From a virus (Duplodnaviria > Caudoviricetes): 38,658 bases of DNA. The position numbers were made by a program, and so were the translations under genes. Below are positions 1 to 38,658 of this stretch, in pieces (the first letter of the stretch is position 1; every line of letters starts with the position of its first letter). The notes beneath the pieces were generated by a model. It saw only the letters and a program-made list of their open reading frames with translations, searched no databases and was not told where the DNA came from. The DNA is taken from the IMG/VR virus record IMGVR_UViG_3300025673_000007, positions 1 to 38,658 of that record. One strand, 5' to 3'.

Positions 1-2
1 CG

Positions 3-284
3 ATAGCGTATGCAGAGTATTGCGATGATCGGTTAGTGGAGTCCTCCAGGGGGCTGATTCATGATAATGATTTTAGTCGGCATCGTGCATTGGTGGTTGA
101 GTATGTGAGCGGGAAAGGTGATGTGACTAACAGAGAGTTGTCGAGGGGATTGTCTTTGTTTAGGGGGATGAGGTCGAGAGAGCGTAACGAGATATTAGAG
201 GTTCTGGTGAGTGATGGGGATATCGATAGGGAGACTAAGAAGACAAAGCAAGGGAGAAGTTACTATGTTTATCGAAAAAGATAG
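3..284 (+). CDS. C-terminal end (5'-truncated) of the primase-polymerase/helicase gene that starts at 37448
   Basis: Frame is open from position 3 (IAYAEYCDDRLVESS...). The winged-helix-like tail (RELSRGL...RERNEILEVLVSDGDI) is typical of DUF3987-containing primase-helicases and fits the unterminated ORF at the right end. Confidence 0.7.
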   Translation: MAYAEYCDDRLVESSRGLIHDNDFSRHRALVVEYVSGKGDVTNRELSRGLSLFRGMRSRERNEILEVLVSDGDIDRETKKTKQGRSYYVYRKR

Positions 285-299
285 GAGTGAGGTGAAAGG

Positions 300-1160
300 A
301 TGAAATTATATATATCATTTAGCGGGGGAAAAACCTCTGCATTTATGACTAAATGGCTGCTAGACAATAAGCGAGATGATTACAGCGATATTGTTATCTT
401 GTTTGCTAATACAGGACAGGAGAATGAGGAAACACTACGGTTTGTTGATAGGTGTGATAAAGAGTGGGGGTTGGGTGTTGTTTGGGTTGAAGCGGTGATT
501 AATCCAGAGAAAGGAAAGGGAACGCGCCACAGAGTTGTTAATTATGAAACGGCTAGTCGTATCGGTGAACCCTTTGAAGATGTCATTAAGAAATATGGTA
601 TTCCAAATCAAGTGGGGATGTTCTGCACCAGAGAATTGAAGTTAGCACCCATGACTTCATATCTACGAGAATTGGGCTGGAAGAAAGGTGATTATCAGAC
701 AGCAATCGGCATCAGGTTTGATGAAATGGATAGAGTCAGTGCCAACATGGAAAAGAATAATATTATTTACCCTTTGGTTGAGGACATTAAGACAACAAAA
801 GAAATGATAAATGATTATTGGAGAAACCAAAGTTTTACGCTTAACTTGCGTGAGCATGAGGGGAACTGTTCGTGGTGCTATAAAAAGTCATTGAGGAAGT
901 TATTCACCTTGGCTCAAGATACACCAGAGATTTTTGAGTTCCCAATTAGGATGGAAAGACTCTATGGCAAGAATGGTCAGCACTCATTACCAGAAAGCAG
1001 AGTGTTTTTTAGGGAAAGACGGAGTGGCTTGGACATTTTAGAGGAATCTAAAAAGCCGTTCCGCAGATGGGAGGAACCGCGAGAAAGTATGGATATGTTT
1101 GGTTTTGAGATGGAGATGGATTCAGCAAATGGATGCTCAGAAAGTTGTGAGGTGTTCTAG
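300..1160 (+). CDS. PAPS reductase-family (PP-loop) protein with Cys motifs
   Basis: N-terminal ISFSGGKTS PP-loop, FANTGQE, FCTRELK, IGIRFDE, YPL, GNCSWC, C-terminal GCSESC; SD upstream. Confidence 0.85.
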   Translation: MKLYISFSGGKTSAFMTKWLLDNKRDDYSDIVILFANTGQENEETLRFVDRCDKEWGLGVVWVEAVINPEKGKGTRHRVVNYETASRIGEPFEDVIKKYGIPNQVGMFCTRELKLAPMTSYLRELGWKKGDYQTAIGIRFDEMDRVSANMEKNNIIYPLVEDIKTTKEMINDYWRNQSFTLNLREHEGNCSWCYKKSLRKLFTLAQDTPEIFEFPIRMERLYGKNGQHSLPESRVFFRERRSGLDILEESKKPFRRWEEPRESMDMFGFEMEMDSANGCSESCEVF

Positions 1161-1183
1161 CTAGATGATTGGTAGAAAAGCTA

Positions 1184-1438
1184 AGTGTCACGGAGTGGCA
1201 CGGAGTGGCACAGGAGTGTCACAGGTGTTTTCCGACAGCAAACCCTAGGCGTGGCGGGGGCTACAGAGGTTTTTTTAGGAGTGTCACAGATTTCCTAGTA
1301 AATATAAAAAAACAGGGTAAAAGGAATTATAAAGGGTATATAGAGGGGGGGTATGTGACACTGTGACACTATAGCTGTAGGCCGCGTGGTTACTGGGTTT
1401 GGAGTGGCATTGCCACTCTTGTGACACTGTGACACTCT
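1184..1438. repeat. Iteron array / putative replication origin
   Basis: AGTG(T/G)CAC at 1184, 1194, 1204, 1215 and 1280; A/T- and purine-rich spacer ~1296-1345; inverted copies (TGTGACAC) at 1354, 1362, ~1420 and ~1428; palindrome GAGTGGCATTGCCACTC at 1402-1418. Confidence 0.7.
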
Positions 1439-1459
1439 GAAATGAGGGGTGAGGCGAAT

Positions 1460-1813
1460 ATGGGAAGGTACATGAGTGAGATTGAGGATATGTTTGAACG
1501 GCAGTTGATTGAACATGGGGTGGGGGAATGGAGGCCTTGGGAGCGTGAGTTTAAGTTTCATCAGACGAGGAAGTGGCGGTCTGATTTTGCTTGGAAGGAG
1601 GATATGTTGTTGGTTGAGATTGAAGGGGGGATCTATGCGGGGGGTAGGCATACCAGGGGGAAGGGGTTTGAGAATGATTGTGAGAAGTATAATGTGGCTA
1701 CACTGATGGGGTATTCGTTGTTAAGGTTTAGTGGTGGTATGGTTGAGAGTGGGATGGCTGCGAAGATGGTGGGAATGTTTTTAGCGGGAAGAGGATTGAG
1801 AGATGATGATTGA
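1460..1813 (+). CDS. PD-(D/E)XK endonuclease (Vsr/DUF559-like)
   Basis: EFKFHQTRKWRSDFAW...LVEIEGG...GRHTRGKGFENDCEKYN, a common phage nuclease family; start could be 1442, 1460 or 1472. Confidence 0.8.
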   Translation: MGRYMSEIEDMFERQLIEHGVGEWRPWEREFKFHQTRKWRSDFAWKEDMLLVEIEGGIYAGGRHTRGKGFENDCEKYNVATLMGYSLLRFSGGMVESGMAAKMVGMFLAGRGLRDDD

Positions 1814-2018
1814 ATGGTTGAATAGGTGGATCAATCCACCAGTCGAGACTTTTGTATTTAAGGGTGTTGGCTACAAAGATAGAGGGGAGGGCAAATGTTG
1901 GTGTGGTTCTGGGCTTATTCGGTTTTATAGTAAGGGGTACAGTCAGTGTGTGGATCTGGAATCATGTGGCCGGAAGTACGATACTGATGACGGTGTGGAG
2001 ATAAAGCATCAGAGATAG
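1803..2018 (+). CDS. Hypothetical protein, possible Zn-ribbon
   Basis: CWCG...C-x5-C; overlaps the upstream gene. Confidence 0.5.
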   Translation: MMIEWLNRWINPPVETFVFKGVGYKDRGEGKCWCGSGLIRFYSKGYSQCVDLESCGRKYDTDDGVEIKHQR

Positions 2019-2031
2019 GGATATTAAAAGG

Positions 2032-2220
2032 ATGAATGAGAAGATTAATGAGCATATCAAACACATCACCGCAGCCCATGGCAGGTTGTACCAAGCCGCG
2101 AAGTGTGTGGCCGATGAGGATGAGATTAGGTTGAGGGTGGATAAATGCGCTGAAGCTCTCGATGCGTTTAGTGATGCGCTGCATGGTGGGCTCATGAAGG
2201 AGCCTTGGGAGAGGGAGTGA
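2032..2220 (+). CDS. Hypothetical protein
   Basis: 62 aa helical ORF abutting terS. Confidence 0.55.
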   Translation: MNEKINEHIKHITAAHGRLYQAAKCVADEDEIRLRVDKCAEALDAFSDALHGGLMKEPWERE

Positions 2221-2221
2221 T

Positions 2222-2695
2222 ATGCCAGGTATGCCGGAGAGAAGAAGGCGTAACGAGATGGCCGATAAGAAGATGGCAGATGCTTTCTTTTGGGAGGATC
2301 TGTTTACAAGGGTGAGTCATGGGTTGTCGATACAAGAGTATGCAAAGACGAGGGACGTACCGTACAAGCGGATGATGTCACGGATTAAAGAGGATGAGGC
2401 GTTGAGCCAAGGGTTGGATGAAGCTAAACACGCAAGGGCTTGGGGGTATTTTGAGGATGTGGATAGGGTTACTGACTTGGTGGAAGAAGGAAAGATAGAC
2501 CCGAACTCTGGGAGGGTGGTGATACAGTCACGGCAGTGGCAAGCTAAGATGATGAACAGGCAAGACTTTGGTGATAGGCAACAGGTAGAGCTGAAGGTGG
2601 AAGATGTAACGCAGAAGCACCTTGATGCAGTGCGTCAGATGTCAGCACCGGAGGTTGTTGAGGGTGAGGTGATAAGGGACGATAACGACGGTTGA
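2222..2695 (+). CDS. terS: Terminase small subunit (Sf6 gp1-like)
   Basis: N-terminal HTH-like region, then RVVIQSRQWQAKMMNRQDFGDRQQVEL motif; upstream of terL; SD GGGAG. Confidence 0.8.
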   Translation: MPGMPERRRRNEMADKKMADAFFWEDLFTRVSHGLSIQEYAKTRDVPYKRMMSRIKEDEALSQGLDEAKHARAWGYFEDVDRVTDLVEEGKIDPNSGRVVIQSRQWQAKMMNRQDFGDRQQVELKVEDVTQKHLDAVRQMSAPEVVEGEVIRDDNDG

Positions 2696-3060
2696 GCCGC
2701 ACCGTCGCACCGGTCCACGCACCCGCGCGATTCTACCGCTATTTAACATAATCTGGCAATCGACACCGTACCTAAGAACAGGGTTGTCCGAGCAGTACAG
2801 TGCTAGGCCAGTGGGTTGACGGTAACTTTGACGGTAACTGCTGACCTGGTGCATCAGTAAACCTAAGTAAATCAATGACTTAGTATGTCAATGTGATCCC
2901 TGTACTCGCCATCACATCGGGTTTATGGTCCCAGGGTGCCGACCGGCTGCCTGGATGAGCCTCGATGCCCCCCCCCTTCGGCCCAGCGCTGGGGGTCATG
3001 ATAATTATCACCCCCTCAGACACACGAACCCCCACAATCTAATTTTAAAAAATCATATTA
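2696..3060. other. Non-coding region, candidate pac site / genome terminus
   Basis: Follows terS; contains tandem TTGACGGTAACT x2 (2816-2839), an IHF site, a C9 run (2968-2976), palindromes CCCAGCGCTGGG and TGATAATTATCA (2999-3010); strand G/C skew flips here. Confidence 0.45.
2870..2882 (+). promoter_or_regulatory. IHF consensus site
   Basis: AATCAA-TGAC-TTA matches WATCAANNNNTTR, in the non-coding region after terS. Confidence 0.6.
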
Positions 3061-3065
3061 TTTTC

Positions 3066-3096
3066 TTGTGTTATTACTTAGATATAAGTACATACT
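3066..3096 (+). promoter_or_regulatory. Putative promoter containing palindromic operator TACTTA-gata-TAAGTA (3075-3090)
   Basis: AT-rich upstream tract; TTGTGT...CATACT with non-optimal 19-bp spacing; precedes small genes with strong SDs. Confidence 0.45.
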
Positions 3097-3133
3097 ACAA
3101 GTGAGTTCAACAACAACCAACCGGAGAAAAGCA

Positions 3134-3196
3134 ATGACACAGATCGAATTAGTTAAAAAGTACATCAGCATTGGTAACGAAGAGAAGGTTTTTTAG
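3134..3196 (+). CDS. 20-aa micro-ORF or gene remnant (MTQIELVKKYISIGNEEKVF)
   Basis: SD GGAG at 3123-3126; first ORF after the putative promoter. Confidence 0.35.
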   Translation: MTQIELVKKYISIGNEEKVF

Positions 3197-3213
3197 TAAC
3201 TAGGAGAATAAAA

Positions 3214-3501
3214 ATGACTAAAAAAGACAGAGAACAAATCGCATTAGATTTTATTGCACTTCACAAAAAGGATGACGTATCTGATTGGTTGCTACAGGCT
3301 GGGGATCTTGAAACCGTCTACGCCAACCTTATTATGGGCTCATTCGGCAACGTCCACTCTGATGCTGATGGTGGTTGTGCAGTAGAGATTAGCCAGTATG
3401 AGACTAAATCAGGCCACACTGAGCTATATGACTTCGAGTTATCGGGTGATGATTGGAAGGAATTTAAGGGTATCGATGAAAATACAGGAGAGATGGGATG
3501 A
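3214..3501 (+). CDS. Acidic hypothetical protein
   Basis: SD GGAG; 21 D/E versus 8 K/R in 95 aa. Confidence 0.75.
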   Translation: MTKKDREQIALDFIALHKKDDVSDWLLQAGDLETVYANLIMGSFGNVHSDADGGCAVEISQYETKSGHTELYDFELSGDDWKEFKGIDENTGEMG

Positions 3502-3818
3502 AATGGTACAACTACGCGACACCCCCAATAGATTTTTACTGGAGCAAGCTAAAATCCCCCACCGAAGTGATTCGCGAAATGACGCGTGATTTCAATGAGG
3601 TTGACGACTTACGTCGTTTCGTAAAAGATTTATCCTCCGCAATGGAGGCATTCAGGTCGATGGGTTGGCAAAGTACGGTCGTGCGTGATGGTGTATTTTA
3701 TGTTCCATTAGAGGATGAGTTTCGTTATGGTTTCGCGTTAAAAGAGAGCGACAACGGAACGACTTACATTGCCTCTCCAATCCCACTCCCTCACCTTGAG
3801 GAATATTTGGATGGCTAG
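3498..3818 (+). CDS. Hypothetical protein
   Basis: ATGA overlap with the upstream gene; SD AGGAG. Confidence 0.75.
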   Translation: MKWYNYATPPIDFYWSKLKSPTEVIREMTRDFNEVDDLRRFVKDLSSAMEAFRSMGWQSTVVRDGVFYVPLEDEFRYGFALKESDNGTTYIASPIPLPHLEEYLDG

Positions 3819-3972
3819 AAACACACCAGAGATAAACGCCCGCCACCAACGTGAGTTCGGCGAAAGGATGAAAGAGCAAGGACTGGTAAAAAGGTGCTTC
3901 TGGGTAAAAAACGATGAATCTTTGATTAAAGAGATTAAGGAATATATCAAGATCGTTAACGATAAGACGTAA
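3811..3972 (+). CDS. Small basic putative DNA-binding regulator (DUF3018/RHH-like)
   Basis: ARHQREFGERMKEQGLVKRCFWV resembles the 'RxRMRxxGLxxVxxWV' small-regulator pattern; SD GAGG; overlaps the upstream gene. Confidence 0.5.
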   Translation: MARNTPEINARHQREFGERMKEQGLVKRCFWVKNDESLIKEIKEYIKIVNDKT

Positions 3973-4013
3973 ACTGGAGAAAAACAATGAAAGTAATTGG
4001 ATAAAGAGGCAGC

Positions 4014-5417
4014 ATGAACAAAAACCCATACATAGATTTCATCGCCAAGTACCGCAGCAATCCGGTGCTGTTCGTTAAGGACGTTCTGCAAGTTCACCCA
4101 GATGAATGGCAAGCTGAGTTTCTAAGCCATATCGCTGGTGGTGAGAGGAAGATATCGGTGAGATCTGGCCACGGTACTGGCAAATCCACCGCAGCAAGCT
4201 GGGCGATGGTCTGGTACTTAACGACGCGGTTCCCATGCAAGATCGTAGTCACCGCACCAACGTCATCCCAGCTATTCGATGCGCTGTTCGCAGAGCTTAA
4301 GAGTTGGATACGGAACCTACCACCCTATGTGGGTGAGCTGTTTGAGGTGACCAGCGACAGGGTGGTGCTTAAAGCAGCGCCAAGTGAAGCGTTTATCTCT
4401 GCAAGGACGGCAAGGGCGGAAACGCCAGAGGCTTTAGCCGGCGTACATTCACAAAATGTTTTACTTATTTGTGACGAAGCGTCGGGAATCGACGAGAGTG
4501 TTTTTGAGGCAGCGTCTGGCTCAATGTCTGGACACTCAGCCACGACTTTATTATTGGGGAACCCAACACGATCATCTGGTCTGTTTTACGATACCCATCA
4601 TCGAGTTAAGGCAGATTGGAAGACAATGCACGTTAGTTGTCTAAAATCCCCCAGGGTATCGGACGAGTTCGTTAGGGAGATGGAAGTTAAGTACGGCGCG
4701 GAGAGCAATCAATTTAGGGTGCGTGTGCTTGGTGAGTTTCCATTAAAAGAAGATAACACGGTTATTTCAGCCGATACGGTCCAGTCTGCTCAGAAACGAG
4801 ATATTCAGAGTGATCCCGATACGGTGCCTATCTGGGGTTTGGATGTGGCACGGTTCGGGGCCGATAGCAGTGTTCTAGCAATCAGACACGGTAACGCCAT
4901 TACCGAACTAATATCCTGGAAGGGTCTGAGTCTGATGGAGTTAACCGGTCGGGTTGTGGATAAGTTTAATAATCTGATTCCGCGCCAACGGCCAACTGAA
5001 ATACTGGTAGATTCGATTGGATTAGGCGCTGGTGTGGTAGATCGGCTGCAAGAGCTGGATCTACCGGTCCGAGGGATCAATGTGGGTGAAGCAAGCTCTA
5101 TGAGTGGTACTTATTTGAATCTGCGGGCTGAATTGTGGTTCAAGTTGAAGGATTGGTTGGCAGCAAAGGATTGTAAACTACCAGTTGATAGTGCCTTATT
5201 CTCCGAACTGGTGTCGCCCAGGTATCAATTCACATCGAGTGGTAAGATGAAGATCGAATCTAAGGACGAAATGCGTAAACGTGGGCTACCTTCGCCCGAT
5301 AAAGCTGACGCGATATGTTTAACGCTGGCCAGTGACGCAGCGACCGCTACGTTTGGATCAAAACATAGCGTCCAGTGGAAGAAACCCTTGAAAAGAGCGG
5401 TGAAAGGAGTGGTATAA
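4014..5417 (+). CDS. terL: Terminase large subunit
   Basis: Walker A SGHGTGKS, Walker B LLICDEASG, coupling motif GNPTR, RNase H-like GLDVARFGADSS and SPDKADA. Confidence 0.97.
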   Translation: MNKNPYIDFIAKYRSNPVLFVKDVLQVHPDEWQAEFLSHIAGGERKISVRSGHGTGKSTAASWAMVWYLTTRFPCKIVVTAPTSSQLFDALFAELKSWIRNLPPYVGELFEVTSDRVVLKAAPSEAFISARTARAETPEALAGVHSQNVLLICDEASGIDESVFEAASGSMSGHSATTLLLGNPTRSSGLFYDTHHRVKADWKTMHVSCLKSPRVSDEFVREMEVKYGAESNQFRVRVLGEFPLKEDNTVISADTVQSAQKRDIQSDPDTVPIWGLDVARFGADSSVLAIRHGNAITELISWKGLSLMELTGRVVDKFNNLIPRQRPTEILVDSIGLGAGVVDRLQELDLPVRGINVGEASSMSGTYLNLRAELWFKLKDWLAAKDCKLPVDSALFSELVSPRYQFTSSGKMKIESKDEMRKRGLPSPDKADAICLTLASDAATATFGSKHSVQWKKPLKRAVKGVV

Positions 5418-5423
5418 ATAGTA

Positions 5424-5449
5424 GGGGGGGAAATTCCCCCCGATTTTCT
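5424..5449 (+). terminator. Intrinsic terminator after terL
   Basis: G7-AAATT-C6 hairpin followed by GATTTTCT. Confidence 0.55.
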
Positions 5450-5664
5450 AACATAAAATAGTGTAGGAAAGCACTGGGTCACAGACCTGTAGCCCAGTCA
5501 TGGAAACTAATACCCTATTTGTTTCCATAAACCATTAAATAGGGTAGAAACCCCACAAATACTTAGAAATAAGGCGTAAATAGGGACAGCTCCCCACTTT
5601 CATAGTCAAAACACCACCATAAGCGTATAATAGCCCCACCAGTGGCTTAATTTGTGGTGCATCC

Positions 5665-7782
5665 ATGTACGAAAACCCCGCCGAAGGTGGCATTGAAGAA
5701 GAGCTAGAGGTCATCGAAAATGATGATAAATCGCTCTCAGAAGAAGACCTTCAAGCTATTATCACCTCAGAGATAAGCTCCGCAGTCGATTTCATCGACA
5801 ACACGATTGGCCCAGAACGCGCAAAAGCTACCAAGTATTATAAGGGTGAGAAGTTCGGTAATGAGGAAGATGGCCGCTCTCAGATCGTTTCGCTCGATGT
5901 CAGGGATACGATTGGCGCGATTATGCCTTCTTTAATGCGGATCTTCTTCTCGACCGACAAGGTCGTGGAGTTCGTTCCCCGAAACGCCGAGGATGTCGAG
6001 AAAGCTGAACAGGCAACAGACTATATTAGTTATATATTTTCCCAAGATAACCCAGGGTTCCTGACTTTACAGTCGGCATTCAAGGATGCGCTGGTCAGGA
6101 AAGTTGGAATAATCAAATATTGGTGGGACGAGGATGTTGAAGTCACCACGGAACATTTTAGCGGCCTCAACCCCGAAGCCTTGCAGTATTTGTCTTCGGA
6201 TCCCCAAACCGAGGTCGCTTCCCAAGAACTCGCAATGGAGATGGACGAGTTTGGCAATCCAATAGGAATGCCCTCGATTGAAGCGACGGTCACTCGTAGA
6301 GTGGACAAAGGTCGAGTCAAAGTCGAAGCGGTCCCACCGGAAGAGTTCCTGATCGACCGTGACGCGAAGACGCTGGAAGATGCAACGATTGTTGCTCATC
6401 GGACTACTTTAACGGTTAGCGACTTGGTGGCTAGAGGCTACGAAGAAGAGTTAATTTTAGAACACGCTGGCGATACTGATGTCTTGAACTGGAGCGACGA
6501 ATTAGCTGCACGGCAAGAAACACAGAGCTACGGTCAGGCGACAAGATCTGACGATGCAGCGCGTGAAGTCAGCTACACAGAGAGCTACGTCAAAGCCGAC
6601 ATGGATGGTGATGGAATTGCCGAATTAATCAAAGTTTGCTCCATTGGCCCATCTAATAAAGTGTTGTACTGGGAGCCGGTCGCCGATGTACCTTTCGCTA
6701 CCTTCTGCCCCGACCCAGAACCGCATACGTTCTTTGGAATGTCTGTGGCTGATTCAGTCATGGATATCCAGAAGACTAAGTCTGCTGTTTTACGGAATAT
6801 GTTAGATAGCCTCGCAATGAGTATTCATCCACGAATGGCGATAGTGGAGGGGCAGGTCAACCTGGACGACTGCCTTAACACCGAGGTTGGCAGTTTGATC
6901 CGCCAACGGTCAGCCGGTATGGTCACCCCGTTTGCTATGCCTTTCGTAGGCAAAGAAGCATTTCCAATGATGCAGTATTTGGATGAGTTACGCGAGAACC
7001 GCACCGGTATTTCTAAAGCAGCCGCTGGGTTAGATGCGTCTGCGCTTCAATCCAGCACAGCGTCGGCGGTCAACGCGACCGTCAGTCAGGCGCAACAGCA
7101 CATCGAGATGATCGCTCGTATCTTTGCCGAGACTGGCATGAAACAATTATTCAAAGGGATATTGAAGCTGACCATTAACCACCAGGACGAGGAAAGGATG
7201 ACCCGGTTGAACAACCAGTTTGTCCCAATCGATCCAAGGTCGTGGAATGCTGACATGGATGTTTCTTCAAATATAGCCCTTGGTAAGGGAACAGATACAG
7301 AGCGGATTGCAGCGCTATCGCAGATCGCTGGCAAGCAAGAAGAGCTGATGAAGTTGCTCGGACCAGTGAACGCATTGGTATCACCTAAACAATACAGTCA
7401 TACGCTGGCTAAGATCGTCGAGCTAAGTGGTTTTAAAGATCCCTCGATGTTCATCAACGCGCTACAAGATGGGCAGCCGTTAGTGCCACCAGAAACAGCA
7501 CAGAACAAGAAGAAATCACCAGAGGAATTATTAGCCGAAGTTCAAACGCAAAGCATCCGAGCGGATATAGAAAAAAAGGCCGCTGAATTGCAATTACGCC
7601 GTGACGAAATGTTGAGAAAAGACGATTTGGAACGCGACAAGCTCGATGCTGACATCCATCTTAAAGCCGCAGAGATCCAAGGTAAGCACGGCACCTCAGT
7701 CAATATTGCTCAGATCAAAGCTGACGTAGATCGTGACCGAGAGATGATCAAAGGTATCCAAGCCGGAAGAGGTGTTCGGTAG
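5665..7782 (+). CDS. Portal protein (P22/SU10-like podovirus type)
   Basis: 705 aa after terL; GRSQIVSLDVRDTI, VPPEEFLID, PEPHTFFGMS, C-terminal coiled-coil barrel; TATAAT at ~5626. Confidence 0.93.
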   Translation: MYENPAEGGIEEELEVIENDDKSLSEEDLQAIITSEISSAVDFIDNTIGPERAKATKYYKGEKFGNEEDGRSQIVSLDVRDTIGAIMPSLMRIFFSTDKVVEFVPRNAEDVEKAEQATDYISYIFSQDNPGFLTLQSAFKDALVRKVGIIKYWWDEDVEVTTEHFSGLNPEALQYLSSDPQTEVASQELAMEMDEFGNPIGMPSIEATVTRRVDKGRVKVEAVPPEEFLIDRDAKTLEDATIVAHRTTLTVSDLVARGYEEELILEHAGDTDVLNWSDELAARQETQSYGQATRSDDAAREVSYTESYVKADMDGDGIAELIKVCSIGPSNKVLYWEPVADVPFATFCPDPEPHTFFGMSVADSVMDIQKTKSAVLRNMLDSLAMSIHPRMAIVEGQVNLDDCLNTEVGSLIRQRSAGMVTPFAMPFVGKEAFPMMQYLDELRENRTGISKAAAGLDASALQSSTASAVNATVSQAQQHIEMIARIFAETGMKQLFKGILKLTINHQDEERMTRLNNQFVPIDPRSWNADMDVSSNIALGKGTDTERIAALSQIAGKQEELMKLLGPVNALVSPKQYSHTLAKIVELSGFKDPSMFINALQDGQPLVPPETAQNKKKSPEELLAEVQTQSIRADIEKKAAELQLRRDEMLRKDDLERDKLDADIHLKAAEIQGKHGTSVNIAQIKADVDRDREMIKGIQAGRGVR

Positions 7783-9216
7783 ATGAGACAGGCATGGAGT
7801 GATGCGGTTGGGGGGTATGTTCCAGAATATACGCAGTTTGCCGGTCCGCGCACCTATGATCAGCGGAATGTTCCATCTATGGGACAAGCGCTCCAAGGAT
7901 TGATCAGCGATACGACGCAGAACGCAGAGGCGCTGCTAGACGTTATCGTGCCAAACCAGTACGACTCCCAGGAGAGGGTGACTGAAAAACTGTTAGGGTT
8001 ACTGGGAACTGGGACAGGGGTGGGGCGACTGGAGGCGGGGGGCAGCGCACTAAAGTCTGCGCTTTCGCGGCCCGTCAAAACTAATACACGACCGACAGTG
8101 AGCGGCAAAGCGCACAAAGCATATCCAGGCATCTATAAAGATCCACGGCAGTTGGTTGAAGAGGGTGCGGCTAGGGTCGCGCCTGAGAACAAACTGATGT
8201 CTGATTTTTTTGGTGTTGATAGGTCAGACCTTGATGCTATGACGAGGGCTCAGGAAAAGACCATTAATCAGGTAGATATACCGGTGTGGCCTACGACGCA
8301 GCGGGGAGCGCAACACACTCAAAAAGTAATGAATCCAACCAACGAGGCGCGGCTACAGGATGTCCTATCATTAGCGGGCGATAATCCACAATTCACAGGC
8401 TCATATGGGTGGTATCAGACACTACCATTAAGAGAGAAATACAGATCGGTTCTTGGAAAAGAGCTGGGCGACAAAAGATTTGATGAATTTATGCAGAGTA
8501 GTTCTGTGATGTCGGCTGGATCGCCGGTTGATCTTGAGCTACGTCGAGCATCCCTAGCCGGACTACTTGACGAATCAGGTGAACTGGATAGGTTCATCAA
8601 AGGAAACATGACCAGCGGCGAAAACGTATATAGAGAGTTTCCAGAGCTATTCAAAGATGTGGCAGAGGCCAGTGGTTATGGGCATATTTATCACGCAACA
8701 TCTCACAGGCCAGCGTTAGAACGGTACGCAGCGGGCGATAAATTCTTTAACCAAAAAACCATCTTAGAAGCCCCAAAAACACCAAATTATTACTATTCCA
8801 AGACGGGGGAAAACTTGAGGCACCCGACCCAGGATGCACACTTCGTAAGAGGGATTGGTCTTTCAGATGTTAGACCGATGACGAAGGCGGGAACAGGAGC
8901 ATCAGTTAAGGACACTGAGGCGGGGAAAATCCGCGACTGGTGGACTAACAAAGTATCCGACCCAGTAGGAATGTCTGGATCTCCAGCACAAGCGTTATTG
9001 TGGAACTCCCTAGCGCCGCAGACCGGCGTCAAGACCTTGGTAGGCAAACCACTACTAGAACTCATTACCGACGGAGTGGAACGCGAGGCGCTCAAGCAAG
9101 CCAAGTCGCCACAGCAAGCGCTATTAGATTTTATAAATAGATCTGGGAAGCTGGGGTCTTTCGCGGGGGCTGGGTTATTGGGTCATTCAATGACCGGTGA
9201 CGGAGGGGATATATAG
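7783..9216 (+). CDS. Cargo protein A: shared leader plus putative HhH glycosylase-like (DUF7178-like) domain
   Basis: Starts immediately after the portal stop; first 73 aa are 44/73 identical to the next gene; motifs GWY, MSAGSPV, PKTPNY, TQDAHFVRGIG, QALLW. Confidence 0.6.
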   Translation: MRQAWSDAVGGYVPEYTQFAGPRTYDQRNVPSMGQALQGLISDTTQNAEALLDVIVPNQYDSQERVTEKLLGLLGTGTGVGRLEAGGSALKSALSRPVKTNTRPTVSGKAHKAYPGIYKDPRQLVEEGAARVAPENKLMSDFFGVDRSDLDAMTRAQEKTINQVDIPVWPTTQRGAQHTQKVMNPTNEARLQDVLSLAGDNPQFTGSYGWYQTLPLREKYRSVLGKELGDKRFDEFMQSSSVMSAGSPVDLELRRASLAGLLDESGELDRFIKGNMTSGENVYREFPELFKDVAEASGYGHIYHATSHRPALERYAAGDKFFNQKTILEAPKTPNYYYSKTGENLRHPTQDAHFVRGIGLSDVRPMTKAGTGASVKDTEAGKIRDWWTNKVSDPVGMSGSPAQALLWNSLAPQTGVKTLVGKPLLELITDGVEREALKQAKSPQQALLDFINRSGKLGSFAGAGLLGHSMTGDGGDI

Positions 9217-10517
9217 TGAGAAATGTGTGGAGCGATGCAGTTGGTGGCTATATACCGGAAGATACCCCTTTTCCAAAAGAAAGGATTTATTCTCAGGGTG
9301 GAGCCCCCTCGATGGGCCAAGCGTTTCAAGGTCTTTTGAGCGATACGGCACAGGGCGCTGAAGCGCTGTTTGACCGGATCATTCCAACAATATACGACTC
9401 CCCAGAGAAGATCGCGGAAAAGATGATAAACCTGGAGGGAGCGCAGATAGGTAGAGCTACATTTGGGCAAATGCTTAAGCCTCGTCCCAGCATTTTACCT
9501 TCTGGAGAGACGGCGTACCACACCGCAGAACAAGTGCCTATGCGGGGCGCCGGTCATCTGGGAAGACTGGCAGATGACTCCGAGTTAAATAGAGCGGCCT
9601 TTAGTGCTGAAGCTAACTGGATTGATCCCCGTACGGGACGGGATGTGCTGCTAGAGGGTTTTGGTGTGCCGAGCGGGACGCCCAGGGCTTATCAAGGAGG
9701 ATTTGTTGGAGCCGATAATGTCATGCAGTTTAACCCAGGCCAAGCAAGCCCATCAATACACCCCTCATTTAACAGAGAGGAATCTGATTTAGTGGAAGCG
9801 ATCGCCGCGATAAGAGGTTTAGTTGATGCACAAGAAGGATCTGCGGTACACGCAACTCGCGGGTTACTAAACAGTAACCCTAATATGCTGGGTGTGGACG
9901 TTAGTGTTACGGGGGGCAGACCGGTAACCAGAGATGAATTTGAAAAGATATCTAGGGTTGCTGACAGTCACGGATTCTTCGCAGCGGATCGAGGGAATGG
10001 GACCGTATCATTTATGAATAATGACTACAGTAAGTTGGGCGGGGCAAGATTGAAAGCAGGGGGAGGACTGTTGTCCCAGCAGATGGACCCGACAATGCCC
10101 CTTGGTAAGAATTTGCGTGAATTCGGTGATGAGTTCGACGCTCATAGAGTGGACCGAGAATCTTGGTACATCGACTATTCGGATGCTATGAAAAACCAAG
10201 GTAAAGGACAGGCGACGCGAGACATGATGTCAAAACTATCCAAGGTTAGACCGGCAGCAGAGAACGCGTTAGGTAGTCCGAGGGTTAAGCAAGAGATATT
10301 GAATAAGATTAGTCGTGATGAGAAATGGGCCAAGAAGACCGGTGACGTTACCCGCGACGATATTCAGAACCTACGCAAATTGATGAATGAACCGGGTTCT
10401 GGTAAGGAAACCTATAGCCGGATAATGAAGGCTTTAAAGGATGGAGCAATTGCGCTCCCAGCAGTCATGCTAATGATAGACGGAATGCCAGGAGCGCAAG
10501 ACGATGGACTTATCTAG
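9216..10517 (+). CDS. Cargo protein B: shared leader plus unrecognised domain
   Basis: GTG start overlaps the stop of A; SD GGAGG; paralogous leader. Confidence 0.75.
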   Translation: MRNVWSDAVGGYIPEDTPFPKERIYSQGGAPSMGQAFQGLLSDTAQGAEALFDRIIPTIYDSPEKIAEKMINLEGAQIGRATFGQMLKPRPSILPSGETAYHTAEQVPMRGAGHLGRLADDSELNRAAFSAEANWIDPRTGRDVLLEGFGVPSGTPRAYQGGFVGADNVMQFNPGQASPSIHPSFNREESDLVEAIAAIRGLVDAQEGSAVHATRGLLNSNPNMLGVDVSVTGGRPVTRDEFEKISRVADSHGFFAADRGNGTVSFMNNDYSKLGGARLKAGGGLLSQQMDPTMPLGKNLREFGDEFDAHRVDRESWYIDYSDAMKNQGKGQATRDMMSKLSKVRPAAENALGSPRVKQEILNKISRDEKWAKKTGDVTRDDIQNLRKLMNEPGSGKETYSRIMKALKDGAIALPAVMLMIDGMPGAQDDGLI

Positions 10518-10788
10518 CCTTCCGATACCCAAAAGTGCTAACAACTCCTTGGTTGCGGGCAATAACCTCTTCTTCGGTAACCCCCGGAGGATAGCGGTCA
10601 CCATCCCAAGTCCTTCCACCATTGGGGCCAACCAACCATTTGCCGGTGAAGAGATGAATTTCATTAGTGAAGGTTTTATGCCAATCACCAGGAATAAGGG
10701 TGGCGTCGAGTTCGTGTTCCGTCAAGGCCCGATTAAGACCCTTATGGAAAAGACCGGTGTGGTCAAAGAAGTGCTTGGTTTTGCACAT
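10510..10788 (-). CDS. Antisense small protein convergent on cargo B (candidate immunity/moron)
   Basis: Strong SD AAGGAG a few nt before ATG; own promoter upstream; fills the gap between B and C. Confidence 0.7.
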   Translation of the reverse strand: MCKTKHFFDHTGLFHKGLNRALTEHELDATLIPGDWHKTFTNEIHLFTGKWLVGPNGGRTWDGDRYPPGVTEEEVIARNQGVVSTFGYRKAR

Positions 10789-10863
10789 GGTAAATCTCCT
10801 TTACGTTTTAGCAGATATTTGAGATCGCCTCTGCAAGTAGTAAGTAAATCAGGCGATAAGTTA

Positions 10864-10893
10864 ATGATACACCCAGCCGCTGGGGTATTGCAA
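10864..10893 (-). promoter_or_regulatory. Sigma70-type promoter for the antisense gene
   Basis: TTGCAA-18 bp-TATCAT on the minus strand; spacer is an inverted repeat (CCCAGC-G-GCTGGG). Confidence 0.55.
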
Positions 10894-12279
10894 TGAGTAA
10901 ATCAAAACAACAGATCCGCGATGACCGGCCTCTTAAATAACAACTACTCCCAACGCAAACCACCGTCACTAGGTGAAGCTATGTCAGGTCTGCTGGGCAA
11001 CTGGGGGAGCAACATTGAGCAAGGACTGTTGTCTGCGCTTCCAGTGTTAGCTGAGAATGATCCTTACAAGATAGGGCAACAACTACTGCGCGACGGTGCG
11101 GGGGTTGGCGGGATAGCTTGGCACGGTTCACCTCATAAGTTTACAAGACCTGACCTGTCGAAGATCGGGACCGGTGAAGGAGCGCAAGCGTATGGGCATG
11201 GATTCTATTCTGCCGAGGCGAAGGGTGTTGGTGAAGAATATAGAACTGCGGGGAGTCTGTTACGCCCAGTTCAAGGGTTGCCCACTCATGTAGAGTACGC
11301 TGGCCGTAAAGCCTCAGAACTGGATGACCCTATCGCTAAAGAGGCGTTGGATTTATACAATCTCTTACGCCCTTGGGAGAGTGATCCTAGAAAAGCAGCA
11401 GATATGATCTTCGATACTGCCGAAGATGGATCTAAAGAGTTAATGGCCGGTAAATGGTTAGCTGATAACGCAGATAAAGTATCTATACAGGATTCAACGC
11501 ATCTCTACAAACTCAATATACCAGACGAAACCATCGGCAAGATGTTGGATTGGGATAAGCCTCTTTTCCAGCAATCAGATCAGGTTAAACAGATTTTGGA
11601 TAATACATCCGATCCAGACTCTATACAGAAGAAGATCGATGCACTGCAATCTAGTTTGCAGAAATTCGATGGTGATGATGATTTATTGGGACTCTTTACA
11701 GGGACTGTAAAGACACCTCCGGTAAATCAAAAGATATATAAAGAGATCGAGCGGTTAACAAACGAAAAGCTGCAAGCCGAGAATCTTAGAAATAGGTTAG
11801 CTGAATTTAGAAAAAGAGACAGAGATACTAGAGCTTATCGCCAAGGATCGCTTAAAGGTAAAGATTTTTATAATCATCTCGTAGGGGACAACATCTTGCC
11901 TAAGAAACTCACCCAGAGATTCAACAACAGAGATGAAGCGGTAGAGTTCTTTAAGGCAGAAAAACAAAGATTTAAAGATGCACCGATGTCATTGGGTAAA
12001 GGCACTTATGAGCCGGTAGCAAAATTAGATGGTGATGACTTCACTGTAGAGACTTATGACCAGTTCGGCAAGACTCACGGACAACAGGCCGCATCCGAAT
12101 ACCTCAATTCGCTCGGAATACCAGGCATCAAATACCTCGACGGCAACTCACGCGCAGCCGGTCAGGGATCGCGCAACTTCGTATCGTTCACACCCGATCA
12201 CATCGAGATGTTAGAACGTAACGGTGTGCCGATGAAGGGGTTACTTGGTGAGTAAATCAAAACAACAAATCCGCGACGA
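10894..12279 (+). repeat. 31-bp direct repeat flanking cargo C (10894-10924 and 12249-12279)
   Basis: TGAGTAAATCAAAACAACA(G/A)ATCCGCGA(T/C)GA, 29/31 identical; encodes the MSKSKQQIRD start of the downstream core gene. Confidence 0.9.
10921..12255 (+). CDS. Cargo protein C: ADP-ribosyltransferase-like domain of phage polyvalent proteins (ART-PolyVal-like)
   Basis: AWHGSPHKF...IGTGEGAQAYGHGFYSAE...LYKLNIPD...LDWDKP...LNSLGIPGIKYLD...RNFVSF; short leader YSQRKPPSLGEAMSGLL related to A and B. Confidence 0.7.
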   Translation: MTGLLNNNYSQRKPPSLGEAMSGLLGNWGSNIEQGLLSALPVLAENDPYKIGQQLLRDGAGVGGIAWHGSPHKFTRPDLSKIGTGEGAQAYGHGFYSAEAKGVGEEYRTAGSLLRPVQGLPTHVEYAGRKASELDDPIAKEALDLYNLLRPWESDPRKAADMIFDTAEDGSKELMAGKWLADNADKVSIQDSTHLYKLNIPDETIGKMLDWDKPLFQQSDQVKQILDNTSDPDSIQKKIDALQSSLQKFDGDDDLLGLFTGTVKTPPVNQKIYKEIERLTNEKLQAENLRNRLAEFRKRDRDTRAYRQGSLKGKDFYNHLVGDNILPKKLTQRFNNRDEAVEFFKAEKQRFKDAPMSLGKGTYEPVAKLDGDDFTVETYDQFGKTHGQQAASEYLNSLGIPGIKYLDGNSRAAGQGSRNFVSFTPDHIEMLERNGVPMKGLLGE

Positions 12280-12487
12280 AGGACAGAAGGCAACGACTAT
12301 CGTCGATGATGAGATCTTTAACACCATCGTGGACGAGGTCAAGCATGACCTTTTCCATGAGTGGATGCGAACAGAAGACACCAAGGAAAGAGAAGCACTG
12401 CATGGACTCGCAATCTCGATGGAAGTCATCCTAACGAGACTACGCGCGAAAGCAGATAATTTAACAATTGAAAGGAACACCCAATGA
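12248..12487 (+). CDS. Small head-module protein upstream of scaffold
   Basis: GTG start overlaps the stop of C; helical WxxTxDxxEREAL pattern; ATGA overlap with scaffold. Confidence 0.7.
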   Translation: MSKSKQQIRDEGQKATTIVDDEIFNTIVDEVKHDLFHEWMRTEDTKEREALHGLAISMEVILTRLRAKADNLTIERNTQ

Positions 12488-13509
12488 CAACACCCAACAC
12501 ACCAGATTCTGGAATTGGATTGTACGACGGAGCAGATGCAATATCAAACATGGCCGGCTTAATGGACCCAGAGATGGACACACCAGAAGAGCAAGTCGAA
12601 GCGGTGGCTGATGAAGCATCCGTGACTGACGAAGAACTCGTTTATGAAGCGAGTGAAGAGACAGTCGAGACAGACGAGCAAGATCAAAACCCTGTGGAAG
12701 AAGAAGAGCAACCCGATGTCTATACCGTGCGTGTAAACGGTGAAGATGTCGAGGTCACGTTCGATGAATTAACCAAAGGGTATTCTAGGCAGTCTGATTA
12801 CCAGCGCAAGACTCAGGAAGTCGCCGAGCAACGAAGGGCTGTTGAGAAACAGTATCAAAACGCTCAAGCGCAATTCCAAAAAACACAGCAGATGGAGCAG
12901 CAGTATATTGCGCTACTTCCTCAACTCGAAGCGAAGCTATTGTCTGAACAAGAGGAGCCGATTGATTGGAACGCCGCCTATGAGGCCGATCCGATTGAGG
13001 CCACCCGACTAGAAAGACAGCACCGCGTACATCAAGAGGATAGAGCAAAGAAGTTGCAAGCAATCCAAGCTGAGAAGCAACGACTCATGCAAGAGAATCA
13101 ACAGCGACAACAAGTCCAATATCAACAGCATCTGGCTGATCAGCAGAAATTGTTATTGGAGGCGATCCCTGAGTGGGCCGATGAGAAGGTGCGGGATAAA
13201 GAAGTCGCGGAGGTGAGAAAATGGATGGTCGATAGCGGGAGGTTTACACCTGAACAGGTAAACCAAGTCTCCTTCGCCGGTCACGTTATATCACTTCGTG
13301 AATCTTATCTGTTCACCCTTGGACAAGCGAAAGTGCAAGAAAAGCGTAAAGCGGCCACATCGAAAAAGGGCAAAGCAGTTCGCCCCGGATCGAAAGCTGG
13401 AACGCCAAACGCACAGAGCGCTGCTGTGAAGAACGCCGCCGGTAAATTAAAACAGACCGGGAGCTACCGCGACGCGGCAGATCTCCTAATGAACTTAGAC
13501 CTAGATTAG
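12484..13509 (+). CDS. Capsid scaffolding protein
   Basis: Acidic N-terminus, YTVRVNGEDVEVTFDELTKGYSRQSDYQRKTQEVAE, Q-rich coiled coil; directly before MCP. Confidence 0.88.
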   Translation: MTTPNTPDSGIGLYDGADAISNMAGLMDPEMDTPEEQVEAVADEASVTDEELVYEASEETVETDEQDQNPVEEEEQPDVYTVRVNGEDVEVTFDELTKGYSRQSDYQRKTQEVAEQRRAVEKQYQNAQAQFQKTQQMEQQYIALLPQLEAKLLSEQEEPIDWNAAYEADPIEATRLERQHRVHQEDRAKKLQAIQAEKQRLMQENQQRQQVQYQQHLADQQKLLLEAIPEWADEKVRDKEVAEVRKWMVDSGRFTPEQVNQVSFAGHVISLRESYLFTLGQAKVQEKRKAATSKKGKAVRPGSKAGTPNAQSAAVKNAAGKLKQTGSYRDAADLLMNLDLD

Positions 13510-13521
13510 AGGAAATTAACA

Positions 13522-14469
13522 ATGGCTATTGTCAGTAATACTTTTACAAGATACAGCTCGGTAGGTATCCGCGAGGAACTATCGAATGTAATAAAAAACA
13601 TCTCGCCGGAAGATACACCGTTCCAAAGTAACATCCGTTCTGAAAGCGTAAGTAACACTTACTTTGAATGGATGACCGATGAACTTTCTGCAGCGGCAAC
13701 TAATGCACAGCTCGATGGTGACGATATCGGGACTTTCACAGCGGTAACGCCAACTTCTCGTATCGGAAACTATACGCAAATTATGCGTAAAGATTTTGTC
13801 CTCGCCGACAATTTAGAGGTCATCAATGCGGCCGGGCGAAAATCTGAAATCGCGTACCAACTTGCGAAGGTCGGTTCTGAACTTAAACGCGACGTAGAAT
13901 TCAACCTACTGAGTAACCAAGGTCAGAACGCTGGTTCAACGACTGTTGCGAGAAAATTAAGAGGGCTTCCATCTTGGATCGCGACTAACGTAAGCAAAGG
14001 CACTGGCGGGGCAAATGGCACGGCAACCACTGCCCGTACTGATGGTACGCAACGGGCTATGACCGAAACGATGTTGAAAACTGTCGTTCAGTCTATGTGG
14101 AACGAAGGGGGCAGACCTAAGATGGTTATGGTGGGTCCTCACGTTAAAACGGTAATCTCTGGGTTCTCAGGAATCGCGGGCCAACGCTTCAGTGTCGAGG
14201 GTAATAAGCCTGGGACCATTATCGGAGCAGCGGATATTTACGTCAGTGATTTTGGGAATTTAGAAATCGTACCTAACCGTTTTCAACGTGCTAGAGATGC
14301 TTTCGTGTTAGACCCAGATCTTTGTGCAGTTGCGACTTTACGTCCAATGAAACAGGTTAAGCTCAGTAAGACGGGCGATGCCGAGAAAAGGATGATCCTA
14401 GTTGAAACCTCGTTGAAGGTTTTGCAGGAAAAAGGATTGGGCTTAGTTGCTGATCTATCAACTTCCTGA
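13522..14469 (+). CDS. Major capsid protein (DUF5309/SU10-like)
   Basis: IREELSNVIKNISPEDTPF, EWMTDEL, GNYTQI, ELKRDVE, YVSDFG, KTGDAEK. Confidence 0.93.
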   Translation: MAIVSNTFTRYSSVGIREELSNVIKNISPEDTPFQSNIRSESVSNTYFEWMTDELSAAATNAQLDGDDIGTFTAVTPTSRIGNYTQIMRKDFVLADNLEVINAAGRKSEIAYQLAKVGSELKRDVEFNLLSNQGQNAGSTTVARKLRGLPSWIATNVSKGTGGANGTATTARTDGTQRAMTETMLKTVVQSMWNEGGRPKMVMVGPHVKTVISGFSGIAGQRFSVEGNKPGTIIGAADIYVSDFGNLEIVPNRFQRARDAFVLDPDLCAVATLRPMKQVKLSKTGDAEKRMILVETSLKVLQEKGLGLVADLSTS

Positions 14470-14485
14470 TAAGGAGATGAGGTGT

Positions 14486-14513
14486 GGTGGGGGCAACCCC
14501 ACCCCATTTAAAT
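14486..14513 (+). terminator. GNRA-loop hairpin after MCP (partial terminator/stabiliser)
   Basis: GGTGGGG-GCAA-CCCCACC with weak A/T tail. Confidence 0.5.
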
Positions 14514-14514
14514 T

Positions 14515-14826
14515 ATGGCAAAACGACTATTAAGCGAAAACCAGATGACCGGCACGAAGACCTATCACGATTACGATGCGTCTAGCGATCAGTCAGTCAT
14601 TACGACATCTGCTGATGTTACAGATATCATCGAGTCGAACAAAGCACAGTACAACGATACTGATGAACGGGCGCGATACAGCGACATAAACAAAGTCGCC
14701 AGTATCCCGATGAACGTCTATTTCGACTTGAAGAAGAAAGGGATTCTGAACGACCAGAAGAAGATGAAAGCCTGGTTGAACGATCCCGACAATCGCTATT
14801 TTCGGACTAGACCTGGAAGAGTGTAA
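14515..14826 (+). CDS. Virion-module protein following MCP
   Basis: VASIP...WLNDPDNRYFRT motif typical of this position in such podoviruses. Confidence 0.75.
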   Translation: MAKRLLSENQMTGTKTYHDYDASSDQSVITTSADVTDIIESNKAQYNDTDERARYSDINKVASIPMNVYFDLKKKGILNDQKKMKAWLNDPDNRYFRTRPGRV

Positions 14827-15443
14827 TGGCAATAACGAATTACGGAGAACTGAAAACAGCAGTCGCCGATTGGCTCAATCGCGACGACCTGACTTCAGTT
14901 ATTCCAACTTTTATCGATCTCGCTCATGCGAAGTTAAATCGCAGATTGCGGGTGCGGGAAATGATACAGCGGTCAACGGCAAGCATCACCGATCAGTTCA
15001 GTAATCTGCCGTCCGACTTCTTAGAACTTAGGAACATTCAACTGAATGTGACGATCCCTAAGTCACTCGAATATGTGACCATCGAGCAGATGGATCAAGA
15101 ACGTGGATTAGGCAATACGGCGAGAGAACCGGTCTATTACACGTTGATGGGATCAACTATAGAGGTTTTTCCGACCCCAGATCAGAGCTATACCCTGGAA
15201 CTCGCGTACTACCAAGACATTCCAACGATGTCGGCAGATACCGATACTAACTGGTTGCTAACCAAAGCACCGGACGTTTATCTTTATGGCGCGCTACTTC
15301 AAGCCGCACCTTACTTGAAAGATGCAGAAGAAACCGGCTTATGGCTACAGGCTCATGACATGGTTGTTGCCGAGTTAGAGAAAGAAGATCTAGGTGCGCG
15401 ATATGGCGCATCGACCTTGAAAGCGAGACATAGGACATACTAA
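14826..15443 (+). CDS. Head-tail adaptor protein
   Basis: ITNYGELKTAVADWLNRDDLT...FIDLA...TNWLLTKAPDVYLYGAL. Confidence 0.85.
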   Translation: MAITNYGELKTAVADWLNRDDLTSVIPTFIDLAHAKLNRRLRVREMIQRSTASITDQFSNLPSDFLELRNIQLNVTIPKSLEYVTIEQMDQERGLGNTAREPVYYTLMGSTIEVFPTPDQSYTLELAYYQDIPTMSADTDTNWLLTKAPDVYLYGALLQAAPYLKDAEETGLWLQAHDMVVAELEKEDLGARYGASTLKARHRTY

Positions 15444-16361
15444 ATGGCTAGAGGTTCGTGGGACGCATCGACTGACACTTGGGCAACGATCACCAGCGGT
15501 GATTGGGACGTTGGCGCTGTTGTCTACGTCGAGAGCATCACCGCAGCGCTCAACACTGGACAGAGTGCATCGCATCAAATCACAACGCCACTTTCGGTGT
15601 CAGCAAGCACCTCGGTGGGATTTTCAGACAGCGTGACAGTCTCAATTCCAGAAAGCATTAGTGACTCAGTTAGTTTAGGACACACAGCAACAGTGGGTCA
15701 GCAGCTTGCCGCTGGCGCGACACTCGCTGGCACCTTTAGCTTCACAGACTCAGCAAGCGCACTTTATCCGACAACAGCAACTGCCACAACCAGTCTGAGT
15801 GTCACACCGGTTGGTAGCGTCGAGATGGCAGAATCGACAGCGCTCTCTGCAACAGTTGAAGCGGATAGTTCTGTGACCAATTTGATGCCGGATAGCGTCA
15901 GTTTATCGAGTTCGGTAACAATGACTGATCAGGCGGGTATGTTGTTGTCGGATGCTATCGCAATGGCACACACCCTGTCCCTCACAGACAGCGCTGCGAT
16001 TGAGGTGAGTGTTTCTGCGGCAATCAGCACCGCATTCTCGACTACGATTACTCCGGCATACCAACTTGCGGGTGTGTCTGATTTTAGTCTATCGCTCGGG
16101 TCGTCGGTTAGCTCAGTCGCTCAACTGAACGCTACGGCGCTCATGCAAATTGACGTTAGCACAGAGTTGCCAGGTGTTGGGTTAGGTTATATCGATGGTG
16201 TTGCTCTAGGGGCCACGCTCGGAATGAATAGCGCTGGCGAATATCTGTGGCAACAATCAGAAGCGCCAGCCGCAACTTCATGGGCAGCGGTTACCCCGCC
16301 GACAGACACCTGGGCAACCGCGCAACACGAATCCCCAACTTGGAGTGCTATAGAAAAATGA
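15444..16361 (+). CDS. Ser/Thr/Ala-rich beta-repeat structural (fibre-like) protein
   Basis: About 12 repeats of ~20 aa, Trp-spaced termini, almost no K/R. Confidence 0.65.
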   Translation: MARGSWDASTDTWATITSGDWDVGAVVYVESITAALNTGQSASHQITTPLSVSASTSVGFSDSVTVSIPESISDSVSLGHTATVGQQLAAGATLAGTFSFTDSASALYPTTATATTSLSVTPVGSVEMAESTALSATVEADSSVTNLMPDSVSLSSSVTMTDQAGMLLSDAIAMAHTLSLTDSAAIEVSVSAAISTAFSTTITPAYQLAGVSDFSLSLGSSVSSVAQLNATALMQIDVSTELPGVGLGYIDGVALGATLGMNSAGEYLWQQSEAPAATSWAAVTPPTDTWATAQHESPTWSAIEK

Positions 16362-16891
16362 TAAAGACAAATACAAAAGTAATCGCCGAAGGAGGCATCA
16401 GAATGAAGAAAGAAAGCAGCATAGGTCTTAATTTAAACAATCGTTGGGCAGTGACCTGTGTGGGTTCTGACGGTGAAGTTAAATGGACTGAAGAGAAAGA
16501 TAATCTAATCACAACTGAGGGATTGAATCACATCCTGGACACTTCGTTCCACGCTGGGACTGCCGTAACGACCTGGTACATTGGGTTGAAAGGCTCAGGG
16601 TCACCCGCAGCGGCAGACACATTAGCTTCGCACAGCACATGGACTGAAGCAGCGGGTTATGCTGGGACACGAAAAGAGTGGACCGAAGGCGCATCCAGCG
16701 CCGGCTCGATGACCAACTCTTCGAGTGTCGATTTCTCGATTAACGCGACTGCAACCATTGCTGGTGCCTTTTTAGCGAGCGCTACATCAGGAACAACCGG
16801 CACGTTATACGGCATCGTAGATTTCACTGCGGCACGTTCTGTTCTGAGCGGCGATACTCTGCAAATTACCGTGACTGTAACAGCAAGCTAA
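16358..16891 (+). CDS. Structural/tail protein
   Basis: NLITTEG...WYIGL...FSINATATIAGAFL...GDTLQITVT; start at 16358 (ATGA overlap) or 16403 (SD GGAGG). Confidence 0.7.
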   Translation: MIKTNTKVIAEGGIRMKKESSIGLNLNNRWAVTCVGSDGEVKWTEEKDNLITTEGLNHILDTSFHAGTAVTTWYIGLKGSGSPAAADTLASHSTWTEAAGYAGTRKEWTEGASSAGSMTNSSSVDFSINATATIAGAFLASATSGTTGTLYGIVDFTAARSVLSGDTLQITVTVTAS

Positions 16892-16900
16892 GAGGACGAT

Positions 16901-18112
16901 ATGGCAACTGAAGACCTAACCGGCACTGATAAGTTTGTTGACGATTTGGTTGCCACAAATCCTGTGGCGACAGACAGCGTTAGCGATGGTGACGAACACA
17001 TTCGGGGAGTGAAGAATGTACTGAAAAATACACTTCCCAATGTGACCGCTGCTGTTACTGCGACCGCTGCTGATTTGAATAAAACATCATCGACTTTCAC
17101 CGGCGCTGATGGTTCTGCTGCCGGTGCGTCGGGGATGGTGACCGCACCGGTCGCAACTGACAATACTAAGTTCTTGAAAGGCGACGGTACTTGGGCAACG
17201 CCCGCCGGTGGCGGCGGGTCATCAACTTTAGGTGGCTTAACCGACGTTGATACAAGCGCTATAACCTTAATCGACGGAGCTGTTCTACGATACAACGGCA
17301 CAGCATCCGAGTGGCAAAATACGAACTTAGGGTTGTCGCTAACGCCGACGGTAACCATACCTTCCACGATATATCCGTCACCCACTACGGTGACTATAAC
17401 AATTACGAATTGGTCGAGTTATTCTTCCCCCGCGCCTTGGTGTGAGGTTGAGAACAGTAGCGGAACGGTGGTTGTTGCGGCCTCTGCTGTCACTAACAAC
17501 GGTGATGGAACAATGACCTTCACTTCTCCAAGCACTGCGGCAACGTATACGCTCAAAGTGAAAGTGCAAGATTTCGGAGATCTCGTTTCATCAACAGTAT
17601 CAACTTCGATGGTGGTCAGTGAGTCTCCATCATATGAATACCGATATTTTAGGATTGGTAGTCTTGGGTCAACAGGTAGTGGGTATTTGGCCGTAGTGGA
17701 GTTTTATACTAGCGCGGGCTTCACTGGAACGTATTACCCACCGGCGATGACATCGAATAGTCAAACCATCGGAGGTGTTACCTACGCTCTCAGTGGTTAT
17801 ACATACAACAATACATCCTATCAGTTATGGAAGATGACTGATACATCTGGCTATGACCCAACAAAAACTGGAGCATGGATGCTTGGGGCATCAGCTACAC
17901 AAAAGAGCGACGGATGGGTGTTCGATCTTGGGACGGCCCGCGACATTGTATCAGCAAGATGCAAGTGGTACACGTACAGTACCCCGAACACCTATCATTC
18001 TTCTCCTTTCACGTTATATGGGTCATCAAATGGTAGTTCGTGGACTTCTATAAATACCGTCACGATGGGTGCGACGAATGATGGTGAATACGTTGATATG
18101 CTACTTGGTTAG
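16901..18112 (+). CDS. Tail fibre/spike with Ig-like and C-terminal discoidin (F5/8)-like domains
   Basis: Anchor TNP...DEHIRGVKNVLK, fibre motifs KFLKGDGTW and LGGLTDV; C-terminal YRYFRI...FDLG...FTLYGSSNGSSWT. Confidence 0.75.
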   Translation: MATEDLTGTDKFVDDLVATNPVATDSVSDGDEHIRGVKNVLKNTLPNVTAAVTATAADLNKTSSTFTGADGSAAGASGMVTAPVATDNTKFLKGDGTWATPAGGGGSSTLGGLTDVDTSAITLIDGAVLRYNGTASEWQNTNLGLSLTPTVTIPSTIYPSPTTVTITITNWSSYSSPAPWCEVENSSGTVVVAASAVTNNGDGTMTFTSPSTAATYTLKVKVQDFGDLVSSTVSTSMVVSESPSYEYRYFRIGSLGSTGSGYLAVVEFYTSAGFTGTYYPPAMTSNSQTIGGVTYALSGYTYNNTSYQLWKMTDTSGYDPTKTGAWMLGASATQKSDGWVFDLGTARDIVSARCKWYTYSTPNTYHSSPFTLYGSSNGSSWTSINTVTMGATNDGEYVDMLLG

Positions 18113-18118
18113 CGGGGA

Positions 18119-18334
18119 ATGATCATGAAAAAAGATTGTGAATTAGAAATATTAAAATATGCCCCTTATTTCCGTCAGTGTAATGCGGCGCTCAGTGGGG
18201 AACATAGTGAATATATCAGTATAGTGTTGAAACTCTTACGAGATCATTATCACTCTCTGATAGAGAGTGGCGAAACTAACTGGTCAGTTACTGATCAAAT
18301 CACAAGCACATTAACCGAAATGAAACCTTATTAG
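18119..18334 (+). CDS. Small protein after fibre (possible fibre chaperone)
   Basis: Position; EILKYAPYFRQCNAAL; lower GC. Confidence 0.5.
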   Translation: MIMKKDCELEILKYAPYFRQCNAALSGEHSEYISIVLKLLRDHYHSLIESGETNWSVTDQITSTLTEMKPY

Positions 18335-18344
18335 GACTTAGACA

Positions 18345-19193
18345 ATGGCCGATACTACAACGACGAATTACACATTCACGAAGCCAGAGGTTGGGTCATC
18401 CAGCAATTCTTGGGGGCAGAAATTAAACAATGACCTCGATTCCATCGATACCACCGTCAAGGCAGTATCGGATGTGGCGAACGCTGCGGTAGTTAAGGCA
18501 GACAACTTATCTGACTTGGCAAGTGCAGCGACCGCCCGAACCAATCTCGGCATAGCGAACCATGAGCTGGTAACGGTAAACGCAGATGGTGATATTTCAA
18601 CGTCTGGTGATATTTCAACGTCTGGATCTGGCGCGATTGACGCAACGAAACTATCGGGTAATCTACCGGCGATTAGTGGGGCTAGTTTGACGGATGTGGC
18701 GCAACTGGCGGGGTCAGCGACACAGGATTTCAGCGCAACCACTGCTACTTCTGGGACTAATACAACACAGGTTGCTACAACTGCTTTTGTTAATGCCGCC
18801 TTAGAAAAGATGTACCCGGTAGGTTCTATATTCACAACAGTTACAGCTTATGCCAACTCAGCAGCAGTGGTGGCAGCTATTGGGGGAACAACATGGACCT
18901 CCTTTGGTGCTGGTAAGGTTCTTGTTGGTGTTGATTCTTCAGATACAGACTTTGATACTGTTGAAGAAACTGGTGGTTCTAAAACTCATACATTATCAAC
19001 ACCAGAAATACCTTCTCACAACCACAGCTTAAGCCCTAGTATTTCGGGTGGTTCTGGAACAGATGGAAACCCTAATATTATATCTGGTGGTTCGAGTACA
19101 GGGGCAGTGAGTATAGGAGCTACTGGCGGTGGCCTCCCGCATAACAACGTACAACCTTACATCACAGTACATATGTGGAAGCGTACCGCTTAA
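18345..19193 (+). CDS. Tail fibre protein with collar/gp10-C-like C-terminus
   Basis: [17 protein letters not shown]...WG anchor; QVATTAFV; YPVGSIF...GKVLVG...GGSKTHTL...PSHNH...[10 protein letters not shown]. Confidence 0.82.
18587..18625 (+). repeat. 18-bp perfect tandem duplication (GDISTS x2)
   Basis: TGGTGATATTTCAACGTC x2 + TGG. Confidence 0.9.
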
Positions 19194-19206
19194 ACTGGAG
19201 AATTAG

Positions 19207-20682
19207 ATGCCCATCCTACCGATCAAAATACCACCAGGTGTTTACAAAAATGGCACCGAGTACCAGTCAAAAGGCCGGTGGTCAGATGCTGATCTAGTCC
19301 GTTGGCATGAGGGTGCGATGCGTCCAGTTGGTGGTTGGCGACAACACACCACCACGACGTTCAGCGACAAGGCCAGAGCGATGTTAGCTTGGGGCGATAA
19401 CTCAGGTGACCGGAAGATGGCCATCGGCACAGCGTCAAACCTTTACGTCATGGGTGAAGATAACACGATGTATAACATCACCCCGACGGGCATTGCAACT
19501 GGAGATGTTGATGCCTTCAAAGCAACAGGTTATGGGTCGCAATTGTACGGTAAACATAACTACGGCACGACGCGACCGGACACCGCAACGTACCAACCGG
19601 CAACTACCTGGTCACTGGACAACTGGGGCGAAAACCTAGTCGCCTGTTCGACATCAGATGGAAAGATCTACCAATGGTCATTGGTACTTGCAACTGTGGC
19701 AGCAACAGTAGCCAACGCTCCGGTCAACAACCAGGGCATCGTTGTGACTTCGGAACGGTTTCTTTTCGCACTGGGCGCTGGAGGCAACAATCGTAAAATC
19801 CAATGGTCAGACCAAGAAGACAACACCACATGGACACCTAGCGCTACAAACCAAGCTGGTGACATTGACCTCATTACTGATGGCGCTATTCAGTGCGGCA
19901 CTAGGGTAAGAGGGCAGACATTAATCCTCACTTCGACAGATGCTCATGCAGCGACATATCAGGGCGCTCCGTATGTTTATGGATTTGAGAAGGTCGGATC
20001 AGCGTGTGGCGTAATCGGTCCTAAAGCGCAAATCTCAGTTGACACCTTTGCGGTTTGGATGGGGAAAAAGTCATTCTTCTATTATGACGGTTACGTCAAA
20101 GCGTTGGAGTCTGATGTCGCTGATTTTATATTCAACGACATCAACGAAGATCAGCGAAGCAAAGTATACGGTGTACTCAATAACCAATTTAATGAAGTCT
20201 GGTGGTTTTACCCCTCCGACGGTTCCATTGAGTGTGACAGTTATGTCAGTTGGAACTGGTTGGAGAATCACTGGAATGTGGGAAAACTAAACCGCACCGC
20301 TGGTGTGGACAGGACCGTATTCCGGTCACCACTCTTTGCTGGTACGGACGGTTATATTCATGAGCATGAAACCGGATTTACATACGATTCCAGAAACCCT
20401 TATGCTGAGTCTGGACCGCTGGAAATCAGCAATGGTGAGAGTGTACTGAATATCACTGGCATGATTCCAGACGAGAACACGCTGGGAGATGTGGAAGCTA
20501 AATTCAAAACCCGATTCCACCCAACCGATACCGAGCGCACTTATGGCCCCTTCACAATGACCAACCCGACATCTGTGAGGTTTACTGGACGACAAGTGAA
20601 GATGCGCGTTCAGTCGGTTCGGAATACAGATTGGCGTGTGGGTGAAATGCGACTAGAAGGTAAAATCGGAGGTCGTCGATGA
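19207..20682 (+). CDS. Tail nozzle / packaged-DNA stabilisation protein (P22 gp10-like beta-propeller)
   Basis: 491 aa; WSLDNWGENLV, IQWSDQED, NQAG, FNEVWWFYP; position before ejection genes. Confidence 0.8.
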   Translation: MPILPIKIPPGVYKNGTEYQSKGRWSDADLVRWHEGAMRPVGGWRQHTTTTFSDKARAMLAWGDNSGDRKMAIGTASNLYVMGEDNTMYNITPTGIATGDVDAFKATGYGSQLYGKHNYGTTRPDTATYQPATTWSLDNWGENLVACSTSDGKIYQWSLVLATVAATVANAPVNNQGIVVTSERFLFALGAGGNNRKIQWSDQEDNTTWTPSATNQAGDIDLITDGAIQCGTRVRGQTLILTSTDAHAATYQGAPYVYGFEKVGSACGVIGPKAQISVDTFAVWMGKKSFFYYDGYVKALESDVADFIFNDINEDQRSKVYGVLNNQFNEVWWFYPSDGSIECDSYVSWNWLENHWNVGKLNRTAGVDRTVFRSPLFAGTDGYIHEHETGFTYDSRNPYAESGPLEISNGESVLNITGMIPDENTLGDVEAKFKTRFHPTDTERTYGPFTMTNPTSVRFTGRQVKMRVQSVRNTDWRVGEMRLEGKIGGRR

Positions 20683-20885
20683 AGCTACCACGCCCACCAA
20701 ACACTTACTCGGTACAGCACGAATCTCAACGTAATCTACTGATCGAACTCGACGCGCAGAGCAACCTGAAGAGCAATCGAGATATAGAGGTGGGTGATGG
20801 GAGGCTAATTATGACTTCCGCGAACGGAACGCGCTATGCGCTGTCTGTTAATAATTCCGGCACTTTGTCTACGGTGGTTGTGTGA
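20679..20885 (+). CDS. Small tail protein
   Basis: KLPRPP...LIMTSANGTRYALSVNNSGTLST; ATGA overlap. Confidence 0.7.
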   Translation: MKLPRPPNTYSVQHESQRNLLIELDAQSNLKSNRDIEVGDGRLIMTSANGTRYALSVNNSGTLSTVVV

Positions 20886-21334
20886 GTGAGCGTGAACTGA
20901 TGATGCGTTGGTGCCGAGGAAATGAGAGTGCGGCTGAGTTTCTTAGTATGCTATCACTCAGCTATCACATTGCCGATGATTTTGTGGATCGAGACAAAGA
21001 CCCAGAGAGTTACTCTAGCAAGATGATGGCAAAATTGATGCACTTGGTATTAGTCGATATCCCAGCGAACGCATTCTACCAGCGCTATCGAACAGAACTC
21101 GCACCGGTGATGAGCGCATCATTCTTTATCTGGAACGCGTCAAACAACTGGGCAGATGGGGACGATAACCAGCAGCATTTCTCTTACGTTTACCGTGAGA
21201 TTGGTGAGCAGATCATCATCACCGTTGCGAGGATAGTTGGTGGGATCGACCACGCGGCTAATGTGACCGAAGAAATCTATCAGACGTTTCACGCGAAGAA
21301 GACATTCGAGGGGTGGAAGAATGGCGAAACTTAA
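20882..21334 (+). CDS. All-helical protein with DDxxD motif (isoprenoid synthase-like?)
   Basis: HIADDFVDRD motif; IPANAFY; coupled by overlaps on both sides. Confidence 0.55.
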   Translation: MSERELMMRWCRGNESAAEFLSMLSLSYHIADDFVDRDKDPESYSSKMMAKLMHLVLVDIPANAFYQRYRTELAPVMSASFFIWNASNNWADGDDNQQHFSYVYREIGEQIIITVARIVGGIDHAANVTEEIYQTFHAKKTFEGWKNGET

Positions 21335-21743
21335 ATTACTTGAGGTTCCAGTCGAACACATACATCGAGCTTGGAAAGATATCGAGCCGTTACTTCAGTC
21401 ACTAGAACCCTACTGCAACGGTGAGTGCAGCACGGCACAGGCGAAGGTCGGATTGATAAATGGCACATCCACCACGTTGGTCATCGTCGATGAGTCAACT
21501 AGGGTGCTTGGGGCTATAATCGGCGAATGGAAGATGACTCCGGGTAAACGGATATTCTTCGTGAGCGGATGGGCAGGATCCAACGCAATGGACGACACTC
21601 TGTGGCGAGATGTCCAGCGGTGGGTAAAGTCAAACGGTGGAACTCACATACAGGGTGCTGGAAGGGATTCAGTTTTCCGACTACACCGACAGAAGCGCGG
21701 TTTTGAGAAGGTTTACACAATTTATGAAAAGGAAATAAGATGA
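21321..21743 (+). CDS. Putative GNAT-fold acyltransferase
   Basis: 140 aa; VLGAII...FFVSGWAG...GGTHIQGAGR...GFEKVY; position before ejection proteins. Confidence 0.55.
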   Translation: MAKLKLLEVPVEHIHRAWKDIEPLLQSLEPYCNGECSTAQAKVGLINGTSTTLVIVDESTRVLGAIIGEWKMTPGKRIFFVSGWAGSNAMDDTLWRDVQRWVKSNGGTHIQGAGRDSVFRLHRQKRGFEKVYTIYEKEIR

Positions 21744-22954
21744 AAATGCTGAAGAAATCAATCTACACGCTGCTACCTTCTTTGGCGTTTTTGACGTTCA
21801 GGAGTAAAGGGGGCGGTGGAGGCGACTCAACCCAGACCACTGTTCAGAAGATGGATCCAGAGGTGAGACAGAAGTGGTTAGAGATGTACTCGAAGGCCGA
21901 TGATGTCGCTAATCAACCTTACTCACCATATACTGGGGAAATGATCGCTCAGTACGATCCGCTGCAACTTCAAGGGTTCGACGCGTATGAGAACGCTGTG
22001 GGTACAGGTTCCGGTACACTGAATAACGCGCTAAATATTCTCAATAATCAGAACCTCAACTATACGCCGGACAGCGTGAATACCCGCACGATGGGATCAA
22101 CTTTTGAGGATTATCTGAATCCTTATACTGGCGAAGTGATCGATACCACGATGGCAGACATGGAGCGCCAACGTCAGATGATGATGAGTGACGTTGCTGG
22201 ATCGGCCCAGGCTGCAAATGCGTTTGGTGGATCAAGACATGGTATAGCGGAGGCCGAAACTAACCGAGGTTTCGCTGACGAGATGGGGCAAATATCTGCC
22301 CAACTAAGGGACCAAGGGTACAACACGGCGATGCAAGGATTTATGGGCGATTCAGCGCTGATGCAACAAGGTGATGTCGCTAATCAGAGTGCCAATCTGG
22401 CGGCGGCGTTGTCAAACTCAGAACTTGAACAGAGTGCTGCGGGGATGATGGCAGGGATGTCAGAACAGGAAAGATCGCAAGCCTTCGGGGATGCTCAGAT
22501 GCTGGTCGATGTGGGTGCAGAGAAGAGATCAATGGATCAGGCTCATTTAGATCTAGATTACGCGAAGTTCTTGGAAGAACAGGAACACCCCATGAAACAA
22601 CTGGAGGTACTACAGAGCGCCTTTGGTATTACCCCACAAATCACATCAACAACCGGTGTTACTGACGCAGACAAGAAACCGGATCTCTGGCAGAACTTTG
22701 CAGACACGTTCTCAGATGTGCGGTTAAAAGACAATATCACTAACCTCAACGGCTACTCGTACAACTTCAAGTCACGACCAGAAGTTGCCACTGGTGGGGT
22801 TATGGCGCAAGAAGTTGAGTTGATCGCGCCACACCTTGTGAACACTGACGTTGAGACAGGCTATAAGCGAGTCAACTATGAAGCGTTAGTTGGGGTATTG
22901 CTCGAAGCTGTTAAAGACCTCAAATCAGAAGTTGAGGGGCTAAAACGTGGCTAA
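21740..22954 (+). CDS. Ejection (DNA transfer) protein with KGGGGG leader junction and C-terminal peptidase S74 chaperone domain
   Basis: Leader then SKGGGGGDSTQTT, YLNPY, AFGGSRHGI; C-terminal SDVRLKDNI...GVMAQEV...VNYEAL coiled coil. Confidence 0.75.
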   Translation: MKMLKKSIYTLLPSLAFLTFRSKGGGGGDSTQTTVQKMDPEVRQKWLEMYSKADDVANQPYSPYTGEMIAQYDPLQLQGFDAYENAVGTGSGTLNNALNILNNQNLNYTPDSVNTRTMGSTFEDYLNPYTGEVIDTTMADMERQRQMMMSDVAGSAQAANAFGGSRHGIAEAETNRGFADEMGQISAQLRDQGYNTAMQGFMGDSALMQQGDVANQSANLAAALSNSELEQSAAGMMAGMSEQERSQAFGDAQMLVDVGAEKRSMDQAHLDLDYAKFLEEQEHPMKQLEVLQSAFGITPQITSTTGVTDADKKPDLWQNFADTFSDVRLKDNITNLNGYSYNFKSRPEVATGGVMAQEVELIAPHLVNTDVETGYKRVNYEALVGVLLEAVKDLKSEVEGLKRG

Positions 22955-23453
22955 CGCTTTAGAAGAATTAGTACCTGGCGGTGATGTCGCCACCTTTCGT
23001 CACAGCATCCAAGCGCTTGAACATGAGATGGTGAATCGTGTCGCCTCTGGTGATATTGAGGATTGTTTAAAAGACTGTAAGTTGTCCCACTACTTCGCTC
23101 CACCCATCGAGGGTATTAGCCACACGACCTACGCGAGAGAGCTATTCATGCCGAAAGGCAGCGTCGTGATCGGCAAGATCCACAAACATTCGCATATCAA
23201 TATCATCTCTCAAGGGGTGGTGTCGGTAGTGACCGAGCATGGAACCAAGCGACTGAAAGCACCGTGTACTTTTATCAGTGAAGTTGGGCTAAAGCGGGCA
23301 GTTTATATTGAAGAAGATACGGTGTGGACGACCATCCACTTGACCAAGTTTAGTAAAGAGGCAGATATGGAAATGATCGAAAAAGAAGTTATAGCGGATA
23401 GTTACGACGAGTTAGTTCTTGAACATAAATCAGAACAGGGGATATTGTCATGA
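22947..23453 (+). CDS. Cupin-fold protein
   Basis: YARELFMPKGSVVIGKIHKHSH...APCTFIS..G.KRAVY..EDTVWTTIH. Confidence 0.7.
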   Translation: MANALEELVPGGDVATFRHSIQALEHEMVNRVASGDIEDCLKDCKLSHYFAPPIEGISHTTYARELFMPKGSVVIGKIHKHSHINIISQGVVSVVTEHGTKRLKAPCTFISEVGLKRAVYIEEDTVWTTIHLTKFSKEADMEMIEKEVIADSYDELVLEHKSEQGILS

Positions 23454-24202
23454 CTTGGGCAGCGGTTGGTGTGGCGTTAACTTCTGTGCTTGGAACTACT
23501 GGGACGGCAGCATTAGGTACTGCCGGAGCCGGAGCATTAGGTACTGCCGGAGCTGGAGCATTAGGCGCTGGAGCGGCGGGTGCTGCCGGAGCCGGAGCGG
23601 CTGGGGCATTAGGTAGTGGGGCGCTTGCCGGAACTGCGGCGGGTACGATTGGTGCTGGTGGTGCTGCCGGTGCATTAGGTTCTACGGCCACTGGCGCATT
23701 GGGATCGTCACTCTCTGCCGGTAGTGTGTTAGGTTCTGGGAGTCTGGGAGCGACTGGATCTAGTATTCTCGGCCCTGGGGCCGGTGGTGCGTTAGCCTCT
23801 GGGGGAGGTAAAGCCGCATTGGGTGGGTCGTATGGCGGCCTGCTTCAACCGATGAGTGGAGGAACTAATTTACAGGGGGCAGAACTGCTTCAAGGGCAGG
23901 TTATGATGATGCCAGAATCTTTGCAAGGGTCTACTTATCTTAGCGGCGAACCTGGTAGTACATGGAGCGCTTTAGATGGTGAAAGTAGTTGGATGCCATC
24001 CAACGACACAATGCAAAAAGCACTTTTAGCCTCGCAAATCTATGGCGCATTGAAACCTAAACAACAGCAGAAACAACAACGGCCCTACCCATCGATATCG
24101 TCACCTCGATTCGCTGGAGCGCCTCAAGCTATAAGTAGACGGTCGCCAATTCAATCTGGGGGGTTATTGGGTGGTGGAAGACTCGGATCAAGGAGATACT
24201 AG
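23450..24202 (+). CDS. Gly/Ala-rich ejection (membrane-penetrating) protein
   Basis: MTWAAVGVA start, ~130 aa near-uncharged G/A/L/T/S tract, basic C-terminus. Confidence 0.65.
   Translation: MTWAAVGVALTSVLGTTGTAALGTAGAGALGTAGAGALGAGAAGAAGAGAAGALGSGALAGTAAGTIGAGGAAGALGSTATGALGSSLSAGSVLGSGSLGATGSSILGPGAGGALASGGGKAALGGSYGGLLQPMSGGTNLQGAELLQGQVMMMPESLQGSTYLSGEPGSTWSALDGESSWMPSNDTMQKALLASQIYGALKPKQQQKQQRPYPSISSPRFAGAPQAISRRSPIQSGGLLGGGRLGSRRY
23509..23565 (+). repeat. 24-bp tandem repeat (ALGTAGAG)
   Basis: AGCATTAGGTACTGCCGGAGC(C/T)GG x2 + AGCATTAGG. Confidence 0.9.
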
Positions 24203-24203
24203 T

Positions 24204-25364
24204 ATGGAAGATATGTTTGGTGATGCGCCGGATGAGCTTAAGAGTCAATTTGGGCAACTGATTGAACAGTTTGGGCCGCCACCTGAGAGTGTTGCGCGAG
24301 ATCTAGCGACAATTCAGCAGCGGCAACAGCCTGTCCAACAACCTATCGGTGGTGGATTGTTCGACGCTTATTCCCAAGAAAACCAAGGGAATCTGAAGAT
24401 GGCAATGTTTGCTGACATCATCGGTAATCTGGCCGGTAAAGATGTCGGCGCGACGAAGGGTATGCTGGCGCTTGCCGAGAACGCGCGGAAGTTGCGATTG
24501 CAGAATGAGCAACGAACTGCCGCACAGAATATGTTGGGTGGTGGGGTTTCTGGTGCTGGTGGTAGTGAGTGGATGACTCCGCAGCAGAAGGCGGCCATCG
24601 CATCTATAGCTAGAACCAATCCTACCGAAGCGATGAAGATGATGGCCACTATGAAGATGCAGTACGACTCCGCTGGAGTGGCCTTGAATAAGAATCTATT
24701 CTCACAAGAGTCAGGGTTGCGTGGGGAGTTCCAGAAATTAACTAAAGACTTCAGGGATGTACAGGAGTCGTTCGGTAGAGTAGTTCAGTCAGCGGAGCCT
24801 GGTCCGAATGGTCACCACGCAGCGGGGGATTTAGCGTTAGTTTTTAACTACATGAAGATGTTAGATCCTGGGTCTGTAGTAAGGGAAGGCGAGTTTGCAA
24901 CAGCCGCAAAAGCTGCGGGACTTGGCGAGACTATGATAGCCGCGATGAAGAAGGTGGATAACGGCGACATACTCACCGCGTCTATGCGTCAGGATTTTGT
25001 AGACCGGTCGTGGAAACTGTACAGCGAGGCGGCGCGGGGTTTTGATACTACATCTAGCGAGTACGTTGATCTATCGAAGATGTACCAAGGTGTAGACCCA
25101 TCTAAGGTTGTTACGTCAGATCGAAGATATAAGGACGATTGGTTTAAGCCTTGGTTTCAAGGGTTGGGTGGGAATCCGGTAGTTGGGGGTGATGTAAATA
25201 CGCCGTCTTTAACTGAACAACTAACACAATCATTGTCACCCAATAAAGCGGCCATTACACAGCCCACTAGAGTATCAGGTCGGAACAGGGTTCGTAAGAA
25301 TACAGGTCGAGAAGATAAATTGGCTCCAGTGGTTTCCAAGGCTATTGAATACCTCAATCAATAA
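24204..25364 (+). CDS. Ejection/internal virion protein
   Basis: SD AGGAG at 24191; GDLALVFNYMKMLDPGSVVREGEF motif; position. Confidence 0.65.
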   Translation: MEDMFGDAPDELKSQFGQLIEQFGPPPESVARDLATIQQRQQPVQQPIGGGLFDAYSQENQGNLKMAMFADIIGNLAGKDVGATKGMLALAENARKLRLQNEQRTAAQNMLGGGVSGAGGSEWMTPQQKAAIASIARTNPTEAMKMMATMKMQYDSAGVALNKNLFSQESGLRGEFQKLTKDFRDVQESFGRVVQSAEPGPNGHHAAGDLALVFNYMKMLDPGSVVREGEFATAAKAAGLGETMIAAMKKVDNGDILTASMRQDFVDRSWKLYSEAARGFDTTSSEYVDLSKMYQGVDPSKVVTSDRRYKDDWFKPWFQGLGGNPVVGGDVNTPSLTEQLTQSLSPNKAAITQPTRVSGRNRVRKNTGREDKLAPVVSKAIEYLNQ

Positions 25365-25373
25365 GGGATATTT

Positions 25374-26894
25374 ATGAAAGCAGAACATCAACAAGCGTTA
25401 CTATCCGCTTATCGCAAAGCACTAAGTTCTGGTGATGTTGAAATGGCCGCCGAGTTTAAAGGCGCTATCGATGAGATGGTTGGGAGTATGTCCGGCCTTG
25501 AGCAGTTTGGTGCCGGTGCTGCGGTTGGACTAGATAACCTAGTGCGTGGAACGTCTCAGCGGATCGGTGAAGTTTTACCAGAGGTTGTGTCGGAGTCGCT
25601 TGGCTTAAAACCCAAAAAGGGAGAGGTTGAGATTAGGCGAAGATCTCAGGATGCGCTCATGAATACCATTCCAGGCATGGTTGGATCTGTCGTACCAGAG
25701 ATGGTTGCAACTGGCCCCGGCGTTGGTATGAAGGCCGCACTAGGCGCGGGGTCGCTCATGGGATTGCTTCAACCCACCAACGATAACGAGAACCCATTAG
25801 TTAAGTCGGCTATAGGTGCTGCGGGGAGCGCTTTGGGAGAAGGCGCGACTAAACTATTATCGGCACCCTTCAAGTCAGTGCTGAGTCCAGAGCAACGCAT
25901 ACTGGCTAGAAAAGCTGAACAACTTGGAATTAAATTAGACCCCGCTCAGAAGAGTGGTAACCGCGCACTAGGTTATCTTGATTCGGCGTTAGGCGATATG
26001 CCATTCACATCAGGCGGGCAGAAGATAAAGAATGAAACCCAGTACGGTCAAGTGAACAGGGCAATATCTAAGACGTTTGGCGCTGACACTGATAAGTTGA
26101 GTAGCGAGCTATTTCAGAGTCACCAGAAGATAATTGGTGACGAGATGAATGAGATAGCTGGCCGAAACATTATTGATCTGGACGAAGACTTGATTACCGG
26201 ACTGGTGGATACGGTTAAGAAGATCGCTGATGAGAGCATTGATCCGCAGAAACTAAATCTAGTTAAGAACATGACGCGAGAACTTTTGGAAGCACGAAAA
26301 GATGGTGCTATCCCGGGTAGCATTTATCGCAAATTCAATACTAGAATTACCAGAGCGATAGATAAGTATGCGGTATCAGAACCAGATCTAGCACACGATC
26401 TGAAGGCATTGAAAGATGTGGTTGACGAAGGGGCATCCAGAAGTATGGACTCTGTGGATTTGAACAGGTTCGGTGAGTTGCGCGGATTGTACTCTAACCT
26501 TAAAACCGCAGAGCGATCCTTTGACGAAACTAAGGGGGAAGTAGCGCTGCATAAGTTAAGAACTCAAGTTAACAGAGGAAAGGGGCAGTCGGATCTAAAA
26601 GACATAGCGAAGATATCCCATGAGTTTCTACGTCCACCACCAAACTCAGGGACTGCACCAAGGAACGAAGCGATGCGATGGTTAGCCAATCCGCTAACAG
26701 CAGCGGGGGGTTACGCTTTAGATCCAACGGTTGGGATAGGTCTTGGTTCTGGGATAGCGGTATCGTCTGCGCTGCGTAATTTAATGGACCCATCAACCAA
26801 GATGAACGCACTTGGGAGAATGGTTAAGTCGAAGTACCCAAACCAACTACTTTCAAGGAGTGGGTCTGCCGGGTTGCTTGGGTATAGCGAATAG
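25374..26894 (+). CDS. Large ejection/DNA transfer protein
   Basis: Gly/Ala amphipathic segments, PAQKSG, PNSGTAPR; last gene of the virion block. Confidence 0.65.
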   Translation: MKAEHQQALLSAYRKALSSGDVEMAAEFKGAIDEMVGSMSGLEQFGAGAAVGLDNLVRGTSQRIGEVLPEVVSESLGLKPKKGEVEIRRRSQDALMNTIPGMVGSVVPEMVATGPGVGMKAALGAGSLMGLLQPTNDNENPLVKSAIGAAGSALGEGATKLLSAPFKSVLSPEQRILARKAEQLGIKLDPAQKSGNRALGYLDSALGDMPFTSGGQKIKNETQYGQVNRAISKTFGADTDKLSSELFQSHQKIIGDEMNEIAGRNIIDLDEDLITGLVDTVKKIADESIDPQKLNLVKNMTRELLEARKDGAIPGSIYRKFNTRITRAIDKYAVSEPDLAHDLKALKDVVDEGASRSMDSVDLNRFGELRGLYSNLKTAERSFDETKGEVALHKLRTQVNRGKGQSDLKDIAKISHEFLRPPPNSGTAPRNEAMRWLANPLTAAGGYALDPTVGIGLGSGIAVSSALRNLMDPSTKMNALGRMVKSKYPNQLLSRSGSAGLLGYSE

Positions 26895-27338
26895 ATGTTA
26901 GCTGAATTAGCGATAATCAACGCTAGTTTTGAAGTTATAAAAACGGCGCTTGGCAATGGCAAAGAGCTGTTTGAGCTGGGCGATCAGTTAGCGCATTTCA
27001 GCAATGCTGGGCGTGAGATAGACCAGAAAGCGAAGCTGGCTAAGAAAGGCTCAGATCAAGAATCGGATCTTGAGATCTTCATGGCTCAAGAGGCTATGCG
27101 CGTTAAGCGAGAAGAACTCAAGGAATTGATGATCCGAACGCGCCACCTACTTTGGGACGAGTTTCTTCGCTTCGAGGGGCAACAACAACGGGCTAGAGAA
27201 AAGGCAATTAGATTAGAAGAGAAACGCAAAGCTGAGCGAACAGATTTCATCATGACCGCACTTGCTTGGATAGTGGCTTTTCTGATTCTCGCGGGGTCGC
27301 TGTTTGGTGGACTTAAATTAATTATTGGGATGAAGTAA
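26895..27338 (+). CDS. Hypothetical protein with coiled coil and C-terminal TM helix
   Basis: FIMTALAWIVAFLILAGSLFGGL. Confidence 0.7.
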   Translation: MLAELAIINASFEVIKTALGNGKELFELGDQLAHFSNAGREIDQKAKLAKKGSDQESDLEIFMAQEAMRVKREELKELMIRTRHLLWDEFLRFEGQQQRAREKAIRLEEKRKAERTDFIMTALAWIVAFLILAGSLFGGLKLIIGMK

Positions 27339-27524
27339 ATGGACGAGCATAGGTGCAGTGAAATGGAAACAATACTAAAAGTCCACAGACAGAGGATTGA
27401 TGAACTAGAGACTACACTGGACGAGATAAATAAACAGTTAGCTCATATTAAAGGTGGGGTTTATGGGATATGTCTTTATGCCGTTGCCACGCAATTAGGC
27501 ATCCTTGAAGCGATAAAGCTGTGA
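27339..27524 (+). CDS. Small coiled-coil + TM protein (XhlA/holin-like)
   Basis: HRQRIDELE heptads then a hydrophobic tail; lysis-region position. Confidence 0.5.
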   Translation: MDEHRCSEMETILKVHRQRIDELETTLDEINKQLAHIKGGVYGICLYAVATQLGILEAIKL

Positions 27525-27644
27525 GTGAGTTACTACTTCTTCAGGTTCCCAATTTTAATTATATTGCTAGCAGTGGCCGCAGTAATAGTTCTGATAGCGA
27601 TATGTATATACGAGATGTTTTATGTCATTCAAAGTCATCTTTGA
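27525..27644 (+). CDS. 39-aa single-TM microprotein
   Basis: MSYYFFRFPILIILLAVAAVIVLIAICIYEMFYVIQSHL; GTG directly after the upstream stop. Confidence 0.5.
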   Translation: MSYYFFRFPILIILLAVAAVIVLIAICIYEMFYVIQSHL

Positions 27645-27732
27645 TCTACTCACATTTATAGCGTTAGCCGTTGCGGCTGCATCTGTCGCCACATGGCTAT
27701 TGCACCATTGGTTAGGAGTATATTATGTTTAA
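27622..27732 (+). CDS. 36-aa single-TM microprotein
   Basis: MSFKVIFDLLTFIALAVAAASVATWLLHHWLGVYYV; overlaps both neighbours. Confidence 0.5.
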   Translation: MSFKVIFDLLTFIALAVAAASVATWLLHHWLGVYYV

Positions 27733-28093
27733 AAATAAGTTAAAGATTGAAGCAGTGCCGAGGGAAGATGCTTATTTGCTCACATCTCGACTCAGTTACA
27801 TTACCTCGCTTGGGGATAAAATTATCATCCCTAAACATTTTAAAACCAATTTTGCATCGGTTCCTCGGGTAGCGAAAGTATATATCGACGACGATGACTG
27901 GCAGATCAGAGCTCCTTCAGTAGTTCACGACTATTTATACAGTGCTGAGTCAGCAGAATTAGGATTTACCAGAAAACAGGCAGACGAAGTGCTGCTTGAA
28001 GCGATGATGGGTTTAGGGATGCGGAAGACAAAAGCCTTGCTCATTTATTTCGTACTAAGATTATTCGGGGGTCCAAACTATGAAAAACGATAA
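27725..28093 (+). CDS. DUF1353 family protein
   Basis: FKTNFASVPR, VVHDYLY, RKQADEVLLEAM, LRLFG. Confidence 0.85.
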   Translation: MFKNKLKIEAVPREDAYLLTSRLSYITSLGDKIIIPKHFKTNFASVPRVAKVYIDDDDWQIRAPSVVHDYLYSAESAELGFTRKQADEVLLEAMMGLGMRKTKALLIYFVLRLFGGPNYEKR

Positions 28094-28316
28094 CAGCATT
28101 ACCCTTCCACGCTATTTTGTTTTAGCGCTGGTATTTATGTTAGCTATTCCACTTTTGACCGCTTGCTCTGCGGTAGATCTTGCTAGTCGAGGCGCGGGCA
28201 TCGTCGTCGGTCAGTATTGCTCTAAAGCTCCAGGTGCGGCTCGATCTGTCATCAGGAAGGCCGTTAACAAATCACTAGCCCCTAACTCGATAGCGATTAC
28301 CTGTGCAAAAGATTAG
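28080..28316 (+). CDS. Lipoprotein (possible spanin component)
   Basis: Hydrophobic signal ending in lipobox LTAC; two further Cys. Confidence 0.65.
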   Translation: MKNDNSITLPRYFVLALVFMLAIPLLTACSAVDLASRGAGIVVGQYCSKAPGAARSVIRKAVNKSLAPNSIAITCAKD

Positions 28317-28677
28317 TCAGCATTTCTCCAGAAGCGAGTTCGCTTGTCAGTGCGGCAACCAATGTCCACAGTCGCAAGACCCCACTGTTGATGTGACGTT
28401 GATTCAGATACTGGAAGAACTGCGACGGCATTTTAATACGCCTATAACCGTAACCAGCGGCGTGCGATGTAAATCTCACAATGCCTCGGTAGGGGGATCA
28501 GTTTTTTCCAAGCATCTTGAGGGGAAGGCAGCCGATGTGCTGCTGAATGGGGTAACGCCGGGCAGGGTGTATGACTACCTAGTTGATCGGTATCCAGGGT
28601 ACGGATTTGGGAAGTACAACACGTTTACCCATATCGATAGTCGTGGGTTAAAAGCAAGATGGGAAATTAAGGGCTAA
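28303..28677 (+). CDS. Endolysin, peptidase M15A family
   Basis: HFSRSEFACQCG, TSGVRC..HN..VGG...SKHLEGKAAD, FTHIDSRG. Confidence 0.9.
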   Translation: MQKISQHFSRSEFACQCGNQCPQSQDPTVDVTLIQILEELRRHFNTPITVTSGVRCKSHNASVGGSVFSKHLEGKAADVLLNGVTPGRVYDYLVDRYPGYGFGKYNTFTHIDSRGLKARWEIKG

Positions 28678-28682
28678 AAACT

Positions 28683-28924
28683 TTACTTCACATTTACTTC
28701 AAAAAAACCTTACTTCACTTTTACTTCACCACCGCTGCAACCCCAGTAAAATCAAGGCGTGACGGTGTCTCCCATGTGCATTAAACACGTTTTGGCGATT
28801 TATGGTATTTAGCGGTTATTTGTAGTAAAAACAAGTACTTAGGCTGAGTTTTCACCATTCCCATCTGATCATTTCGTTGCATTTTTGGTTAAAAAGCGAT
28901 ATGGTTTACTTCTAATTTACTTCA
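28683..28924. mobile_element. attP region with integrase arm-type repeats
   Basis: TTACTTC(A/T) at 28683/28694, 28710/28721 and 28906/28917 (three pairs, each 11 bp apart); IHF-like AAACAA-GTAC-TTA at 28829-28841; directly upstream of int. Confidence 0.75.
28877..28905 (+). promoter_or_regulatory. Putative int promoter
   Basis: TTGCAT-17 bp-TATGGT, immediately followed by two arm-type repeats. Confidence 0.55.
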
Positions 28925-28937
28925 GTTGGGATCTGAG

Positions 28938-29903
28938 TTGGCGAATTTTACCAAGGTTGGTAGTCGCTACCGCGCGTCAGTGTGCGTAAACGGAAAGCGA
29001 AAATCAAAGACATTTCGGACCAAGACCGAGGCCAGAGGGTGGGCGCTGCAAACTGAAATAGAAATTGATACTGGTGTGGGTGATCCAACGCATTATCTCT
29101 TGGAAGATGCTTTGATCCGGTATCGTGACGAGGTGACGGTGCTGAAGAAAGGTAAGAAGAATGAGAGTAATCGAATCAATGCCATGCTCCGGCTTCCACT
29201 GGCCCAGATGCGACTCGATGATATCACCAGTGACGACATGGGGAAGTATCGTGATGAGCGTCTGAAGAAGAACGGCGGCGGGACCGTGAATCGTGAACTC
29301 AGTTTAATATCAGTGATCTTCAATCGTGCTAGGATCGAATGGAAGTGGGTGGCGAAGAACCCGATATCAGATGTAACTCGACCCAAGAACCCAAGGCCAA
29401 GAGATCAACGGATTAACGATGACGAGATCCAGAGAGTGTGTGACGCTCTGGGGTATGCCGGTGGTGAGATAAACAGTTCTACCGATCTGGTAGCTGTGTT
29501 GTTTCTTCTAGCTATCGAAACTGCGATGAGGCTAGGTGAGTTGTGTGCAGTTGTGCCGAGAAGTGTACATTTGAGTGAGCGGTATGTTGAGGTCACGGAT
29601 TCTAAAAACGGTGATAAGCGGAAGGTGCCGTTATCGAATAGAGCGGGTGAACTATTTGGCAAGGTTATTCACGCTCAAATGAAGATCACTTCAGCAACTG
29701 CCGGAGCGATCTATCGCCAACATCGAGGCGCGGCAGATATGGGACATTTCAACTTCCATGACACACGGCACGAAGCGATTACCCGACTCGCGCAGAAGTT
29801 AGACGTACTGGACCTCGCCCGGATGATCGGGCATCGAGATCCTAAATCACTAATGATCTATTACAACGCCACGCCGATTGAAATTGCTAGTCGGCTTGAT
29901 TGA
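28938..29903 (+). CDS. int: Tyrosine integrase
   Basis: N-terminal arm-binding beta domain; ETAMRLGE, SKNG, FHDTRHE, GHRD, YY catalytic set; TTG start at 28938 or 28926. Confidence 0.95.
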   Translation: MANFTKVGSRYRASVCVNGKRKSKTFRTKTEARGWALQTEIEIDTGVGDPTHYLLEDALIRYRDEVTVLKKGKKNESNRINAMLRLPLAQMRLDDITSDDMGKYRDERLKKNGGGTVNRELSLISVIFNRARIEWKWVAKNPISDVTRPKNPRPRDQRINDDEIQRVCDALGYAGGEINSSTDLVAVLFLLAIETAMRLGELCAVVPRSVHLSERYVEVTDSKNGDKRKVPLSNRAGELFGKVIHAQMKITSATAGAIYRQHRGAADMGHFNFHDTRHEAITRLAQKLDVLDLARMIGHRDPKSLMIYYNATPIEIASRLD

Positions 29904-30182
29904 TTACCCCAACCCCTTAGTGACTTCCAATTCAAAAACATCAGCATCAAACCATCGGACCGAGCCGTTAGTGTAAACGCCAATTAATTTATTGCCGAGT
30001 CCGTGCTTCGCACAAGCGATCAGCTTGGCTGAGATGATTGTGGAGGCAAAGAAAGCATCGAACGTGGAGTATCTATCTGGATAATTTGGGTGGTCTTTGT
30101 CGATGGCAAAAACAGCTATTGGCGATGCCTTGGTTGCAATTTTAATGCGCTCTCGAATAAATCCTTTGGTCATGACGGTCAT
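29904..30182 (-). CDS. Hypothetical protein
   Basis: Last gene of the leftward operon, convergent with int. Confidence 0.6.
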   Translation of the reverse strand: MTVMTKGFIRERIKIATKASPIAVFAIDKDHPNYPDRYSTFDAFFASTIISAKLIACAKHGLGNKLIGVYTNGSVRWFDADVFELEVTKGLG

Positions 30183-30185
30183 ATT

Positions 30186-30380
30186 TTAATCCTTATGTCT
30201 TAATACCCATTTTTTTACTTCAGTAGAAATCCAGCGACGATGCGCCCCGCGAGGCCCGCCAGTTGGAAGGACGATGGGCTTTGGGAAAGTGGTTTTACAA
30301 ATTAATTTTCTTCTGACGAGCTGCTTATTAACGCTGAGATATTCGGCGATGTCGTCCATGCTCCAGAGTCGATCATTCAT
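30186..30380 (-). CDS. Excisionase / AlpA-like directionality factor
   Basis: LWSMDDIAEYL...FPKPI...RRWISTEVKKW; near int; SD GGAG. Confidence 0.8.
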   Translation of the reverse strand: MNDRLWSMDDIAEYLSVNKQLVRRKLICKTTFPKPIVLPTGGPRGAHRRWISTEVKKWVLRHKD

Positions 30381-30723
30381 CTCCAACCTCAATCTCTTCA
30401 TACTCAGGTGTGCCATGCGATTTAGGCATATGTAGTCTCATCAGTTCTTTGAGATAGAATTCTGCTTTGCCCAAATTCTCATATTTTATGAGATTCTTCT
30501 GATCCTCATCCATGTCCTTTTTGATCCCCTTAGAGTCCCAGCGCCATAGGTACTTAAGTATGTTGAAAACAAGCGCCCCGATGAACATCTGCCGAGAGAG
30601 AAATTGACGCATGAGATCAATGAATTCAATGCCCATGCCCTCTTTTTTATAATGTGACGGTTCGTTGATATTTTCCAGCACAGTATCGAAGTCGCTCTTC
30701 CTCCTGACTCTCACCTTAGTCAT
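30373..30723 (-). CDS. DUF3310 family protein (T7 gp1.7-like nucleotide kinase domain)
   Basis: INEPSHY, IEFID, NILKYLWR, LGKAEFYL. Confidence 0.8.
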   Translation of the reverse strand: MTKVRVRRKSDFDTVLENINEPSHYKKEGMGIEFIDLMRQFLSRQMFIGALVFNILKYLWRWDSKGIKKDMDEDQKNLIKYENLGKAEFYLKELMRLHMPKSHGTPEYEEIEVGDE

Positions 30724-30937
30724 TTGGGCGATACGCTGTCATTTCACTGATCACTAGCAAATCAACCCTCAAGATTGACTCACAGGCTAATTCAGCAAGT
30801 TTGTCTAATAGTTCAATATCATTAGTCAGCCGATCTATGCCGGTCTTCTCCATAAATGGTCTTGAGGCTATTGCTGCAACAATAACCGACATATATAAAT
30901 CCATTCTCTCTGTAAGTTTGTCTTCTTCTTTAGTCAT
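30716..30937 (-). CDS. Hypothetical protein
   Basis: Start MTKEEDK overlaps the stop of the upstream microprotein. Confidence 0.55.
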   Translation of the reverse strand: MTKEEDKLTERMDLYMSVIVAAIASRPFMEKTGIDRLTNDIELLDKLAELACESILRVDLLVISEMTAYRPND

Positions 30938-31049
30938 CCCAATCAATCCCCTCATCTCTAAATAACGATTCAATAATAATGGCGGCGAGTCCGATCAAAA
31001 TAAATACCGGCGCTAACAACAATCCAACCAGCCACCCTAGAACGCTCAT
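30930..31049 (-). CDS. 39-aa single-TM microprotein
   Basis: MSVLGWLVGLLLAPVFILIGLAAIIIESLFRDEGIDWDD; ATGA overlap with the upstream gene. Confidence 0.55.
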   Translation of the reverse strand: MSVLGWLVGLLLAPVFILIGLAAIIIESLFRDEGIDWDD

Positions 31050-31327
31050 GAAAAAATACCAACCTCGCGCCACAATTCCACTTCCTCTGTACGATCCTTC
31101 AGCGGCTTGCTGATCGTCAGCAATGGCTTGCCCTTATCATCCAATCTCGGCAAATAATAATTAGTGTGGTTGTTGAATAAATCGATCAGCGAAGTTTCTG
31201 TTAAGTTTGGCGGGATATCACCAAAACCCAGCACCTCACAAACCCTCTGAAAATCTACCGGACTGCGAGGACTTTCAAACGGACGGCCCATCTTTTTGCG
31301 GCCCATCTTTTCGCTTTTCTCTACCAT
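31046..31327 (-). CDS. Hypothetical protein with basic GRP N-terminus
   Basis: SD GGAGG; KKMGRP. Confidence 0.65.
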   Translation of the reverse strand: MVEKSEKMGRKKMGRPFESPRSPVDFQRVCEVLGFGDIPPNLTETSLIDLFNNHTNYYLPRLDDKGKPLLTISKPLKDRTEEVELWREVGIFS

Positions 31328-31538
31328 GAACTACCTCCCAATTTAATTAAGTGCCGAATCAACGCTGATCTCGAAAAGGGTCCGATCTACTTTTCCTTAT
31401 CCTCAGACCCCCGGAGAAGATCTAGTCGTCTTCGGCTGCGGGCGTTTTTCTCACTCATTCCCACCACCCGCTGGGGAATCCCTAGTTCAGTAACGGTGTT
31501 GGCGCTACTGCCCGCTAGGGGCGGGACCCAACCCCCTC

Positions 31539-33183
31539 TCACAGGGGATGTTTATTGAAATCGTAACGAACAATCGTCGAAAATTTGTTTTTCGTATCTA
31601 CGGTTACCGTGTCCGGCCAACGCAACTTCGATGTCTGATCCAGCGCCAATCCAACAGAATAGGGGATGGGGGAATCGATGCGTTTTTCCCACCAACGTAG
31701 CGCCTTCTTCCACGCGTATCCCTGATGCTCGATGCATATCCACTCACTCGTAACTCGTCTTAATCCAGAGTAATAATCTACTCTGAGGCTGGGGGTCTTC
31801 CCCTTTTTTGCATGGCGCGAGTAAGTGATGTCTGTGACCGGATAGGTGCGGAACTCGCTGTGTCCTTCATCTAAAATAGACAACCCAGAAGCATCCCGAT
31901 TGAGTTTAATTTCTCGGTCCTGTACGTCAAAAATATGCCCGCAAGAAAAACAGGTTCGCAGACCTAGGGCGCACTCAGATAAGCACTTCGGACACTGCTT
32001 AGTGATTGCTTCCATCTTGAAAGAGCGTGGCTTGCGTCCTTGGATTTTATTGACCGGACCCATCACGGCAGAGTTATCTGTATAGTCGGCGATGAGCGCT
32101 GGCTTATCCTTTTTGTTTGGATGAGGACGCATAGCTCGACCGATCATTTGAACCCACAAAATGGGTGATCGGGTATTTCGGAGCATCCCTATGAAGTCGG
32201 TGCCAGGGGAATCAAAACCGGTGGTTAAAACTCCGATGGAAACTAAGCATTGCAGTTCACCTGACCGGTGCCGATCAATCATGCCGGCGCGGATATCTTT
32301 GGGAGTCATGCCGGTAATCACCTCGGCATCTATACCGTTCTTCACCAGCTCTTTGCCGACGTTGTGGGCGTGATCGACAGTGACACAAAAAACAATCCAG
32401 CTCTTACGGTCAGCGCCGAGCTTTGCCATATCACGACAGGCTTCTCTGGTAAAATCGCTTTTGTTAATCAGGCTATCCAGTTCAGAGATTACAAAATCAC
32501 CACTGCCAAAGCGCTTCACAGAAGAAGCGTCAAACTGTATCGAGGTCTTGGCTGGCGCGATCTTACACAGATACCCTTCCTTAATTAATTCCATCATCTC
32601 GACAGAAGCAGCGACATCAGTGAACAGGGAGTTTTTAGCTTTGTGCAACCAGACACCATCACCCCTAAAAGGTGTTGCGGTGAGCCCGCAGACGCGCAAC
32701 GCTGGATTACGTTCGGTTAGTTTTTCAATAGCCGATCTGATCATGCCGACGTTGTCGTTATTGGTTAGGTGCGCTTCGTCGATAATAATGAGGTCGAACT
32801 TTCCGATCTTATCGATGCGTCTGAATATCGTGCCGATGGTCCCGATGATGATGGGCTGGTGGTAATCAAAGCGCTTCATCGATGCAGACAATACCCCGAC
32901 GATGTCCCGCAACCTATTCTTCATCACTGGTCGCCGGATCATCGATCATGTTCAGTAGCTTTTCATAGTTCTGTTCACATAACTCTTTGGAAGGAACGAT
33001 AATCAGTATGCGTTGATCACCAAACTCCATTGCCAGTCGGCATATCTCAGCGACGATTAGCGATTTGCCTGATCCAGTGGGCAAGCCCATCAAAGGATGG
33101 CCGGTTTTGTTTTCGCCGAACCAATGCCAGAGTTGATCGATGACCCGCTGTTGGTAGTCGCGTAACTTATATACCGTCTTCAT
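31539..33183 (-). CDS. SF2 helicase (YejH/RadD-like, Zn finger), split into two frames at ~32906-32933
   Basis: 5' ORF: LRDYQ, PTGSGKS, VPSKELCEQN. 3' ORF: IIDEAH, TATP, LTTGFD, QMIGRAMR, CPKC...CFSC. Confidence 0.9.
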
Positions 33184-34220
33184 TCAACGATCCTTCCATC
33201 ACCAACCTCACGAATCGTATCAACATCTTTGTCACCAAGAGCTGCTGGATTCGCGTTCTGAATTTCTTTTGATGAGTAGCCTGGGATCATCCAACAGTTT
33301 TCAAACCGAGTGCCATCAGGCTTTTCATAGGTGATGGAATTGCGCGACTTATCACCGTCAACGACCTTGGCGAAGGTAATGAAGTTAGGGTTATAAAGAT
33401 GCTCTTTACACTCAGTCGTTTTTTGATCGACGATATCGCCGCCAAAATAAGCGCATGACCATCGAGCGTCACCGTCCAGCTCGGCAGTTGAATGCACACA
33501 GGTGCGGCAGTTAATGGCTGCCATCTCGCTGCCGTGACAAATGTCTTGATAATCACACCACTTGCACTGATACCAGCTTGGATCTTCTGAGATCTTTTCT
33601 GGCGGTGAATCAGATGTGATAATGGTATTAGCGCGGTTCAGCAGAACTGCGGCAACATCCTTATCATATTTGACTCGTTCGGAATAAAGGCTGTCGTCGT
33701 TCTTGTTAACAACCAGGTAAAACGCACGATCCATCTGGGACCAGTGCATATACATCTGCATCTGGGCGAAGTGTTCGGGTTTAGCTTTCTCAACACCTTC
33801 CTTACATAGCTTTTTAAACGCCTTGTCGCCGGATGTTTTAAATTCTATAACGTGCCAGGTTTTTCTGGCCTCAACAAATCCAAGCCCAGCACCATCCATC
33901 GAGCCACCGAAGTGACCACCAATGGCACCGAAAGTGAATTGCTTACCGGTTCCTTTGTCAACCGTGACCACATGAACACCGGCATCTCGCAATAATTTAA
34001 CCAGGTTAGGTTCTTCCAGATGACCACGTTGAAATAGTCTTAATATTCTGCCGATGCGTTTCTGTAACTTGCTCCATCGAAACGAGTACCAGAGCTGCCG
34101 TTGACACGGCGCTCCAATAATCGATGCTCCCAGATGATACCTAAGACCGTCATCGGCATTGCACTCGACGACTTCATCTATTTTAGATACAGTGGTTTCC
34201 GGCTGCGGGATGGTCGCCAC
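33180..34220 (-). CDS. PD-(D/E)XK exonuclease with Cys cluster (Cas4/YqaJ-like recombination nuclease)
   Basis: HLGASIIGAPCQRQLWY, GSMDG, IEFKT, HFAQMQMYM, CKWC...C; probable GTG start at 34220. Confidence 0.85.
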   Translation of the reverse strand: MATIPQPETTVSKIDEVVECNADDGLRYHLGASIIGAPCQRQLWYSFRWSKLQKRIGRILRLFQRGHLEEPNLVKLLRDAGVHVVTVDKGTGKQFTFGAIGGHFGGSMDGAGLGFVEARKTWHVIEFKTSGDKAFKKLCKEGVEKAKPEHFAQMQMYMHWSQMDRAFYLVVNKNDDSLYSERVKYDKDVAAVLLNRANTIITSDSPPEKISEDPSWYQCKWCDYQDICHGSEMAAINCRTCVHSTAELDGDARWSCAYFGGDIVDQKTTECKEHLYNPNFITFAKVVDGDKSRNSITYEKPDGTRFENCWMIPGYSSKEIQNANPAALGDKDVDTIREVGDGRIVE

Positions 34221-34221
34221 G

Positions 34222-34713
34222 TTACTTAGCCCAAGGTGCGGCTGAAGTTGTAGCAGCAGTTTGTGGTGCCGCTTGTACTTGTGGAGCTGGTGTAATACCC
34301 CCGCCGAGTGGTCGGTGGTCGTACTTTTTGACGCGGTTTTTATCGCTGTAGCCGTTAGTGCCAATTTCGATGCCGACAAAGGCTTTAAAAGGCTTGTTGT
34401 GAAGAACGGCAGACTCAGTGACCGACTCAACCCCAATTGCTTTGCAGATGCTGCCGAGGTTGCGCTGTGCAATTTCCACAGCAGTAGGATTAGAGTTAAC
34501 AAGGTTTAAGTTGTCCCAGATCTTGCGGCCTTTATACGCTCCGTCAACGATCTGCATCGATAGTTTTAGCATCTGGCCGCCTTTCTGTGTGGTTGCCATC
34601 TCGGTATCGGTGATCATAAGTGTGTAAGTATCTTGTGGTACTGGCTCAAACGATGGTTGATCGTCAAAGAGAGAATCATCTAAGTCGCTGAGATTGAAAT
34701 TTAAACTAGCCAT
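34222..34713 (-). CDS. DUF669 family ssDNA-binding protein
   Basis: FEPVPQDTY, G.YKGRKIWDNLNL, C-terminal APWAK; SD GGAGG. Confidence 0.85.
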   Translation of the reverse strand: MASLNFNLSDLDDSLFDDQPSFEPVPQDTYTLMITDTEMATTQKGGQMLKLSMQIVDGAYKGRKIWDNLNLVNSNPTAVEIAQRNLGSICKAIGVESVTESAVLHNKPFKAFVGIEIGTNGYSDKNRVKKYDHRPLGGGITPAPQVQAAPQTAATTSAAPWAK

Positions 34714-34924
34714 TGTTGGCCTCCTTTGTGTCGTGATTAAAAGTATTAATGACATTACAGACGATCTGAGCGTGTTTATCAGGCACATCACGCGAGTTAC
34801 TTACCCACGCATAGACGGTGCTGATTTTTAAGCCCAATTGGTCCGCTATCTCGCGTCTTAGGAGATTGGAACCAAAGTCTGCTTTGGTTAGTGTTTCGGG
34901 GGTAATCTGATTTGGTTTAGCCAT
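34706..34924 (-). CDS. Small HTH protein
   Basis: RREIADQLGLKISTVYAWVS. Confidence 0.75.
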   Translation of the reverse strand: MAKPNQITPETLTKADFGSNLLRREIADQLGLKISTVYAWVSNSRDVPDKHAQIVCNVINTFNHDTKEANNG

Positions 34925-35684
34925 TTGCGGCCTCCTTTTTTGTTGTGGTTGGAAATAGTTCTGCTGAAAGTGATGCCCATGAGAGCGGAATTTCAGCCGG
35001 TAATACCATGCGGCTTTTTGCCGTGTAAGCTGGATTCGGTGAAGTATGTAAAACCCGCTCGGATGTAGCTATGGCGCGGTTGCGCTTTTGGTTAAAGCCT
35101 TTACCTTCTTCACTGGTGGTGATGACCTTTTGGGTGGCGAAGAATATGCAGTCTGAATATTCTTCTATCAGCGCCGATGCTTTCTTATGCAGTTTTAGAG
35201 CGTAAGAATCATACGGAGGGTTCAGCGGTTCTTCGACTCTAAGAATCTGTGAATGGCATACCATTAAGATCATCATGCCTTTTACATTTCTGAGCGCCGT
35301 AACACCCTCGAAGAACTTCTTCCATAATCCAAGTGCCTCGGCATAGCCCTGGCCCCATTTCATTTTAGAGATATCTTCGACCTTATTATTTTCTGTGACC
35401 TTTTTCCAGATCATTGCTTCCAACCAATCCAATGAATCAATCGCCAGTGTCATGTACTGGTGATCGTCGGTGAAAAGAACTCCGATGGATTCAAGCACCT
35501 CATCGAACGACGTAGGCTGAAATGCTTGGGTTGGCAGTTCGCCTAGTCCTCCCTCCAAATCAATGAAGATGGGGTTCGGGGCTTGTGATGCGAGGGTAGA
35601 TTTGCCGATACCTGGTCCACCGTGAATAACTATTCTGGGTGCCAGTTTTGCCGGTTGTTTAATACTATCTAATGAAATTGCCAT
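34917..35684 (-). CDS. AAA_24 / Sak4-like ATPase
   Basis: IHGGPGIGKST, TLAIDSLDWLE, AKSR; adjacent to SSB and exonuclease. Confidence 0.88.
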   Translation of the reverse strand: MAISLDSIKQPAKLAPRIVIHGGPGIGKSTLASQAPNPIFIDLEGGLGELPTQAFQPTSFDEVLESIGVLFTDDHQYMTLAIDSLDWLEAMIWKKVTENNKVEDISKMKWGQGYAEALGLWKKFFEGVTALRNVKGMMILMVCHSQILRVEEPLNPPYDSYALKLHKKASALIEEYSDCIFFATQKVITTSEEGKGFNQKRNRAIATSERVLHTSPNPAYTAKSRMVLPAEIPLSWASLSAELFPTTTKKEAANG

Positions 35685-35685
35685 A

Positions 35686-36102
35686 TTAATACTCGATATC
35701 TTTTAGGATGACCGCAACTTTTGCGGGTCTAGTTGTAATAGCCTGAGAGACTTGCTTGAATGTTTCGGGTTCGTTATTTTCGAGGTAGCGGACAGCTTTT
35801 AGAATTAAGCTGGGCTTGTACTCGATTGGATGGAGCCCGTCGGGGATGGTATGTTTTATTTCTTCCCATTTCTTAGGATCAAGGGTGCGGGTTAGCTTGC
35901 CGGTGAGCGTTACCCTCATGCCGCAACTTTCAAATGAGCTAGATCCCTCTGCCTTGTCGAAACCAACCAATTCTATTAACTGCTTTTCGGCTTCTATTCG
36001 ACGAAGACGAGCAAGCATCTCTTGTGTCTTTGCGGTCCTGATTTGGTCCGTGACTGCTGCCACCAAATTCTCTAGGTTTATTTCTTCGATTGAAGTAACC
36101 AT
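35686..36102 (-). CDS. Phage hypothetical protein
   Basis: RIEAEKQLIEL...KLTRTLD...AITTRPAK, typical before Sak4-like genes. Confidence 0.75.
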   Translation of the reverse strand: MVTSIEEINLENLVAAVTDQIRTAKTQEMLARLRRIEAEKQLIELVGFDKAEGSSSFESCGMRVTLTGKLTRTLDPKKWEEIKHTIPDGLHPIEYKPSLILKAVRYLENNEPETFKQVSQAITTRPAKVAVILKDIEY

Positions 36103-36245
36103 TATCTAATCTCCGATATGAGTGTTAATAGTAGAAACCCGGCCGCAAGGCAGCCTATAAAGGCGATGCCGGCGAGTGCCGACTCCCACCAACTTTCTTC
36201 TTCACGCACAACAACGCTAGTTGTGCAGTTTTTATAGTCGATCAT
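36102..36245 (-). CDS. 47-aa single-TM microprotein, first gene of the leftward operon
   Basis: MIDYKNCTTSVVVREEESWWESALAGIAFIGCLAAGFLLLTLISEIR; SD GGGGA; TAATG overlap with the next gene. Confidence 0.6.
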   Translation of the reverse strand: MIDYKNCTTSVVVREEESWWESALAGIAFIGCLAAGFLLLTLISEIR

Positions 36246-36280
36246 CTTGTATCCCCACTTGTTTTGTTGGACTCAGGGTA

Positions 36281-36346
36281 ACAATAACCAATGTTTTAAC
36301 TATGGTCAACTACTTTTGTTGTTATTTTTGCGAAAAGAATAGTTAT
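36281..36346 (-). promoter_or_regulatory. PL-like promoter with operators
   Basis: TTGACC-17-TATTGT (36309 to 36281); operator-like ATAACCAATGTTTT (36284) and ACTACTTTTGTTGT (36309). Confidence 0.7.
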
Positions 36347-36394
36347 TAATGGCTATTGCTGTGTGGGGTGGTGCTGAGAGGTGTTAGGGTGTGT

Positions 36395-37048
36395 TCAGAT
36401 GAGCGCCGAGTACCAAAAGACACGACCGAGTATTTTGATGTCATCTAGAGAGTCGTAGGTTTCATCGGGCCATTCTGATGAGTTGAATGATTTTAGACGG
36501 ATTCCTCCCCAGGGCAGAGCGTAAACTATTTTGACGCGCAAGCATCCGTGATGTCCGAGTGCGTAAATGTCACCGTCAATTAAGGTGGTGTTGCCGGTAT
36601 CCACGCCCACGGTAGATCCATTGGGCATTACGGGCTCCATAGAATTGCCGGAAACGGTGACACACGCAGCGTTGCGTACCTGGATACCCATACGGTCGAG
36701 CGTTCGCCTTGAAAATCTGAGCTTGCGGGAATCATTAAACTCAATTTTGCGTCCACCGCTTCCAGCGGCAAGCTCAACTTCACGGAAATAAGATAGCTCT
36801 ACTTCATCATCATCAACAGGGGTGCGGGAATCCCAAGGTGATATTTTGCGAGTTTCACCTCCGTACAATAGCCAGTTAACGTCAACCTTGAGGATCTTCG
36901 CTATTTCTACGATCTTCTTGGATGATTGTGACTTGCCAGCGCAAAGTTTCTGAACAGCCGCTTGGGATAAACCGACCTGCCTGGCTAGGTACGATTGGCT
37001 TATCCCTAGATTGATTAGTTGTTCAGTAACTCTGGAAGCAAGACTCAT
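36395..37048 (-). CDS. cI: CI-like repressor (HTH + S24 peptidase)
   Basis: SQSYLARQVGLSQAAVQKL HTH; AAGSG cleavage site; VSGNSMEP and VK catalytic dyad. Confidence 0.95.
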   Translation of the reverse strand: MSLASRVTEQLINLGISQSYLARQVGLSQAAVQKLCAGKSQSSKKIVEIAKILKVDVNWLLYGGETRKISPWDSRTPVDDDEVELSYFREVELAAGSGGRKIEFNDSRKLRFSRRTLDRMGIQVRNAACVTVSGNSMEPVMPNGSTVGVDTGNTTLIDGDIYALGHHGCLRVKIVYALPWGGIRLKSFNSSEWPDETYDSLDDIKILGRVFWYSALI

Positions 37049-37185
37049 CTATAAAGTATAACCGAAGTTGTAATTATACAAATATTTAAATAAAACCTAA
37101 GTAACTACCAAGGTTTTTACTTTGTTGATTGAATCCACTACTTTTGTTATAGTGAGTTTTACATCAACACTAAAACGGAAAAATC
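37049..37185. promoter_or_regulatory. Divergent cI/cro switch (PR, PRM-like, operators)
   Basis: PR TTGATT-17-TATAGT (37125-37153); operators ATAACCGAAGTTGT (37058), ACTACCAAGGTTTT (37104), ACTACTTTTGTTAT (37137); the 12-mer ACTACTTTTGTT also occurs at PL. Confidence 0.75.
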
Positions 37186-37386
37186 ATGGACCGGGATAAA
37201 TTACTAGAGGCCGTTGAATGGGCCGGTGGCCAGACTCAACTTGCTAAGTTAATAGGAGTCCAGCAGCCGCACGTTTGGAACTGGTTGAACAGGGATCAAA
37301 GGCTACCGCTCGAAAGAGCATTGGCTATAGAACGAGCGACGATGGGGAAGGTGACCGTCGCCAAGTTACGGCCCGATCTGTACTGA
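37186..37386 (+). CDS. cro: Cro/YdaS-like repressor
   Basis: GGQTQLAKLIGVQQPHVWNW...IERATMGKVT...LRPDL. Confidence 0.92.
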   Translation: MDRDKLLEAVEWAGGQTQLAKLIGVQQPHVWNWLNRDQRLPLERALAIERATMGKVTVAKLRPDLY

Positions 37387-37409
37387 TTTATTAGCGCACC
37401 ACCACATTA

Positions 37410-37436
37410 GCCTCGATCCGTCGGGGCATTTTTTTT
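37410..37436 (+). terminator. Intrinsic terminator after cro (tR1-like)
   Basis: GCCTCGA-TCCG-TCGGGGC followed by A and T8. Confidence 0.8.
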
Positions 37437-37447
37437 GGGAATCGAAT

Positions 37448-38658
37448 ATGCCTACATTACCCTGGGAACAACCAACCGTCACAACTTCAACCGCAGAGCC
37501 GATCTCGGTAGTCGGCACACCGCTGCACTATGCGCTGAATTATGCGGATTTAAAGTGGAAGGTGTTCCCAGTGCATTCAGTTAAAGATGGGAGCTGCTCA
37601 TGCAAGGCCGGAAAGCACTGTACGAATAAGGGCAAGCATCCAATAACAGCTCATGGATTCAAAGATGGGTCCATCTATAAAGAGAAGATCAAGCGATGGT
37701 GGACGGATCATCCAGAGGCAAACATAGGAATATGGACCGGTCCCGAATCTGGGATATGGGTACTGGATGTAGATATTGACCATGATAATGGGAAGCTGGG
37801 TGATAACTCACTGGAGGAACTAGAAGATATAAACGAATACCTACCCTCTACGGTTGAGGCAATTACTGGGGGCGGGGGAAGGCATCTGTTCTTTAAATAT
37901 CCATCCAACCAAGTCATTAAATCAGGCACCAACGTGATCGGCGATAACCTTGATGTGAGGGGCGTGGGTGGCTATGTGATAGTCGAGCCATCCAGTCATC
38001 AGAGCGGTGGGAATTATGTCTGGGAGGGCAGCTCAGATCCTCTTGCTGGGGCGAAAGCTGTGGATGCACCCGAATGGTTGATTAATTTAATCATAACGCC
38101 TAAGAACCAGCCTACACAGGCCATACCATCGTCAGGAGGCGGGCTGAAGGCGCTGCTTGAGGCTGAGTTAGATGAGATAGTCGATGCGCTCAGACATATC
38201 GAGAGTGAGGACCGTGATACTTGGCTTCAAGTCGGCATGGCAATCCATTCTATAGACGATGGGGGTAACGGATACGAGTTATGGGGCCGATGGTCCAAGG
38301 CCTCAGAGAAATGGAACGAGCAAGATCAGATCAGGGTATGGAATAGCTTTAAGAACAGCGACAACCAACTCAATAAGGAGAGCATCTTCTTCTGGGCGAA
38401 GGAGTCGGGCTGGATTAATCCGCTGGAAGGCGGGGAAGAAGAGATAGCAGAGAAGGTGCCTGATAAGACGAAGTTGAGTCCAACACTTGGAGAGTTTCCG
38501 GAGATGCTGCTCCGTCCACCAGGCATTATGAATGATATCACAGATTGGGCTGATCTGACCTCACCCAAACCCCAACCTCATTTGGCCATTCAATCGGCAA
38601 TGGCTGCCGTATCGACTGTTTTAGGTCGAAGATTTAAAACCAACTATGGCAACTGGTC
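37448..38658 (+). CDS. Bifunctional primase-polymerase + PriCT-2 + start of a DUF3987-like helicase (3'-truncated; absent from the ORF track)
   Basis: My translation: VFPVH...CSC...C..KGKHP...HGFKD...WW...ANIGIWTG...VLDVD...TGGGGRHLFF...DVRGVGGYVI; then RDTWLQVGMAIH...WSKASEK; then PKPQPHLA...VLGRR; no stop to the window end. Confidence 0.9.
   Translation, partial: MPTLPWEQPTVTTSTAEPISVVGTPLHYALNYADLKWKVFPVHSVKDGSCSCKAGKHCTNKGKHPITAHGFKDGSIYKEKIKRWWTDHPEANIGIWTGPESGIWVLDVDIDHDNGKLGDNSLEELEDINEYLPSTVEAITGGGGRHLFFKYPSNQVIKSGTNVIGDNLDVRGVGGYVIVEPSSHQSGGNYVWEGSSDPLAGAKAVDAPEWLINLIITPKNQPTQAIPSSGGGLKALLEAELDEIVDALRHIESEDRDTWLQVGMAIHSIDDGGNGYELWGRWSKASEKWNEQDQIRVWNSFKNSDNQLNKESIFFWAKESGWINPLEGGEEEIAEKVPDKTKLSPTLGEFPEMLLRPPGIMNDITDWADLTSPKPQPHLAIQSAMAAVSTVLGRRFKTNYGNW

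Follow-up and report, generated by a model that had tools for sequence, protein, structure and literature searches.

A polymorphic cassette slot 3' of the portal gene of a marine podophage, with a conserved leader on unrelated enzyme-like bodies and a candidate loading motif

The window analysed here is the whole 38,658-nt stretch IMGVR_UViG_3300025673_000007, and the slot is defined as the interval from the portal gene to a conserved 80-aa head gene. The source phage is a temperate, marine, SU10/LUZ24-like podophage; an integrase (E 1e-17) and a CI-like repressor were identified in the window as temperate markers. A search for the host by way of prophages gave no close prophage and one 22-residue match. 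The features considered are given below in window coordinates.

5665..7782, + strand: portal, SU10-type (Pfam SU10_portal, E 4e-209; phrog_1216), 5' anchor of the slot; its stop abuts the start of A
7783..9216, + strand: gene A, 477 aa; A/B-type leader, body of predicted HhH-glycosylase fold, GLL tail
7783-8019, + strand: leader of A, aa 1-79
about aa 100-460 of A: body, with Lys332 and Asp351; tail GLL at aa 464
9216..10517, + strand: gene B, 433 aa, GTG start; A/B-type leader, uncharacterised domain, GLI end
9216-9452, + strand: leader of B
about aa 98-420 of B: B domain, normally preceded by an HhH-like domain; the protein ends in GLI
10510..10788, - strand: gene D, 92-aa convergent antisense gene between B and C
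10864..10893, - strand: sigma70-like site TTGCAA-18-TATCAT, 5' of D, a consensus match only
10894..10924, + strand: 31-nt direct repeat copy 1, duplicated start of the 80-aa gene
10921..12255, + strand: gene C, 444 aa; C-type leader, predicted ART-like body, C-terminal GLL
aa 1-66 of C, + strand: leader of C, with three GLL
body of C: predicted ART-like, with His68 and Tyr96; C-terminal GLL at aa 440
12245..12487, + strand: conserved 80-aa head gene (phrog_8161), 3' anchor of the slot; bears repeat copy 2
12249-12279, + strand: 31-nt direct repeat copy 2, in the 80-aa gene, 94% identical to copy 1
12484..13509, + strand: scaffolding protein (phrog_3927, E 1e-44)
23450..24202, + strand: ejection-region protein, GLL at aa 130 and 238 of 250; ejection role by position only
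25374..26894, + strand: DNA ejection protein (phrog_26400, E 6e-31), GLL at aa 130 and 500 of 506

The original prediction described three coupled genes of 430-480 aa in the head operon, arrayed between portal and scaffold. This was correct as far as A, B and C all lie on the + strand 3' of the portal, but coupling is not complete, the 403-nt gap between B and C holding the minus-strand gene D, and on the scaffold side the 80-aa phrog_8161 gene comes next after C. The start of C lies inside the duplicated piece of the 80-aa gene and has no obvious Shine-Dalgarno sequence in this genome. The 31-nt repeats appear to be a scar flanking C, and the joint 10893->12249 of a C-less form was present in two of the four sequencing runs that were examined out of 24. 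Contigs from an RNA library (X5) do not demonstrate transcription.

A shared ungapped N-terminus of 73 aa had been claimed for A and B. Alignment gave 46/79 identical residues without gaps (E 1e-26) and 44/73 over residues 1-73, with synonymous changes in 16 of the 43 identical codons (start codon excluded) and a pN/pS of 0.40. No further significant alignment was found outside this shared part, in agreement with the claimed divergence past the leader. The leader core Y-x-Q-x3-P-S-[ML]-G-[QE]-A-x2-G-L-[LI] was present in C as claimed, and a single profile scored all three leaders at E<=2e-27, the A, B and C leaders themselves being in the profile. The C-type leader had a median pN/pS of 0.16 (36 pairs) and is under purifying selection. 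The leader, 66-79 aa long and lineage-restricted, matched no Pfam family. The absence of a MuF domain was confirmed, as neither MuF1 (PF04233) nor MuF2 (PF06152) was matched by full proteins or leaders in scans of Pfam (E<=0.1-1), PHROGs and NCBIfam. The leader profile gave no match among ejection or core proteins, and weak matches (P0055 and P0057-P0062, 7/22) were left out because on inspection they proved to be unrelated proteins, either repetitive or cellular. Tandem shared N-termini were absent from 123 other A- or B-type loci.

Relatives with portals 84-96% identical carried 0-2 genes in the slot, compared with three leader genes in the window. Among nine distinct genomes in which the whole portal-to-80-aa interval is present, no two had the same contents and one slot was empty (L004), between flanks 72-92% identical in DNA. 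The slot was also empty in 18 distant relatives (portal 33-56%), and the cargo is therefore dispensable. All leader matches with usable context fell in this slot. The profile search that the original prediction had named as its check found the leader on many unrelated C-termini, with 12 body classes among 44 leader proteins and no match to a described family; a constant N-terminus with diverse C-terminal domains is the general pattern of polymorphic toxins. The body classes include LPD23 (above threshold in three relatives), PBECR5 (E 7e-18), DUF7178, ART-PolyVal-like (ART-PolyVal below threshold, E 4e-5), GNAT-like and ParB-like bodies. Between leaders on different body classes, identity was as high as 63/63, 62/63 and 61/63, but the similarity stopped at residue 63-73. 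Each window gene has one body; two or more effector domains per chain were seen only in some relatives (L014, P0015, P0023). In a second lineage, A-type bodies and DUF7178+B bodies alike bear a leader particular to that lineage (48% over 86 aa), which is unrelated to the present leader (hhalign probability 0.5%). By these comparisons the slot was shown to be a polymorphic cassette site, the conserved leader having been swapped onto unrelated enzyme-like bodies.

The bodies had been labelled glycosylase-like (A), of no known type (B) and ART-like (C), and the labels held, A by its model, C by a match and B by its lack of assignment. A single-sequence model of A reached a pLDDT of 34, and an alignment-based AlphaFold2 model (pLDDT 88.8) was used instead. 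Compared with the 8-oxoG glycosylase of T. maritima (3n0u), the model gave a VIA Z of 10.2, short of the value of about 13 that the tool sets for helical proteins, with rmsd 3.8 over 186 aligned residues, 13% identity and large insertions. All 18 rows at Z>=5 were of the HhH fold type, and HhH-type proteins occupied the top 23 rows. K332 and D351, 19 residues apart, were invariant in 71/71 A-type members. The spacing of the catalytic Lys-Asp pair in hOGG1 and EndoIII is about 18-19 residues, and the pair in A fits that of HhH-GPD enzymes by both spacing and invariance. A is thus predicted to fold as an HhH glycosylase/lyase with the Lys/Asp pair intact. Foldseek of the model against the PDB gave nothing at E<=0.001, Pfam gave no match in the 71 A-type members, and no usable match came from searching PDB sequences with profiles of A, B and C. 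The Atlas neighbours of A were DUF7178 clusters (score 0.93). A literature search, with most subscription papers outside it, found nothing on DUF7178 or on HhH glycosylase polyvalent proteins in phage virions.

B had no assignment in Pfam, PHROG, NCBIfam, PDB or Atlas, and neither A nor B had a match in annotated phages. A DUF7178-like domain was fused N-terminally to the B-type domain in 39/46 host ORFs. This is at odds with the idea of A and B as independent, interchangeable payloads, B being the usual partner of the HhH domain; the two look like one HhH-plus-partner unit split over two leader-bearing genes.

D is preceded by a ribosome site, AAGGAG, within 10789-10804, and compared with its homolog in the relative L014 it had a pN/pS of 0.45, with 31/64 differences at codon position 3. 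The 130-aa ORF at 10504-10896 on the + strand is not considered to code for protein, in view of a pN/pS of 0.87 and of differences that fall at codon position 1. The sigma70-like site is not above chance, as four such sites were found in the region against 5.9 in shuffles. Convergent small ORFs with a ribosome site followed 17/28 B-type genes, compared with 5/63 A-type genes and 8/276 controls, the 28 B loci representing about ten lineages and not being independent. Nine of these ORFs belong to a single protein family (leave-one-out E 4e-7 to 5e-12), and another small family adjoins B-type genes on the 3' side in either orientation. D resembles the antisense family weakly (10/1000 shuffles scored as high), and the L014 D gave no signal. 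Relatives of D were found neither by pattern scan nor in annotated phages, and among the loci compared only in the L014 contig. D-like DNA with foreign flanks was present at a depth of 93-107 against about 7 (run X2), which indicates that D also exists without B. The predicted B-D complex scored 0.00, with the fold of D itself uncertain, and counts neither way. No small partner gene was found after ART, LPD23, PBECR5 or GNAT-like cassettes, which abut the next gene. The antisense pattern is immunity-like, and D is a candidate immunity protein for B.

C matched phrog_873 (E 6e-10) and gp5 of the Sulfitobacter phage phiGT1 (34% over 184 aa, E 2e-19); no Pfam match was above threshold (DUF3990, E 0.04). 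The signature of ART-PolyVal and Tox-ART-HYD2 has His, Tyr and Asp in strands 1, 2 and 5, and in C the residues H68, Y96 and D407 did not vary among 11 close homologs. By these matches C is regarded as ART-like. As reported in the accessible part of the phiGT1 paper, gp5 was detected in virions with 12 spectra and an SC/MW of 0.29, against 0.67 for the 12-copy portal (PMC10386132, Table S3). Non-structural proteins reach 0.15-0.18 in the same table (PMC10386132), so gp5 is only modestly above background. It lies at the same site as C, but has another N-terminus and no GLL, and gp4 also has no GLL; neither leader nor GLL is thus required for packaging of such cargo. By analogy, virion packaging of the leader proteins is likely.

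A, B and C contain four copies each of GL[LI]. GLL occurs twice in each of the two ejection-region genes of the window, and the other 34 window ORFs tested had none but one GLI. In 12 bodies 28 copies of GL[LI] were observed against 3.7 expected, and in 34/40 leader proteins a copy lies within the last 17 aa. Six other phages had 20 GLL against 8.3 expected in 25 ejection-region proteins and 13 against 12.6 in 116 other proteins, where both the motif and the ejection class, set by position, were chosen after the data had been viewed; the enrichment was singly significant in only 2/7 genomes. A terminal GLL was found in 7/25 ejection-region proteins compared with 1/116 other proteins of these six phages. 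The end of phiM5 gp28, annotated as detected in particles, is KGLL. Among the literature matches listed, in a search with most subscription papers outside it, no GLL motif was described for phage internal virion proteins. GL[LI] recurs throughout the leader proteins, from leader through body to C-terminus, and related phages have it in excess in their ejection proteins; it is a candidate loading signal, and this short motif rather than the 66-79-aa leader alone may be the signal. The leader GLL is encoded by 25 distinct codon triplets among 43. The Gly codon of the C-terminal GLL is GGA or GGG in 17/18 cases and may double as the ribosome site for the next gene.

We consider it probable that the slot genes encode leader-swapped, enzyme-like cargo which is loaded into the procapsid, injected with the DNA and active on the newly infected cell. 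The leader, probably by its GLL together with the C-terminal GLL, would bind the scaffold or another inner head component as ejection proteins do. The scaffold is proposed as partner because of the analogy with P22, where, according to the part of the source available, N-terminal parts of ejection proteins direct loading and the scaffold is required, the portal not; in T4, a stretch of ten residues at the N-terminus of IpIII is enough for fusions to be loaded (PMC8402733). The cargo would exit together with the ejection proteins. C would then ADP-ribosylate a host target, and A, as glycosylase/AP-lyase, would act on DNA jointly with B. D, whose expression from the other strand would not depend on the late operon, would neutralise B in the lysogen or producer cell. 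Payloads would be exchanged by recombination, which would take place 5' in the leader and 3' either in tails held in common or in the 80-aa gene. An extended version is more tentative and rather doubtful: a three-residue GLL code would be the scaffold-binding address that ejection proteins of SU10/LUZ24-like podophages have in common with their accessory cargo, and the slot a magazine of injected enzymes. Among these would be an undescribed toxin in two parts, the HhH glycosylase/lyase and domain B, which attacks DNA and is checked by an antisense immunity protein.

The cargo could instead be protective, A and B repairing or shielding incoming phage DNA (for example from oxidative lesions acquired in seawater), other payloads countering host defence without toxicity, and D being an unrelated moron. 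The closest solved folds of A are 8-oxoguanine glycosylases with Lys and Asp 19 apart, the ART, LPD23, GNAT-like and PBECR5 cassettes have no small partner gene, and D is found elsewhere without B. A common fold reveals no substrate, however, small convergent genes are far commoner after B-type genes than in controls, and fast turnover of 12 payload classes suits conflict better than housekeeping. A protective role for the cargo is therefore regarded as unlikely.

Two further explanations deny the leader its part in loading. It might be a translation and recombination module, coupled to the portal stop so as to be expressed late and serving as a homology arm for swapping, with proteins that stay cytoplasmic late in infection, unpackaged. 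Leader genes begin either immediately behind the portal stop or with a 4-nt overlap, the codons of the C-terminal GLL overlap with sequence resembling a ribosome site, and swaps stop at the leader edge. Conservation at the protein level over 66-79 aa (pN/pS 0.16-0.40) goes far beyond what coupling needs, GLL is written with many codons and recurs internally, and the syntenic phiGT1 gp5 is in virions, all of which makes such a module decidedly improbable. The leader might also anchor a decoration on the outer head or portal vertex, or act only after ejection in membrane passage, another element being responsible for loading. Its amphipathic helical stretches (hydrophobic moment 0.54-0.70) and Gly-rich end are as membrane-active ejection proteins might have, and phiGT1 gp5 is packaged with another N-terminus. 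This is considered very unlikely, as no segment of transmembrane strength was found in the leader (best 19-residue hydropathy 0.35-0.56) and surface display would not suit payloads whose targets (DNA, NAD+-dependent modification, RNA) lie in the cytoplasm.

Under the favoured reading of injected cargo, the slot genes are best described as a MuF-independent variant of phage polymorphic/polyvalent effector systems. As the accessible part of the source describes them, MuF toxins likewise lie directly 3' of the portal in temperate phages, with a constant N-terminus, a variable C-terminal enzyme, a small downstream ORF of presumed immunity function and proposed delivery at DNA injection (PMC5576092); A begins directly after the portal stop in a phage with temperate genes. 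They differ in that the present genes have no MuF1 or MuF2 domain, occur as several tandem leader genes, carry a lineage-restricted leader of 66-79 aa and mostly lack a partner gene, that of B being convergent; moreover MuF is most common in siphophages, whereas this is a podophage with ejection proteins (PMC5576092). Polyvalent proteins draw on the same domain pool (ART with an H-Y-D signature, LPD, PBECR, metallopeptidase-like, ParB-like) in a portal-terminase context, with predicted packaging and injection, but have 2-15 domains per chain (PMC5512222), compared with mostly one payload per gene here, each with its own leader copy. The part of that paper available does not cover the leader or the A/B pair, and 'glycosylase' is absent from its main text. 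phiGT1 gp5 similarly lies between the portal and a small pre-scaffold gene, but in the accessible part of its paper it is listed under 'head module' and not treated as an effector (PMC10386132). T4 internal proteins, with their capsid targeting sequence, and P22 ejection proteins also have N-terminal parts that steer loading (PMC8402733). The candidate signal of the present genes differs in occurring several times and at the C-terminus as well, no sequence likeness was seen, and no maturation protease gene was identified in the head module.

The choice of head-loaded proteins in podophages is poorly defined; P22 needs scaffold, and no sequence signal is named in the available part of the source (PMC8402733). 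A transplantable 66-aa leader on a dozen folds, and a candidate three-residue motif common to ejection proteins, make the loading question directly testable. The leader is probably a new loading route for phage-delivered effectors, which would extend polymorphic effectors of this kind beyond MuF. Attached to other proteins, it might be used as a tag to bring them into podophage heads.

The HhH-plus-B module with its immunity-like partners is widespread and uncharacterised. The model of A shares with HhH-GPD glycosylases and DUF7178 the predicted fold and the Lys/Asp pair, but differs from the glycosylases in its low identity, large insertions, partner domain and phage head-operon context. Most A-type hosts in other lineages are without GLL. 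In one locus (L041), a gene of the ejection region encodes an A-type domain fused with an SLT domain.

The interval behind the portal gene holds the following features.

7783-9216, + strand: gene A, as first described
9216-10517, + strand: gene B, as first described
10788 to 10510, - strand: gene D, 92 aa, with an AAGGAG ribosome site, within the B-C gap
10504-10896, + strand: shadow ORF opposite D, 130 aa, open in the window and in the relative L014
10921-12255, + strand: gene C, as first described

The coordinates of A, B and C and the gapless common N-terminus (leader) of A and B were confirmed. A and B aligned without gaps over 79 residues and showed no other significant alignment; 44/73 leader residues were identical, with a pN/pS of 0.40. 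C contains the leader core motif, also as first described. The original prediction had described three coupled genes running from portal to scaffold. The genes are present, but B and C are spaced 403 nt apart with D between them, and C is followed by a conserved 80-aa head gene and not by the scaffold gene. Comparison of D with its L014 homolog placed 31 of 64 differences at codon position 3 (pN/pS 0.45), and the + strand ORF overlapping D was nearly neutral (pN/pS 0.87). The shadow ORF begins within the end of B, its stop overlaps the ATG of the 80-aa gene start, and it extends to 154-155 aa in L014; it may serve to maintain ribosome coupling past the antisense gene D, or its frame may be open by chance of register.

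The 38.7-kb window represents a temperate podophage of the SU10/LUZ24-like group. Pfam and PHROG scans identified an SU10-type portal, scaffold, major capsid protein, adaptor, tyrosine integrase and CI-like repressor, and two genes are annotated as DNA ejection proteins. The nearest annotated portals, 45-48% identical, belong to Sinorhizobium phage phiM5 and spring metagenome records. Sediment and marine metagenomes make up the four runs compared to the region.

Scanning for the portal yielded 38 loci, of which 34 were inspected downstream and four ending inside the portal were excluded. Among close relatives (portal 84-96% identical), the full interval from portal to 80-aa gene (the slot) is covered in eight distinct genomes in addition to the window, and all nine contents differ.

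Slot content in the eight close relatives
L004: empty
L005 (repeated in L006, L007): LPD23-type body and PF26151-bearing body
L008: uncharacterised body and leaderless gene
L010: 201-aa protein, leaderless, GLL near both ends
L011: divergent leader and uncharacterised body
L013: ART-like alone
L014, L015: DUF7178+B, with D
L017: LPD23-type and ART-like

The DNA flanking the slot stays 72-92% identical among close relatives, and the slot was empty in 18/18 distant loci (portal 33-56%). Since profile matches were limited to 36 proteins among 7,996 scored candidates and, in an exhaustive search, to 22 representatives, 15 of them real after reading of the sequences, the leader is confined to the lineage of the window. 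The expectation that it would be fused to many different C-termini at the slot was borne out: 44 leader proteins longer than 150 aa, near-copies of those in the window among them, were sorted into 12 classes according to the domain that follows the leader. Named classes are ART-like, LPD23, PBECR5, DUF7178, GNAT-like (below threshold) and ParB-like. Leaders of different classes were identical at up to 63/63 residues and their similarity ended at residue 63-73, which indicates that the swaps are recent. The median pN/pS of C-type leaders was 0.16. When viral contigs were searched with the C leader, the 8/8 loci matched were contigs already placed at the slot; five metagenome loci were found, of which three show the slot and two are too short.

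The C-terminal tails were modular too (P0015, P0023, P0016, P0007, L008:2450-3412), with the same extra domain placed behind an internal GLL on ART-like as well as LPD23 bodies, and a PBECR5 protein ending in an ART-type tail. The 118-aa protein P0053 joins the A/B leader, part of the C leader and the C tail without a body, and is either a collapsed cassette or an assembly artefact. The leaderless slot gene L008:3409-4206 is PAPS-reductase-like by eye, and a gene outside the slot (window 300-1160) has a PAPS-reductase domain (Pfam E 1e-6); a DNA-modification function is possible.

A 31-nt repeat, 94% identical, lies on both sides of C and is the duplicated start of the 80-aa gene. Contigs in two of the four runs join 10893 to 12249 and thus represent C-less forms. 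C is without a clear ribosome site in the window genome, and may therefore be weakly expressed. Its ART-like identity rests on a PHROG match, invariant His68/Tyr96 and sub-threshold ART-PolyVal matches in relatives. C is homologous to gp5 of Sulfitobacter phage phiGT1 (34% over 184 aa, same genomic site). The N-terminus of gp5 differs from the leader, and the protein lacks GLL. According to Table S3 of PMC10386132, gp5 was detected in virions with an SC/MW of 0.29, compared to 0.67 for portal and 0.15-0.18 for stray non-structural proteins.

A, B and C each contain the short motif GL[LI] at four positions, and two ejection-region genes each contain GLL at two; the other 34 window ORFs tested have a single GL[LI] between them (GLI). 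It was enriched in leader-protein bodies (28 vs 3.7 expected; 12 representatives, two sharing domain B) and lay within the last 17 residues in 34/40 leader proteins. With GLL as a post hoc motif and the ejection class assigned by position, ejection-region proteins of six other phages gave 20 GLL vs 8.3 expected (P 4e-4; terminal in 7/25), and their remaining proteins 13 vs 12.6 (terminal in 1/116). Enrichment was significant singly in 2/7 genomes, and the phiGT1 slot proteins are without GLL. Permutations were rarer in all ejection-class proteins (LGL 9, LLG 15, GLL 24). The particle-detected (as annotated) phiM5 gp28 ends in KGLL. Because many codon triplets encode GLL, it is a protein motif; the Gly codon of terminal GLL was GGA/GGG in 17/18 cases and may double as the ribosome site of the next gene.

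A model of A built from 71 homologs (pLDDT 88.8) matched HhH-type glycosylases, best T. maritima 8-oxoguanine glycosylase (Z 10.2, rmsd 3.8, 186 aligned); the top 23 matches were all of this fold type. Foldseek gave no significant match with the model. Lys332 and Asp351 were invariant in 71/71 homologs, at the spacing of bifunctional glycosylase/lyases. Under other N-termini, A-type domains occur widely in the head and ejection regions of phages (79 loci), one being fused to an SLT domain. No family assignment was found for B. Of 47 further B-type loci, 46 gave a host ORF. A DUF7178-like domain directly precedes the B domain in 39/46, and a stand-alone B follows an A-type gene in L059/L136, so that A and B of the window look like an HhH-plus-partner unit split over two genes that both carry a leader.

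Behind 17/28 distinct B-type genes (about ten lineages) lies a convergent ORF of 40-130 aa that has a ribosome site; such an ORF lies behind 5/63 A-type genes and 8/276 other long genes of the same loci. Nine of these ORFs form one protein family. Six of the 11 misses come from one lineage with a co-directional small downstream gene, which by eye resembles the convergent genes of L171-L173. The convergent genes are candidate immunity-like partners of B-type genes. The likeness of D to the family was weak (10/1000 shuffles as high) and that of the L014 D was absent. In run X2, the depth over D and its upstream region (window 10484-10919) exceeded that of the remaining cassette about 13-15-fold and the flanks were foreign: other genomes commonly carry D-like genes. 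An orphan immunity gene would show such depth and neighbours, as would an independent moron. These results and the weak likeness count against a strict B-D pair.

We regard the system as real. The most likely reading of the observed architecture, swapping, selection and linkage is that the cassettes belong to the late genes and that their leader, probably via GLL, attaches to an inner component of the head. The best guess for this partner is the scaffold, because P22 ejection proteins are described as loading via their N-terminal parts with a need for scaffold, not portal (PMC8402733). The portal is a possible partner, since an ejection protein sits around it in the structure of Pa223, from a related group (preprint 10.1101/2025.06.11.659172). 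Several scaffolds of the window's group have a leucine pair at their C-terminus (GKLL, ERLL, EGLLD), and GLL might therefore imitate the coat-binding end of the scaffold itself rather than bind scaffold. The loaded cargo would leave together with the ejection proteins and act ahead of phage gene expression; C would ADP-ribosylate, A and B would act on DNA, and D would guard the producer cell or lysogen. Alternatively, the cargo could be protective, serving DNA repair or anti-defence only; the cassette could act late and unpackaged; or the leader could have a role other than loading.

MuF polymorphic toxins, as described in PMC5576092, are similar in position, constant N-terminus and temperate host, but no MuF domain was found in the window proteins by Pfam, PHROG or NCBIfam scans. 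The polyvalent proteins of PMC5512222 draw on the same domain pool, whereas here there is mostly one payload per gene. No description of the leader, the GLL motif or DUF7178 was found in the literature searched, where most subscription papers were outside coverage.

Other lineages carried other candidate signals. The A-type proteins of one (31 loci, a subset of L054-L116) were enriched in x-x-x-G-G-x-V/T, often near the C-terminus (60 in 28,787 aa vs 36 in 72,399), a possible alternative loading motif. A second lineage (L049, L051-L053, L064, L067, L144-L169) carries a leader of its own, unrelated to that of the window, containing a hydrophobic hairpin and without a Pfam match, on both A-type and DUF7178+B bodies near terminase. 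The design is recurrent, and its candidate signal is lineage-specific.

The adaptor-to-fibre genes (window 14826-19193) form a second variable region, for which the close relatives have three or more alternative versions. Over C and the head genes, the contig L120 is almost the same as the window, and it carries a copy of the 147-aa gene (window 26895-27338) at 7446-7889, directly after the 71-aa gene (window 18119-18334). The tail and ejection genes that separate the two in the window are thereby bypassed, through rearrangement or misassembly.
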